Positions 1 through 32,000 of a DNA stretch of 32,000 bases are shown piece by piece; within the stretch, counting starts at the first letter, position 1, and each line of letters starts with the position of its first letter. The stretch lies in contig NC_017459.1 of assembly GCF_000237865.1 (NCBI RefSeq), positions 1,290,001 through 1,322,000 on the forward strand, read 5' to 3'. The DNA comes from Haloquadratum walsbyi C23 (lineage in GTDB: Archaea; Halobacteriota; Halobacteria; Halobacteriales; Haloferacaceae). The translations under genes were made by a program, and so were the position numbers. The notes beneath the pieces were generated by a model. That model did no database searches. It was not told where the DNA came from and was given only the letters and a program-made list of their open reading frames with translations.

Positions 1-337
1 ACTATATCCGCTGGAACGACAGATATGAGTATGGGAGACGCCGCTGAACATGTGACAGAAGTCATCAATAAAAGAGTGATGTTCTCGGTTGAGTAAGCAT
101 TTGTGCGTTATAAATAGCAGCTTGTACGTGTGCGAGGAACACGACGATGCGTTCAACGCTGATGTGAATGGGGCGGAGAACATCCGCCTCAACATTAACG
201 ACGAAAGTAACTCCGAGTCTTCGGCCAGTTTGGACGAGGATAGGAGTACCGGCTGGTTGGCACAGCCCGGAGTCTACCTTCACGACTTGTCCAGCGGATT
301 CCAACCGCAGGGTCAAGTGGTAGACTGCAAACCCTAA
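1..337 (+). pseudogene. tnpB: 3' remnant of an IS200/IS605-family (IS1341-type) tnpB / RNA-guided nuclease gene
   Basis: ORF 89-337 carries a RuvC-III-like motif (NADVNGAENI) preceded by a degenerate Zn-finger region (SKHLCV...YVCEEH). Its frame is closed by stops upstream at about nt 26, 53 and 83. Frame 1 (1-93, ...EVINKRVMFSVE*) looks like the preceding segment, implying a frameshift. The gene runs off the window start. Confidence 0.5.
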
Positions 338-400
338 TATCCCAATCCAGCGGTGCGGTGCCGTGGGATTCCTCCGTGTTTACGCGAAGGAGGATGTCAA
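338..400 (+). ncRNA. Possible right-end / omega-RNA-like hairpin pair downstream of the tnpB remnant
   Basis: Two adjacent 6-bp stems lie directly after the tnpB stop: atccca (339-344) / tgggat (364-369) and tcctcc (370-375) / ggagga (389-394). TnpB guide RNAs are known to derive from the 3' end of the gene and the right element end. This call is inference only. Confidence 0.25.
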
Positions 401-651
401 CTGAGCAGCGATGACGCGGCAATTCCAGACGACATTACTCAGTTCACTCGCGATGAGTTCGAACATAGTTGCTACCCGAAGTGTGTCTAGTCTCTGAGTT
501 CGTGGGGACGTCTGATATAGAAGAGACATACAGACATCATGTGTCGTATTTATTCTGAGACTGCCCGTCTGTCATTAGCTATTGTTGAATACAGAGTTTG
601 TCTCTCGAATGAGGTCGTTATTCGGAGGGCAGTCTAAATCAGTTAGCCGAA

Positions 652-957
652 TCACCCACCAGAGATGACAAAGAGAACCGTCCCGAGACCGCAAAGACAG
701 ACAGCACCGACCAGCAACACCAGCCCTGTGGGAGGAATCGAAAACTCATCAGGGTCGGTTCGAAGTAACGTATCGACAGCGGCAAGCATCAGTCCACACC
801 CACCAATTGTCCGGATCAGTAACGGGAGACTCCACTCGCCACTGATGAGTGAGTACGCTGTTGGTCCTCCAATCAAAACTCCGCCAGCGACCAGTGTAGT
901 GGTATAGATATGCAATTGAAACCGTTGCATCTGTAGAATATGGATGTATCCATACAT
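652..957 (-). CDS. Small hydrophobic (2-3 TM) protein, distant member of the small-membrane paralog family at 6-7.4 kb
   Basis: 101-aa ORF with long hydrophobic runs (LVAGGVLIGG..., GLVLLVGAVCLCGLGTVLFVISGG) and the same architecture as ORFs 6041, 6660 and 7156. The start is uncertain. Confidence 0.4.
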   Translation of the reverse strand: MYGYIHILQMQRFQLHIYTTTLVAGGVLIGGPTAYSLISGEWSLPLLIRTIGGCGLMLAAVDTLLRTDPDEFSIPPTGLVLLVGAVCLCGLGTVLFVISGG

Positions 958-1762
958 ATTATCTCACAGTAATATAAATAACGCTCACCAATCACAAACA
1001 CAGAAACGCACAACTGAGGCTCTGTCTACAACACGATAGTTTGTTGATGATTTAGAGTTAATTGATATGATGAACGGCAACGTCACCGAAAGCACTCACT
1101 TTGTGGACCGATTCAGAGCGTGAGCTTCAGTTGTTACGTCGTCACCCTCACCCACTCAATTTCCATTTCGTGTCGTGGTTTGCGGCGTGATTGTGATCAC
1201 AGAATAAAGCCAACATAAACATAACCGCTCATGCGCCGACCGTTACGCTGAGAGCCCACAATAATCCTCATCGAGTGTCGATAACTCTGGGACAATCTCA
1301 AAGTGAGTGAGTCTAAAATATCTGGTCACGATGGATGAATTAGTGGTTTTCGGGCATGTTATCGACGAATTGAACACACGTGGTATCGACCACTCGTCCA
1401 TGTCCTCGGGTCACATGAAGAGACATACACGGATGTCTTAATGAGACGTAAGTCACATCACATCACATCACTATCGATGGTCGGCATCCCGATACACTTG
1501 GATTCACGAATACTGATCAACTGGGTTACTCCGTGAGATTGGGTAGACGCTGACATACCAGTTGGGCTTCATCGATTGAGTCGTGTGCCCCCGTTGGTGT
1601 TCCTGAAACACATAGGGTGTCAATATACTCAAAAGAACGTCAAAAACGCGGTAGTGTATCAGACGTGAAATACTATATGATAGTCATGTCCGCGAAAACA
1701 TGAGTATACAACAGTATTAATAGGTTGCTGTTATAATGTAATTGTATAGATTGTACACAACT

Positions 1763-2827
1763 GTGAATGTACTCATTACGTCAAACTTCACTGAATCCGG
1801 AATTGAGCGATTGACAGAGCTTGGATTTGATGTCAATTTTGATCCAATTGAAACCAGAGACGGACGGATGCCGGTCGATACGCTGACACAGCGTTTGGAA
1901 GGTGTCGACATCTTTATTTCTGGGTTTGAGGGTGTGCCAGCTGAACTCATGGATGCTGCCGATGATCTCAAATTAATCGCCTGTCCGCGGGGTGGTCCTG
2001 AAGCCAGCGTGGATATCAGTGCCGCAACTGATCGTGGAATTCCTGTCCTGTATGCACCGGGCAGAAACGCAGAGACTGTTGCCGATCACACAATGGGATT
2101 ACTGTTGGCTGCAACGAGAAATATTGCACAGGCTCATCATCGACTACGGATGGGCAGAGATACTGGTACCCCACAGGAAGACGCCGCAGCAGGTGGAGAG
2201 CGTGAAGATGTAACGTGGGGAATCGGATCCGAATCACCATACACAACGCTTCGGGGACCAGAGCTTCGCGATCGGACAATCGGCATTGTTGGCTTCAGTC
2301 GGATTGGACGGCGAGTCGCGAAGCGAGCCGGTGACGGCTTTGGGATGGATGTCCGTGCATATGACCCGTTTGTTGACCACGTTGAGATGGAACCATTCCA
2401 GGTCGATAAAGTGACAGATGTTCAATCATTATGTCAACAGAGTGACGTGGTCAGTCTTCATGCCGCAGTTGCACCAGGTTCACGCAATATGATTGGTCCG
2501 GCAGAGTTCGCGGCAATGCCTGGTGATGGATACTTCGTCAACACGGCACGGGCTGCGCTCATTGAGGACGGCGCGCTCATTGAAGCGCTCAGGACCGACG
2601 AAATACAAGCCGCAGCACTCGATGTGTACCCCGAGGAGCCAATTGCTGAAGACAACCCGCTATTAGAGATGGAAAACGTCGTCACAACACCGCATATCGC
2701 CTCAGCGTCGCAGGATGTCATCGAACGGCATAGTGAACTGACCGTGAATGATATTACGGCGCTTCTCAACGATGAACAGCCCATGCACGTTGTCAATCCT
2801 GAGACGCTGACAGAGTTTACGCTCTGA
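1763..2827 (+). CDS. D-isomer-specific 2-hydroxyacid dehydrogenase (phosphoglycerate-dehydrogenase-like), NAD-binding
   Basis: Rossmann motif GIVGFSRIGRRVAKRA. Catalytic-region motifs VNTARAALIEDGAL and TPHIASAS (Arg/Glu/His triad positions). The track ORF starts at TTG 1742; GTG 1763 (MNVLITSNF...) looks like the more typical N-terminus. Confidence 0.88.
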   Translation: MNVLITSNFTESGIERLTELGFDVNFDPIETRDGRMPVDTLTQRLEGVDIFISGFEGVPAELMDAADDLKLIACPRGGPEASVDISAATDRGIPVLYAPGRNAETVADHTMGLLLAATRNIAQAHHRLRMGRDTGTPQEDAAAGGEREDVTWGIGSESPYTTLRGPELRDRTIGIVGFSRIGRRVAKRAGDGFGMDVRAYDPFVDHVEMEPFQVDKVTDVQSLCQQSDVVSLHAAVAPGSRNMIGPAEFAAMPGDGYFVNTARAALIEDGALIEALRTDEIQAAALDVYPEEPIAEDNPLLEMENVVTTPHIASASQDVIERHSELTVNDITALLNDEQPMHVVNPETLTEFTL

Positions 2828-3038
2828 GCGAGAACAGAGCCACCAGCGCGTGCCTGACCTCATGAGTCACGTTGAATCGCTGAGATTCATACCTACTTCT
2901 ATTGTGATTACGAGTACAGATAGCAGATCATCTACTGTGTCACCAAATCGAGTTCGAGTGTCATCAGTCCCCGAGTATCCGCATTCAATTGAATTAATTC
3001 ATCTCATGCATGTGTAGCAAAATCCATCCTCCTGGGGG

Positions 3039-3458
3039 TCATGTATCGGCATTATTATTATCTCCATCAGATGACTCCGATGTCACTGGCACTGGATTAA
3101 AATCAGTATCAATATCTATGCTCATGTGCTCTTGAACAAACTCGTGTGTGCGCGTTTCAAGTTCATCTGCATCATACTCTGCTGTCATTTCAATCGCCTG
3201 CACCCACTCTCCATCTTCTTCGGAGAATGCAACTGTGGTGCCGTGTTCTTCGGTGACGTGAATGAGACTGTATACACGCAGTGCCTCATACACATGCAGG
3301 AAATCACCGGCTTCATCGATCTCATCAAATGGCGCCAATGTATCATCTGGAAACACCTTCATCGTCGTCAACGGTGATACCTCTCCTGAGTCAACCAGCG
3401 CCTCCACTTCATCCACCTCAGGGGGTTTGAGTGGACGACTGGGGAGTGAATCAATCAT
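3039..3458 (-). CDS. Acidic hypothetical protein (139 aa from internal ATG)
   Basis: The ORF is open from 3524. ATG at 3456-3458 (MIDSLPSRPLKPPEV...) overlaps the stop of the upstream 80-aa ORF (ATGATTGA, 3451-3458). Very D/E-rich, and I recognise no family. Confidence 0.4.
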   Translation of the reverse strand: MIDSLPSRPLKPPEVDEVEALVDSGEVSPLTTMKVFPDDTLAPFDEIDEAGDFLHVYEALRVYSLIHVTEEHGTTVAFSEEDGEWVQAIEMTAEYDADELETRTHEFVQEHMSIDIDTDFNPVPVTSESSDGDNNNADT

Positions 3459-3693
3459 CTGTCTCCTCGCATGTATTATCTGCCAACTCAGACAACCCAG
3501 CGTATATGTCCCACACGTGTTCATGCTTCATCAGCCGAGTGAGCATATCCCGCGTACACTGGCGTGAATATGCTGTCTCATCGGTAGGGTATGATGCTGT
3601 GACATGTCCATCTGCTTGTATTGGATACACCATTTCGTTCGTTGAAGTCAAATGATCCGACTCTACCGTCAAGTCAGTAGTTGTGAGACTCAT
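3451..3693 (-). CDS. Small hypothetical protein (80 aa), translationally coupled to 3039-3458
   Basis: ATG at 3691-3693. The stop overlaps the downstream start by 8 nt. No recognisable motif. Confidence 0.3.
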   Translation of the reverse strand: MSLTTTDLTVESDHLTSTNEMVYPIQADGHVTASYPTDETAYSRQCTRDMLTRLMKHEHVWDIYAGLSELADNTCEETDD

Positions 3694-3914
3694 ATCCTCT
3701 GATACACAAAAACCGATTGTGACCCTTAGGTCTGTGCTCTTGGATTCTAGGTTTTGATATGCAGTGATATGTGCTTCTCACTCACTCGATGAGATGCTAA
3801 GACAAATCTGCTGAATAGGATAGCGCGCTAAGACGGGGATTGATGCCTGAATATATCCAAAAACCGATAATATTAGTCGAATGACTTTTGACTGCGGGAT
3901 TATGACTGTTGCGC

Positions 3915-4541
3915 ATGAAGTCTCAAACACACGTCACATTCGTGCTAGACTCGTCGGGATCAATGTCAAAAATCGCCGACGACACCCGTGGTGGATTTAA
4001 CACGTTTCTGATGGAGCAACGCGAAGAGGAGGGTGAGGCGGCGGTGACGCTGTATGACTTCGATAGCACCGTCGAGTTGGTGTACCGGGGGTCGGAAATC
4101 GCCGATGCCGAAACGCTGGACACCGATAATTACCGCCCGGGTGGCAAGACCGCTTTACACGACGCTATCGCACGAGCGATTGATGAAACTGACGACTACA
4201 TCGCGGCTGCGGACGTCGAGAATGTTATTATCGTGGTGTTGACCGATGGCAAAGAGAACGCTTCCGAAACACCCCAGAACGTTGTCCGCGAGCGGGTTGA
4301 GGAGTATCGTGAGGAGCACGGTTGGGAATTCCTGTTTATTGGCGCGAACCAAGACGCGGCGCTCACCGCCGAACAGATGGGAATGGACCGCGACAGATCT
4401 CTGGACATGGCTCATGACGGTGATGGCGCCGAAGCAGCCCACAGGTCAGTCTCGGAAAGTATCTCCCAAGCCCGCAATCAAGGGACGACCGGCGGATTCA
4501 ATCGGAAAGACCGCCAGCGTCAGGAACGCACAGAAGACTGA
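3915..4541 (+). CDS. von Willebrand factor type A (vWA) domain protein
   Basis: MIDAS motif VLDSSGSMS near the N-terminus, followed by GGKTALHDAI and IIVVLTDGKEN. ATG at 3915 (the track ORF begins at TTG 3909). Confidence 0.85.
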   Translation: MKSQTHVTFVLDSSGSMSKIADDTRGGFNTFLMEQREEEGEAAVTLYDFDSTVELVYRGSEIADAETLDTDNYRPGGKTALHDAIARAIDETDDYIAAADVENVIIVVLTDGKENASETPQNVVRERVEEYREEHGWEFLFIGANQDAALTAEQMGMDRDRSLDMAHDGDGAEAAHRSVSESISQARNQGTTGGFNRKDRQRQERTED

Positions 4542-4580
4542 AAGAGCACAGACGCCACGGGGTGGTTCATCTCGGCGGAA

Positions 4581-4937
4581 ATGACACAGGCGAGCACAGA
4601 GCGCGTCCATATATTGCTGGCGGCGGGCGCGTTGGATTCCGAGTCGCTGGTCACAGGGCAGTTTCTCGACGGTGCTGATCTTTCAGAGAAGAGTCTCGTG
4701 ATTTTCGGAGCAGGGGGAGATCGGATAACCACTTCTGAGACGCGACTGGAAGCCGGTAAACGATACATCATCGCGGCTGACCCTGATGTTGCGGATGCCA
4801 TCCTCTCGACGTTCCGCGGCGAATCCCTCCCCCGGAGCCTCTGCCCGGTAGATACACGATGCTGTCGTCACGGCGACACTGCTAGTGTCTGCCTGGCTGC
4901 TCGCGTACCGGAACCTGATTGGAGTGTGACTTCTTGA
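4581..4937 (+). CDS. Hypothetical protein (118 aa), possibly co-transcribed with the vWA gene
   Basis: ATG lies 40 nt after the vWA stop. The first ~85 aa look protein-like, while the Cys/Arg-rich tail looks non-native. The region is GC-rich, so long ORFs occur in several frames. Confidence 0.3.
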   Translation: MTQASTERVHILLAAGALDSESLVTGQFLDGADLSEKSLVIFGAGGDRITTSETRLEAGKRYIIAADPDVADAILSTFRGESLPRSLCPVDTRCCRHGDTASVCLAARVPEPDWSVTS

Positions 4938-5074
4938 TATCCAGGATGATGTATCGCGGTTCAAGCCGACGACCTCGGGGCTTGACCCCGGTGTTCACTC
5001 TGAAGTGATTTCTGTGACAATCTGAGGATTATCATAACCATGATAACTTGCCGTTGCAACCATCGAATTGAGGC

Positions 5075-5326
5075 ATGTCCACACTCGTAGGGAGACTCAG
5101 TTCTCGATTGCTCTCGACAGATGATGCTAAATGGAATCACCCACGAATCGCGAGGATGCTCATGGCTATCCTCACACCCATTCTTCTTATCGGTGGATGG
5201 GGTATCGGTCTGGTTGCTCAACATTCTGTGATATTTGGGGGGATTCCACCGATTATCTTCGGAATAGCAACCCTTTTGATTGGATTTATACTTCTTGCTC
5301 TCCTTGATTATGTCTTGTCTGGATAG
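5075..5326 (+). CDS. Small membrane protein (83 aa, 2 TM)
   Basis: Hydrophobic segments MLMAILTPILLIGGWGIGLVA and IIFGIATLLIGFILLALLDYV. Confidence 0.4.
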   Translation: MSTLVGRLSSRLLSTDDAKWNHPRIARMLMAILTPILLIGGWGIGLVAQHSVIFGGIPPIIFGIATLLIGFILLALLDYVLSG

Positions 5327-5484
5327 AAAAAACAGGTTGTGAGAGAATCTTCACGCTTAGAGCCTGGAGATATCATTGATTATATCTCGTAATAATGATG
5401 TCCGTGAGGTATGATTTGACTATCTCTCGCTTCATTGATACAAAAAATGAGAATCCGGGATGACACGAACTGACCGAGTACTTA

Positions 5485-5856
5485 TTATTTCTTCCGGCGA
5501 GACATCCGTGCGCGAGCCTGTCTTCCGCTACTGGACCCAGATCTCCCGCCTGCTGGAGATGTTCGGATGGTAAATGAGTGGGACTGTGAGTTGCTTTTAG
5601 TCCCAAGATTCCCTGCACTGTCACTAACTGTGGCTGTTGAACTGACACTCGGCTGGCGGGGTTCGACTTCATCAGCGCGGTCGACAAGCCGAGCAATAAA
5701 ATATCCTCCCTTATCTACCAACTGAACCTCAAGGGTATCTCCGATATCACCAGCAGGCACATGAATACTCTTGCCAGCATGCTGCTGCTGAGCAATTGGA
5801 TTGCCGCTGTTACTAATACGATCAACCGTCACAGTTTCCGTGTGAGATGTTACCAT
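5485..5856 (-). CDS. TRAM-like small beta-barrel domain protein with a disordered basic tail
   Basis: The N-terminal pattern VTVDRISNSGNPIAQQQHAGKSIHVPAGDIGDTLEVQLVDKGGYFIARLV matches the TRAM-type V.V..I...G..IA....I.V..G..GD...V.L.K..Y.A pattern. The C-terminus is low-complexity S/G/R-rich. Confidence 0.45.
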   Translation of the reverse strand: MVTSHTETVTVDRISNSGNPIAQQQHAGKSIHVPAGDIGDTLEVQLVDKGGYFIARLVDRADEVEPRQPSVSSTATVSDSAGNLGTKSNSQSHSFTIRTSPAGGRSGSSSGRQARARMSRRKK

Positions 5857-6040
5857 TCACCTTGGTTATGTTTTGCATCTTATATAAATCTATTGCACAA
5901 TTAATACAGAAGACATCATCAAATAACTACGTGCGTAGTGCAGCATGAGCAGGCTTCACGGTGGTCGTGTTTGCTCTCACTGACCGATCACATCGCTGGT
6001 ATGTATAGAATTAATAATTAATCCGCTGATCTGATTCAAT

Positions 6041-6343
6041 TTAATTGCACACTCCACAGGAACTCAGAGCGAAAATGTAATCCTGAATAAATATAGCGAC
6101 ACTCGACACGAGTGTCATGAGTGCCATTGCAGTCACAACCCAAATAACCCACTCAGAGGGGAGTAACTCAGACCGATCAGATGTCGTCACCCACTCATAG
6201 CTCACGCTGAATACAACCCCGATTCCACTGATGAGAAATAGTATGCTCGTGAGACCTGTGTCTGACAACCCGATACGAATCAATCCACCACCACAAATCA
6301 CCATTGATATATAATAGAGCAGAAGCGAACGATTCATTTTCAT
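6041..6343 (-). CDS. Small membrane protein, paralog family member
   Basis: MNRSLLLYY...CGGG...YEWVTTSDRSELLPSEWVIWVVTAM aligns with ORF 6660 (MNKSLLYHG...CGG...YQWKTMSDPSVELPADWVVWVMTVM). The true start is probably the second Met (6337). Confidence 0.55.
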   Translation of the reverse strand: MKMNRSLLLYYISMVICGGGLIRIGLSDTGLTSILFLISGIGVVFSVSYEWVTTSDRSELLPSEWVIWVVTAMALMTLVSSVAIFIQDYIFALSSCGVCN

Positions 6344-6659
6344 CTGAAAGTGAACGCGGCTATCAGTAATTGAAGACAGTCAGCTGTTCAATCTGTTGGA
6401 CGTCTTCTGTGTGAAACACACGTGTCATCACGGGGTGGGAATCCTCTGTGGGGTGTTGAGTATAAGCAGTAACAATTCCGTGAGAGGGTTGTGATTGATG
6501 TGTATTCGCCGTGTGGATTTTACTCAGCGTTTGCATCGATGAATCGATATCAAACAACAAATAGCAAACAGCAAATAGCAATCGTCTCTTCTATCAGAAT
6601 GGGATATCGCTTAGCGAGTATGACACAAATCAGAGTTATTGAACCTGTAAGGTGTGATG

Positions 6660-6926
6660 TTATCCAACTCCGAGCACAGTGATGGCTATGAAGCCAATCG
6701 AGATGAATGTCATCACAGTCATTACCCACACAACCCAGTCTGCGGGGAGTTCAACAGACGGATCAGACATCGTCTTCCACTGATATCCACCGACAAGAAT
6801 CACTCCAACGCCAAACAGAACGGACAGTACTCTGTTGAATTCCGTCCCTATCTCCGTCGCTCCGAGAAGTACGAGCACTCCGCCACAACTTAGCAGTGAT
6901 CCATGATACAACAACGACTTGTTCAC
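6660..6926 (-). CDS. Small membrane protein, paralog family member
   Basis: See 6041-6343. Clear residue-level similarity and the same TM layout. Confidence 0.55.
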   Translation of the reverse strand: MNKSLLYHGSLLSCGGVLVLLGATEIGTEFNRVLSVLFGVGVILVGGYQWKTMSDPSVELPADWVVWVMTVMTFISIGFIAITVLGVG

Positions 6927-7155
6927 ACTGGCGGATATTGACGATACATCATATTTCTTGTGCTAGATGTCTCTCTCTCTCGATGAGAATCCAGATGACT
7001 CTCTCTCGTGACGAATGGAAAGACATTATTAACTGTTCAGGACAACGTAAAGAGGACTTCTTTCTTCGAACAGAGTATGACTATGCTATGAGATACCTGA
7101 TTGACCTCTTTGACCCGTCCAAGTGGTGCGTTCCACGAGTCAGCACCGAGTTACA

Positions 7156-7419
7156 CTAGAGAAAGAATGATAACAAAGAGACTACCACGCCAATCAGAAG
7201 CATAGCAAGGAGAATACGACTCCTAAGGGGGCTTAATTCTTCCTCAGGGATTGCCTCAGGCTCATAAAATCCAGAGATGAGTGCACCGCTCAGACAGGTC
7301 AGTGCAAGGGTTGCAACACCCAGCGCTACCGATGATAGCCCCGATTCACTCAAAGCCATCTGTCCCATCCAGAGACTCATAACAAGCATCGAAACGGCAA
7401 GTCCTGAGCGACGATTCAC
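7156..7419 (-). CDS. Small membrane protein, more distant paralog
   Basis: MNRRSGLAV... N-terminus, two to three hydrophobic segments separated by an acidic loop (EPEAIPEEELSP), and the same size and orientation as its neighbours. Confidence 0.45.
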   Translation of the reverse strand: MNRRSGLAVSMLVMSLWMGQMALSESGLSSVALGVATLALTCLSGALISGFYEPEAIPEEELSPLRSRILLAMLLIGVVVSLLSFFL

Positions 7420-7974
7420 ACCTCTTTCCTCGCCTAGCTATGCATATAATTGTGGTGTGGACGCTAGAGTCACTCGGGATGCTCACATTGTCATATCTCA
7501 GGATTTACTCTCTCAACATGCTGACCTTTCCGATTGATATACTCTCGTGTCTATATCCTAAATCGGTGAGAGCTGCATTTTCTTGTTACTCAAATGAAAC
7601 TGAATATATCAGGTTTTGAATTGCTCATTAAATAAATAATAAATCAATTTGAGTACGTAACTGAGATATATATCGTAGGCATGAGACGTGAATCAGCGTT
7701 TACATAGGAGGGAAGAGTCAATTAAGAAGTATCTTGAATATGATCGCGGTTGATACAGACGAAACAGAACCGGAGCAGTGCGGGCGAGCGTAACATAATT
7801 TTGCTTTTGATCACCCTCAAGACTGCTCTAGTTTGTACTCCGCATCCTACATCATAGGAGCGACCGTCGAAGCCGTTGCTTGGGCTTATACTGACTCAAT
7901 TCGTTTAGTCCTATACATTCTGCCAGTGGACTTATGTAGTTTAGTTAGAAGATTTGGATGAGACTATCTACTCA

Positions 7975-8301
7975 ATGACTTGGAAAGAGGATATCCGAGA
8001 AGAACTGATTCGGTATCAAGAAGAGAAAGAACAGCGACAGTTCCGATTACACGATTTCTATGATTACTCAGAGCAGCGACTAGCCTCAAAGCACCCACGA
8101 AATAATCACGTTCGGGCAAAGATTAGACAAGTTCTCCAACAACTGCGGGATGCTGATGAGATTAAATTCGTTGATGATGCAGGAACGTATCATGCTAATG
8201 CCGTTGAGGATTCGGATGAGTCGCAGCAACAAGATACCAATAAGAAAAGCATGGAAATTGGAATTCTTGAACAGATGGAGGGTGAGTTTGAAGATATTTA
8301 A
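7975..8301 (+). CDS. Small stand-alone winged-helix-like protein (DpnI-C / Dam-replacing-protein-type HTH, tentative)
   Basis: The segment HPRNNHVRAKIRQVLQQLRDADEIKFVDDAGTYH resembles the ..KIRQqLQ.LRD.G.i.F...G.Y motif I recall at the C-terminal winged helix of DpnI/DRP-type restriction proteins. The track ORF starts at TTG 7954; the first in-frame ATG is 7975. Confidence 0.45.
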   Translation: MTWKEDIREELIRYQEEKEQRQFRLHDFYDYSEQRLASKHPRNNHVRAKIRQVLQQLRDADEIKFVDDAGTYHANAVEDSDESQQQDTNKKSMEIGILEQMEGEFEDI

Positions 8302-9441
8302 TTATGATCAGGAGTAAAATTCTTTCGACTGCATACAAATATTTTGAGTTTAATTCAGACAGTAGGACAGATGGATGCAATTGAGGTGTGTCTATTGAGA
8401 AATTGTATCTCACAAAGCCATCGATCCACTTGATACTTACAATACATAATCTGCTGGTTAAACCCCCTAACATCACAGTTCGATAAGGAATTAATCCTGC
8501 GCTGCTTAGGGAGTATTAATTTTTTATTAGATATACTCAAGCATTTTGACCTGGTTAAACCGGGTTGCTCTCATTTTAAATATTCTTGACATATGAAATG
8601 AGAGTATCTAAATTTGATTCAAACTCGCTGGCGAATGACATCGGGGACGTGACAGTATCGGTCGTCGCTGGCGGCGAATAGCGCATGAGCGGAGGGCATG
8701 ATATCTCACTGGGTCGTTATTTGCCTGGCGCAAACAGTTCTGGGGCTACTTGAACGCATCCACTTCGCTGTCACCACGGCAGCGCTGTTGACCCCTGATT
8801 GGGTGCTCCCGTGATATGATCTCATGATACTGTGACCTCTCTACCAATCAGGATTGGAGGACCCGTGATATGGTTCAAAAAGATGTCGAGAAATGAGTAA
8901 GGTGGGGTGTCTCGAAGTGCATACGACTCCTACTCATGTGTGATAAGAATGGTCATCGTCTGCGACTGACTCCGGAGTTGATGACCCAGAATGCTCAGTC
9001 ATTCTCCGGGTATTGAACAGTTTGAAACACTTGTTCGAATCACTCGCCCCGATAGGAGATCGACGACTCAGTTGTTTGCTATGTTGTGGCAATTTATGCC
9101 GGTGAAACCTGAGGAGTTAATATTGCTACTGGCGTCCCGTTAGGGGGCCACAACATAACTTTAATATCAATATCTCTATCAGATGCTCCCCGGACCTTGC
9201 CGACAACACCGTCCAGACCCCCATCACTGAAATGTTGAGTCTTTGGAAACCGGACGTAATCAGTTCCACATGCTATTATACATCTGTTCTAATCACTGAC
9301 CCTATGTGCCCACATGTCTTGTGCGAGTTTATTAAACACATTTGCGCTCACTTGGATTGTTTTCTTTTCAATCATAGCCAGAATCTAATTTCACTGTGAT
9401 TTAGACAATCATATAGAAGGAGTTACTATTATCTGAATGAT

Positions 9442-10539
9442 ATGTTGGTTTTAGATAATAACTGGGGAAATGTCCCAGAAAGATTCATTAGAAACCTTGC
9501 ATATGTGAGTAGCATGCAGGATAATCTCTTACCCATCTCGTATTACGCAGGGGTATTAGACTCACTAGCGAGGGTTCAATTTGATATTCAACAAGATGAG
9601 GGAGAGACAACGTTCACAGTTCGCTCATCGCTCCGAATTCGCACTCAAGATGATTCTCATCTTACTAGTCTGATTGGAGAATTTCTTGAGGCACATGACA
9701 TTGAATTCGATATTTTCTCTAGACAGAATACGTATAATTATTTTCACGTCTTTTTCAGAAAAGATATTAGAAAAATCAGACGACTGCTGAATGGCGAATC
9801 AACCCAACTGATTCGTGAACTATCATTTGTGGTCGGTCCGTATCAGAAACATTTTAACACCAAAATTCTAGAACCACCTGAGGTATACCGATTAATAACA
9901 GCAATCTATGAATTATTTTTTGACCAACGGTTAACTCCCAAATGGCATCCGAAGCCAAAGCAGTTCGCGAGTAAATTCAATATTAGTACAGACTCACTCG
10001 ATAAAATAGATATTCCAGTTGGTACTTTTAGAGATAACTATCCGGTTGAATACATAGCAGGGATCATAGACGCTTTAGCTGCTTTCAGACCTGGAATACA
10101 TACTACATCATACAGTATTGGTTATGGGATGACTCCAATAATTCGGATTCATCGAGGAGGGGTTCATCCAGCGTATGCATGTGCAGTGAAACAATTCTGT
10201 AATAATACTGGATTGAGCTCCAACTCCATGGGTCAAATCAATAGTTTAAATACAGTCATTCAGGGTGCAAATGCGATCGATTCGTTCGCTCCCGAAGTAG
10301 GTCCATATATGATTGCAAAAAAAGACAAACTCGCATATTTAGATAAAGAACTCATTCCGCGGTTCCTGAGTGGTGAACACCACTCAAAACAGGGGTTATA
10401 TGATTTGTTGGTTGATTTTCAGTCAATTATTAATACTAATACGGGTGAAGATCGATCATCTCAGTACACGCCAGAGTATTTTGAGAAAGAATGGGAGGGT
10501 GAAATTAATCCTGCAGATCAAAGAGCTCCTCATAAGTAG
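9442..10539 (+). CDS. Hypothetical protein with two LAGLIDADG-like motifs (possible free-standing homing-endonuclease-like protein)
   Basis: 365-aa ORF in very AT-rich DNA. The motifs are YYAGVLDSLARVQF (about aa 34-47) and EYIAGIIDALAAFRPG (about aa 203-218), each with an Asp at the canonical acidic position. The assignment is tentative. Confidence 0.55.
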   Translation: MLVLDNNWGNVPERFIRNLAYVSSMQDNLLPISYYAGVLDSLARVQFDIQQDEGETTFTVRSSLRIRTQDDSHLTSLIGEFLEAHDIEFDIFSRQNTYNYFHVFFRKDIRKIRRLLNGESTQLIRELSFVVGPYQKHFNTKILEPPEVYRLITAIYELFFDQRLTPKWHPKPKQFASKFNISTDSLDKIDIPVGTFRDNYPVEYIAGIIDALAAFRPGIHTTSYSIGYGMTPIIRIHRGGVHPAYACAVKQFCNNTGLSSNSMGQINSLNTVIQGANAIDSFAPEVGPYMIAKKDKLAYLDKELIPRFLSGEHHSKQGLYDLLVDFQSIINTNTGEDRSSQYTPEYFEKEWEGEINPADQRAPHK

Positions 10540-10858
10540 TCAATTCAATAATTCACTTCGGAGTCGCTGATCTGCATCAGTAACGAGCCTTACATCGTAT
10601 TTTTCACTAAATTCGAACATTTGTTCTACGTTATCAATCGCGAGTCCAATGTCACCTCTTTGTTTATACATCCTAGTCTTAAACCGGTAAGATTTGACCA
10701 CGAGTGTCTTTGCGTCATACCATGGCAGAGCCTCGTATCCGTAACTGAGGGCCTCTTCAACGGCATCAAGACATTCGTTGGTGGGTCGATCACGTTTTTT
10801 AGCACGCGCCAGTCGATAGTTTGCATCACCAAGCAGAATACTGGCCGCTTTTTGATGA

Positions 10859-10866
10859 TTGTCTGA
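10859..10866. repeat. Target-site duplication, left copy (TTGTCTGA)
   Basis: Identical 8-mer at 11869-11876, immediately outside the inverted repeats. An 8-bp duplication is typical of the IS1595 family. Confidence 0.85.
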
Positions 10867-11868
10867 CGCTCTTGTGAAGTACATTGTTGGTGAGTCAGAG
10901 AACTTCTCGGATAATCTGTTTCAGTGCTTCTTGTCCCGGTTTGCGGAGGATTCGTCGCCGAAGTTGGAACGGCCTGAGATATGCTGTCAGTTTGTCCTTT
11001 GAGACGCCTCGATGCGGCGAGAGCCACCGTCGCGCCAGCGACGCGTGGCTCTCGCACGTGTTCACATGTGCGTCTCCATCAACGTACTCGCCGTCACCGT
11101 GAATTACTGATTCTCGGTGGAAGCTCTCATCATTGTCGAGTGGATCGTAGGCACGAAATCCGTCAGTATAGATGCTCAGCGACTCCTTCTCGTGGTTGTC
11201 GAGAAGGAGTCGCACGGTCGTTTCATCGGCGGATTTCGCTGGGACGACGTATCGCTGACCGCTGCCCCGATCAACGAGCGTGAACACTGGCGGTTTATCA
11301 CCCTCATACGTTCCTCGTCCGCGTTTCGAGAGGGCACGCGAGCGCGACTCTCGATCGCGCTCGCGACCTTTCTTCCCAGCAGAGACATAGAACTCGTCGA
11401 TCTCGACCGGTCCAACGAGATCGATTGTTGGCGCGTCGAGCGTTCTGGCGAACTGCTCGACGCGCCGGTGAAGCGAGCGATACGAAACGTCAATTTCAGC
11501 GTCTAACTGGCGGATACTCGTGTTGAACCGGAGGAACGAGTAGAACGCGAACAACAGCTTATCGAGGCCGATCTTCGCGTGCGCAAAAATCGTGCCGGTT
11601 TTGTCGTTGAACGTGCGGTCGCAATCCTTACACAGGTACCGTTGATACTCTCGATAGCTGCCGTGTTTGATTACCGACTCAGACTGGCAGCGCGGGCAAC
11701 AGAGGCCCTCTCGCCAGCGAACCTGCTCCAGCAGGTTCGCGGCGCTCGCCTCTGAGCTCAGCAATTCAAATGGGAACATTGCGTTCAGGTGACGCGTCGC
11801 GTCACTCTTGCCCGCTACGCTTTCACGGCGATAGCTTTACCCGACCAACAATCTGCTTCAGAAGAGCG
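10867..11868 (-). mobile_element. IS1595-family insertion sequence (1002 bp), apparently intact and recently inserted
   Basis: 25-bp terminal inverted repeats match 22/25: 10867-10891 is cgctcttGtgaagTaCattgttggt, and the reverse complement of 11844-11868 is cgctcttCtgaagCaGattgttggt. A perfect 8-bp direct repeat TTGTCTGA flanks the element (10859-10866 and 11869-11876). It carries a single transposase ORF. A 17-nt palindrome gtgacgcgTcgcgtcac (11789-11805) sits upstream of the transposase ATG. Confidence 0.88.
10895..11779 (-). CDS. IS1595-family (DDE) transposase with N-terminal zinc ribbon
   Basis: 294 aa. The N-terminal Zn-ribbon is CCPRCQS...CKDCDRTF, followed by a DDE-type core (EIDEFYV..., IYTDGFRAYD...). 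This matches the haloarchaeal ISH-type IS1595 transposases I recognise. Confidence 0.9.
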   Translation of the reverse strand: MFPFELLSSEASAANLLEQVRWREGLCCPRCQSESVIKHGSYREYQRYLCKDCDRTFNDKTGTIFAHAKIGLDKLLFAFYSFLRFNTSIRQLDAEIDVSYRSLHRRVEQFARTLDAPTIDLVGPVEIDEFYVSAGKKGRERDRESRSRALSKRGRGTYEGDKPPVFTLVDRGSGQRYVVPAKSADETTVRLLLDNHEKESLSIYTDGFRAYDPLDNDESFHRESVIHGDGEYVDGDAHVNTCESHASLARRWLSPHRGVSKDKLTAYLRPFQLRRRILRKPGQEALKQIIREVL

Positions 11869-11876
11869 TTGTCTGA
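11869..11876. repeat. Target-site duplication, right copy (TTGTCTGA)
   Basis: See 10859-10866. Confidence 0.85.
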
Positions 11877-12651
11877 ATCCATTGCATAATACATTTGTTG
11901 AACATTATCACGTATCATCTCTAATGTGTCTGCAGATTTGATATTCGCCAAGGATGCTTGCGTAAGTTTATTTACTACTCGTTGCTGTATTTCTACAGTG
12001 CCATTGTCGTATGTCTCTCGTAATTGAGTGCAAGTCTCGTGCCAGTCAACCCCCTTTTCAAGTGACAATGATTTAATAAAATCGTGTTGTTGAAACTTAT
12101 CACTCTGCCAAACAACCGTATCAGTGAGTGAAATCGCGTAGGCTGGTTCATTATCATTATTCTGGCTAAACTGTAGCTTTGGTTCCGAACCAATAAATCG
12201 GGGCTTCTGTCGATCGTCTAGAATATTACTATGAAGCATCACGAGTTCTTCTGTGTCCAGTTCAATAACGCGAGTCTTGCCACTATACGGCGACACCGCT
12301 AAGTAGGACCCATCAGCAGAGAGTGACACGAATGGAGAACTCTCATTTAATTCGATTCGAGATAGCAAGTCTCCCGATTCATTTCTGACTATCACTTCAC
12401 TCCCTGTTGAAACGCCGTACTCACGCCAGTCGGCAACAGCTGCTGTGCCTTCTTCAGATCGGGCAGTGCTTCGTGGATTGACTAGCCGCTCATGAAAAGT
12501 TGGGTCGCCGTCTGTCAGAAGTACTGTATGACCATTGTTCTCCGGAGTTCCGTAACGATGTGCAATCTGGTACTTCGCACCTGCTGGGCGAGAGGAAAAC
12601 TGCAAGCTCTCATCCTCAATGGGCAATTCAATCCAACATTTATTATCCAGT

Positions 12652-13080
12652 TCACTCATCTCTGCCAGTTGTCGAAGACTTGTTGATAATATCTTTGCTT
12701 ATGCTGCTGAATAGATTGCCCGGTCCCGTATACTGGCTATAAAGTTGATTGACACCACCATTGGCGAACTCCCTAGCCACTTCGTATATACCAGCGCCAT
12801 CTTTGAGCATTTCTGAATCTTCAACCTCCTTTACTGCGATAGACTTGAGGATCCAGACTTGACTCTCACTAAGAGATCTCCGCTGGAATAGTGCATGTCT
12901 CGAATCTTCAAGCTCTGTTCGCAAACCCTTATTATACCCATAACACGCTGCAAAGACAAACAAATCATTTAGATTCTCACCATGGAATGGAGAGTCTTCA
13001 CTTTCTGTTAGCTCACTAAACATCTGCCGCTTATTCTTAGGGATATAAATATCTCGGGGGGCACCTGAATCATCGACCAT
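12652..13080 (-). CDS. Small helical protein, DndE-like / Dnd-associated-protein-like (tentative)
   Basis: 142 aa. ATG at 13078-13080 overlaps the DndD-like gene by 11 nt. The pattern DLFVFAACYGYNKG...FQRRSLSESQVWILKSIAV...EVAREFANGGVNQL resembles, from memory, small DndE / 'DNA phosphorothioation-associated protein 4'-type proteins found beside DndD homologs. This needs an HMM check. Confidence 0.5.
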   Translation of the reverse strand: MVDDSGAPRDIYIPKNKRQMFSELTESEDSPFHGENLNDLFVFAACYGYNKGLRTELEDSRHALFQRRSLSESQVWILKSIAVKEVEDSEMLKDGAGIYEVAREFANGGVNQLYSQYTGPGNLFSSISKDIINKSSTTGRDE

Positions 13081-15040
13081 ACTCTCTCACCTCAGTCTGA
13101 CCGTCCTCAAAATTAAGCCGATACTCATTCCCGACACGGTGTTTCATAAGATTTCTCACATTATCGTCATACTCTGTGTCGGTCATCAGGAACGTTATCT
13201 GACTGTCTTCAAGATATGTTGGTAGATTCTGAGCGATTCGTTTTCGATTCTCACTAGCGATTCTGCCAAGCGGGGTGTCAATTATAATTGGTGCCTGAAA
13301 GCCGCTGATGTCCGATAGTGCAGCCATGAAAGAGAGTGCTAACACCTGGCTTTCACCAGCAGAAAGTGACCCGATTCGATTATCTGAACTATCCGGTCCG
13401 CTGACTTCGATACCATAATCTTCTGTTAGGTGGATAGTATATTCTTCAGCTTTCCATATAAGTTCATTAAAATATTGATTGAGATTTTTTTGTGTATCTT
13501 CACGAATCTGACCCAAAATAGTATTGCGGATTGAATCTATCTCCTCAAGTGCCGTGTCAGCAAACTCAACTTGATTGATTATCTCCTTATGACGATTTTG
13601 CTTCCTTGCTTCTTTTCGAAACTCCTTTTCCTTCTTCTGTTTCCGCTTGAGGTTTGAATCTATTTTTGCCTCAATCCTTCCTACTTCTGTTTCCAATTCA
13701 GACTTTTGTTTTTCTAGATCATCTTGTTGCTTTGACAGAGCACTAACATTTATATCATCTGGGACGTCGAATCCTTCCAGTTTTGCCTTCGTTTCCATGA
13801 GATCACTATCTGTTTGTTCAATTTTCTTGGACAAATCGGTCATTCGTCGTCGTCTTTTTTCAAGCTCTTCAGCCCGATTGTTCCCATCTCGGATGATTCG
13901 TGGAATCTCTGCCTTCCCCTCAAGATTATCTGTTGATACCTCTGAGGCATTCTCAAGCGTCTGCTCAAGATGCTTGCGAGCGTCACTATCATCCATAATT
14001 TCACGACCGCAGATGCACTCACCTTCATCGATGAGTTCACGGACGAACCAGTCTTGGATCTTCGGTGGAAGCTGTCCCTTTTGTTCCATCTCAATGAGAG
14101 TCTCATGGGTATAGTTGAGAGCATCCAATGTGAAGACAGCAGGACCAGCCATATTCAATCGTTTACATGATTCAGACCGTGCCTCAGATTTTTTCCGTTT
14201 CAGCCGATCAATCTTTTGTTCAAGCCTCTCCCGTTCCTCTACAAGATTGCGAGCCCGATCATTAGCTGCACCTCGGAGATCATCTTTTATATCAGAAATT
14301 TTCCGAGTAATCTCCTCAATATCTTTTTCCTTCTGACTTTTTTGAGTTCGTTTATTAGATATGGTTGTCTCAATTTCTTCAATGGTATTTTGAATCTCAC
14401 TTGGCCGACCCTCAAACTTATTCGCTTTACGTCTAATTTCTTTTTTAACAGTTTCGAGATGATCATGTGAGCTGTTTAACAAGCCGATATGTGAAACATC
14501 AACAATTGCGTTTTCAACACGTTGCTTATATCCTGCTTCGAAAAATTCTGTCAGAGCCTCACCATCAAACAAGAAGTAGTCCTTTACCCTTGGAGGTAAT
14601 ATCTGATTGAGCGTATTATTTGGATTTTCGATGATTTTATATTGACTGCCTACTCTCCGACGTAATTGTAGCTCATCAATGTCATCGTTGTATGAGCCAT
14701 TAGCAATCTTATATGTGGTGAATTGTCTTTCAAAAATATATCTCGGCTCTGATTCTCCGAGTTCAACTTTCACCTGCCCACTCTTTGACTCTCCAGCACT
14801 TAGATTTTCAAGTGCGTCTTCTGTTACCAATGGCAATGTTTCCATATCATCGCTTCGAGACTCTTGATGGAGTTCGCGTCCGTAGAAGCATAGCGTAAGC
14901 GCGTTAAGAATATTTGATTTGCCTGCGCCATTCTGTCCTTCAATAATATTTATATTCGTACTCTTCTCAGTCCTGAGATTAACCGTCTGTGTGCCAGAAT
15001 ACTGTCGGTAATTTGATATTTCAACAGAAAGTAATCGCAT
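13070..15040 (-). CDS. DndD-like SMC/Rad50-type ABC ATPase with central CxCG hook
   Basis: 656 aa. The N-terminus MRLLSVEISNYRQY...IIEGQNGAGKSNILNAL carries Walker A. About aa 190-500 is K/E/R-rich coiled coil interrupted by QLPPKIQDWFVRELIDEGECICGREI (Cys codons at 14015-14017 and 14009-14011). ABC signature is SLSAGESQVLALSF and Walker B is APIIIDTPLGRI. Size and layout match DndD-family proteins. Confidence 0.8.
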   Translation of the reverse strand: MRLLSVEISNYRQYSGTQTVNLRTEKSTNINIIEGQNGAGKSNILNALTLCFYGRELHQESRSDDMETLPLVTEDALENLSAGESKSGQVKVELGESEPRYIFERQFTTYKIANGSYNDDIDELQLRRRVGSQYKIIENPNNTLNQILPPRVKDYFLFDGEALTEFFEAGYKQRVENAIVDVSHIGLLNSSHDHLETVKKEIRRKANKFEGRPSEIQNTIEEIETTISNKRTQKSQKEKDIEEITRKISDIKDDLRGAANDRARNLVEERERLEQKIDRLKRKKSEARSESCKRLNMAGPAVFTLDALNYTHETLIEMEQKGQLPPKIQDWFVRELIDEGECICGREIMDDSDARKHLEQTLENASEVSTDNLEGKAEIPRIIRDGNNRAEELEKRRRRMTDLSKKIEQTDSDLMETKAKLEGFDVPDDINVSALSKQQDDLEKQKSELETEVGRIEAKIDSNLKRKQKKEKEFRKEARKQNRHKEIINQVEFADTALEEIDSIRNTILGQIREDTQKNLNQYFNELIWKAEEYTIHLTEDYGIEVSGPDSSDNRIGSLSAGESQVLALSFMAALSDISGFQAPIIIDTPLGRIASENRKRIAQNLPTYLEDSQITFLMTDTEYDDNVRNLMKHRVGNEYRLNFEDGQTEVREYGR

Positions 15041-15237
15041 TAACTGTCACCGCTCTCCATGTATTGTTTAATTAGATTTTTATAATCTTCCTTATACTCA
15101 AAATTATCCTTACCCATATTTCCTCTCTCAATCTTTAATATCTCTTTAATAAATCCTTTCAATTTACTGTCGGAAATCCCGTCAACTTCAGATGTGATCA
15201 ATTCATTGACTTCTTCTGAATCCATCAATATATGCAT
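15040..15237 (-). CDS. 65-aa K/E-rich micro-protein, translationally coupled to the DndD-like ATPase
   Basis: Its stop TAA overlaps the downstream ATG by one base (TAATG, 15038-15042). No recognisable domain. The start could instead be the Met at aa 5. Confidence 0.45.
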   Translation of the reverse strand: MHILMDSEEVNELITSEVDGISDSKLKGFIKEILKIERGNMGKDNFEYKEDYKNLIKQYMESGDS

Positions 15238-15307
15238 ATCCGACCATCTACTTTAATTTGTGCGTAAATTATCAGATACCACATAATAAATATCAATTTC
15301 TGGACTC

Positions 15308-17350
15308 TTATAACTGAAATTCACGCTTAATATCTTGCAATTTCAACCGAGCCCTTGTTTCATTGAGTGCAGTTTCGGCAAATTCTTCAAACCGTTCCAA
15401 TTCTCGTTCGAGAATCCCTCTCTCTGAGGCGCCAAGTTCAGAATCAGATTCCACAGCCGGGACGACTATCATATCATATATACTCGCTTTCTCTTTCCCA
15501 CTCTCTGGGTGCTGTCTTAATACCCGGCCTCGGCGCTGGACAAACTCCTTAGGATTACGATTATTTGCCATCAGGATGGCCTGCCGCGTGGAGGGCACAT
15601 CAACCCCTTCATCAAGACATTTCATCGCAACAAGAGCCTCATAACGTCCGTCTGCAAAGGCAGAGAGTAGTTTCTGACGTTCCTCGTCATCTTCCTCTGC
15701 TGTAAAACGATGTTGTACGATACCCCGGTTAGTCATTCGCTGTTGTACTTCATCTATTTGCTGGTAATTTGTATACACAAGAAGGTGGTCAATATCTATC
15801 TCATCAAGTATTTTCTCAATTTCACTATATTTTTGCTTTGCACTTTTCAGTATATTTGCTCGTTTTGTGAGCAACCTTTCCCGAGTTTCTTCGACTGTGT
15901 CATCATCGCTGTCGCCTAAACGTGCCAATTTATGTGAAATTTTCTTGTAGCGAGCGAGCTCTTCCCCATCCATCTCCACTATCCGTGGATAATACTCATA
16001 CGGTGTCAGATACTTTGGAATTGCATCGGCTAATGTATATTGAAAGACAATGTCATCAAAGTAGTTTGACAGAAATTCTGTCCCCTCTTCATCATAGTAA
16101 CGTTCAGGCGTCGCAGATAGCCCTAATCGATAATTAAACTGTGGAACTAAGCCCTTACGCCGAATCTCAGCACCGAGATTATGCACCTCATCAGCTATAA
16201 TGAGACTATCAAACGGGATTGATTTGAGTTGATTACGAAAGAAGTCTGTCGATCCGGTCTGATGGGTGGTAATAATTATTTCTCTATCTGTAAACCCTAA
16301 TTCCAAACCATCAATTGTTGTCTGTAGTGCTGACTTCCAATCAGAGCAGTGCGACCCATATAGTAATTTATATGAAGTATAGTCGAAATCATCTAAACTA
16401 TCTGCCCATTGCTTCGCCAGATGCGTCATAGGAACGGTTATAACGGCGAGCATTGGATCATCTTGATATTCATACTCTCGCAGTATATCACGCATAGCAC
16501 CAATAGCGGTGTATGTCTTTCCAGTCCCAGTGGCCATCTTGAAGAGACCGTGGCGGCCATTATTATGCCAGTTATTAACAGCAGTCTGCTGATAATCACG
16601 AAGTGATATTTTACTCACAGTATGATTGGTCTCTATATTATCCGGGGGTGTATATGGGCGTTCGTCTGTTGTTCTTAATTGCTTGATATCTTGCTCTATG
16701 CTCTCAGGAGGTGTAATAGTCGTTATATTTTTCTTCTCGTTATTCCATAAATCGTCAAATCGACGCTCATGAATGTCCACAGCCTCTGCTTCACGATTGC
16801 CCATCCAGTCACAGTCAATCGTGTATGCCTCATAATTCTCAAACGCGTGCTGGCTATCATTTTGAGATCCATGAAAAGCAATACGGTGACCTTCCGTATC
16901 CTGAGCAATTCCAAACTTGTCATGAAACTGACCACGCAGCGATCCATGAGGTATTGCAAATTTGAGTTCAAGGAGTCCATCAGCAATCATCCAAGCAACT
17001 GCGTTGCGAGTTTCGCTATGAAGTTCCTCCTCAAGGGAGCTTATTGATGATTCTAGTGCTGACTTTAATACTTCGTCAGAACGAGCAACTCCTCCCTTCT
17101 TGATTGCCTCCCAGTCTTTCTCTGAGAGGATTGGACTTGTAATCCATCTCGCAACACCTCCATTTTCGACGAGATTTATTACTCCCCGACTGGCTGACTC
17201 AAGCCATCCAGTTGTGAAGTAGCCAACTCCGCGCTTGTACTCGATGGCATGAGTAAGCATTGGAACATAAAACTCTGAGATAAAGTTGTTTTCTGAAGTC
17301 TCAATCACACGTGGCCAGTCGATACTGGAAAAATCAGCCGAAGGTGTCAT
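15308..17350 (-). CDS. Fusion protein: N-terminal single-HKD phospholipase-D-family nuclease domain + SF2 (ResIII/ERCC3-type DExH) helicase
   Basis: 680 aa. HKD motif is FHDKFGIAQDTEGHRIAFHGSQND (nt 16859-16924). Helicase motifs: I MATGTGKT, II IIADEVH, III LGLSATPER, VI QRRGRVLR. Confidence 0.9.
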   Translation of the reverse strand: MTPSADFSSIDWPRVIETSENNFISEFYVPMLTHAIEYKRGVGYFTTGWLESASRGVINLVENGGVARWITSPILSEKDWEAIKKGGVARSDEVLKSALESSISSLEEELHSETRNAVAWMIADGLLELKFAIPHGSLRGQFHDKFGIAQDTEGHRIAFHGSQNDSQHAFENYEAYTIDCDWMGNREAEAVDIHERRFDDLWNNEKKNITTITPPESIEQDIKQLRTTDERPYTPPDNIETNHTVSKISLRDYQQTAVNNWHNNGRHGLFKMATGTGKTYTAIGAMRDILREYEYQDDPMLAVITVPMTHLAKQWADSLDDFDYTSYKLLYGSHCSDWKSALQTTIDGLELGFTDREIIITTHQTGSTDFFRNQLKSIPFDSLIIADEVHNLGAEIRRKGLVPQFNYRLGLSATPERYYDEEGTEFLSNYFDDIVFQYTLADAIPKYLTPYEYYPRIVEMDGEELARYKKISHKLARLGDSDDDTVEETRERLLTKRANILKSAKQKYSEIEKILDEIDIDHLLVYTNYQQIDEVQQRMTNRGIVQHRFTAEEDDEERQKLLSAFADGRYEALVAMKCLDEGVDVPSTRQAILMANNRNPKEFVQRRGRVLRQHPESGKEKASIYDMIVVPAVESDSELGASERGILERELERFEEFAETALNETRARLKLQDIKREFQL

Positions 17351-17614
17351 TAGAGTGTGTTGGAACTAGCTACGGTATAACTGCTCGGGCGTGAGACCCT
17401 GATAACTTGCCTGTCGAGATATAGTGGTCTCTATCCGGACATGAACTGGTAGAGCAATGGAAGATACGGAAAATTGATTTGAATACCATATCAATCTTAT
17501 CTCACATATTAGATTGAGTAGATAATGTAGGAAAAGATGAGGCATAGTATTATGACTGACAAACAAATAACGTATAAGATAAGATAATGTGGCGGATTCA
17601 TTTGATCAACATAT
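17351..17614. promoter_or_regulatory. Divergent intergenic control region between module A and module B
   Basis: A 264-bp AT-rich gap separates two divergently transcribed ATGs (17350 minus, 17615 plus). A TATA-like stretch tataagataagataa (17573-17587) lies about 30-40 nt upstream of ATG 17615. There is a 6-bp inverted repeat attgat/atcaat near 17473-17495. Promoter positions are inferred, not demonstrated. Confidence 0.35.
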
Positions 17615-20600
17615 ATGACACAACCAATGGGTGAGACTGATATTCCAACATTACAAGATGCATGGGATCCTCGAGAAGATGTTCTCCAGGGTAAAATTCG
17701 AGATGAGAGTCTTGCTGCTGATGCACACGAAGTTGCATATGGGAATAACGTGCCGGATGTATATGATGATACAGAGACGTTCTTCGATTTAACATATCCA
17801 ACATCTGGTGTCACGGGTGTTATCGAAGCGGTTGCTCAACGTGTGATTGCGCATTATCGTGGTGAGTTCCCGGAAGAAAATGGGACTATCACGCTTGACA
17901 CGTCATTTGGGGGAGGAAAGACGCACTCCCAAATTGCCGCATACCATCTTGCTGAACATAGTGACGAAATTCCTGATCTAACGCGATACACACAAAGTGA
18001 CGAAACAGCTCATGAGTATCGCGCTCTCGAAAATAATAAATCAGTACTGACGTCTGTTTTTGTCGGGACAAAGTACGCGCCGAAACCGGTCAAGCCAAAA
18101 CAAGTCCGGCAAGGCGAGCATACCCCAGAAATACAGACAATCTGGGGACATATCGCCTATCAATTGTATGGTGTTGAAGGATATCAGGTAGTGAGTAGTG
18201 GGAATAATCTCGTTGCTCCTGGTGAGCAGTTGCTCAGTAATCTGTTTTCACTGTCTGATGAGGCGGCTGTTATCATTATGGATGAGATTGCGGCTCACTT
18301 ATCTCACGCAACCGCTGTGTCTGTTAATGATGGAAATCTCGCAGAACAGACGCTCAATTTCTTGATGGCGCTGTTCAATTATGCGTCAAACAATAGTGAT
18401 GTGACGGTGATCATGAGTGTTGCAGCTGACGCATTCGAAGATTTCGCGACGATTTTCGAACGCGACCTTTCTTACGATGATGAGGTGATGGATGCCGATG
18501 TTTCCATCCCGATTGCAAAAGAGACCATTCAGGAATTTCAGAATATTGAGGAGCGTGTCGCGAATAAAATCACTCCGGTTGAGGACAGTAATGTTGCAGA
18601 CGTCCTGCGAAATCGGTTATTCAAAAATAACATCGAGACTGGATTGCGTGAGGATATCGCTCAACGATATTACGACTTCTATGATGCCGATAGTAGTTCA
18701 TTCCCAGATGAAGCCTCACAGCCGGAAGCACGCGAACGAATTGAGCAAACATATCCGTTTCACCCAACAGTCGTCGACACGCTAACGAAGCAGATTGATG
18801 CCGTTCCATCATTTCAGAAGGCTCGTGGAGCACTCAAGTTACTTGCCCCAGCCGTCATGCGATTATGGACTGATGAAGGTCAGGGTCCACTGACAGCAGA
18901 TCGTGAGCTGATTCGTCTGTATGATTTACATCCACAGGATGAGCGCACGAGCAAGATGCTGAAGAGTATCTTTGGTGATATTGAGATGGACTTTGAGCCT
19001 GCGGTGAAGGATGACATATACAATACGGATCCGAATGATACACCAAATGCCCTGTATGAGGATAAATATTGGATCAATCGAGGGCAGCCACCACTCGGAA
19101 CCCGAGTTGTAACGACGACAATTTGGAAATCACTCGTAAAAGGTGCAGGAAGCAAAGGAACGAGTCGTGATTACATTAGATACGCGAGCGCGAAGCCTGG
19201 TGAGACGATTGATCACTACAATAGCGCCATCGGGAATCTCCTTGGTGAGAGCGATGAGTCAGCATGTTTCTACTTACATGGTGAGAATAACCAACAATTG
19301 AAATTCAAGACGATTGTCACAGTCGAGAAAGCGATTAATCAGGCGAATCCGCGCACAAGTCGTGTTGATAATCTGCTTGATGAGACGTTATACAATGCCG
19401 CACTTGGTGGATCCTCAATGACAATCTATGAAAACCCACAGGCTGTGCATGAGGTTGACGATACGATTGAGACGCTCGGACAGCTTGTGGTTGTTGAGCC
19501 GTCGACACTCACGATTAGTGAGCCAGATGATATTACAGAAACTGTTGTCACAAAAATTTATGAGAGGTCCGCAAGCTCCAAGCACGGAAACAAGAAGCCG
19601 CGAACGTATAAGAACAATCTAATTTTTCTCGTGCCGGGTATCAGGATTTCGCGCGCTCGGAGCAAGGCAGGTCGCCTCGCTTCGGTTCGCGTTGTACAGG
19701 ATAATCCAGATGATTTTGGGTTGCAGGATGCGCAGTTAGATGAACTCCCAACAAAGCGAGATGAAGCGCGTGGTGATCTTGAGAACTTGGTTAAGAACGC
19801 GTATTCACATGTATATATCCCGAGCAATCCGTCGCCAGACCAACCACATGAAGGACTTGCACATTACAATATCACCGTTACTGACAGTACACTTATTAAC
19901 GCAGTTATCGCCAAATTGGAGGATTCTGGAGAAGTTATTACAAATAATGAGCCAGCGTACAGCCCGAACTGGTTAGAAAATAACCTCTGGATGGCTGTTG
20001 GCGATTCAATGACAACAGTTGAGCTGAAACAACAGATTGGAAAGCAGCGCAGTGCGGAGATATTGCTTGACCCGCGTCCACTACAGAAAACAATCAGGCG
20101 GGCTATTAGAGAGTCCGACAGCAAATTCGCCTACTGGAACCATCACCACGAGCGTGGGTATGTGGATCCAAGTGCATTTGAGGAAATATTTGATGAGCGT
20201 AATGAGACGGTCACATTCGATGAGGCGCATAATCTTGTCGCCGCAGAAGAGCTTGAGGACGTGGGTATTGACAGCTCAGAAGAAGTATATGAATCGACTG
20301 AAACGCTGATAGAGAGTGTCGCCGTTACATGGCAGTGCTCTGATTGTGGTGATTACTTGGACTCAACACGCGAGTATGCTGAGCACTCATGTCAGATAGA
20401 AATTGAGTGCGGACAATGTCCTGACACCTTCTCAACTCAACAAGAGTATGAACAGCACTTACCATGTGGTACAAATTACGACTGTAGTAACTGCGGGCGG
20501 ACGTTCAATACAGAAGAGTCACTCACCGAGCACCAACCGTGTCCATGGCCGCAAACAGTAGTAGGGAAGACGGATAGTCCAGCGGTTGTCACTGAAGCTG

Positions 20601-21067
20601 TCGATACGATTACCGCAGAGATTGAGGATAAGGTGACCCAAATCAAACACAACTTCAACAGTTCAACACATGAAATCAAGCAGTCATTGGACGGACTGAC
20701 TCTCAAACTACAGGGAGATGACGCGTGGAAGAAGGGTGAGTGGATTGCCAAACAGATGCCAGAGCAAGATGGACTTCAGAATGTTGCTGTCGAACTTGAG
20801 TATGAGGCACGATATGATGACAGTCATGTTGAGACTCACTTCGATGGTACTGGCAAAATGTTTGCAGACACACTCAAACATACAAACAAACCGAGTGGGT
20901 CACCAGATGATCAGTATATTGAAATCTTGATCAAGGCTGACACATCACTTGAATTAAATCGGCTTGATATTCTTGAGGATATTATCCCTGGTGCGACGAC
21001 TATCGAAATGAGTGTGAGAACAGCTCTTGAATTGACCGAAGATGAGAAACAAGAGATGACTCCATAA
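17615..21067 (+). CDS. DUF499-type P-loop ATPase (PbeA-like) with a C-terminal triple C2HC zinc-finger insert
   Basis: 1150 aa. The N-terminal pattern ...ESLAADAHEVAYGN..PDVYDD.ETFFDLTYPTSG... is followed by Walker A TSFGGGKTHS and Walker B AVIIMDEIAAH, which I recognise as typical of the DUF499 family. Three CxxC-x12-H-x(1-2)-C units lie at nt 20330-20542. Confidence 0.8.
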   Translation: MTQPMGETDIPTLQDAWDPREDVLQGKIRDESLAADAHEVAYGNNVPDVYDDTETFFDLTYPTSGVTGVIEAVAQRVIAHYRGEFPEENGTITLDTSFGGGKTHSQIAAYHLAEHSDEIPDLTRYTQSDETAHEYRALENNKSVLTSVFVGTKYAPKPVKPKQVRQGEHTPEIQTIWGHIAYQLYGVEGYQVVSSGNNLVAPGEQLLSNLFSLSDEAAVIIMDEIAAHLSHATAVSVNDGNLAEQTLNFLMALFNYASNNSDVTVIMSVAADAFEDFATIFERDLSYDDEVMDADVSIPIAKETIQEFQNIEERVANKITPVEDSNVADVLRNRLFKNNIETGLREDIAQRYYDFYDADSSSFPDEASQPEARERIEQTYPFHPTVVDTLTKQIDAVPSFQKARGALKLLAPAVMRLWTDEGQGPLTADRELIRLYDLHPQDERTSKMLKSIFGDIEMDFEPAVKDDIYNTDPNDTPNALYEDKYWINRGQPPLGTRVVTTTIWKSLVKGAGSKGTSRDYIRYASAKPGETIDHYNSAIGNLLGESDESACFYLHGENNQQLKFKTIVTVEKAINQANPRTSRVDNLLDETLYNAALGGSSMTIYENPQAVHEVDDTIETLGQLVVVEPSTLTISEPDDITETVVTKIYERSASSKHGNKKPRTYKNNLIFLVPGIRISRARSKAGRLASVRVVQDNPDDFGLQDAQLDELPTKRDEARGDLENLVKNAYSHVYIPSNPSPDQPHEGLAHYNITVTDSTLINAVIAKLEDSGEVITNNEPAYSPNWLENNLWMAVGDSMTTVELKQQIGKQRSAEILLDPRPLQKTIRRAIRESDSKFAYWNHHHERGYVDPSAFEEIFDERNETVTFDEAHNLVAAEELEDVGIDSSEEVYESTETLIESVAVTWQCSDCGDYLDSTREYAEHSCQIEIECGQCPDTFSTQQEYEQHLPCGTNYDCSNCGRTFNTEESLTEHQPCPWPQTVVGKTDSPAVVTEAVDTITAEIEDKVTQIKHNFNSSTHEIKQSLDGLTLKLQGDDAWKKGEWIAKQMPEQDGLQNVAVELEYEARYDDSHVETHFDGTGKMFADTLKHTNKPSGSPDDQYIEILIKADTSLELNRLDILEDIIPGATTIEMSVRTALELTEDEKQEMTP

Positions 21068-21071
21068 CTGC

Positions 21072-21698
21072 ATGAGCGGAACACAATACAATTCAGAGCC
21101 ATTCGCATTTACTGCAGGTCGATATGGTGATCGACCGGTTTTCATATTGACACGGCGGTGGAAGCAGAAAGGACCAGAGGTGACACTGTATGAGCTTGCG
21201 CCAGATAATATCGCACAGACGCGTAGGGAGCGATTTGATGATATGTCATCGTCGGCAAGTCTGACAATTCACGAACTCCCTGATATCATCGCAGACGGTC
21301 AGACACCGAATGATATCAAAAGTGGTCACGGTGACGGGACACATGACTGGTCGAACTGGCAAGCGTTGAAGATTGTAACGCTCGGTGGTGAACGAAACAA
21401 GATCGCGATTAGTTCGCTTGTGAGACCAGTACTCACTTCTGGGGAATATGATACGGATTCGGTCTGTGTCGGGAGTGACGGCTCGCTTGCAGTATCAGAG
21501 TCGGTCGGCATTCGGTTGTCAATTGGATTTCGAGCGTTGCGCCCAGTCAGAAAGCAGAATCGACTTCAGGCGATTGCTGATGGGGTGAGTAATATGACAC
21601 TTGGTGAGTGTTACTATTGGCATGCCAAAATGCGGTCGCCAACGGTTCCGAGTGGTGCAAAGGCACTTCGAATACTTCTCAGTAGTCACATTAACTGA
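21072..21698 (+). CDS. Small conserved-slot protein (position of DUF3780/PbeB in DUF499-DUF1156-helicase clusters)
   Basis: 208 aa. Starts 4 nt after the upstream stop and ends 2 nt before the next ATG. I recognise no motif, so the assignment rests on gene order only. Confidence 0.5.
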   Translation: MSGTQYNSEPFAFTAGRYGDRPVFILTRRWKQKGPEVTLYELAPDNIAQTRRERFDDMSSSASLTIHELPDIIADGQTPNDIKSGHGDGTHDWSNWQALKIVTLGGERNKIAISSLVRPVLTSGEYDTDSVCVGSDGSLAVSESVGIRLSIGFRALRPVRKQNRLQAIADGVSNMTLGECYYWHAKMRSPTVPSGAKALRILLSSHIN

Positions 21699-21700
21699 TC

Positions 21701-24553
21701 ATGGCATACGATACCTCAGACACAGAGAGTACCGAAAGGGAAACACAACAAGCAAAAGATACTGTTCCAAGCACGGTTGCGATTGAAGATGACTTGCCAC
21801 TCATGGCAATTGATATTGAAAATGAAAAGGATATCATGGCAAACCGAGGGCACGCCAGCAGGAGGTTTTCAAAATGGTTTGCCGCCCGACCAATCCCAGC
21901 TGTGCGACTTGCAATACTCGGGTCTGTATATCCAGAACGTCAGATAACTGATGACGAACTACTAAAATTAATGCAGATTGGACCTAGCGAAATTGACTCA
22001 AATATAGCTCAGTATGTGAGACAAAAATACACCGAAGAGAAGGATAGATACGATACATTAGACGATCATTATAATTATCCGAACCCAAATAGCCAGACCC
22101 CCTCTAAATCCCAGATTAAAGAAAATAAACAACATGTCAAAGAGTACTGGGGTGGAGAGTTGCCTACAATTCTTGATCCAACCGCTGGTCGAGGAACAAT
22201 TCCATTTGAGGCGATGCGATACGGACTACCAGCGATATCAAATGAGCTTGATCCGGTCCCATTTACTATTAGTAAGATTACATTAGAGCTTGCACCAGAG
22301 GTCGGGTCTGTTGCTGAATCATATGATCGTTGGACAAAGGAGATAATTGAACGGACGAAAGACAGAATCAGTCAGTATTATCCAACAAAGGAATCTGGTC
22401 GTCAGATACTGAATTATGCGATGACGTATATCATTGATTGTGACTCCTGTATGGGGCGACTCCCGTTAATAAACAATTGGCGATTGAATGACGATGCAGC
22501 CGGTGGAGACGTGATTACGCCAACATATCAGGATGGGAATGTATCATACAACCATGCACGGAGAGAAGAGACACCAGAGTTTGACCCGTCAGATGCACCT
22601 GTCGCCCGTGGTGGAGACGCTGAATGTCCACACTGTGGTGTTACAACAGATGCAGCACGAATCAGAGAAAAATTCCAAAATAATGAGTTTGAGTACAGTG
22701 TCTTTGGGGTCAGTTATGAGAGTGAGACTGGCGAATATGAATATCGTGCCGGCGATGAAATAGATCTTAGAGGCATAAACAAAGCCAGTGAGCGTATTGA
22801 GTCTGATTTTGAGTTGATGGACTTCTTTGTTGAAGAATACGCTCCGAAACAGTGTGATAGAGTAAAAAACTATGGGATAGATCAGTGGCGAGACTTATTC
22901 ACACCGCGGCAGCTGGTCACTCATTACGAGCTATTTGAAGTAATTAATGAAGTAAAGAATGGAATACGTGAATCATATGCGAGTAAAAAAGCAAAGCTGA
23001 TTATTACGCTGATAACACAGGCAATTAATCAGCAGGTTCTATTTAATAATAGACTAGCTAAGTGGTTTCCTCAACATGGAACTGGTCATGAGACATTTGC
23101 TAGTCAGAGTTACAGTATGAAGAGAATGTTTGTTGATAATAACATAGTAGCTGAAAGGAAGGGTTTAAAAAGACGGTTTAAACATGTAATTGATAATTAT
23201 GAGGACTTAGCATCTCAAGTATCCCAAGTAGATTCAGACATTGATATTTATAATACTGATGCGACCTCCTTATCTGGGGAAGTAAGCGCCAATGCTGTTC
23301 AGGTTGCAGTCATCGATCCACCATATTTTGATAGTGTTATGTATGGTGAACTATCTGATTTCATGATGATCAGTCATAGAGAAGTGCTTGATGACATATT
23401 TCCTGACGCGATGCAGAATCTAAGCAACGACGAGCAGATGGTTGTCAACAATGTCCGGCATGATAACCCAGAAGAATTCTATGAATCAATGATGCGGGAC
23501 ATGTTTGCAGAATTGGGAGAGATTCTCGTTGAAAATGGTATATTGACGCTCATGTTCACCGACAGAGAGACGAAAGCATGGAATACAATTCTGAAGACGC
23601 TTATTCAGTCTGACTTTACAATCACTGCCGCACACCCAATCAAGACAGAGGCGAGCGACAAAGCCGGTATGCACGACAAAGCCCGTGTTGAAAGTTCTAT
23701 CTTTGTTACAGCACGCAACACGCCAAATGAAACAGATACGTCTGAATGGAGGGAGATAAGAGATACCATTGAGTCTATCGCTCGGAAGGAAGCACAGCGG
23801 CTACTCTCTGTTGAGACTATCAGTAAAATAGATACATCAATCGAAGCATTTGGAGCTGCACTGGAAGCGTACTCAGATGCATATCCAGTTGAGGATAAGT
23901 ACGGTGACACGGTCTATCCGGGTCAGGTGCTCACGACAGTTCGAAACGAGGTATACAGTGTCATTGCAAACGATGAGTTGTCAACCAAGACTGACCGACT
24001 GGATGGTGTTTCGCGATGGTACATCCTTGCCAATGTCCTCTATGATGATGCTGATATTCCATTTGATGAGGCGAATCAGCTTGGTATCGGTGCCGATATT
24101 GATATCAACGAGATCAAGAGACCAACAAAAATTTGGTCAAAATCAGGCGGTAATGTAAGTCTGAACAATCACAGTGATCGTGTACAAGATATTGTTAAGC
24201 TGCGCGATAACAGTGCTGACAATCCATCAACCCGAAAGTACCCCGTTAATCCGACGGCTGACAGCTTCACATACACGATTGACGCTGTTCATGCTGCACT
24301 CCATATATATAAACAAGAAGGACAGAGAGCAACTCGCGACTGGCTCGCACAGCGTGAATTCAAGAGTAATCAGCAATTTAAAAAAGCAATCAAAGCGCTA
24401 CTTGAGGCGGTGCCTGTGGACAGTCGAACGCGAGAGATACTTCAAGATCTCACCGCTGGTGAAACAGGTGATTATCTTGATATTAGTGTCGAAGAGCTCA
24501 GTATTGGTAATTCGAGCAGTGCTAGGCAGAGCGGTATTGAGGAGTATAAGTAA
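21701..24553 (+). CDS. DUF1156-type Zn-ribbon-containing N6-adenine (DPPY) DNA methyltransferase (PbeC-like / DrmMI-like)
   Basis: 950 aa. N-terminal DUF1156-like signature FSKWFAARPIPAVRLAIL. SAM-binding motif I is ILDPTAGRGTIPFEA. Cys pairs CDSC (aa 246-249) and CPHC (aa 309-312) form the Zn ribbon. Catalytic motif IV is VIDPPYFDSV (DPPY at nt 23315-23326). Confidence 0.85.
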   Translation: MAYDTSDTESTERETQQAKDTVPSTVAIEDDLPLMAIDIENEKDIMANRGHASRRFSKWFAARPIPAVRLAILGSVYPERQITDDELLKLMQIGPSEIDSNIAQYVRQKYTEEKDRYDTLDDHYNYPNPNSQTPSKSQIKENKQHVKEYWGGELPTILDPTAGRGTIPFEAMRYGLPAISNELDPVPFTISKITLELAPEVGSVAESYDRWTKEIIERTKDRISQYYPTKESGRQILNYAMTYIIDCDSCMGRLPLINNWRLNDDAAGGDVITPTYQDGNVSYNHARREETPEFDPSDAPVARGGDAECPHCGVTTDAARIREKFQNNEFEYSVFGVSYESETGEYEYRAGDEIDLRGINKASERIESDFELMDFFVEEYAPKQCDRVKNYGIDQWRDLFTPRQLVTHYELFEVINEVKNGIRESYASKKAKLIITLITQAINQQVLFNNRLAKWFPQHGTGHETFASQSYSMKRMFVDNNIVAERKGLKRRFKHVIDNYEDLASQVSQVDSDIDIYNTDATSLSGEVSANAVQVAVIDPPYFDSVMYGELSDFMMISHREVLDDIFPDAMQNLSNDEQMVVNNVRHDNPEEFYESMMRDMFAELGEILVENGILTLMFTDRETKAWNTILKTLIQSDFTITAAHPIKTEASDKAGMHDKARVESSIFVTARNTPNETDTSEWREIRDTIESIARKEAQRLLSVETISKIDTSIEAFGAALEAYSDAYPVEDKYGDTVYPGQVLTTVRNEVYSVIANDELSTKTDRLDGVSRWYILANVLYDDADIPFDEANQLGIGADIDINEIKRPTKIWSKSGGNVSLNNHSDRVQDIVKLRDNSADNPSTRKYPVNPTADSFTYTIDAVHAALHIYKQEGQRATRDWLAQREFKSNQQFKKAIKALLEAVPVDSRTREILQDLTAGETGDYLDISVEELSIGNSSSARQSGIEEYK

Positions 24554-24570
24554 TCAAGAGTGTATTGCTC

Positions 24571-27500
24571 ATGTTTAGCAACAATAGTTGGCAGTTAACA
24601 TATGAAAGCGGAACTGACGATTTATTCACAGATTTTTATGAGCCATTTTTATCTGAGGCAGAACAGTACAATCGTATTGCTGGGTATTTGAGCCTCCGGG
24701 GGCTTGCAGCAGCGCTTGAAGGTGTTGACTCGATGCTTGAGACAGACGGTGAAATTCGTGTGATTACTGGCGCTGACCTGCAACAGCGCGAGAGAGAATA
24801 TCTGTTAACCGATACCGAGGGCACGTTCCCTAACTGGACAAAATCTCAGTTAGCCATCATCGCCGAACTATTTGATCGAGGTGACTTGTCAATCAAAGTT
24901 GCTGATGTCTCACAGCAGACTGGTATGTTTCATTCAAAACTTGGGATTGGGGTTGACGCGAATGATGATGTGCTCACTTTCGAAGGAAGCATCAATGAAA
25001 CACCGAACGGGTGGTTGCGGAGTTATGAGCGGTTCAAAATACACCGATCGTGGAAGTATGTCGAGAGAGAATATGTCGAACGTGATCGGGAGACATTCGA
25101 TATGTTGTGGAACGATAACCACTCATATGTTGATGTGTATGAGTTGAGCGAAGCTGACAAACAAGATATTGCGAGTTGGCAACCCGACGGCGGGCAACAA
25201 CTGCAGAAAGCAAGGGAAACTGTTCGTGAGGGACGACCAGAGAATGCCCCATCAGAATGGGAGCTAGCACGTGCACTATCTGTGAACGGTCAAACTCCAG
25301 GAGGATTGCATCTCGCTGAGGATGTGAGTACAATCACGCCATGGCCACACCAACGGTCGATTTCAGATACTGTTGTGAGCCATTATCCGAGCAATTTCAT
25401 TTTGAGTGATGAGGTTGGACTCGGCAAGACGATTGAGGTCGGGCTGACGCTCTCACGATTAATCCAGACCGGCGATGTTGAGACTGCACTCTTACTTGTT
25501 CCAGCCAGTCTTATGGAACAGTGGCAGCGCGAATTACGTGACAAATTCAATCTGAACGCCTATCGATTCGAGCGACAGAGCGGATATCCTGTCGTTACCG
25601 GGTCATATGGAGATGGAAGCAGCAGTACTGTGACGCTCAGTGGTGATGTGACAGCCTCCGACTGGTCTGATACACCAATTGGTGGGTTTGTTGACAAGCG
25701 TGATCGTCCGACTATTATCATCCAATCGTGGCACCGTGCCCGCATGACTGGTAATCAACAGCATGTCGCCCCACAAACAGACGAGACAGTCTGGGATGCG
25801 ACAGTTGTCGATGAAGCGCATAACGCACGGAATCCGGACACGAAATTTTACAAACTGCTGGGGGATGTGCGAGACAGTTCACGAGCATTGTATGCACTTT
25901 CTGCAACCCCGATGCAGGTTCGGATTGAGGAGTTGCATGACATACTTCGATTGACCGAATTGCCTGATTCTTGGGATGACCGCAAACAGTTGGCGAATTT
26001 CTTCCGAACAAAAATGATCCTCCGTGAGACATTAGCCGAAGGCAGAATTGGCGATTCGTTTGGCGATATTGAGCGAGAGATTGAACGAACGTTCCAGCGA
26101 AAGTATGCAGACCGATTTGACGAATCAAGACACAGTCATATTGAAAATGACCTCTCACTCGAAGTAGTCAGAGCACGATTTGAGCAGTTCGCAAGAATGA
26201 TTGCCGATCACGCCGCGTCATATCCGGGCTACACTGACTATATTGACCAACTTGCTGATACTATTGAGACTGATGAAGGCATGCGAGTACGGTTCTCACT
26301 GCGCAAGCAATTGAAGCGATTGATTGATTCTGATGAGCGTCGGTTTGTTGATGATCCTGCGGAGATTCTGTATGATCTCGACGACAAACTCGGGTGGAGA
26401 CTTGTCGTTCGGATGTCCGAAGATATGAATCCAGTTCAGTCGCGTATGTTTCGAAACACTCGGGAGGTGTTACGCGATGCGAAAGAGGACGGACGTCTAG
26501 ACGCGACAGTGCCACGTCGTGATGTTTCGACAGAGCATGTCCCGCTTGATAATGAGATAGAAGAGTTATTTGACGAGATCGAATCATACATCAAAAACAC
26601 GTATCAGCGGTCGACAGAAGTGCTTGATGACCAGCAGAAAGCCGCTCTTGGATTTGTGATGACAATCTATCGCAAGCGATTAGCGAGCAGTTTTGCGGCT
26701 ATTCAGAGCACATTACGGAGCCGATACAATTCACTTGGTGACAAACTCCCTGATGATGCTGACGAGCTTGAGTCACAAGTACGGGGGAGTGAGGCATCAG
26801 AAGCTGACGTGAGGGCGATTGTGGATGACGAAACAATCAATCAGTATCAGGTGAGTAAACGAAAGATCATACAGTACGAGCAGTCCCAAATTGAGCAGTT
26901 TATTACGAAACTCCGATCACAAAAGACCGATCCGAAGGTAAGCAAGTTATCGAGCGCGATTGATGAATATCGCGAGGAGGGATATCACGATATCGTTATT
27001 TTCACACAGTATACTGACACGATGGATGATATCGCAAATGAGCTGAAGTTGCTCAACGATGTTGGCATATTCAGTGGTGATGGCGGAAGCGTGTACAGAA
27101 ATCACGAGTGGGTTGACGTCGGAAAAGAAGGAGTCAAAAAATCATTTGCAGATGACGACGGAATTGGGATTTTGGTCTGCACAGATAGTGCAAGTGAGGG
27201 ACTCAACCTTCAGACAGGCGAGCTACTGATCAATTATGATCTGCCGTGGAATCCGATGCAGGTTGAGCAACGAATCGGTCGGATTGATCGAATCGGGCAG
27301 GAAAATGAGGTGGTGAAGATTGTGAATTATGCGTACGAAGATGAGATTGACGCTCAAATATATGAGAGTCTTGATGATAAACTCGATATTTTTGATCAGG
27401 TCGTCGGTGATACGCGACCTGTGCTTGCCGGAATCGAGTCCGAAATTCGCGATATCGCACTGAAAGAGGATACAGAAACGATTGAGCAACTGACTAAGGA

Positions 27501-28197
27501 AAAAGCACGGGATGCTGATGAGATGAGCAATACGATGGCCGCTGTTGGACTCACGGATGTTGAGTATGATACGGAAGCTGCACTTGTTGGATGGGGCGAG
27601 CGGACGCATTCAGCACTTAACAGAATTGGAAGCGATGCCAGACGGTTTGATCCGGTGTTGACGCCGTCTATTGTTGAGTATCTATTTACCCAAAGTTCGT
27701 CACTCGAAACTGCTGGTTGGTCGTTTCAGAGCCTGAGGAATCATGAGCGTGGGCATGAGTTTCCTGAGGCAGTACGTGAGGCATATCTGCTGTCAATTCC
27801 TGATGAGTCAGAGGTTGATTATCTGTTGAATCAGCAGGTTGACTCGGACGAGCAAACCGCACAGGAGGTGTTTGCTGAGCAGGATGCTCTTGTCGTGACG
27901 TTCTCAACAGAACTTGTGAATGAGCGTGGTTCATTGCGGTTGTTATTACCAGGTGATCCGTTGTTCGCACATCTCCTCCAGATAATCGACGATAATCAGG
28001 CGATGGCTGAGGAGAATGTGACGCTCATTTCATCCAATGAGATAGATGAGAAATTGGAGACCAATCGGATATGTGATGTGCAGGAACTAATCGCACCAGT
28101 GATTAATAATCGGAATCTAACGCCAATGGATATCAATTGTTATGAAAATGAGAAATCAGCAAAGGAAGCTGTGAAGAGGTTTGTATATCTAGACTGA
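24571..28197 (+). CDS. Fusion protein: N-terminal single-HKD PLD-family domain + SNF2-family helicase (PbeD-like; DrmC+DrmD-like content)
   Basis: HKD motif MFHSKLGIGVD...FEGSINE (H codon at 24931-24933). SNF2 motifs: LSDEVGLGKTIE, LLLVPASLMEQW, VVDEAHNARN, LYALSATPMQ, VCTDSASEGLNLQ, DLPWNPMQVEQRIGRIDRIGQ. The track ORF starts at TTG 24565; ATG 24571 (MFSNNSWQ) is preferred. Confidence 0.9.
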   Translation: MFSNNSWQLTYESGTDDLFTDFYEPFLSEAEQYNRIAGYLSLRGLAAALEGVDSMLETDGEIRVITGADLQQREREYLLTDTEGTFPNWTKSQLAIIAELFDRGDLSIKVADVSQQTGMFHSKLGIGVDANDDVLTFEGSINETPNGWLRSYERFKIHRSWKYVEREYVERDRETFDMLWNDNHSYVDVYELSEADKQDIASWQPDGGQQLQKARETVREGRPENAPSEWELARALSVNGQTPGGLHLAEDVSTITPWPHQRSISDTVVSHYPSNFILSDEVGLGKTIEVGLTLSRLIQTGDVETALLLVPASLMEQWQRELRDKFNLNAYRFERQSGYPVVTGSYGDGSSSTVTLSGDVTASDWSDTPIGGFVDKRDRPTIIIQSWHRARMTGNQQHVAPQTDETVWDATVVDEAHNARNPDTKFYKLLGDVRDSSRALYALSATPMQVRIEELHDILRLTELPDSWDDRKQLANFFRTKMILRETLAEGRIGDSFGDIEREIERTFQRKYADRFDESRHSHIENDLSLEVVRARFEQFARMIADHAASYPGYTDYIDQLADTIETDEGMRVRFSLRKQLKRLIDSDERRFVDDPAEILYDLDDKLGWRLVVRMSEDMNPVQSRMFRNTREVLRDAKEDGRLDATVPRRDVSTEHVPLDNEIEELFDEIESYIKNTYQRSTEVLDDQQKAALGFVMTIYRKRLASSFAAIQSTLRSRYNSLGDKLPDDADELESQVRGSEASEADVRAIVDDETINQYQVSKRKIIQYEQSQIEQFITKLRSQKTDPKVSKLSSAIDEYREEGYHDIVIFTQYTDTMDDIANELKLLNDVGIFSGDGGSVYRNHEWVDVGKEGVKKSFADDDGIGILVCTDSASEGLNLQTGELLINYDLPWNPMQVEQRIGRIDRIGQENEVVKIVNYAYEDEIDAQIYESLDDKLDIFDQVVGDTRPVLAGIESEIRDIALKEDTETIEQLTKEKARDADEMSNTMAAVGLTDVEYDTEAALVGWGERTHSALNRIGSDARRFDPVLTPSIVEYLFTQSSSLETAGWSFQSLRNHERGHEFPEAVREAYLLSIPDESEVDYLLNQQVDSDEQTAQEVFAEQDALVVTFSTELVNERGSLRLLLPGDPLFAHLLQIIDDNQAMAEENVTLISSNEIDEKLETNRICDVQELIAPVINNRNLTPMDINCYENEKSAKEAVKRFVYLD

Positions 28198-28296
28198 ATT
28201 CATAAAAATCCTATTCACTAAATGTAATCATAACAATAATTTTGATGCACACACCGAAAACCACCAGCAGAACTCAGTGTCCAGAATTTGTCGTTA

Positions 28297-30129
28297 CTAC
28301 TGATCACTGAATCCTGCAATAGTCTCATCGTCAAACTCGCCGCCAAAGTACACGGATCGACTGAGATTATTATTAGAATTCGCGCAGGTAATGTTCGAAA
28401 GAAAGAGGCAATCCTCGCACGAGCCATTGTGATCGCGTCGGCAGACAGAATCATACGTGCAAAATGCACTTTCTTCCAATTGATTGAGCACCTCTGGAAA
28501 ACGCTCTTCAAACAGGGAGAAGATTGAGCCTAGTGTAAAGTTCGTGTCCGGCCGCTTGTAGATAATGAAACTCATAGCTCTTGGAAGTATATGCTCAACG
28601 AGACTATCGCGCCCATATCCAGAGAGTGCTCCAATCGAGTCAGTGAATAGGTGTGAGAGGGTGTGAAGTAGTGTGAATGCGTGTCGAGCGGGTGTTCGTT
28701 CCGCTGGAAGAGAGTCAAAACGGTTTGGAGCAGTCATCTTCTCAATGAACCAACGGTCGAGATTGTTGACAGTTGTTGACTGAACAATATTGTTAGAGAA
28801 GAGCCAATCTAACACTGCCTGCTTGTCGAGCGAGATCATAACTGCCTCCGCGTCCATCGTCCGAGCGAAAATTTGCGTCTCTGCCCACTGCCCACTAGAG
28901 AATGCATTTAATCGCGGTCCCATTTCGTCCTCAGTGTCGCCACCTGGAATTGGCGTCCCTCGAGTATATCCATATGTAACGGTCGTCACGGGGAAATTTT
29001 TAATCAGCCGAATTTCCGAAAGGTTCTGATTAGAACGAAGATCTGTATAATATTCAAGTTCATCTTCTGAGAGATGACTTTTTGTATCGACATCTTCGAG
29101 TAGTGAACTGAATGTGTATGTCTCAATACGGTCATTGTCATCGTATTCATCGCTGGTCACCGACAAATACTCAAAAAGCTCTTCGCTGAGACGCAGTCTC
29201 TTCGTCTTGTCGAACTCCGCCTGTAAGAACTGTTTTACTTCACTACGATGATCAGTCGCATCTGTAGTAAGCCGCTCTTTGGCCAGCTCAAGCGCGTGTT
29301 CCCGGTTTGATGCCTCATCATTCGCCATTAATTTCATAGCCTCCTGCAACAGTTCATCCTCGCTTGGACTGTCATTACCGCTGTTACGGAGTAAATAATC
29401 AGATATAATCTGCGCCTGATACTCCTGATTATCCTGTAGTGCATTCAATTTCTGATGAGCGTTAATCAGCGTCTGCGTCTGTGGATAGAATGTGCTGGAT
29501 GCTGAGTGAGGGAGCGTTTTGATATCTTCCATATCACAGCTAGGACTGAAACAAGTTGATCCTCCATTGAACCGGGTCGTGTACGAGCAACTAGAATTTG
29601 TACACCGCCAATATGCGTCCTCGAATCGGACAGTTGGGTTTCGATACTCCATTCCTGCGCCACAATGCTCTGGCACGTATATATCCTGAATGCCCCCACA
29701 TCGACAGTACGAAATCATACGCATTTGATCTCGGTCAGAAAGACCAGTTCCACACCGCTCACATGGGACTGTCGTTTCGGCATCCGGGAAATCACGTATC
29801 TCTGTTGGAGTGAACTGGTTTACAGTTCCACAGTTTGCGCATTTGAAACTTCTTGGGAATACCTCAAAATTCGCAGCCCCCGGCGTGACAACTTCCGCAG
29901 TCTCAAATCCAAAGTCAAGTTGGCTACTATTATACCATCGATTTACATGTCGTTGCACACGTCTGATGATATATTCATCCGGCAACTCATCGGCAGCTGC
30001 ATTCCCTGAATCGTCTCTGTCCTCATGAAGCCGCGTAATCATACCACTCAAGTCAGATTCAGAGTGATTGAATGTATTCTCTGGAAGAAAGTCGAAAATA
30101 AACTTTGATTTTGAACGTTCCATCGTCAT
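28297..30129 (-). CDS. DUF1998-domain protein (DrmB-like) with several N-terminal zinc ribbons
   Basis: 610 aa. The C-terminal DUF1998-type module runs HTLSHLF...SFIIYKRPDTN...CTYDSVCRRDHNGSCEDCLFLSNITCANSNNNLSRS. The N-terminal half contains CANCG...CERCG and further Cys clusters. The ATG overlaps the upstream helicase stop (ATGA, 30126-30129). Confidence 0.8.
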   Translation of the reverse strand: MTMERSKSKFIFDFLPENTFNHSESDLSGMITRLHEDRDDSGNAAADELPDEYIIRRVQRHVNRWYNSSQLDFGFETAEVVTPGAANFEVFPRSFKCANCGTVNQFTPTEIRDFPDAETTVPCERCGTGLSDRDQMRMISYCRCGGIQDIYVPEHCGAGMEYRNPTVRFEDAYWRCTNSSCSYTTRFNGGSTCFSPSCDMEDIKTLPHSASSTFYPQTQTLINAHQKLNALQDNQEYQAQIISDYLLRNSGNDSPSEDELLQEAMKLMANDEASNREHALELAKERLTTDATDHRSEVKQFLQAEFDKTKRLRLSEELFEYLSVTSDEYDDNDRIETYTFSSLLEDVDTKSHLSEDELEYYTDLRSNQNLSEIRLIKNFPVTTVTYGYTRGTPIPGGDTEDEMGPRLNAFSSGQWAETQIFARTMDAEAVMISLDKQAVLDWLFSNNIVQSTTVNNLDRWFIEKMTAPNRFDSLPAERTPARHAFTLLHTLSHLFTDSIGALSGYGRDSLVEHILPRAMSFIIYKRPDTNFTLGSIFSLFEERFPEVLNQLEESAFCTYDSVCRRDHNGSCEDCLFLSNITCANSNNNLSRSVYFGGEFDDETIAGFSDQ

Positions 30130-32000
30130 CGCCCATCATCCCCTTTGAATAACGCATCGATGAATGGTTGATTATTAAATTGCGGGGTAATTGACCCTGA
30201 ATTACCGATATCCCGAAGGCTTACCATCGGCTTTTCATCACGGGGAAACTCCGGATAGTTCATTGATGGAAGATTCTGTTCCCAGTACCGCCAAAGATTA
30301 TTTAATTTTGTATCTAGCTGTGAGGTGAAATATCGCGTCTCGGTCGTTTGCTCATCAACCCCGAAGGCGCTACGAAGTAATATTTTCATGTTCTGCTTTG
30401 TGAAATCAGAATAATTGTTGCTAGTCATGAGCTTATACAAATGGCTTGCTTTCTGTACATTGGCACGGACTTGCTTCGTGTCCTTGGTTACAGTTTCTGA
30501 TCGCCACATCGTCGGGCGATAGTGCTGTATAAGCAGTGCATTAGCGACACCGACGAATGTCCGTTCGATACCGAATTTTGCCCAGCGGTCAATTGGGACA
30601 GGTTCGACTGCTCGGTCAAGATATTCATGCATTTTCTCGAAAAACCGGTATCGGTGCATATCCCGCTCTTCGAGTGGATTAAATGCATTAAATACGAACC
30701 CCGTGACCCCTGATTGGCGACCAACCCGGCTGCTAGACTGGATATATTGGAACGTCTGCGCCGGTAATCCGTAGAACATCATCATATTGAACCTATTAAC
30801 ATCGATTCCATGACCAATGAAGCTAGTTGACGGGACAGTATCTACCCGATTCTCAAATGGAATATCACCCTGATTCTCAAGTGTTTCAAGAAGATCCGAA
30901 TCTTCTGTATCCGCAGTCAACTGTCGTTCAACTATCGAATTTTCATATCCATTCTCCATCATCTTCGGGTTCGTATGCTTCGCAATATTTTCCCGATAAC
31001 GATCCTTCTCAACCTTATTAGTAAAGTAAATTACACTTAGCTCATACAAATCAAGGAGTTCACGCTTTTTCGATTTAGTTAATGAATCAAGTCCAACTCT
31101 ATCTGCGAGTTCCTCAGAAGACAATTCACGTGCATCTCGAATAAGTTCGTGATAATTCTGAATAGTGTCTAGAATCGAATACAGATGAGATCGGTTGTCA
31201 GGCATAAACCCAACATACTCTCGCTGAATCGTATCCGTAAGGTGACCATAGAACGTTTCCCGGCGTTTCGGCCCATCGACTGGGAATCTGACTGCTTCTT
31301 TTTGGAAGAGGTTCTGCATCTGCCGCTCGTACTTGGCAATTGTGGCAGTAGATGTGAGGATTTTCGGCTCCTTTCCATGAATCTCGTCGCAAAGCGTCAG
31401 ATAAAGTGTCTCATAATGTGATGAGAACGTCCCCAGTTCCTCACTTAGCAGATGAACCTCATCGATGAGATGTAGCGTGGGAACTGGGTCATACAGCTCA
31501 TTTGGGTCTACCTCACGCAGATTTTCTGAGTCGACATCACAGTGTGCGTGCTCAGAGCACTTACCAGAGTAGCCGTATCCATGAATCGGGCATTCTGTGG
31601 TAAGATTTCCCAGTATGTTCGCGAACCGCGGTTGCATACCAGAGACAACTATCTTATCCAGTGAACCTAGCAGTACGGACGGGACATATCGGTAAATATC
31701 ACGATCAACGACATAGAGCGGCAGTTGACCAATACAGCTATCGCCAGTACAGTGATGAAAGACACTATTCTTCTCTTTATCAAATTCCACCCTAACGTCG
31801 CTCTGGCAAAGCGGGCATGTTTCTACAACCTGGCACTCCTCCTCTAATCGCTGTTGACTTTCTGAGAAGGCCTCTCGGTACCGATCTCGACTTGTTCCAA
31901 TAGCGTTTGGTGTATCGTGACTGCCAACGTAGAATCCTAACGAGAACGGCTCGCCACGACTATCCAATCCGAGGTTATTGTTTGCCTGACGTATCTCCTC
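30126..32000 (-). CDS. DExH helicase, DrmA-like partner of the DUF1998 protein (5'-partial; N-terminus lies beyond the window)
   Basis: The frame stays open to nt 32000 (...EEIRQANNNLGL precedes the TTG that the track calls Met). Motif II is LIDEVHLL, III is LTSTATI, VI is QSSSRVGRQSG. Zn clusters are CPLCQS...HHCTGDSC and CPIHGYGYSGKCSEHAHC. LLGSLDKIV sits where DrmA-type helicases carry their TVDKFA-like motif (from memory). Confidence 0.78.
   Translation of the reverse strand, partial: EEIRQANNNLGLDSRGEPFSLGFYVGSHDTPNAIGTSRDRYREAFSESQQRLEEECQVVETCPLCQSDVRVEFDKEKNSVFHHCTGDSCIGQLPLYVVDRDIYRYVPSVLLGSLDKIVVSGMQPRFANILGNLTTECPIHGYGYSGKCSEHAHCDVDSENLREVDPNELYDPVPTLHLIDEVHLLSEELGTFSSHYETLYLTLCDEIHGKEPKILTSTATIAKYERQMQNLFQKEAVRFPVDGPKRRETFYGHLTDTIQREYVGFMPDNRSHLYSILDTIQNYHELIRDARELSSEELADRVGLDSLTKSKKRELLDLYELSVIYFTNKVEKDRYRENIAKHTNPKMMENGYENSIVERQLTADTEDSDLLETLENQGDIPFENRVDTVPSTSFIGHGIDVNRFNMMMFYGLPAQTFQYIQSSSRVGRQSGVTGFVFNAFNPLEERDMHRYRFFEKMHEYLDRAVEPVPIDRWAKFGIERTFVGVANALLIQHYRPTMWRSETVTKDTKQVRANVQKASHLYKLMTSNNYSDFTKQNMKILLRSAFGVDEQTTETRYFTSQLDTKLNNLWRYWEQNLPSMNYPEFPRDEKPMVSLRDIGNSGSITPQFNNQPFIDALFKGDDGR

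What the first reader, a model, noticed from the sequence alone, without database searches (positions are those of the whole stretch)
12652..17350. Candidate undescribed defence operon: PLD-helicase fusion + micro-ORF + DndD-like SMC ATPase + DndE-like protein (+ an IS-split fifth gene)
Seen in the sequence: five consecutive minus-strand ORFs with tight coupling.
- The 65-aa stop and 656-aa start overlap as TAATG (15038-15042).
- The 656-aa and 142-aa genes overlap by 11 nt (13070-13080).
- The 142-aa stop and the next start overlap as ATGAGTGA (12652-12659).
- Only a 70-nt gap separates the 680-aa gene from the 65-aa ORF.

Gene content:
- A single-HKD PLD nuclease domain (FHDKFG...GSQND) fused to a ResIII-type DExH helicase.
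- A 65-aa K/E-rich ORF.
- A Rad50/DndD-like ABC ATPase with a long coiled coil and a GECICG hook.
- A 142-aa helical DndE-like protein.
- A 369-aa gene now split by an IS.

No methyltransferase or sulfur-transfer gene lies inside this operon. From what I recall, the combination does not match Lamassu, Gabija, PARIS, Wadjet, Septu, DndFGH/Dpt, Ssp, BREX or DISARM.

Inference: an SMC-type DNA sensor or clamp drives a PLD-helicase effector. The operon sits in a defence island, divergent from a Pbe-like module.
Basis: partly seen in the sequence, partly recalled or inferred. Interest (0 to 1): 0.85.

Follow-up and report, generated by a model that had tools for sequence, protein, structure and literature searches.

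The report
Known PbeABCD defence cassette, two extras
The "undescribed" operon is the already published PbeABCD antiviral system of Haloquadratum walsbyi, and this exact locus is listed in the 2019 discovery paper; the only new point is that its IS-split fifth gene and a neighbouring inactive-homing-endonuclease-like gene always travel with this branch of the system.

Summary
All five minus-strand ORFs, their overlaps, the motifs and the IS-split 369-aa gene are there.

The interpretation "undescribed" is wrong:
- PADLOC models call the 680-aa protein PbeA (E 4.6e-224) and the 656-aa protein PbeC (E 4.6e-234).
- The 65-aa and 142-aa ORFs are PbeB and PbeD (the latter matches TIGR04062 dnd_assoc_4).
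- PbeABCD was shown to be antiviral by Xiong et al. 2019. It was re-annotated by the Aravind lab as the CxC-ABC-ATPase/DndE-cognate/HKD-SF2/small-protein system.
- Xiong's supplementary table lists this very locus (H. walsbyi C23) as a solitary PbeAC.

What is new is small. The fifth gene (g5) and a convergent sixth gene (g6) accompany pbeABCD in 8 independent haloarchaeal loci.
- g5 has a beta-propeller-like domain plus a helical domain. The same module is elsewhere fused to Mrr nucleases.
- g6 is a two-domain LAGLIDADG fold lacking both catalytic acids.

Neither gene appears in the Pbe literature I could read. None of these loci has dnd genes. Relatives carry PF01555 methyltransferases, which this window lacks. 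Here g5 is knocked out by a recent IS1595 insertion, so the cassette is probably impaired.

The parts
15308..17350 (-). pbeA: single-HKD (PLD-family) nuclease domain fused to an SF2/ResIII helicase, 680 aa
   Evidence: PADLOC PbeA PDLC02707, E 4.6e-224, residues 7-668 of the protein on model positions 2-669/672. TIGR04095 dnd_restrict_1, 429 bits, below its cutoff of 600. Pfam ResIII, DEAD and Helicase_C. HxK...GSxN, GTGKT and DEVH are conserved in 12 loci.
15040..15237 (-). pbeB: 65-aa acidic K/E-rich small protein
   Evidence: No family hit. Positional counterparts of 51-65 aa lie between pbeA and pbeC in the loci compared; tblastn at E<=1e-5 detects them at 33-62% identity in L001-L005, L007, L009 and L010, but not in L011 or L012. 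Size and position match PbeB (66 aa) of Xiong 2019. The stop overlaps the pbeC start as TAATG.
13070..15040 (-). [quoted passage not shown]
   Evidence: PADLOC PbeC PDLC02723, E 4.6e-234, model positions 2-618/618. TIGR03185 DndD scores only 176 bits, below its cutoff of 245.85. Walker A, C-I-C-G, LSAGE and IIIDTP are conserved.
12652..13080 (-). pbeD: 142-aa Dnd-associated protein 4 (the 'DndE cognate' of the Aravind lab)
   Evidence: TIGR04062 dnd_assoc_4, E 1.4e-11 (44.8 bits, below its cutoff of 74.25); 12 of 12 positional homologues hit the same model. Homologues carry PF27807 DNA_S_mod_dnd_assoc_4. It overlaps pbeC by 11 nt and g5 by 8 nt.
11869..12659 (-). g5, 5' part (codons 1-263 and two bases of codon 264), up to and including one copy of the target-site duplication
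   Evidence: Reconstruction and empty-site allele. Matches positions 1-264 of the g5 profile.
10867..11868 (-). IS1595-family insertion sequence (1002 bp) interrupting g5; transposase ORF 10895-11779
   Evidence: NF033547 transpos_IS1595, E 5.8e-40. Pfam DDE_Tnp_IS1595 and Zn_ribbon_IS1595. About 26-nt imperfect (88%) inverted repeat at its ends (I1). 8-bp TSD TTGTCTGA at 10859-10866 and 11869-11876. GC 0.55 against about 0.42 around it.
10540..10858 (-). g5, 3' part (third base of codon 264, codons 265-369 and the stop)
   Evidence: In frame after IS removal. Matches positions 253-369 of the g5 profile. Identical junction in the uninterrupted allele L013.
9514..10539 (+). g6: 341-aa two-domain LAGLIDADG-fold protein without catalytic acidic residues, convergent with and abutting g5 (the ORF is open from 9442; the conserved Met is at 9514)
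   Evidence: Homologues at 40-67% identity. AF2 model with pTM 0.74. Foldseek matches to I-LtrI, I-OnuI and I-SmaMI at E 1e-12, TM up to 0.75. Motif alignment to I-PanMI shows the catalytic Glu replaced by Leu. It sits next to g5 in 8 loci.
17351..17614 (.). 264-bp divergent intergenic region between pbeA and the Hma-like DUF499 gene. Presumed promoter region; this is inferred only.
   Evidence: ORF map. No block is conserved with the upstream regions of 4 related loci.

Best explanation
The locus is a PbeABCD antiviral cassette of Haloquadratum walsbyi. [quoted passage not shown] The window corresponds to strain C23, about NC_017459.1:1,290,001-1,322,000. It belongs to a haloarchaeal branch that is not linked to dnd genes and that carries two extra, co-inherited genes.

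SHOWN HERE
- Gene identities, order and translational coupling.
- Intact catalytic motifs.
- The IS1595 knockout of g5.
- Strict co-occurrence of g5 and g6 with pbeABCD in relatives.
- The LAGLIDADG fold of g6, with both catalytic acids missing.
- Homology of g5 to the C-terminal half of Mrr-nuclease fusion proteins.
- Absence of dnd genes here and in relatives.
- PF01555 methyltransferases beside all relatives that have enough flank, but not in this window.

FROM THE LITERATURE
- In Haloterrigena jeotgali all four pbe genes are needed for about 10^4-fold protection against virus SNJ1 (pbeA only partly).
- Viral DNA replication is blocked without visible DNA degradation.
- Protection requires the self mark (PT).

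INFERRED MECHANISM
- PbeC dimers, joined through the CxC zinc hook, load on DNA together with PbeD and read its modification state.
- On unmarked (foreign) DNA they license PbeA, which translocates by its SF2 motor and blocks replication and/or nicks through the HKD site.
- PbeB is an essential small subunit or regulator.
- In this branch the self mark is more likely N4/N6 methylation than phosphorothioate.
- g6 would supply sequence-specific DNA binding (targeting or operon control).
- g5 would be a sensor or adaptor module.
- In this genome g5 is disrupted and the usual methylase pair is missing, so the cassette is probably impaired or idle.
For: Identity
- PADLOC PbeA E 4.6e-224 and PbeC E 4.6e-234, both full length.
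- TIGR04095, TIGR04062 and TIGR03185 (sub-threshold) hits.
- Sizes and order match PbeA/B/C/D as published and as re-annotated.
- The CxC motif is conserved.
- Xiong Supplementary Data lists H. walsbyi C23 NC_017459.1 with PbeA 1305446-1307290 and PbeC 1303091-1305040, and with DndCD and MTase 'non-existing'.
- The g6 protein is 100% identical to an H. walsbyi protein on a 3,148,033-bp contig.

Accessory genes
- g5 and g6 follow pbeD in the window/L013, L002 (Natronomonas salina), L003/4 (Halobacterium salinarum), L005, L007/8, L009, L010 (H. walsbyi HBSQ001) and L014.
- Their divergence tracks that of PbeC. When PbeC is 66-70% identical, g5 is 46-50% and g6 is 42-53%. When PbeC is 50-55%, g5 is 31-32% and g6 is 23-26%.
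- The gap between pbeD and g5 ranges from -8 to +18 nt in 7 of 8 loci.
- g5 homology to Mrr_cat fusion proteins: hhalign probability 99.6%, E 1e-24.
- g6 fold.

Modification partner
- PF01555 MTases lie within 10 kb in 10 of 10 relatives with adequate flanks.
- None is found in the window by tblastn or tblastx.
- No dnd hit appears in any scanned ORF.
Against: - There is no functional data for this branch. The only experimental Pbe system (H. jeotgali) is PT-dependent and has four genes.
- PbeD reaches neither the TIGR04062 cutoff nor any DndE model or PDB entry by sequence.
- dnd or methylase genes elsewhere in the C23 genome could not be searched.
- The roles proposed for g5 and g6 rest on fold and context only.
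- g6 could still be a hitchhiking decayed homing-endonuclease gene.
- The g6 model has only moderate confidence (pLDDT 70.7).
- I could not read Krishnan et al. 2020, so g5 or g6 may be mentioned there under another name.
Confidence: 0.85

Rival explanations
1. One reading: a previously undescribed defence system, distinct from all named systems, in which an SMC-type sensor drives a PLD-helicase effector.
For: The domain architecture was read correctly. g5 and g6 have no Pfam, NCBIfam or PADLOC family.
Against: There are full-length matches to the PADLOC PbeA and PbeC models. The published four-gene description is identical in order and sizes. The locus itself is tabulated in the 2019 paper.
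Confidence: 0.02
2. A plain four-gene PbeABCD. On this view g5 and g6 are unrelated neighbours: g6 is a decayed selfish homing-endonuclease gene and g5 is a passenger. They have no role in the system.
For: - g6 is on the opposite strand in 7 of 8 loci and has lost its catalytic residues.
- The characterised H. jeotgali system works with four genes.
- Sister-clade loci lack g5 and g6.
- g5 tolerates an IS knockout here.
Against: - g5 and g6 were found only next to pbeABCD: 8 distinct loci in at least 3 genera plus metagenomes.
- Only about 11 full-length 50%-identity clusters exist among 1.8 billion proteins.
- Their divergence parallels that of PbeC.
- g5 overlaps or abuts pbeD.
- The non-acidic residue at g6 catalytic position 1 (Leu42) is invariant across the 11 aligned homologues (40-100% identity), which argues for selection on a non-catalytic function.
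- g5 is homologous to a module fused to Mrr nucleases.
Confidence: 0.25
3. A canonical PT-dependent Pbe module that works with dndCDEA genes located elsewhere in the H. walsbyi chromosome.
For: The only tested Pbe system needs PT. The PbeC and PbeD families were first defined by their linkage to dnd genes (TIGR04062 and TIGR04095 names).
Against: - There is no dnd gene in 32 kb.
- Xiong's table records no dndCD near it.
- None of the 12 related haloarchaeal loci has dnd genes, whereas 10 have PF01555 methylases.
- 58% of PbeAC pairs in Xiong 2019 are dnd-less.
Confidence: 0.1
4. The 656-aa and 142-aa genes are the DNA-phosphorothioation enzymes DndD and DndE themselves. This would make the locus a modification module, not a restriction module.
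For: JGI names the 656-aa protein 'DNA sulfur modification protein DndD'. TIGR03185 gives E 1.1e-51.
Against: - The score is below the TIGR03185 cutoff (176 against 245.85), whereas the PbeC models score 776 bits.
- The protein has the CxC hook, which the literature says DndD lacks.
- There is no DndC, DndA or DndB nearby.
- The 142-aa protein hits dnd_assoc_4, not DndE.
Confidence: 0.02

Closest known systems
PbeABCD of Haloterrigena jeotgali A29 (Xiong et al. 2019, Nat Commun 10:1688, PMC6459918)
   Same: - Same four genes in the same order.
- Near-identical sizes: PLD+ResIII+Helicase_C; 66 against 65 aa; AAA_23 ATPase; 152 against 142 aa.
- One transcription direction with overlapping stops and starts.
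- Haloarchaeal host.
- PADLOC Pbe models match at full length.
- This very locus is in their table of 553 PbeAC pairs.
   Different: - No dndCDEA next to it.
- Two additional conserved genes (g5, g6) that the published system is not described as having.
- g5 is IS-disrupted here.
- No experimental data exist for this branch.
CxC ABC-ATPase-centred conflict systems (Krishnan et al. 2020; Aravind-lab reappraisal of Dnd systems, NAR 2024, PMC10853773)
   Same: - CxC zinc-hook ABC ATPase plus cognate DndE-like protein, HKD-SF2 helicase and a rapidly evolving small protein.
- Occurrence independent of dnd genes and frequent linkage to cytosine-N4/C5 methylases, which matches the PF01555 methylases beside the relatives.
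   Different: - The 2024 text does not mention a LAGLIDADG, WD40/propeller or TPR component.
- Its 'MTaX1' accessory domain is said to be widespread in R-M systems, unlike the tiny g5 and g6 families.
- The 2020 paper could not be read.
DndD-DndE pair of the DndABCDE phosphorothioation machinery
   Same: PbeC is a sister clade of DndD (TIGR03185, E 1e-51, full length). The small partner gene lies immediately downstream.
   Different: Below the DndD cutoff, has a CxC hook, has no DndA/B/C, and is paired with a nuclease-helicase rather than sulfur-transfer enzymes.
Monomeric two-domain LAGLIDADG homing endonucleases (I-OnuI, I-LtrI, I-SmaMI, I-PanMI) and catalytically dead derivatives such as WhiA (the WhiA comparison is from my own knowledge)
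   Same: g6 has the same pseudo-dimeric fold (Foldseek E 1e-12, TM up to 0.75) and both LAGLIDADG helices.
   Different: - Catalytic Asp/Glu is replaced by an invariant Leu (motif 1) and by variable Leu/Arg/Gln/Cys (motif 2).
- It is not inside an intron or intein.
- It is inherited with a defence cassette.
Mrr_cat (PD-(D/E)xK) nuclease fusion proteins of about 660-760 aa (P0153, P0158, P0161, P0173, P0174)
   Same: Their C-terminal half is homologous to g5. For P0153 and P0158 nearly the whole of g5 aligns (hhalign 99.6%, 287-315 columns).
   Different: g5 is stand-alone, has no nuclease domain, and is coupled to pbeD.
Hma and DISARM (the neighbouring genes, not the finding itself)
   Same: They are also helicase, methylase and ATPase defence modules. 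The 1210-aa neighbour has a PLD domain homologous to that of PbeA (PbeA model E 7.6e-52 on its residues 5-335).
   Different: This is a different gene set: DUF499/HmaC, DUF7680, an HmaB-like methylase, PLD-SNF2, DrmB and DrmA.

Membership tests
PbeABCD / CxC-ABC-ATPase system | PbeA: PLD/HKD nuclease domain fused to an SF2 (ResIII + Helicase_C) helicase | tested here: met
   PADLOC PbeA, E 4.6e-224, full length. Pfam ResIII, DEAD and Helicase_C. The HKD motif is conserved.
PbeABCD / CxC-ABC-ATPase system | [quoted passage not shown] | tested here: met
   PADLOC PbeC, E 4.6e-234. C-[IL]-C-G is invariant in 12 loci; Walker A, signature and Walker B are intact.
PbeABCD / CxC-ABC-ATPase system | PbeB: small (about 60-66 aa), fast-evolving protein encoded between pbeA and pbeC | tested here: met
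   The 65-aa ORF overlaps the pbeC start. Positional homologues show 33-62% identity where tblastn detects them. No HMM exists for it.
PbeABCD / CxC-ABC-ATPase system | PbeD: about 140-155-aa DndE-cognate / dnd_assoc_4 protein immediately after pbeC | tested here: met
   TIGR04062, E 1.4e-11 (below the curated cutoff); 12 of 12 positional homologues hit it. PF27807 is present on homologues.
PbeABCD / CxC-ABC-ATPase system | PbeD has the DndE fold | tested here: inconclusive
   No DndE HMM or PDB hit by sequence. The claim rests on PMC10853773.
PbeABCD / CxC-ABC-ATPase system | Conserved order A-B-C-D as one transcription unit | tested here: met
   Same strand, overlaps of 1, 11 and 8 nt, and one 70-nt gap. 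Transcription itself was not tested.
PbeABCD / CxC-ABC-ATPase system | Linkage to dndCDEA (PT modification) as the self mark | tested here: not met
   No dnd gene in the 32-kb window. Xiong's table also says there is none. This is not strictly defining: 58% of published PbeAC pairs lack dndCD.
PbeABCD / CxC-ABC-ATPase system | Modification-dependent antiviral activity | not testable with these tools
   Needs expression in a haloarchaeal host and virus challenge.
DndD (TIGR03185) / DndE PT-modification pair | Score above the curated DndD cutoff, no CxC hook, and DndC/DndA partners | tested here: not met
   176 bits against a cutoff of 245.85. CxC is present. No DndC or DndA is present.
LAGLIDADG homing endonuclease (for g6) | Two LAGLIDADG helices in a pseudo-dimeric alpha-beta-beta-alpha-beta-beta-alpha fold | tested here: met
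   Foldseek E 1e-12, TM 0.6-0.75. Motifs at residues 34-45 and 204-215. An internal repeat is seen by the profile.
LAGLIDADG homing endonuclease (for g6) | Catalytic acidic residue at motif position 8 of each LAGLIDADG helix | tested here: not met
   Leu42 is invariant. Motif 2 has L, R, Q or C at this position. It aligns to the Glu of I-PanMI 'DGEGSF'.
Hma / DISARM (considered because of the neighbours) | HmaA/B/C or DrmA/B/C proteins within the operon in question | tested here: not met
   These models hit only the genes at 17615-31967, not 9514-17350.

The most novel reading that the evidence does not exclude
g5 and g6 are integral, so far undescribed components that define a six-gene, dnd-independent (probably methylation-linked) haloarchaeal subtype of Pbe. 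In this reading g6, a catalytically dead LAGLIDADG scaffold, provides sequence-specific DNA recognition or control. g5, a beta-propeller/alpha-solenoid module that is elsewhere fused to Mrr nucleases, acts as a trigger sensor or adaptor for the PbeC-PbeD-PbeA machine. In the sister clade the same slot is filled by a convergent HNH_repeat protein (another family named for homing-endonuclease-associated repeats). This hints at a swappable DNA-recognition module.
Probability: 0.4. Interest if true: 0.45.

Novelty: new variant of a known kind. Interest (0 to 1): 0.27.

Why it matters
As posed, the finding does not matter much. The operon is a known, experimentally validated defence system, and this locus was already catalogued.

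The residual value lies in three points.
1. How 'solitary' Pbe cassettes (58% of all) work without phosphorothioation is an open question in the Pbe literature. This branch shows a consistent alternative context: PF01555 methylase pairs plus two private accessory genes.
2. Repurposing of a dead LAGLIDADG scaffold inside a defence cassette would be an unusual domestication of a homing endonuclease.
3. H. walsbyi offers natural comparisons: C23 (g5 knocked out by an IS, no methylases), an uninterrupted allele in metagenomes, and strain HBSQ001, which has a 50%-divergent Pbe allele with methylases at the same hotspot. These could be used to test which parts are required.

Tried and rejected
- **dnd or methylase genes and pseudogene remnants in the window.** I ran family scans of all ORFs of at least 110 aa and listed ORFs of at least 75 aa in 1-9450. 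I ran tblastn with the relatives' methylases and tblastx of 1-9450 against the loci. Nothing was found.
- **PbeD against DndE.** A profile search of the PDB and NCBIfam gave only dnd_assoc_4 and no DndE hit.
- **A conserved operator or promoter block upstream of pbeA.** I aligned this region in five related loci as a candidate g6 site. There was no conserved block.
- **Relation of g5 or g6 to the HNH_repeat proteins in the sister clade's slot.** Profiles gave no hit.
- **Genome-contig scan with PbeC alone.** It returned only one locus (L001), which lacks g5 and g6, so context was obtained through the look-up of encoding contigs instead.
- **Krishnan et al. 2020 (definition of CxC systems and MTaX1).** The paper is not held in the library.
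- **g5 fold.** Foldseek gives only generic propeller + solenoid coat-protein matches with TM 0.2-0.34. I do not take these as homology.
- **JGI's label for g6.** No Pfam, NCBIfam or PADLOC hit supports '5-methylcytosine-specific restriction protein A', and I disregarded it.
- **tRNA or integrase island borders.** No tRNA was found in the window.


Full report
**1. Observation**

On the minus strand there are ORFs of 680 aa (15308-17350), 65 aa (15040-15237), 656 aa (13070-15040), 142 aa (12652-13080) and 278 aa (11823-12659).

The junctions are as stated:
- TAATG at 15038-15042
- an 11-nt overlap at 13070-13080
- ATGAGTGA at 12652-12659
- a 70-nt gap between the first two genes

The 278-aa ORF is the front of a gene cut by a 1002-bp IS1595-family element (10867-11868):
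- The transposase ORF is 10895-11779 (NF033547, E 5.8e-40).
- The element has about 26-nt imperfect inverted ends.
- It has an 8-bp target duplication, TTGTCTGA, at 10859-10866 and 11869-11876.
- Removing the IS and one duplicate restores a 369-aa frame ending at 10540.

A metagenomic contig (L013) carries the same locus without the IS. PbeC and PbeD are 100% identical and g5 and g6 are 99% identical. Its sequence has a single TCAGACAA at the site. The insertion is therefore real and recent.

**2. What the four core genes are**

| Protein | Best match |
|---|---|
| 680 aa | PADLOC PbeA, E 4.6e-224, model positions 2-669/672 |
| 656 aa | PADLOC PbeC, E 4.6e-234, model positions 2-618/618 |
| 680 aa | TIGR04095 'DNA phosphorothioation system restriction enzyme', sub-threshold |
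| 656 aa | TIGR03185 DndD, 176 bits against a cutoff of 245.85 |
| 142 aa | TIGR04062 'DNA phosphorothioation-associated protein 4' |

All 12 positional homologues of the 142-aa protein hit TIGR04062.

The literature agrees:
- Xiong et al. 2019 (PMC6459918) defined pbeABCD as a PLD+ResIII+Helicase_C protein, a 66-aa protein, an AAA_23 SMC-like ATPase and a 152-aa protein, co-transcribed in that order.
- The Aravind lab (PMC10853773) re-annotated it. PbeA is an HKD endoDNase plus SF2 helicase. PbeB is a fast-evolving small protein. PbeC is a CxC zinc-hook ABC ATPase, sister to DndD. PbeD is the DndE cognate.

It is conserved in 12 loci, together with HxK...GSxN, GTGKT, DEVH, Walker A, LSAGE and IIIDTP.

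Xiong's Supplementary Data lists 'Haloquadratum walsbyi C23, NC_017459.1, PbeA 1305446-1307290, PbeC 1303091-1305040, DndCD non-existing, MTase non-existing'. With an offset of 1,290,000 these coordinates fall on the window's genes. The species assignment is supported in two ways:
- The g6 protein is 100% identical to an H. walsbyi protein on a 3,148,033-bp contig.
- Bases 28246-32000 are 98.5% identical to H. walsbyi HBSQ001.

The operon is therefore not undescribed. This very locus has been catalogued.

**3. The neighbour was mislabelled**

The divergent genes at 17615-28197 are:
- a DUF499/HmaC ATPase (E 2.6e-78)
- a DUF7680 protein
- an HmaB-like methylase (E 2.5e-48)
- a PLD-SNF2 helicase (DrmD, BrxH and HmaA models)

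They are followed on the minus strand by DrmB and DrmA. This is an Hma-like module plus DISARM genes, not Pbe.

**4. The fifth gene and a sixth**

The reconstructed g5 has only nine 90%-identity clusters of homologues among 5.8 billion proteins. All are 367-369 aa and none has a Pfam domain. An exhaustive profile search finds about 11 full-length 50%-identity clusters.

Every context I could read places g5 directly after pbeD. It is followed by a gene homologous to window 9514-10539 (g6). These contexts are:
- Natronomonas salina (L002)
- Halobacterium salinarum (L003/4)
- two metagenomes (L005, L007/8)
- more divergently, L009, L014 and H. walsbyi HBSQ001 (L010)

Divergence of g5 and g6 parallels that of PbeC:

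| PbeC identity | g5 identity | g6 identity |
|---|---|---|
| 66-70% | 46-50% | 42-53% |
| 50-55% | 31-32% | 23-26% |

The pbeD-g5 spacing is -8 to +18 nt in seven of eight loci. Loci with PbeC at 47% identity or less lack both genes. Three of these (L011, L015, L016) have a convergent PF18780 HNH_repeat protein in the same slot. L001 and L012 have neither.

**5. What g5 and g6 look like**

g5:
- The AF2 model (pLDDT 87) has an N-terminal beta-rich domain of 17 strands (residues 8-185) and a C-terminal helical repeat domain (187-368).
- Sequence and fold searches give WD40-type repeat matches and only generic propeller + solenoid architecture matches.
- More informatively, nearly the whole g5 module is homologous to the C-terminal half of about 730-aa proteins whose N-terminus is an Mrr_cat restriction-endonuclease domain. 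hhalign gives probability 99.6%, E about 1e-24, over 287-315 columns.
- g5 is therefore a free-standing copy of a module that elsewhere is attached to a nuclease. This fits a sensor or adaptor role; that role is an inference.

g6:
- The model (pLDDT 70.7, pTM 0.74) matches monomeric two-domain LAGLIDADG homing endonucleases such as I-LtrI, I-OnuI and I-SmaMI (E 1e-12, TM up to 0.75).
- Both LAGLIDADG helices are recognisable: YYAGVLDSLARV and YIAGIIDALAAF.
- The catalytic acidic position is an invariant Leu in motif 1 and L, R, Q or C in motif 2.
- HMMER aligns motif 2 to I-PanMI 'YISGFVDGEGSF', with the catalytic Glu opposite Leu.
- g6 is thus most likely a non-catalytic, sequence-specific DNA-binding protein. 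That too is an inference.

**6. Modification partner**

- No dnd gene is present in the window or in any of the 12 related haloarchaeal loci.
- All ten relatives with enough flanking sequence carry PF01555 (N6_N4) methyltransferases. Usually this is a pair: a protein of about 980 aa fused to HATPase_c_3 and one of about 520 aa. This matches the methylase-linked CxC systems described in PMC10853773.
- The window has none of these. Where HBSQ001 has the pair next to pbeA, C23 has the Hma-like module.
- With g5 also disrupted, the C23 cassette is probably impaired, although its four core ORFs and their motifs are intact.

**7. Mechanism**

Shown in H. jeotgali:
- All four genes are needed for about 10^4-fold protection (pbeA only partly).
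- Protection depends on the PT mark, not on the Dnd proteins.
- Viral DNA replication is blocked without visible degradation.

The Aravind lab argues that the conserved HKD site implies cleavage and that PbeB is a negative regulator.

My reading for this locus is inferred. PbeC dimers plus PbeD read the modification state. They license PbeA translocation with replication block and/or nicking on unmarked DNA. The self mark in this branch is probably methylation. g6 gives DNA-sequence recognition or control, and g5 couples a signal or partner to the complex.

**8. Verdict**

The core system is already known. The conserved g5/g6 extension and its dnd-less context make it, at most, a new variant of a known kind. 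Interest is low to moderate.

Noticed in passing
window 17615-28197 (+): Four-gene module divergent from pbeA: a DUF499/HmaC-like ATPase with C2H2 zinc fingers (17615-21067), a DUF7680 protein (21072-21698), a 950-aa HmaB/DUF1156-like methylase (21701-24553), and a 1210-aa PLD + SNF2 helicase (24565-28197). The helicase hits DrmD, BrxH and HmaA models, and its PLD domain is homologous to that of PbeA.
   Followed up: partly
window 28297-31967 (-); breakpoint near 28246: DrmB (610 aa) and the C-terminal part of DrmA (DISARM) are 98.5% identical at the DNA level to H. walsbyi HBSQ001 (L010 16347-20101). Identity stops at 28246, so everything to the left is strain-specific. HBSQ001 carries at the same hotspot a different Pbe allele (PbeC 50% identical), in the opposite orientation relative to drmBA, together with a methylase pair.
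   Followed up: partly
L010 8-2642 (-) and L014 1-4063 (-): Second, divergent PbeB/C/D-like sets sit next to the main Pbe cassette. Their ATPase is about 25% identical to the window PbeC. In L014 the set has a 473-aa helicase that appears to lack the PLD domain. This resembles the duplicated ABC-ATPase/DndE pairs described in PMC10853773.
   Followed up: no
L011 12455-14398, L015 10462-11976, L016 10543-12777 (all convergent with pbeD): In the sister clade (PbeC 47-48% identical) the slot occupied by g5 and g6 holds a 504-744-aa PF18780 HNH_repeat protein. It has no sequence similarity to g5 or g6.
   Followed up: partly
window 4940-9440: About 4.5 kb has no ORF longer than 123 aa and no similarity to the flanks of related loci. 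It may be non-coding or heavily decayed sequence bordering the island.
   Followed up: partly
window 10867-11868: The IS1595-family element has GC of about 0.55 against about 0.42 for the surrounding island. Its intact 8-bp TSD and the 99-100% identical uninterrupted allele in metagenome contig L013 indicate a very recent insertion.
   Followed up: yes
window 15040-15237: pbeB has a markedly lower GC (0.31) than its neighbours (0.41-0.44). This is consistent with its description as a rapidly evolving small protein.
   Followed up: no
window 1742-2827 (+), 3909-4541 (+): There are ordinary-looking genes at the left edge: a D-2-hydroxyacid dehydrogenase (PF02826, PF00389) and a VWA-domain protein. 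They may mark the end of the defence island.
   Followed up: no
P0153, P0158, P0161, P0173, P0174 (not in the window): A family of about 660-760-aa proteins combines an N-terminal Mrr_cat nuclease (some members have a zinc ribbon) with a C-terminal region homologous to g5. These are possibly single-protein defence effectors. Their genomic contexts could not be looked up.
   Followed up: partly

Follow-up and report, generated by a model that had tools for sequence, protein, structure and literature searches.

A solitary pbeABCD operon, with a split neighbouring gene, houses the DndD/DndE-like gene pair of Haloquadratum walsbyi C23

We found that two adjacent genes of Haloquadratum walsbyi C23, described in an earlier note as a DndD-like/DndE-like pair, are almost certainly the third and fourth genes, pbeC and pbeD, of a complete pbeABCD operon, a solitary form of the known anti-virus cassette PbeABCD. 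The window analysed is a stretch of 32,000 nucleotides of contig NC_017459.1 (about 1,290,001-1,322,000); its features are listed in Table 1. Both ORFs were found on the minus strand as the earlier note had drawn them. The note, however, had placed them beside a Pbe-like module, whereas the PADLOC matches to PbeC and PbeA (E 4.6e-234 and 4.6e-224) identify the pair as that module's own PbeC/PbeD half. The type of system is known, solitary Pbe (CxC-ABC) being well documented, and the locus itself has already been catalogued (Xiong et al. 2019).

Table 1. Coordinates of the features discussed in the text (positions within the window)
Feature	Position	Strand	Remarks
gene Y, convergent with X	9442-10539	plus	ORF 365 aa; homologues suggest start M25 (9514)
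LAGLIDADG-like motif 1 of Y, YYAGVLDSLARV	9541-9576	plus	catalytic position 8 = Leu
LAGLIDADG-like motif 2 of Y, YIAGIIDALAAF	10051-10086	plus	catalytic position 8 = Leu
gene X 3′ part (codons ~265-369 + stop)	10540-10866	minus	severed by IS
target-site duplication copy 1, 8 bp, TTGTCTGA on + strand	10859-10866		direct repeat
IS1595-family ISNph2-like element, 1002 bp	10867-11868	minus	transposase ORF 10895-11779
target-site duplication copy 2, 8 bp	11869-11876		direct repeat
gene X 5′ part (codons 1-264 of 369)	11869-12659	minus	start overlaps pbeD stop by 8 nt
pbeD (the 'DndE-like' gene)	12652-13080	minus	142 aa; dnd_assoc_4 family; TIGR04062 E 1.4e-11
pbeC	13070-15040	minus	656 aa; CxC-type ABC ATPase; PADLOC PbeC PDLC02723 E 4.6e-234
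CxC motif of PbeC (C342-I-C344)	14009-14017	minus	predicted Zn hook, coiled-coil apex
Walker A of PbeC (GQNGAGKS, residues 35-42)	14915-14938	minus	columns G35-S42 invariant
pbeB	15040-15237	minus	small acidic protein, pI 4.5; ORF 65 aa, probable start M5 (15225), giving 61 aa
pbeA	15308-17350	minus	680 aa; HKD (PLD-type) nuclease domain fused to SF2 helicase; PADLOC PDLC02707 E 4.6e-224
HKD active-site motif of PbeA (H143-D-K145...GSQNDS)	16853-16924	minus	invariant in 8 aligned homologues
DUF499 ATPase / DUF7680 / N6-MTase / HKD-SNF2 helicase operon	17615-28197		divergent from pbe operon

The best PbeC model of PADLOC scored 776 bits against the 656-aa protein, while the best DndD model reached an E value of 2e-59. 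The proposed likeness of this protein to DndD held in part: it aligned end to end with TIGR03185 (E 1.1e-51), but at 176.2 bits it fell short of the curated cut-off of 245.85. Matches to DndD models were full length at 176-200 bits and, in the opposite direction, genuine DndD queries matched pbeC alone within the window, with 24-25% identity. PbeC carries a single CxC motif, C342-I-C344, which is invariant in four aligned PbeC proteins and was seen in neither of two genuine DndD proteins; this motif defines the CxC clade of ABC ATPases (PMC10853773). That study makes the CxC ABC ATPases, PbeC among them, the sister clade of DndD, with PbeD as the small protein dedicated to PbeC and the HKD-SF2 helicase PbeA as the effector. 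In the alignment, PbeC also keeps its Walker A, signature and Walker B motifs.

The label 'DndE-like' for the 142-aa protein found no direct support, since no DndE model matched it in Pfam or NCBIfam; its family is TIGR04062/PF27807, 'dnd_assoc_4'. The match to TIGR04062 scored 44.8 bits, under the cut-off of 74.25, and PF27807 was precomputed for PbeD and for all 14 homologues. Relatives of PbeD form 543 representative clusters at E<=1e-3; TIGR04062 matched 120 of 122 representative relatives, and DndE models matched none of the 122. PADLOC gave no PbeD model match for the protein, and PbeD profiles, both shallow and deep, retrieved no DndE chain from the PDB sequences. Comparison by hhalign with two genuine DndE proteins gave probabilities of 0.06-0.4%, the DndE profile being very shallow. 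The DndE kinship of PbeD ('clade-2 DndE', with two RHH domains) comes from PMC10853773, and the helix pattern of PbeD is compatible with that description in an AF2 model which, built from 14 close homologues, is poor (pLDDT 49).

As the earlier note had stated, a PLD/HKD-helicase gene lies upstream of the 656-aa gene. It is, however, not an intruder in a DndC slot; it is pbeA, and the boundary of the module had been mis-drawn. PbeA contains the Pfam domains ResIII, DEAD and Helicase_C, and scored 429 bits against TIGR04095 (dnd_restrict_1), under the cut-off of 600. That PbeA, PbeC and PbeD all remain under curated NCBIfam cut-offs marks them as divergent members of their families. In eight aligned PbeA homologues the nuclease motif FHDKFGI..D..G..IAFHGSQNDS is invariant, and the helicase motifs GTGKT (I) and DEVH (II) are kept as well. 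PbeB matched no family model; ORFs that occupy this slot in Natronomonas aquatica, Halobaculum rubrum and Halococcus dombrowskii share 33-47% identity with it. Gene calls on metagenome contigs make it 61 aa long, and the PbeB of H. jeotgali has 66 aa (PMC6459918). The gene order is the canonical PbeA-B-C-D. The pbeB stop and pbeC start share the sequence TAATG, and the overlaps at the pbeB/pbeC, pbeC/pbeD and pbeD/X junctions are 1, 11 and 8 nt, respectively; such overlapping start and stop codons are consistent with a single operon. All four Pbe proteins are full length, and none of their catalytic motifs (HKD, helicase I and II, Walker A and B, and CxC) is damaged.

The observation that DndC and DndA are missing from the 32 kb was confirmed, as no ORF of at least 80 aa matched PAPS_reduct or Aminotran_5 in Pfam or NCBIfam; DndB and DndE models likewise matched none of these ORFs. 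Genuine DndA, DndB, DndC and DndE proteins from two plasmid dnd clusters gave only noise in tblastn against the window (best E 0.23). Supplementary Data 4 of Xiong et al. 2019 enters the locus under PbeAC, marks DndC, DndD and MTase as 'non-existing', and places PbeA at 1305446-1307290 and PbeC at 1303091-1305040 of H. walsbyi C23 NC_017459.1, which fits the window genes at an offset of 1,290,000. Without adjacent dndCDEA, the cassette falls into the recognised 'solitary' class of Pbe, which makes up 320 of 553 PbeAC loci (PMC6459918), and CxC systems are described as occurring independently of Dnd (PMC10853773). At eight related loci, no dnd gene turned up within 10-12 kb. The cassette is very probably independent of phosphorothioate (PT) in the C23 genome. 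In the one experimental study of Pbe, activity required PT and DNA was not seen to be cleaved (PMC6459918); a copy without PT may therefore have no effect.

That same study favours a conventional reading, namely a PT-dependent Pbe module whose self-DNA is marked in trans by a dndCDEA set at another H. walsbyi locus; modification and restriction genes can indeed be non-adjacent. However, Xiong et al. 2019 list H. walsbyi (C23, DSM 16790 and J07HQW2) in the PbeAC table alone, and their alphabetical, genome-wide DndCD tables pass from Halomonas directly to Halorubrum, which makes dndC and dndA acting in trans, as the earlier note had considered, unlikely. Since the eight related loci, in addition, carry N6_N4 methyltransferases in place of dnd genes, we regard PT marking in trans as very improbable. 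The resemblance to DndD and DndE might, alternatively, reflect a generic SMC/Rad50 ABC-ATPase fold unrelated to Dnd or Pbe biology; Pfam, for its part, gave only the generic AAA_23/SMC_N domains for the 656-aa protein and nothing for the 142-aa protein. Here the specific, full-length matches to PbeC and DndD models and the canonical Pbe gene context leave this explanation a negligible probability, and matches to SMC, Rad50 and RecF models were limited to some 60 residues at the N terminus or to the coiled coil. A solitary, PT-independent PbeABCD operon agrees with one part of the first reading offered in the earlier note, that the pair belongs to a nuclease system and not to PT writing, as has already been published (PMC10853773). 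'Modification-independent', the other part, was overstated, because in close relatives N6_N4 methyltransferases adjoin the cassette.

Downstream of pbeD lies a gene that we call X, which is split by an IS1595-family element. The element matched DDE_Tnp_IS1595 and Zn_ribbon_IS1595 in Pfam, is 93.8% identical to ISNph2 of Natronomonas pharaonis, and has terminal inverted repeats of 26 nt that are 88% complementary. The interrupted X ORF runs into the element and stops at 11823. Its 5′ part, before the element, is 100% identical to residues 1-264 of an intact 369-aa protein on a metagenome contig (L002), and residues 256-369 of this intact protein aligned by tblastn to 10884-10543 of the window with 96% identity. 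Contig L002, itself 99.9% identical to the window, has no IS and contains the target sequence once, as an empty site. The IS-free cassette was found on at least six further contigs, from three JGI metagenomes and three Logan sequencing runs. In the AF2 model of intact X (pLDDT 87) the N-terminal half resembles a beta-propeller and the C-terminal half is an alpha-solenoid; Foldseek returned generic WD40-plus-solenoid scaffolds with low TM scores, which we read as fold class, not function. Among 72,556 plasmids, full-length X occurred only at the two Pbe loci.

Gene Y, full length in the window and 100% identical to an H. walsbyi protein, is judged from its sequence to be a degenerate double-LAGLIDADG protein that has lost both catalytic acids. 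Its profile matched I-LtrI/I-OnuI-type endonucleases, I-PanMI and I-SmaMI among PDB sequences (E 2.9e-9 to 1e-2), an internal repeat was detected, in keeping with two LAGLIDADG-fold domains, and LAGLIDADG_1 of Pfam matched two Y homologues weakly. Position 8 of motif 1 is Leu in all 14 homologues. In motif 2 the corresponding position, matched in the alignment to the catalytic E29 of I-LtrI, varies among L, K, A, Q, R and C over the 14 homologues, without a single D or E. Y-like modules also occur outside Pbe contexts and, elsewhere, fused to an HNH nuclease. We rejected the possibility that Y is a selfish homing endonuclease parked by the operon, because the sites are dead in 14 of 14 homologues and the linkage of X and Y is kept even between loci at which PbeC identity has fallen to 40%.

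The X-Y neighbourhood is kept in eight loci, with Y convergent to the operon in the clade of the window. X and Y accompany pbeABCD in Natronomonas salina, Halobacterium salinarum, Halobaculum rubrum, Halococcus dombrowskii and several metagenome contigs; N. aquatica, the single locus returned by a genome-contig search with PbeC, and Haloprofundus have the four pbe genes but neither X nor Y. This gene neighbourhood suggests that X and Y are, with somewhat better than even probability, functional parts of the system. In the relatives, the cassette usually adjoins a pair of N6_N4 DNA methyltransferases, of which one carries a fused GHKL ATPase domain. Searches of the window for homologues or remnants of these methyltransferases and of the relatives' MutH and GHKL genes gave only noise. 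The text of PMC10853773 mentions no LAGLIDADG, propeller or TPR partners, and one of its supplements holds no relevant terms for X or Y. We found no description of either gene; the comparison did not extend to Krishnan et al. 2020 (PMC7544218), where CxC systems were first described. We put forward, tentatively, an undescribed haloarchaeal sub-type of Pbe/CxC system, in which pbeABCD is joined by X, Y and a pair of N6_N4 methyltransferases, one GHKL-fused, that would replace PT. In it the dead LAGLIDADG protein Y may serve as a sequence reader and X as a scaffold or sensor, C23 being a methylase-less and IS-damaged example.

A working scheme for such a system can be outlined. A PbeC dimer, held through the CxC zinc hook, might together with the small DNA-binding protein PbeD form an ATP-driven core that scans DNA. 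PbeA would act as the effector, translocating on DNA and then nicking or cutting it or blocking replication, while PbeB may be a small acidic regulator. Sequence-specific DNA binding without cleavage is the role we would assign to Y, and X could be a scaffold or a sensor. The mark of self would be base methylation and not PT.

The C23 copy lacks the cognate methyltransferases and has its X split by IS1595, so it is possibly weakened or inactive; we consider the chances that it is impaired to be about even. It may even be a decaying, non-functional relic which, after the loss of its methyltransferases, was tolerated only in an inactive state, the IS in X being part of the decay. This would fit the splitting of X, seen against 99.9%-identical environmental contigs without the IS, the want of any homologue in the window of the relatives' N6_N4 methyltransferase pair, the proposal by Xiong et al. 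2019 (PMC6459918) that solitary Pbe is perhaps inactive, and gene fragments below 9.4 kb (an ORF with DpnI_C alone, a fragment of vWA and an N-terminal trace of IS4). On the other hand, pbeA, pbeB, pbeC, pbeD and Y are full length, the catalytic motifs of the cassette are intact, and its IS-free form on the further contigs argues for recent or ongoing selection; we therefore hold a complete relic to be possible, with a chance of roughly one in three. The self mark might instead be provided by methylation from the neighbouring DUF499 system, whose 950-aa MTase (HmaB-like, E 2.5e-48) begins at a distance of 4.35 kb from the start of pbeA; Xiong et al. 2019 (PMC6459918) suggested MTases as possible partners of solitary Pbe, 155 of 320 having one within 10 kb. 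This MTase, however, belongs to a known, self-contained Type-2 BREX-related system (PMC12839542) that brings an HKD-helicase effector of its own, it has no relationship to the Pbe-linked N6_N4 MTases of the relatives, and the relatives do not share the DUF499 neighbour, which together make such a role improbable. The DUF499 protein had no match in an exact look-up, and the window contains no tRNA genes.

The pair with which the analysis began requires no new biology, since most known Pbe modules (the 320 of 553 given above) come without dnd. What the haloarchaeal loci sharpen is a question from 2019 and 2024, namely what replaces phosphorothioate in solitary Pbe systems. Their recurrent partners (N6_N4 methyltransferases, a dead LAGLIDADG protein and a propeller/solenoid protein) provide concrete genes for deletion and co-expression. 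The natural pair of alleles, X split by the IS in C23 and intact in environmental contigs, is a ready test case.

Among known systems, dndCDEA-pbeABCD of Haloterrigena jeotgali A29 (Xiong et al. 2019, PMC6459918) has the same four pbe genes in the same order, with an HKD-helicase PbeA, a PbeB of about 61-66 aa and a PbeD of about 142-152 aa across the two. Unlike A29, which has adjacent dndCDEA, C23 has none adjacent and, according to the published survey, none in the genome; it has, moreover, X and Y after pbeD, with X interrupted by the IS. DndABCDE is more distant: PbeC and DndD align over their full length with 24-25% identity and both have a small downstream partner, but PbeC stays under the DndD cut-off and has the CxC motif, its partner has no DndE match, and DndC, DndA and DndB are lacking. 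Y shares two tandem LAGLIDADG domains with the single-chain homing endonucleases I-LtrI, I-OnuI and I-PanMI; in contrast to these, its catalytic acids are replaced, it sits in no intron or intein, and it is kept by a defence operon, while in a paralogue of Y a fused HNH domain serves as the nuclease. The CxC ABC-ATPase systems described by the Aravind lab in 2024 (PMC10853773) resemble the cassette in their zinc-hook ATPase, 'clade-2 DndE' partner, HKD-SF2 helicase and small disordered protein, and they are often Dnd-independent and sometimes linked to DNA methylases. The methylase partners reported there are cytosine-5, permuted N4 and MTaX1 enzymes, whereas the relatives of the window have X, Y and a GHKL-fused N6_N4 MTase, an enzyme that the window itself lacks.

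The two genes that an earlier note had called DndD-like and DndE-like are both real, and are pbeC and pbeD of a tight minus-strand operon consisting of pbeA, pbeB, pbeC, pbeD and then the ORF of a gene here named X (see table). Most of that observation holds, except for where the module was taken to end: the pair lies inside the Pbe module rather than beside it, and the PLD-helicase taken to occupy the DndC slot is PbeA. The pbeB stop overlaps the pbeC start (TAATG), pbeC and pbeD overlap by 11 nt, and the pbeD stop overlaps the start of X by 8 nt. In PbeA, a match also to NCBIfam TIGR04095 ('DNA phosphorothioation system restriction enzyme'), the HKD motif (FHDKFGI...HGSQNDS) is invariant, and the helicase motifs GTGKT and DEVH are present. 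In PbeC, Walker A (GQNGAGKS), the ABC signature, Walker B and a single CxC (C342-I-C344) are invariant in an alignment of four homologues. The acidic product (pI 4.5) of the small ORF is 33-47% identical to the same-position ORF at three other loci, in agreement with PbeB, which in H. jeotgali has 66 aa (Xiong et al. 2019, PMC6459918).

Coordinates of the features discussed (window positions unless another locus is named)
Feature	Position	Strand	Details
vWA fragment	3909-4541		
IS4 N-terminal trace	6041-6343		weak
DpnI C-terminal winged-helix ORF	7954-8301	+	115 aa; PF17726 E 3.2e-15, no other domain
Y	9442-10539	convergent to X	profile match to single-chain LAGLIDADG endonucleases
ISNph2-like IS1595 element	10867-11868		1002 bp; 10859-11876 with target duplication
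X, truncated ORF	11823-12659	-	278 aa; truncated gene directly after pbeD
pbeD	12652-13080	-	142 aa; TIGR04062 'dnd_assoc_4' E 1.4e-11
pbeC	13070-15040	-	656 aa; PADLOC PbeC E 4.6e-234
pbeB	15040-15237	-	61-65 aa; between pbeA and pbeC, homologues at 3 loci
pbeA	15308-17350	-	680 aa; PADLOC PbeA E 4.6e-224
Separate defence operon	17615-28197	+	divergent from pbeA; complete
DISARM-like DrmB and DrmA	28297-31967	-	610 aa and 613 aa
Y-like degenerate double-LAGLIDADG module with C-terminal HNH_2 nuclease	8971-10488 (Halobacterium salinarum pKBTZ02_38)		505 aa

The resemblance to Dnd proteins could be shown for one member of the pair. PbeC does match DndD, the best DndD model giving E 2e-59 against the far stronger PADLOC PbeC match, but scores under the cut-off of NCBIfam TIGR03185 (176 versus 245.85 bits); moreover, two genuine DndD proteins lack the CxC that PbeC has. 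In contrast, the 142-aa protein had no DndE match in Pfam or NCBIfam, shallow and deep PDB profile searches found no DndE chain, and hhalign against two genuine DndE sequences gave a probability below 1%. Its TIGR04062 match is under the family cut-off, and PF27807 (DNA_S_mod_dnd_assoc_4) is precomputed on it and on all 14 close homologues. A profile of PbeD with its close homologues reached 543 representative clusters; TIGR04062 matched 120 of the 122 aligned representatives, the DndE model none. PMC10853773 classes PbeD as 'clade-2 DndE', made up of two ribbon-helix-helix domains; the helices predicted here fit this description without proving it, and the AF2 model was too poor for use. Some family members are of double length (~300-330 aa), and in one of 930 aa the profile matches 7 stretches, as though PbeD-like domains had been fused or repeated in tandem.

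The window encodes neither DndC nor DndA, as had been noted. Every ORF of at least 300 aa is accounted for, and no ORF of at least 80 aa matches PAPS_reduct, Aminotran_5, DndB or DndE. With Dnd proteins of the Agrobacterium Ti plasmid and a Chlorohelix plasmid as queries, tblastn of DndA, B, C and E against the window gave noise only, and that of DndD gave pbeC as the sole match. H. walsbyi does not appear in the DndCD tables of Xiong et al. (PMC6459918), which are genome-wide and alphabetical, and this speaks against the proposal that dndC and dndA act in trans. Nearest the truth came the reading of a D/E-like pair exapted into a nuclease system, which is already in the literature; to call it modification-independent goes too far, given the methyltransferases beside the cassette in close relatives. 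Supplementary Data 4 of that study lists C23 (NC_017459.1) with PbeA at 1305446-1307290 and PbeC at 1303091-1305040, and with DndC, DndD and MTase (methyltransferase) all 'non-existing'. Offset by 1,290,000, the PbeA range falls at window 15446-17290 and the PbeC range at 13091-15040, whose upper end is exactly the start-codon position of pbeC; this would place the window at about 1,290,001-1,322,000 of NC_017459.1. Since the locus is in the published solitary list (320 of 553 PbeAC loci are of this class; PMC6459918) and CxC systems are found independently of Dnd (PMC10853773), the flagged feature was already known. The table gives no MTase within 10 kb, whereas the start of one of 950 aa (21701-24553) lies 4.35 kb from that of pbeA; it was probably missed because it is atypical. 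In H. walsbyi DSM 16790 a PbeAC pair adjoined by an MTase of about 516 aa is listed at almost the same chromosomal coordinate (NC_008212.1, 1300720-1306395) in the opposite orientation, as would be expected of a hot spot for defence islands at which cassettes have been exchanged.

The 950-aa MTase of the window, an N6-MTase (HmaB/DUF1156-like), belongs to the separate operon, whose other products are an HmaC-like DUF499 ATPase carrying C2H2 zinc fingers, a DUF7680 protein and a 1210-aa PLD-SNF2 helicase. The operon fits PADLOC 'Hma' and 'Type-2 BREX-related' (PMC12839542), with DUF7680 rather than DUF3780 as the small gene. The DrmA ORF covers only model positions 549-1108 of 1165, its N-terminal half being either split off or beyond the window end. 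Positions 1-9400 are generally poor in long ORFs and hold fragments; the DpnI_C ORF may be what is left of a restriction enzyme of the methyl-directed kind.

Gene X is split after codon 264 by the IS1595 element, which is 93.8% identical to ISNph2 and has 26-nt terminal inverted repeats and an 8-bp target duplication. At this position an uninterrupted gene of 369 aa stands on metagenome contig L002, which matches window 17665-11869 and 10866-8227 at 99.9% identity; the intact allele recurs on at least six other contigs, which come from three JGI metagenomes and three Logan runs. The near-identity of environmental contigs without the element indicates that the insertion is recent or strain-specific. 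Homologues of X form only nine clusters, all of ~368 aa, in 5.8 billion proteins. The AF2 model of intact X (pLDDT 87) has a beta-propeller-like N-terminal and an alpha-solenoid C-terminal half; Foldseek returned generic WD40-plus-solenoid scaffolds only.

Y has no match in family libraries, and a five-sequence profile matches I-LtrI, I-PanMI and I-SmaMI at E 2.9e-9. These are single-chain LAGLIDADG endonucleases. Y has two LAGLIDADG-like motifs, in neither of which the catalytic position 8 is acidic: across 14 homologues it is always Leu in motif 1, while motif 2 has L, K, A, Q, R or C there. The 505-aa HNH endonuclease, whose gene adjoins parA with no pbe genes nearby, begins with a paralogous module that shares 29% identity over 327 aa. 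The Y fold would serve to target DNA after loss of its own nuclease activity. Several Y homologues are named '5-methylcytosine-specific restriction protein A' by JGI, probably by transfer from HNH-type fusions.

The order pbeABCD-X-Y recurs on the Natronomonas salina chromosome, Halobacterium salinarum contigs, several metagenome contigs and plasmids of Halobaculum rubrum and Halococcus dombrowskii. At the two plasmid loci, the only places with full-length X among 72,556 plasmids, Y lies downstream of X on the same strand, and identity is only 40-42% for PbeC, 25-32% for X and 23-25% for Y. N. aquatica and Haloprofundus have pbeABCD without X and Y. In N. aquatica a 659-aa ORF (13030-15009 of its locus) with a cytidine-deaminase-like region (residues 72-168) and a GyrA C-terminal-domain-like region (E 2.3e-91) lies downstream, followed by an MTase, and an SbcCD-like pair lies upstream. 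N6_N4 MTases adjoin the cassette at most related loci, typically a GHKL/HATPase_c fusion of ~970-990 aa together with one of ~510-536 aa; no trace of either was found in the window. With X broken and no cognate methylase, the C23 system may be impaired; its remaining five genes (pbeABCD, Y) are intact.

Beyond the gene identities, intact motifs, operon structure, lack of phosphorothioate writers and conserved neighbours observed here, family knowledge (PMC10853773, PMC6459918) suggests that PbeC would dimerise through its CxC zinc hook and form an ATP-driven DNA-scanning core with PbeD, PbeA acting as translocating effector (HKD nuclease or replication block) and PbeB as small regulator. Y could add sequence-specific DNA binding and X serve as scaffold or sensor, and in the haloarchaeal pbeABCD-X-Y lineage methylation may replace phosphorothioate as the self mark. 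PMC10853773 names cytosine methylases and MTaX1 among CxC-system partners and makes no mention of LAGLIDADG, propeller or TPR proteins; the association of X, Y and MTases is a modest, testable addition to the known Pbe picture.

What the first reader, a model, noticed from the sequence alone, without database searches (positions are those of the whole stretch)
17615..28197. Four-gene DUF499 ATPase / small protein / DUF1156 methyltransferase / PLD-SNF2 helicase module (PbeABCD- or Hma-like)
Seen in the sequence: four co-directional genes with gaps of 4 nt, 2 nt and about 17 nt. Their motifs are a P-loop ATPase (FGGGKTH, IIMDE), a 208-aa protein, a methyltransferase (DPTAGRGT, DPPY, two Cys pairs) and an SNF2 helicase carrying an N-terminal HKD domain.

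From memory, this gene order is the cluster flagged in early defence-island surveys. I believe it was later named pbeABCD (a phosphorothioate-dependent archaeal system), and it overlaps PADLOC's helicase-methylase-ATPase 'Hma' candidate. I cannot verify that equivalence here.

This copy carries its own DPPY methyltransferase, and no dndC/dndA is nearby. Self-marking by N6-adenine methylation rather than phosphorothioation is therefore plausible. The mechanism of this family is poorly understood.
Basis: partly seen in the sequence, partly recalled or inferred. Interest (0 to 1): 0.7.

Follow-up and report, generated by a model that had tools for sequence, protein, structure and literature searches.

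The report
MANTIS-like methylation defence operon, DUF7680 variant
The four genes are an intact restriction-modification-like defence operon of a salt-loving archaeon, related to the recently characterised MANTIS (Gao_RL) system but from an undescribed sister branch with a different small subunit; it is not the PbeABCD system, which lies next door.

Summary
Four co-directional intact ORFs sit at the stated coordinates with gaps of 4, 2 and 17 nt, and every quoted motif is present.

[quoted passage not shown] It hits all three PADLOC Hma models.
- It is not PbeABCD. A real pbeABCD operon lies divergently upstream at 12652-17350(-), and DrmA/DrmB lie convergently downstream.
- The closest characterised system is MANTIS (Gao_RL, BR Type-2). 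It has the same gene order (AAA+ ATPase, small protein, N6-adenine methyltransferase, HKD-helicase) and the same N-terminal PLD effector.
- The small protein is Pfam DUF7680, not DUF3780. All four proteins score far below NCBI's MANTIS-type cut-offs. The ATPase and methyltransferase score higher against Type-1/Hma-like proteins.

The same four-gene order holds wherever contigs are long enough, in 50 genome loci (49 haloarchaeal) and 26 long metagenome contigs, and also on cyanobacterial, rhizobial and actinobacterial plasmids. The term DUF7680 appears in no searchable paper.

Likely mechanism, inferred from MANTIS: the ATPase and the small protein load the methyltransferase to mark host DNA, and unmarked sites recruit the helicase-nuclease.

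Verdict: a new variant of a known kind, of moderate interest.

The parts
17351..17614 (.). 264-bp AT-rich intergenic region shared by the divergent pbeA and the ATPase gene. It presumably holds both promoters.
   Evidence: Sequence read. The promoter assignment is inference only; archaeal promoters are not covered by the scan tool.
17615..21067 (+). MtsA/HmaC-like DUF499 AAA+ (ORC/Cdc6-type) ATPase, 1150 aa. Walker A is at 17909-17926 and Walker B at 18272-18286. The C-terminal ~300 aa are hypervariable.
   Evidence: Pfam DUF499 3.5e-26. PADLOC HmaC 2.6e-78. NCBIfam DUF499_antiphage 1.5e-39, but 136 bits against a cut-off of 1200. The Walker motifs are invariant in 48-50 homologues. Identity to homologues falls to 8-24% after residue 850.
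20336..20554 (+). Three tandem C2HC/C2H2-type zinc fingers inserted in the ATPase C-terminal region.
   Evidence: Translation. Weak Pfam zf-C2H2 hits. Homologues carry between 0 and 3 such fingers.
21072..21698 (+). Small basic DUF7680 protein (208 aa, pI 8.6) in the position that MtsB (DUF3780) holds in MANTIS.
   Evidence: Pfam DUF7680 2e-29 and no DUF3780 hit even at E<10. pI 8.6 against 4.5-5.3 for neighbouring proteins. AF2 model with pLDDT 80 has no Foldseek match in PDB or BFVD. The gene always lies between the ATPase and the methyltransferase.
21701..24553 (+). MtsC/HmaB-like N6-adenine methyltransferase, 950 aa. Motif I is at 22175-22198. A central target-recognition insert carries an invariant 4-Cys zinc ribbon (22439-22450 and 22625-22636). 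DPPY is at 23315-23326.
   Evidence: PADLOC HmaB 2.5e-48 and DUF1156_MTase 1e-22. NCBIfam DUF1156_antiphage 2.3e-36, 125 bits against a cut-off of 1000. DPPY and all four Cys are invariant in 45 homologues.
24571..28197 (+). MtsD-like helicase-nuclease. It has an N-terminal single-HKD PLD domain (motif at 24928-24957) and a RapA-like SNF2 motor (motif I at 25408-25431, motif II at 25804-25824). An alternative TTG start lies at 24565.
   Evidence: Pfam SNF2-rel_dom 3e-17, Helicase_C 6e-16 and PLDc_2 2.5e-5. NCBIfam phospholipD_antiphage 8e-87, 292 bits against a cut-off of 1100. The best PDB relative is RapA. BLASTP aligns residues 11-459 with residues 6-424 of A. baumannii MtsD. The HKD and helicase motifs are invariant in 42 homologues.

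Best explanation
The four genes form a complete, intact restriction-modification-like defence operon of a haloarchaeon. It belongs to the DUF499-centred BREX-related superfamily and has the architecture of MANTIS (Gao_RL, BR Type-2).

Shown here:
- The order is AAA+ ATPase, small protein, N6-adenine methyltransferase, HKD-SNF2 helicase-nuclease.
- All catalytic motifs are intact and conserved across the lineage.
- The order is conserved in a large lineage that always carries DUF7680 as the small protein.

Inferred from MANTIS biochemistry:
- The ATPase, helped by the basic small protein, uses ATP to load the methyltransferase on a short asymmetric motif. That motif is read by the zinc-ribbon recognition insert, and one strand of host DNA is methylated.
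- On incoming DNA, the same recognition complex at unmethylated sites recruits a dimer of the helicase-nuclease.
- The dimer translocates with ATP and cuts with a single PLD active site built from two HKD halves. Cutting is most efficient between inverted sites.
- The hypervariable ATPase tail, here three zinc fingers plus a variable domain, probably adds DNA or invader sensing.
For: Domains and motifs.

Conserved gene order:
- All on one strand in every locus long enough to show it, among the 50 genome loci and 4 metagenome contigs and the 26 long metagenome contigs.
- Also on plasmids of Haloferax gibbonsii, Sinorhizobium and Rhodococcus, and on those of Picosynechococcus and Nostoc with a few inserted genes.

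Invariant residues: Walker A/B, motif I, DPPY, four Cys, HKD and helicase motifs I/II.

Links to MANTIS:
- Canonical MANTIS on A. baumannii pSSMA17_1 has the same order.
- The window helicase aligns with that MtsD from residue 11, so the alignment includes the HKD domain.
- The catalytic His lies at about residue 121-123, against H122 in MtsD.
- The small protein is basic in an acidic proteome. This matches the positively charged surface of MtsB.
- ASCH-DUF7680 fusions exist. They parallel the ASCH fusions reported for DUF3780.

Mechanism source: bioRxiv 10.64898/2026.09.23.753747. Classification source: PMC12839542.
Against: - No methylome, phenotype or biochemistry exists for this lineage.
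- All four proteins score far below NCBI's MANTIS-type equivalog cut-offs: 136/1200, no hit, 125/1000 and 292/1100.
- DUF3780 is absent. Homology between DUF7680 and DUF3780 is not established (hhalign E about 0.04, probability about 1%).
- The ATPase and methyltransferase score 2-3 times higher against Type-1/Hma-like proteins than against MANTIS. In Hma the helicase alone gave defence, and HmaB had no detectable effect on T4.
- MtsD cleavage has not been reconstituted in vitro even for MANTIS, and that work is a preprint.
Confidence: 0.75

Rival explanations
1. It works like Hma (BR Type-1). The helicase-nuclease is an autonomous effector that nicks or cleaves invader DNA, and the methyltransferase, ATPase and small protein are dispensable or only regulatory.
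For: PADLOC HmaC, HmaB and HmaA are the named best or near-best hits. The ATPase and methyltransferase score 130-190 bits against Type-1 proteins of Thermus, Gordonia and Rhodobacter, against about 60-73 bits for MANTIS. Crude NJ trees place the DUF7680 clade beside Type-1. In Halomonas, HmaA alone protected against T4, and HmaB over-expression did not change T4 sensitivity.
Against: The gene order is the reverse of the Type-1 loci examined. The nuclease is an N-terminal HKD, as in MtsD, not a C-terminal PD-(D/E)XK. No NOV_C/DUF3883 or Tudor hit was found. A conserved fourth gene is present. All four genes and their catalytic residues are conserved together.
Confidence: 0.15
2. It is a PbeABCD-type module that depends on phosphorothioate or another modification.
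For: PADLOC PbeA models hit residues 5-335 of the helicase. A Pbe operon is adjacent.
Against: The Pbe hit covers only the shared PLD-like N-terminus. There is no PbeC/DndD-like SMC ATPase and no PbeB or PbeD in the module. The genuine pbeABCD is the neighbouring operon. Pbe as published contains no DUF499 or DUF1156 protein. None of 76 related loci has PbeC nearby.
Confidence: 0.02
3. It is half of a composite DISARM class-1-like system, supplying the SNF2 DrmD, PLD DrmC and adenine methyltransferase functions to the convergent DrmA/DrmB genes.
For: DrmB (28297-30129) and DrmA (30126 to the window end) lie 100 nt downstream. The helicase hits DrmD models (E 3e-63). DISARM uses PLD, SNF2 and methyltransferase components.
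Against: DrmD scores are below the NCBIfam cut-off (226 against 610). No DrmA or DrmB is found within 10 kb in 76 related loci. The closest DrmB relative sits in a DrmE-DrmA-DrmB operon with no DUF499 module. The two units are convergent, not co-transcribed.
Confidence: 0.03
4. It is an inactive remnant in a decaying defence island.
For: An IS1595 element has split a gene of the adjacent Pbe operon. The stretch 5-9.4 kb of the window has few long ORFs.
Against: The four ORFs are full length relative to homologues: 1097-1135, 205-206, 953-957 and 1199-1209 aa. They have no frameshifts, and every catalytic motif is intact.
Confidence: 0.05

Closest known systems
MANTIS (Gao_RL / Gao_29; DUF499-centred BREX-related Type-2): MtsA-MtsB-MtsC-MtsD
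   Same: - Same four-gene order, with tight gene spacing.
- DUF499 ORC/Cdc6-type AAA+ ATPase.
- A roughly 200-aa basic small protein with no structural relatives.
- A DPPY N6-adenine methyltransferase with a central recognition insert.
- A helicase-nuclease with an N-terminal single-HKD PLD domain and a catalytic His near residue 122.
   Different: - The small protein is Pfam DUF7680, not DUF3780, and homology between the two is unproven.
- Pairwise scores to A. baumannii MANTIS are only 73 (ATPase), 62 (methyltransferase) and 117+74 (helicase) bits.
- All scores are far below the NCBIfam equivalog cut-offs.
- The helicase is about 300 aa longer.
- The ATPase tail carries zinc fingers.
- No MtsR-like repressor gene is present.
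Hma (HmaA-HmaB-HmaC; BR Type-1)
   Same: The ATPase, methyltransferase and SNF2 core are homologous and give the highest named PADLOC hits. They are closer in sequence to this module than MANTIS is. Unrelated genes are inserted inside the operon in many relatives.
   Different: Hma runs helicase, methyltransferase, ATPase. Its helicase has a C-terminal PD-(D/E)XK nickase and an N-terminal Tudor domain, not an N-terminal HKD. It has no conserved small fourth gene.
Type-3 BREX (BrxC, PglXI, BrxHII) and BR Type-3
   Same: The ATPase, methyltransferase and RapA-like helicase cores are distantly homologous.
   Different: No PglZ, BrxA/BrxB or inactive-STAND gene is present. The helicase carries a nuclease domain.
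PbeABCD (phosphorothioate-dependent archaeal defence)
   Same: The only shared feature is a PLD-like N-terminal domain followed by an SF2 helicase, in PbeA and in the module's helicase (27% identity over about 200 aa).
   Different: It has a different ATPase (SMC/DndD-like PbeC), different small proteins and no methyltransferase. It is encoded separately at 12652-17350(-) in this window.

Membership tests
DUF499-centred BREX-related (BR) superfamily | DUF499 ORC/Cdc6-type AAA+ ATPase with intact Walker A and B motifs | tested here: met
   Pfam DUF499 scores 91.8 bits against a cut-off of 23. The Walker motifs are present and invariant.
DUF499-centred BREX-related (BR) superfamily | N6-adenine methyltransferase of the DUF1156 / PglXI-like type in the same operon | tested here: met
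   NCBIfam DUF1156_antiphage E 2.3e-36. PADLOC HmaB 2.5e-48 and PglXI 9.5e-14. Pfam DUF1156 itself is sub-threshold at 17.5 against 24. DPPY is invariant.
DUF499-centred BREX-related (BR) superfamily | Swi2/Snf2 (RapA-like) helicase component | tested here: met
   Pfam SNF2-rel_dom and Helicase_C hits. RapA is the top PDB match at 5e-27.
MANTIS / Gao_RL / BR Type-2 | Gene order ATPase, small protein, methyltransferase, helicase-nuclease | tested here: met
   The order is conserved in related loci.
MANTIS / Gao_RL / BR Type-2 | Helicase with an N-terminal HKD/PLD nuclease and no Tudor domain | tested here: met
   The HxK...D motif at residues 123-131 is invariant. PLDc_2 E 2.5e-5. The protein aligns with MtsD from residue 11. 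The absence of a Tudor domain rests only on the lack of a Pfam hit.
MANTIS / Gao_RL / BR Type-2 | Standalone DUF3780 (MtsB) protein in the core locus | tested here: not met
   No DUF3780 hit even at E<10; the protein is DUF7680. Profile-profile comparison of DUF7680 with DUF3780 gives E 0.037-0.046 and probability about 1%. The alignment is collinear and shows shared EE-x-aromatic-aromatic-W...K and R-x-A-L motifs. The protein therefore holds the same position, but homology is unresolved.
MANTIS / Gao_RL / BR Type-2 | Proteins reach NCBI's equivalog cut-offs for the anti-phage DUF499, DUF1156 and PLD families | tested here: not met
   136 against 1200, 125 against 1000 and 292 against 1100 bits.
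MANTIS / Gao_RL / BR Type-2 | Hemimethylation of an asymmetric 6-bp site that needs MtsA, MtsB and ATP, and restriction that needs all four proteins | not testable with these tools
   This needs a methylome and genetics.
Hma (PADLOC) / BR Type-1 | HmaA, HmaB and HmaC profile hits | tested here: met
   E-values of 1e-54, 2.5e-48 and 2.6e-78.
Hma (PADLOC) / BR Type-1 | Helicase with a C-terminal PD-(D/E)XK (NOV_C) nuclease, and gene order helicase, methyltransferase, ATPase | tested here: not met
   No such domain is found in Pfam, and the nuclease is an N-terminal HKD. The order is reversed relative to the Gordonia, Rhodobacter and Mycobacterium loci.
PbeABCD | PbeA helicase, 66-aa PbeB, SMC/DndD-like PbeC and 152-aa PbeD, usually beside dndCDEA | tested here: not met
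   Only the helicase N-terminus hits PbeA models, and the module has no PbeC-like protein. The real set lies at 12652-17350(-).
DISARM | DrmA, DrmB and DrmC core with a methyltransferase in one conserved locus | tested here: not met
   DrmA/DrmB are convergent neighbours and are absent from 76 related loci. DrmD scores are below the cut-off.

The most novel reading that the evidence does not exclude
The DUF7680-bearing systems may be an unrecognised fourth lineage of DUF499-centred BREX-related defence.
- They have the gene order and HKD helicase-nuclease of MANTIS.
- Their ATPase and methyltransferase are nearest to Type-1/Hma.
- Their co-regulator, DUF7680, is unrelated or only very remotely related to MtsB/DUF3780.

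This would imply that effector and co-regulator modules were exchanged between BR types. It would also make the enigmatic MtsB function open to comparative study. The haloarchaeal branch adds a roughly 60-aa insert in the small protein and zinc-finger arrays in the ATPase tail.
Probability: 0.4. Interest if true: 0.5.

Novelty: new variant of a known kind. Interest (0 to 1): 0.35.

Why it matters
Annotation. This lineage is common on haloarchaeal megaplasmids and on cyanobacterial, rhizobial and actinobacterial plasmids. RefSeq annotates it only as DUF499 / hypothetical / DUF1156 / helicase-related. NCBI's MANTIS-type models do not reach their cut-offs on it. Recognising it would improve defence-system annotation, especially in Archaea.

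Mechanism. The MANTIS authors call MtsB's role unclear. A second family in the same slot, with ASCH-fused versions, gives a comparative handle on what the co-regulator does. Haloferax offers a genetic system for testing this.

Correction. The work also separates PbeABCD from the DUF499/DUF1156 systems, which are easily confused. It shows that both, together with DrmAB, sit side by side in one island.

Tried and rejected
- Exact look-up of the window's DrmB in public assemblies found nothing, so the source genome could not be extended beyond the window.
- A megablast of 25 kb against plasmids matched only the IS element. The host remains unidentified, beyond an acidic proteome at about 45% G+C and haloarchaeal relatives.
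- tRNA and Rfam scans found nothing.
- Foldseek of the DUF7680 model against PDB and BFVD gave no match with E<0.001.
- PDB sequence searches found nothing for the methyltransferase and only a weak zinc-finger match for the ATPase.
- The AF2 model of DUF3780 was too poor (pLDDT 52) for a topology comparison.
- hhalign and hmmsearch of DUF7680 against DUF3780, with small and then large profiles, stayed non-significant.
- The supplements of PMC12839542 held as text do not list taxa or DUF3780 sequences. I could not tell whether that survey had already counted DUF7680 loci under Type-2.
- Rejected readings: PbeABCD identity, a DISARM composite, and a decayed remnant (see the rival explanations).


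Full report
**Observation**

The window carries four co-directional ORFs on the + strand:
- 17615-21067 (1150 aa)
- 21072-21698 (208 aa)
- 21701-24553 (950 aa)
- 24565-28197, with a TTG start

The other gaps are 4 nt and 2 nt. Every quoted motif is present at verified coordinates: GGGKTH, IIMDE, DPTAGRGT, DPPY, the two Cys pairs, the HKD motif and helicase motifs I and II. The proteins are strongly acidic (pI 4.5-4.7) at about 45% G+C, which fits a haloarchaeal host.

**What the proteins are**

- ATPase. Pfam places it in DUF499 (E 3.5e-26). PADLOC gives HmaC 2.6e-78.
- Small protein. It is DUF7680 (E 2e-29), with no DUF3780 signal even at E<10.
- Methyltransferase. It is sub-threshold for Pfam DUF1156. 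It matches NCBIfam DUF1156_antiphage (E 2e-36) and PADLOC HmaB (2.5e-48).
- Helicase. It has SNF2 and Helicase_C domains and a weak PLDc_2 hit. It matches NCBIfam phospholipD_antiphage (E 8e-87). RapA is its best solved relative.
- All NCBIfam scores are far below the equivalog cut-offs (136/1200, 125/1000, 292/1100). This is therefore a distant relative of the canonical family.

**The neighbours settle the Pbe question**

- Divergently upstream lies a genuine pbeABCD operon:
  - PbeA at 15308-17350 (PADLOC 4.6e-224; TIGR04095)
  - a 65-aa PbeB candidate at 15040-15237
  - PbeC at 13070-15040 (4.6e-234; DndD-like)
  - PbeD at 12652-13080 (TIGR04062)
- This matches the published description of Pbe, which has no DUF499 or DUF1156 component (PMC6459918).
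- Convergently downstream lie DrmB and a DrmA that runs off the window.
- Neither neighbour is linked to the module elsewhere. In the 50 genome loci and 26 long metagenome contigs that carry the same module, no PbeC, DrmA or DrmB homologue lies within 10 kb.
- The closest DrmB relative sits in a separate DrmE-DrmA-DrmB operon.

**Literature**

  - Type-1 is Hma: a Tudor-Snf2 helicase with a C-terminal restriction-type nuclease.
  - Type-2 has DUF499, DUF3780, a DUF1156 methyltransferase and an HKD-Snf2 helicase.
  - Type-3 adds PglZ and an inactive STAND protein and lacks a nuclease fusion.
- A September 2026 preprint (10.64898/2026.09.23.753747) renames Type-2/Gao_RL as MANTIS. Its findings:
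  - MtsC hemimethylates an asymmetric 6-bp site.
  - MtsC does so only when loaded by the AAA+ ATPase MtsA, with the small dimeric, positively charged MtsB and ATP.
  - Restriction needs all four proteins and both ATPase activities.
  - MtsC determines the target for the dimeric PLD-helicase MtsD, whose catalytic residue is H122.
  - Inverted unmodified sites are restricted best.
  - Deleting mtsC is not toxic, but a catalytically dead MtsC is toxic.
- For Hma, HmaA alone protected against T4 through a nickase domain (PMC11232893).

**The lineage**

- The DUF7680 protein has 29 close homologues in the word-indexed protein search.
- A profile search of 1.84 billion representatives found 345 clusters with E<1e-3.
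- The typical form is about 146 aa. The haloarchaeal form carries an insert of about 60 aa.
- Proteins of about 300 aa are ASCH-DUF7680 fusions.
- A scan of representative genomes returned 50 loci. All but one mislabelled MAG are Halobacteria.
- A metagenome scan found at least 559 loci.
- Wherever the contig is long enough, the order ATPase, DUF7680, methyltransferase, HKD-helicase holds on one strand.
- The module is also found on plasmids of Haloferax gibbonsii, Haloarcula marismortui, Picosynechococcus, Nostoc, Sinorhizobium and Rhodococcus. There the small gene is annotated "hypothetical".
- In about 20 haloarchaeal loci and many metagenomic ones, 0.7-6 kb of unrelated genes separate the methyltransferase from the helicase. 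This recalls the insertion hotspot described for Hma.
- Invariant across 42-50 haloarchaeal homologues: Walker A/B, motif I, DPPY, the four Cys of the recognition insert, the HKD motif and helicase motifs I/II.
- By contrast, the last 300 residues of the ATPase are hypervariable, and the number of zinc fingers ranges from 0 to 3.

**Relation to the known types**

- Canonical MANTIS on A. baumannii pSSMA17_1 has the same order. Its proteins nevertheless score only 73 (ATPase), 62 (methyltransferase) and 117+74 (helicase) bits against the window's proteins.
- The bacterial DUF7680-type loci score 170-380 bits.
- The helicase aligns with MtsD from residue 11, so the HKD domain is shared. Against Type-1 helicases only the motor aligns.
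- The ATPase and methyltransferase score 130-190 bits against Type-1 proteins, 2-3 times more than against MANTIS.
- Crude NJ trees place a monophyletic DUF7680 clade beside Type-1.
- Type-1 loci run helicase, methyltransferase, ATPase, which is the opposite order.
- The lineage thus has MANTIS architecture with Type-1-like core sequences. I could not resolve whether the published survey already counts it under Type-2.
- The term DUF7680 occurs in no searchable paper.

**Is DUF7680 a diverged DUF3780?**

- Profile-profile comparison is not significant (E 0.037-0.046, probability about 1%).
- The alignment is nonetheless collinear over 141 columns. It pairs EEaYYWfaKc with PEERWWLYSKT and RALRiLLAee with WRKALYCALSDG, in equivalent C-terminal helices.
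- The DUF7680 model (pLDDT 80) has a four- to five-stranded sheet and six helices, with no match in PDB or BFVD. MtsB likewise has no structural relatives.
- The DUF3780 model was too poor to compare.
- The protein is basic (pI 8.6) in an acidic proteome. This points to nucleic-acid binding and fits MtsB's positive surface.
- Verdict: same position and probably the same role. Homology is unresolved.

**Mechanism**

- Shown: an intact operon with four conserved enzymatic or binding components.
- Inferred from MANTIS:
  - The ATPase and the DUF7680 protein load and activate the methyltransferase, which marks host DNA on one strand of a short asymmetric motif.
  - The same recognition complex on unmarked sites recruits a dimer of the HKD-helicase.
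  - The dimer translocates and cleaves with one composite PLD site.
- The main rival is Hma-like autonomous action of the helicase-nuclease (confidence about 0.15).
- The Pbe, DISARM-composite and decayed-remnant readings are disfavoured.

**Verdict**

The family assignment is right at superfamily level. The PbeABCD equation is wrong, and the Hma link is partial. The module is a member of a widespread but unnamed DUF7680-bearing sister branch of MANTIS, which makes it a new variant of a known kind. Interest is moderate (0.35). The finding does not surprise a specialist. It does offer a comparative handle on the unexplained MtsB function and exposes a gap in annotation.

Noticed in passing
window 12652-17350 (-), with 11823-12659 and 10540-10884: A complete pbeA, pbeB (65 aa, 15040-15237), pbeC, pbeD operon lies divergent to the module, with no dnd genes found in the window. 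Its fifth gene is split into fragments at 11907-12587 and 10543-10869. The closest plasmid relatives (Halobaculum rubrum, Halococcus dombrowskii) carry pbeABCD, two hypothetical genes and two DNA methyltransferases, with no dnd genes. This suggests a methylation-linked Pbe lineage.
   Followed up: partly
window 10865-11869: An ISNph2-type IS1595 element, with its transposase at 10895-11779(-), is 94% identical to a copy on a Natronomonas pharaonis plasmid. It has imperfect terminal inverted repeats and is inserted in the fifth gene of the Pbe operon.
   Followed up: partly
window 28297-31967 (-): DrmB (610 aa) and DrmA (runs off the window end) are convergent with the helicase gene, 100 nt away. 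No DrmC or methyltransferase lies downstream of DrmB. A relative on a Haloplanus rubicundus plasmid is a stand-alone DrmE-DrmA-DrmB operon.
   Followed up: partly
window 9442-10539 (+): A 365-aa ORF with no Pfam or PADLOC hit is homologous (24% identity) to the sixth gene of the Halobaculum Pbe-like operon. Here it is on the opposite strand to the Pbe genes.
   Followed up: partly
window 7954-8301 (+), within 5000-9400: A 115-aa ORF carries a DpnI_C 'Dam-replacing HTH' domain (E 3e-15). It lies in a 4-kb stretch with few long ORFs and may be a decayed restriction gene.
   Followed up: no
L022, L025, L028-L030, L033-L044, L047-L049 and metagenome loci L064, L099, L114: In many DUF7680-type loci, 0.7-6 kb of other genes sit between the methyltransferase and the helicase. 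On the Picosynechococcus plasmid these include VapBC, PIN and HTH genes. This recalls the insertion hotspot reported for Hma.
   Followed up: no
P0059, P0060, P0073, P0076 (about 300 aa); P0075 (505 aa): DUF7680 occurs fused to an N-terminal ASCH domain, a PUA-like reader of modified bases. In one case it is fused to a region with a weak Peptidase_C25 hit.
   Followed up: partly
DUF3780 hits P0178-P0297: Canonical MtsB/DUF3780 is unusually conserved, with over 73% identity from E. coli and Acinetobacter to Bacillus and Desulfobacterota among the best 120 hits. This points to recent wide horizontal spread of canonical MANTIS, in contrast to the deep divergence within the DUF7680 clade.
   Followed up: no

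Follow-up and report, generated by a model that had tools for sequence, protein, structure and literature searches.

A probable drmE-drmA-drmB DISARM core, with neither drmC nor drmMII found beside it, meets an independent Hma operon in Haloquadratum walsbyi C23

At one end of the window (the whole 32,000-nucleotide stretch of Haloquadratum walsbyi C23 DNA that was analysed), two genes lie on the minus strand: drmB, which is complete (28297..30129; 610 aa from an ATG start, 608 aa from an alternative start), and the 3' part of drmA (30126..32000), which encodes residues 547-1170 of a 1170-aa SF2 (DExH) helicase. The start of drmB overlaps the stop of drmA in an ATGA that was read directly at 30126-30129. 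The drmA open reading frame was called at 30126-31967 (minus strand) and is open to the window edge; the window thus encodes the C-terminal 624 of the 1170 residues, the truncation that the earlier note had pointed out, and the Walker A motif and the N-terminal half of the protein lie beyond the edge. The full-length product (1170 aa) is encoded in two contigs, L001 and L036 (the latter from HBSQ001), at 99-100% identity.

The DrmA translation contains motif II DEVH (HLIDEVHLL), motif III TAT (TSTATIA) and motif VI QxxxSRVGR (Q..SSSRVGRQ), together with two Cys/His clusters, CPLC...HHCTGDSC and CPIHGYGYSGKCSEHAHC, that are invariant across five relatives. The PADLOC DrmA model matches the window fragment with an E-value of 2.7e-83 and the full-length protein from L001 with 4.5e-127, and among PDB sequences the sole match is 7s9v_A (DrmA; 2.6e-64), in a profile alignment that spans the helicase core only (query 372-1012 vs. 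chain 481-1190), the N-terminal region being unaligned. The NCBIfam DrmAS score is 223 bits, under the curated cut-off of 950, for a query that is a fragment of a divergent archaeal member. Judged from its sequence, the protein is an SF2 helicase of the DrmA family, and the DExH helicase with DEVH, TAT, a Q..R.GR motif and zinc clusters that had been described from the letters is borne out.

The drmB product combines a Zn-ribbon-rich N-terminal region with a C-terminal DUF1998-like module of four invariant Cys (C557, C563, C571 and C574), in keeping with the ATGA-coupled 610-aa protein ending in a four-Cys module that was previously proposed. It matches the PADLOC DrmB model (3.8e-30); its profile has a sole match among PDB sequences, 7s9v_B (DrmB; 1.3e-17, with the four Cys aligned); and its AF2 model (pLDDT 72.6) has 7s9v_B as the only significant fold match (E 1.3e-11, prob 1.0), with a weak second match to the DUF1998 protein MrfA (E 0.09). 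The PADLOC, PDB and fold matches to DrmB favour an assignment to DUF1998, but Pfam DUF1998/MZB (PF09369) itself does not match the window protein and gives weak matches in 2 of the 14 family members. The NCBIfam DrmB_fam score is 84 bits, under the curated cut-off of 240. The window protein corresponds to the C23 DrmB entry CCC40145.1, which falls in the same 90% cluster, and in its 608-aa form it has an exact match in the collection; the cluster comprises 52 members from many assemblies. Two components of the DISARM core are present, with DrmB beside DrmA, ATGA-coupled to it and recognised by PADLOC, PDB profile and fold matches, and the two assignments are far beyond chance.

Directly upstream of drmA, outside the window, both L001 (a 99%-identical contig) and HBSQ001 carry drmE, a 722-aa gene whose product matches PF24955, PF24957 and the PADLOC DrmE model (7.2e-12) and whose reading frame overlaps that of drmA. 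Extending the sequence upstream, as the earlier note had advised, thus recovered DrmE through near-identical contigs, and because this missing upstream gene is DrmE, the class 2 component, the helicase/DUF1998 pair is the end of a three-gene drmE-drmA-drmB operon, a class-2-type DISARM core. No DrmC-type ORF (PLD, PF13091) follows drmB in the window, L001 or HBSQ001; PLD domains occur only as the N-termini of HmaA and PbeA, i.e. in other operons. No DrmMII (C5 methylase, PF00145) was detected in the 32-kb window by tblastn with haloarchaeal DrmMII, nor in HBSQ001 over the 4.3 kb that precede drmE and the 10 kb that follow drmB; those upstream 4.3 kb of HBSQ001 also contain neither of the partners, a methylase or a PLD protein, that the pair might have owned there. 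As for class 1, the operon contains no DrmD, the sole SNF2 protein (24571-28197) being encoded on the opposite strand in the convergent Hma operon, and the methylase at 21701-24553 gives no DrmMI/PF13659 (N6-adenine methylase) match. Thus, no methylase or nuclease dedicated to DrmEAB was found adjoining the triad in H. walsbyi.

The operon facing drmB lies entirely on the plus strand. It consists of HmaC (17615..21067), an AAA+ ATPase of the DUF499 family that carries C2H2 zinc fingers at its C-terminus (PADLOC HmaC 2.6e-78, Pfam DUF499 3.5e-26); a DUF7680 gene (21072..21698; Pfam PF24728, 2e-29); HmaB (21701..24553), a DUF1156-type DNA methyltransferase (PADLOC HmaB 2.5e-48, NCBIfam DUF1156_antiphage) that also matches the DUF1156_MTase and PglX models; and HmaA (24571..28197), an N-terminal PLD domain fused to an SNF2 helicase (PADLOC HmaA 9.7e-55) and an exact match to CCC40144.1. 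This bears out the first description of a PLD fused to SNF2, a methylase of DUF1156 type and a DUF499 ATPase. HmaA displays the PLD motifs H123-S-K and GSINE and the SNF2 motifs GLGKT285, DEAH416, SAT446 and QRIGRIDR902; its best PADLOC match is DrmD (3.2e-63), covering the helicase part only, and its NCBIfam DrmD score is 226 bits, under the cut-off of 610. Besides HmaB, tblastn with C5 and N6_N4 methylase queries detected no second methyltransferase in the 32-kb window.

Hma (HmaA helicase, HmaB methylase, HmaC ATPase; alias DUF499/DUF1156/PLD-helicase triad) is a known three-gene system, found in 26 phyla and defined by the three genes on one strand with at most three embedded genes (PMC8565338; bioRxiv 10.1101/2024.01.29.577857). 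The order HmaC-(DUF7680)-HmaB-HmaA at 17615-28197 agrees with this definition, one extra internal gene being common for Hma. The haloarchaeal subtype is marked by conservation of the DUF7680 gene and by an HmaA of PLD-SNF2 type with DrmD as its best PADLOC match: the closest operons, on plasmids of Haloferax gibbonsii and Halorussus limi, have the identical four-gene set at 46-47% identity (46% for the HmaA orthologues, in the same operon on the two plasmids), and L037 and L038 have the DUF7680 gene at the corresponding place, with 46-48% identity. No DrmEAB was found near these operons on either plasmid. Hma is thus a complete, self-contained system, separate from DrmEAB.

The name Pbe, which had been applied to 21701-28197, belongs to other genes of the window: PbeA (15308-17350, minus strand; PADLOC 4.6e-224) and PbeC (13070-15040, minus strand; PADLOC 4.6e-234), both full-length. 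HmaA resembles the PbeA models in its PLD N-terminus only. The Pbe genes (13070..17350) share a strain-variable segment with Hma, and the HBSQ001 versions are 50-54% identical and in the opposite orientation; there, a PbeA-type helicase lies ~7-9 kb downstream, 54% identical to a C23 homologue whose N-terminus is PLD-like.

The two operons converge on a spacer of 99 nt (28198..28296), the HmaA stop ending at 28197 and the DrmB stop starting at 28297, exactly the distance given previously. By blastn, the reverse-complemented window matches HBSQ001 (L036, 8130-11884) over positions 1-3755 with 98.5% identity and shows no match beyond; homology between C23 and HBSQ001 thus stops at ~nt 28246, inside the spacer and ~50 nt from either stop, and L001 is collinear with HBSQ001 to the same breakpoint. 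At the DrmEAB locus of HBSQ001, the triad is kept and Hma is absent. DrmE, DrmA and DrmB are intact, with 98.5% nucleotide identity and dN/dS of 0.13-0.22 between C23 and HBSQ001, and no ORF of the triad is disrupted in two isolates and one metagenome contig. Junctions of the C23 type are seen again in several environmental assemblies and in other H. walsbyi assemblies. The breakpoint falls within the published hypervariable island GI2/DV6, in which 21 indels or deletion-coupled insertions are interspersed with shared segments (PMC3119063). A strain-specific replacement has its border at ~nt 28246; the operons would have become neighbours when a strain-specific segment carrying Hma and Pbe was swapped in beside the conserved DrmEAB segment within GI2/DV6.

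For comparison, we assembled 17 non-redundant related DrmEAB loci from other haloarchaea. Hma was found at none of them (0/17), and the co-occurrence of DrmAB-like pairs with DUF499/DUF1156 clusters that had been suggested for examination is therefore not seen at these loci. The hybrid of Pbe and DISARM class 1 is not supported: the upstream gene is DrmE rather than DrmD or DrmMI, Hma is self-contained and missing from the HBSQ001 locus, and the two-strain comparison shows two unrelated operons meeting at an insertion border. The earlier note's other option, two independent systems back to back, is supported by the breakpoint in the spacer, the HBSQ001 triad without Hma and Hma alone on plasmids. 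The locus is an annotation trap: an SNF2 protein with DrmD as its best PADLOC match, a methylase, DrmA and DrmB within 11 kb would be read as class 1 by gene content alone. In our assessment, the region is probably the 3' two-thirds of the drmE-drmA-drmB operon of H. walsbyi C23, without drmC or drmMII and independent of Hma. What sets the locus apart is that DrmC and DrmMII are lacking in this haloarchaeal DrmEAB clade, H. walsbyi included.

The relatives have other neighbours. At 11 of the 17 loci, DrmEAB adjoins a UvrD/PD-(D/E)xK module, arranged in four ways; 10 carry N6_N4 methylases, and 16 have one and/or the other; neither is within reach of DrmEAB in H. walsbyi, both of whose loci are without the UvrD module. 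These associations might point to another, undescribed DISARM class, in which DrmC and DrmMII would be replaced by a dedicated AddAB-like UvrD/PD-(D/E)xK helicase-nuclease, N4/N6 methylases and a Mrr-type nuclease as the partners of DrmEAB, the H. walsbyi copies being encoded elsewhere in the genome. The module of the islands also forms a tier of its own (60-99% identity, vs. 42-44% for the tier found on many haloarchaeal main chromosomes), which favours this reading. However, in L040 the same module has BREX genes and an N6_N4 methylase as neighbours and so may be an independent system sharing islands; given also that it is absent from both H. walsbyi loci and that the 120 best matches listed for it include no H. 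walsbyi entry, we regard such a class as unlikely. Quite unlikely, in our estimate, is a broader interpretation, that the haloarchaeal DrmEAB clade represents a portable sensor/motor core which, having lost the methylase and nuclease it once had, works with any adjoining partner, mostly the UvrD module and N4/N6 methylases, and in C23 the Hma PLD-SNF2 protein and DUF1156 methylase; if true, it would be natural evidence for 'mix-and-match' DISARM and, in effect, a third DISARM class.

It is very unlikely that the two C23 operons form one DISARM-like system in which methylation by HmaB would mark self DNA for DrmEAB and the PLD domain of HmaA or PbeA would be borrowed as its nuclease. This proposal draws on HmaB as the sole methylase of the window, on the HxK and GSxN motifs of the HmaA PLD domain and the DrmD match of that protein, on the tight, recurring junction, on the PbeA-type helicase that HBSQ001 also has downstream, and on the suggestion of Bravo et al. 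that alternative nucleases of the PLD family may be recruited by DrmAB and that components may 'mix-and-match' (PMC9142583). Against it stand the purifying selection on the HBSQ001 triad without Hma, the strain breakpoint inside the spacer, the lack of Hma at all 17 related loci and of DrmEAB beside the closest Hma operons, the missing DrmMI match of HmaB and the DrmD score of HmaA under the NCBIfam cut-off; moreover, the operons are convergent and hence not co-transcribed. A facultative interaction may nevertheless occur, as HmaB is the only nearby methylase, the HmaA PLD is among the nearby PLDs and the junction recurs. Finally, a decaying remnant of a larger system, its methylases and helicase-nuclease or PLD partner lost and defence gone, would fit the genes that accompany 16 of the 17 relatives and the abundance of pseudogenes and indels reported for GI2/DV6 (PMC3119063) but is highly improbable given the intact ORFs under purifying selection, the conserved catalytic motifs and Zn ligands, the 52-member DrmB cluster and the dispensability of drmC in tested systems (PMC9142583; 10.1101/2021.12.28.474362).

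Taking the independent DrmEAB operon as the preferred reading, a mechanism can be proposed by analogy with Serratia DrmAB (PMC9142583) and Bacillus class 2 DISARM, bacterial proteins at 13-30% identity. DrmA, as the SF2 ATPase/helicase, and DrmB, as the DUF1998 'helicase allosteric relay', would form a heterodimer that loads onto the single-stranded 5' overhangs of viral DNA as it enters or replicates and translocates with ATP, blocking circularisation and replication; DrmE would be the required third subunit. Degradation of the target, if any, and sparing of self DNA would then proceed via structural discrimination or factors encoded elsewhere. In class 2, each of drmA, drmB and drmE is reported to be essential, whereas drmC can be dispensed with (10.1101/2021.12.28.474362); drmC is often absent from DISARM (PMC9142583; 10.1101/2021.12.28.474362), whereas loss of DrmMII was reported as deleterious in Bacillus class 2 (10.1101/2021.12.28.474362). 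The H. walsbyi triad, having no methylase linked to it, would either work by another mechanism or depend on a partner gene located elsewhere. A DrmEAB triad that is under purifying selection in the archaeon that dominates salterns, and beside which no methylase or nuclease of its own was found, in a clade that elsewhere is repeatedly linked to an AddAB-like helicase-nuclease, bears on the minimal needs of DISARM and on how self DNA is spared.

Among the closest known systems is DISARM class 2 (Bacillus paralicheniformis drmMII-drmE-drmA-drmB-drmC), with the same drmE-drmA-drmB order and overlapping or tightly spaced genes; the H. walsbyi operon differs in having neither drmC nor drmMII in it or nearby and no linked methylase found. 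The sister haloarchaeal loci L015 and L016, from Halobellus salinisoli and Haloferax volcanii, follow the canonical class 2 layout DrmMII-DrmE-DrmA-DrmB-DrmC, with identities of 44-47% for DrmA, 36-40% for DrmB and 26-30% for DrmE; compared to class 2, DrmA of the H. walsbyi type is ~80-150 aa shorter. DISARM class 1 (Serratia sp. SCBI; cryo-EM structures 7S9V and 7S9W) has the DrmA helicase core, the DrmB fold and the four-Cys DUF1998 module in common with it, whereas the window operon contains no drmD or drmMI, and the genes for SNF2 and methylase proteins close by are part of the convergent Hma operon. MrfA/YprA, Druantia DruE and Dpd likewise couple an SF2 helicase to a four-Cys Zn module; here, in contrast, the module is carried by a separate 610-aa protein with a DrmB-specific N-terminal architecture and a DrmE partner.

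The two minus-strand genes at the window edge encode the helicase DrmA and its partner DrmB. The drmB ORF (28297-30129, minus strand, ATG start) encodes 610 aa and its start shares ATGA at 30126-30129 with the drmA stop, whereas the 3' part of drmA is translated over 30126-31967 and stays open up to nt 32000; the plus-strand gene converging on drmB has its end at 28197, leaving 99 nt between the two stop codons. Catalytic and Zn-binding residues are conserved: the translated DrmA fragment carries the helicase motifs DEVH, TAT and QxxxSRVGR plus two Cys/His clusters, both invariant among relatives, and DrmB ends with four invariant cysteines (C557, C563, C571 and C574). All the features described here in the earlier note, from the DExH motifs, Zn clusters and four cysteines to the ATGA overlap, the length of 610 aa and the 99-nt spacer, are present. 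PADLOC models matched DrmA (2.7e-83) and DrmB (3.8e-30), and the top NCBIfam matches were the same two families, with scores under the curated cut-offs. The C23 DrmB entry CCC40145 belongs to the same cluster as the window DrmB.

In a profile search of the PDB, the sole matches of both families were the Serratia DrmAB cryo-EM chains 7s9v_A (2.6e-64) and 7s9v_B (1.3e-17); the DrmA alignment spans the helicase core only, and the 7s9v_B alignment covers the four-Cys DUF1998 region of DrmB. An AlphaFold2 model of DrmB (pLDDT 72.6, pTM 0.70, with low confidence for the C-terminal Zn module) retrieved 7s9v_B as the only significant fold match (E = 1.3e-11), followed by the DUF1998 helicase MrfA (E = 0.09). 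The profile check proposed for DUF1998 failed in its direct form, as Pfam PF09369 (DUF1998/MZB) did not match the window DrmB and matched weakly in 2 of 14 relatives. Thus, the DUF1998 assignment rests on homology to DrmB, with PDB profile and fold comparison in place of direct Pfam detection.

Sequence beyond the window edge was read from the second H. walsbyi strain, HBSQ001, and from L001, a 13-kb metagenome contig whose DrmB is 99% identical to that of the window (DNA 95.5% identical over the shared 8.4 kb). This extension recovered the N-terminal part of the helicase, the full DrmA being 1170 aa long in L001, and revealed an overlapping 722-aa gene preceding it, with Pfam DrmE_N and DrmE_C domains and a PADLOC match to DrmE (7e-12). 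Because DrmE lies directly before DrmA in L001, the operon is drmE-drmA-drmB (DrmEAB); in HBSQ001 the three proteins are likewise encoded, at 722, 1170 and 610 aa, respectively, and the 4.3 kb upstream of its drmE hold small genes only (PIN_2, DUF6997). DrmE is linked with class 2 DISARM and, by gene content, the operon is class-2-type DISARM. In Bacillus class 2, defence is lost once drmA, drmB or drmE is deleted but does not require drmC; losing drmMII is deleterious (10.1101/2021.12.28.474362).

The module that converges on drmB (17615-28197, plus strand) had been labelled Pbe-like, mistakenly: it matches Hma, a candidate defence system of three genes known from 26 phyla, frequently with extra internal genes (PMC8565338; 10.1101/2024.01.29.577857). 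The DUF499 ATPase, DUF1156-type methylase and PLD-SNF2 fusion noticed earlier were all found by model matches, as HmaC (17615-21067; 2.6e-78), HmaB (2.5e-48), the sole methylase in the 32-kb window, and HmaA (24571-28197; 9.7e-55, with NCBIfam 'phospholipD_antiphage' and PLD_Helicase), respectively. The three proteins match CCC40141, CCC40143 and CCC40144 exactly, which places the window in Haloquadratum walsbyi C23. Nominally, the top PADLOC match of HmaA is DrmD (3.2e-63), ahead of HmaA itself and covering the helicase part only, so that, with DrmA and DrmB adjoining, automated callers could misassemble 'DISARM class 1' here. The class 1 content claimed in the earlier note is not borne out: the gene upstream of drmA is drmE, and the convergent module is Hma, not DrmD/DrmMI.

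HmaB has its nearest homologues (47% identity) on two plasmids, pHG3 of Haloferax gibbonsii and one of Halorussus limi. Each lies in the identical four-gene operon, DUF499-DUF7680-DUF1156-helicase, and DrmEAB is absent within 12 kb of either. In the window, the DUF7680 gene (21072-21698, plus strand) lies between HmaC and HmaB, and its 46-48% identical counterparts occupy the same place in the two closest Hma operons (L037 11341-11958; L038 11342-11959); it seems to belong to this haloarchaeal Hma subtype as a conserved fourth gene, rather than being embedded at random. HmaC residues 931-974, near the C-terminus, gave C2H2-type zinc-finger matches under the Pfam cut-offs. The true Pbe module comprises PbeA (15308-17350, minus strand; PADLOC e-224), PbeC (13070-15040, minus strand; PADLOC e-234) and, downstream, two small genes that match no family; with the IS1595-family transposase that follows (10895-11779), the region spans 10895-17350. 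Genes for dnd-type modification were not seen in the window. Scanning the window for Rfam families and tandem repeats yielded nothing relevant. Over ~3.5 kb (5900-9440), no ORF exceeds 115 aa and neither Rfam matches nor notable repeats occur, in keeping with the low coding density of H. walsbyi.

We collected 40 loci and annotated them by blastp against reference proteins; scans gave 6 loci from genome contigs and 18 from metagenomes, so that the co-occurrence counts come from a small sample. Haloarchaeal DrmEAB loci fall into two clades, a distant one from Halobellus, Haloferax volcanii and metagenomes (DrmB 36-40% identical) and the H. walsbyi clade (DrmB 52-56% identical). In the latter, 17 loci from other genera were non-redundant and informative; none of them has Hma adjoining DrmEAB, and none has an adjoining DrmC-type PLD or C5 methylase. 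A UvrD-like/Cas4-like PD-(D/E)xK/UvrD+PD-(D/E)xK module was found at 11 of these loci, in four relative arrangements, and adjoining N6_N4 methylases, often a pair plus an Mrr_cat protein, at 10; one or both occur at 16 of the 17. Conceivably, the clade represents a distinct DISARM class that employs this AddAB-like module together with N4/N6 methylases, though we consider this unlikely. Neither H. walsbyi locus has the module or the clade's methylases within reach.

Three proteins make up this helicase-nuclease (UvrD) module: a degenerate UvrD-like one (~707 aa), a Cas4-like PD-(D/E)xK one (~300 aa) and a UvrD+PD-(D/E)xK one (~1160 aa) (L004 11958-18521; L012 9675-16217; L018 945-7481; L033 12369-18852; L039 17673-24227; L040 6959-13492). 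Its members form a tier of 60-99% identity, distinct from a second tier (42-44%) that many haloarchaea carry on their main chromosomes, so the module looks like an island-specific paralogue; no H. walsbyi copy was among the best 120 matches listed. It is not exclusive to DrmEAB, as it also adjoins BREX genes in L040, and hence its link with DrmEAB may reflect merely a shared island. One to three N6_N4 methyltransferase genes together with a ~508-aa Mrr_cat protein also recur beside the clade's DrmEAB (L004 1-3724; L010 1-3745; L018 15522-20827; L025 15515-20819; L026 9990-12799), and may constitute a restriction-modification system in their own right.

The locus lies within genomic island GI2/DV6, in which 21 indels or deletion-coupled insertions have been described among segments that the strains share (PMC3119063). 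Starting at its edge, the window matches HBSQ001 with 98.5% identity as far as ~nt 28246, where homology stops, ~50 nt beyond the drmB stop and ~50 nt before the hmaA stop. L001 has a junction of the C23 type, and its collinearity with HBSQ001 begins 849 bp upstream of drmE and extends to this breakpoint. Downstream of drmB, HBSQ001 has no Hma; a gap of ~1.7-1.8 kb with two small ORFs only (120 and 115 aa; 11884-13602 of the HBSQ001 locus, L036) leads to a Pbe-type cluster in the opposite orientation (13602-20480; PbeA 54% and PbeC 50% identical). An N6_N4 methylase past these Pbe genes was considered as a cognate of the DrmEAB-linked methylases and rejected as unrelated. DrmEAB is one shared segment of GI2/DV6, with Hma and Pbe together one replacement and, judging by the alignment, the C23 DrmEAB/Hma junction is a strain-specific replacement border. 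Between the strains, drmE, drmA and drmB contain no stop codons and evolve under purifying selection (dN/dS 0.13-0.22); therefore, the triad is kept by selection with or without Hma. The two are genetically independent.

A facultative chimera, in which DrmEAB would draw on HmaB and on the PLD domain of HmaA, is in line with the 'mix-and-match' proposal in the literature (PMC9142583), and the C23-type junction recurs across several assemblies; as a requirement, however, such sharing is contradicted by the HBSQ001 comparison and the missing co-occurrence at the 17 loci, and we regard it as improbable. That the triad is a dead remnant is likewise improbable, because the ORFs are intact and dN/dS is low. 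Two systems back to back, the other option in the earlier note, is the right reading, amended in that one is a class-2-type operon, its neighbour is Hma and their junction a strain-specific replacement border.

By analogy with the mechanism published for bacteria (PMC9142583), DrmA and DrmB of this class-2-type operon would form a heterodimer, in which 5'-overhang single-stranded DNA would displace a putative autoinhibitory trigger loop and the DUF1998 domain would relay the conformational change; ATP-driven translocation could then block viral DNA circularisation and replication, possibly with recruitment of a nuclease. The distant haloarchaeal clade has the canonical class 2 arrangement, DrmMII(C5)-DrmE-DrmA-DrmB-DrmC(PLD), whereas the H. 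walsbyi clade has DrmE-DrmA-DrmB; what is new here is limited to a haloarchaeal variant of DISARM that lacks DrmC and DrmMII.
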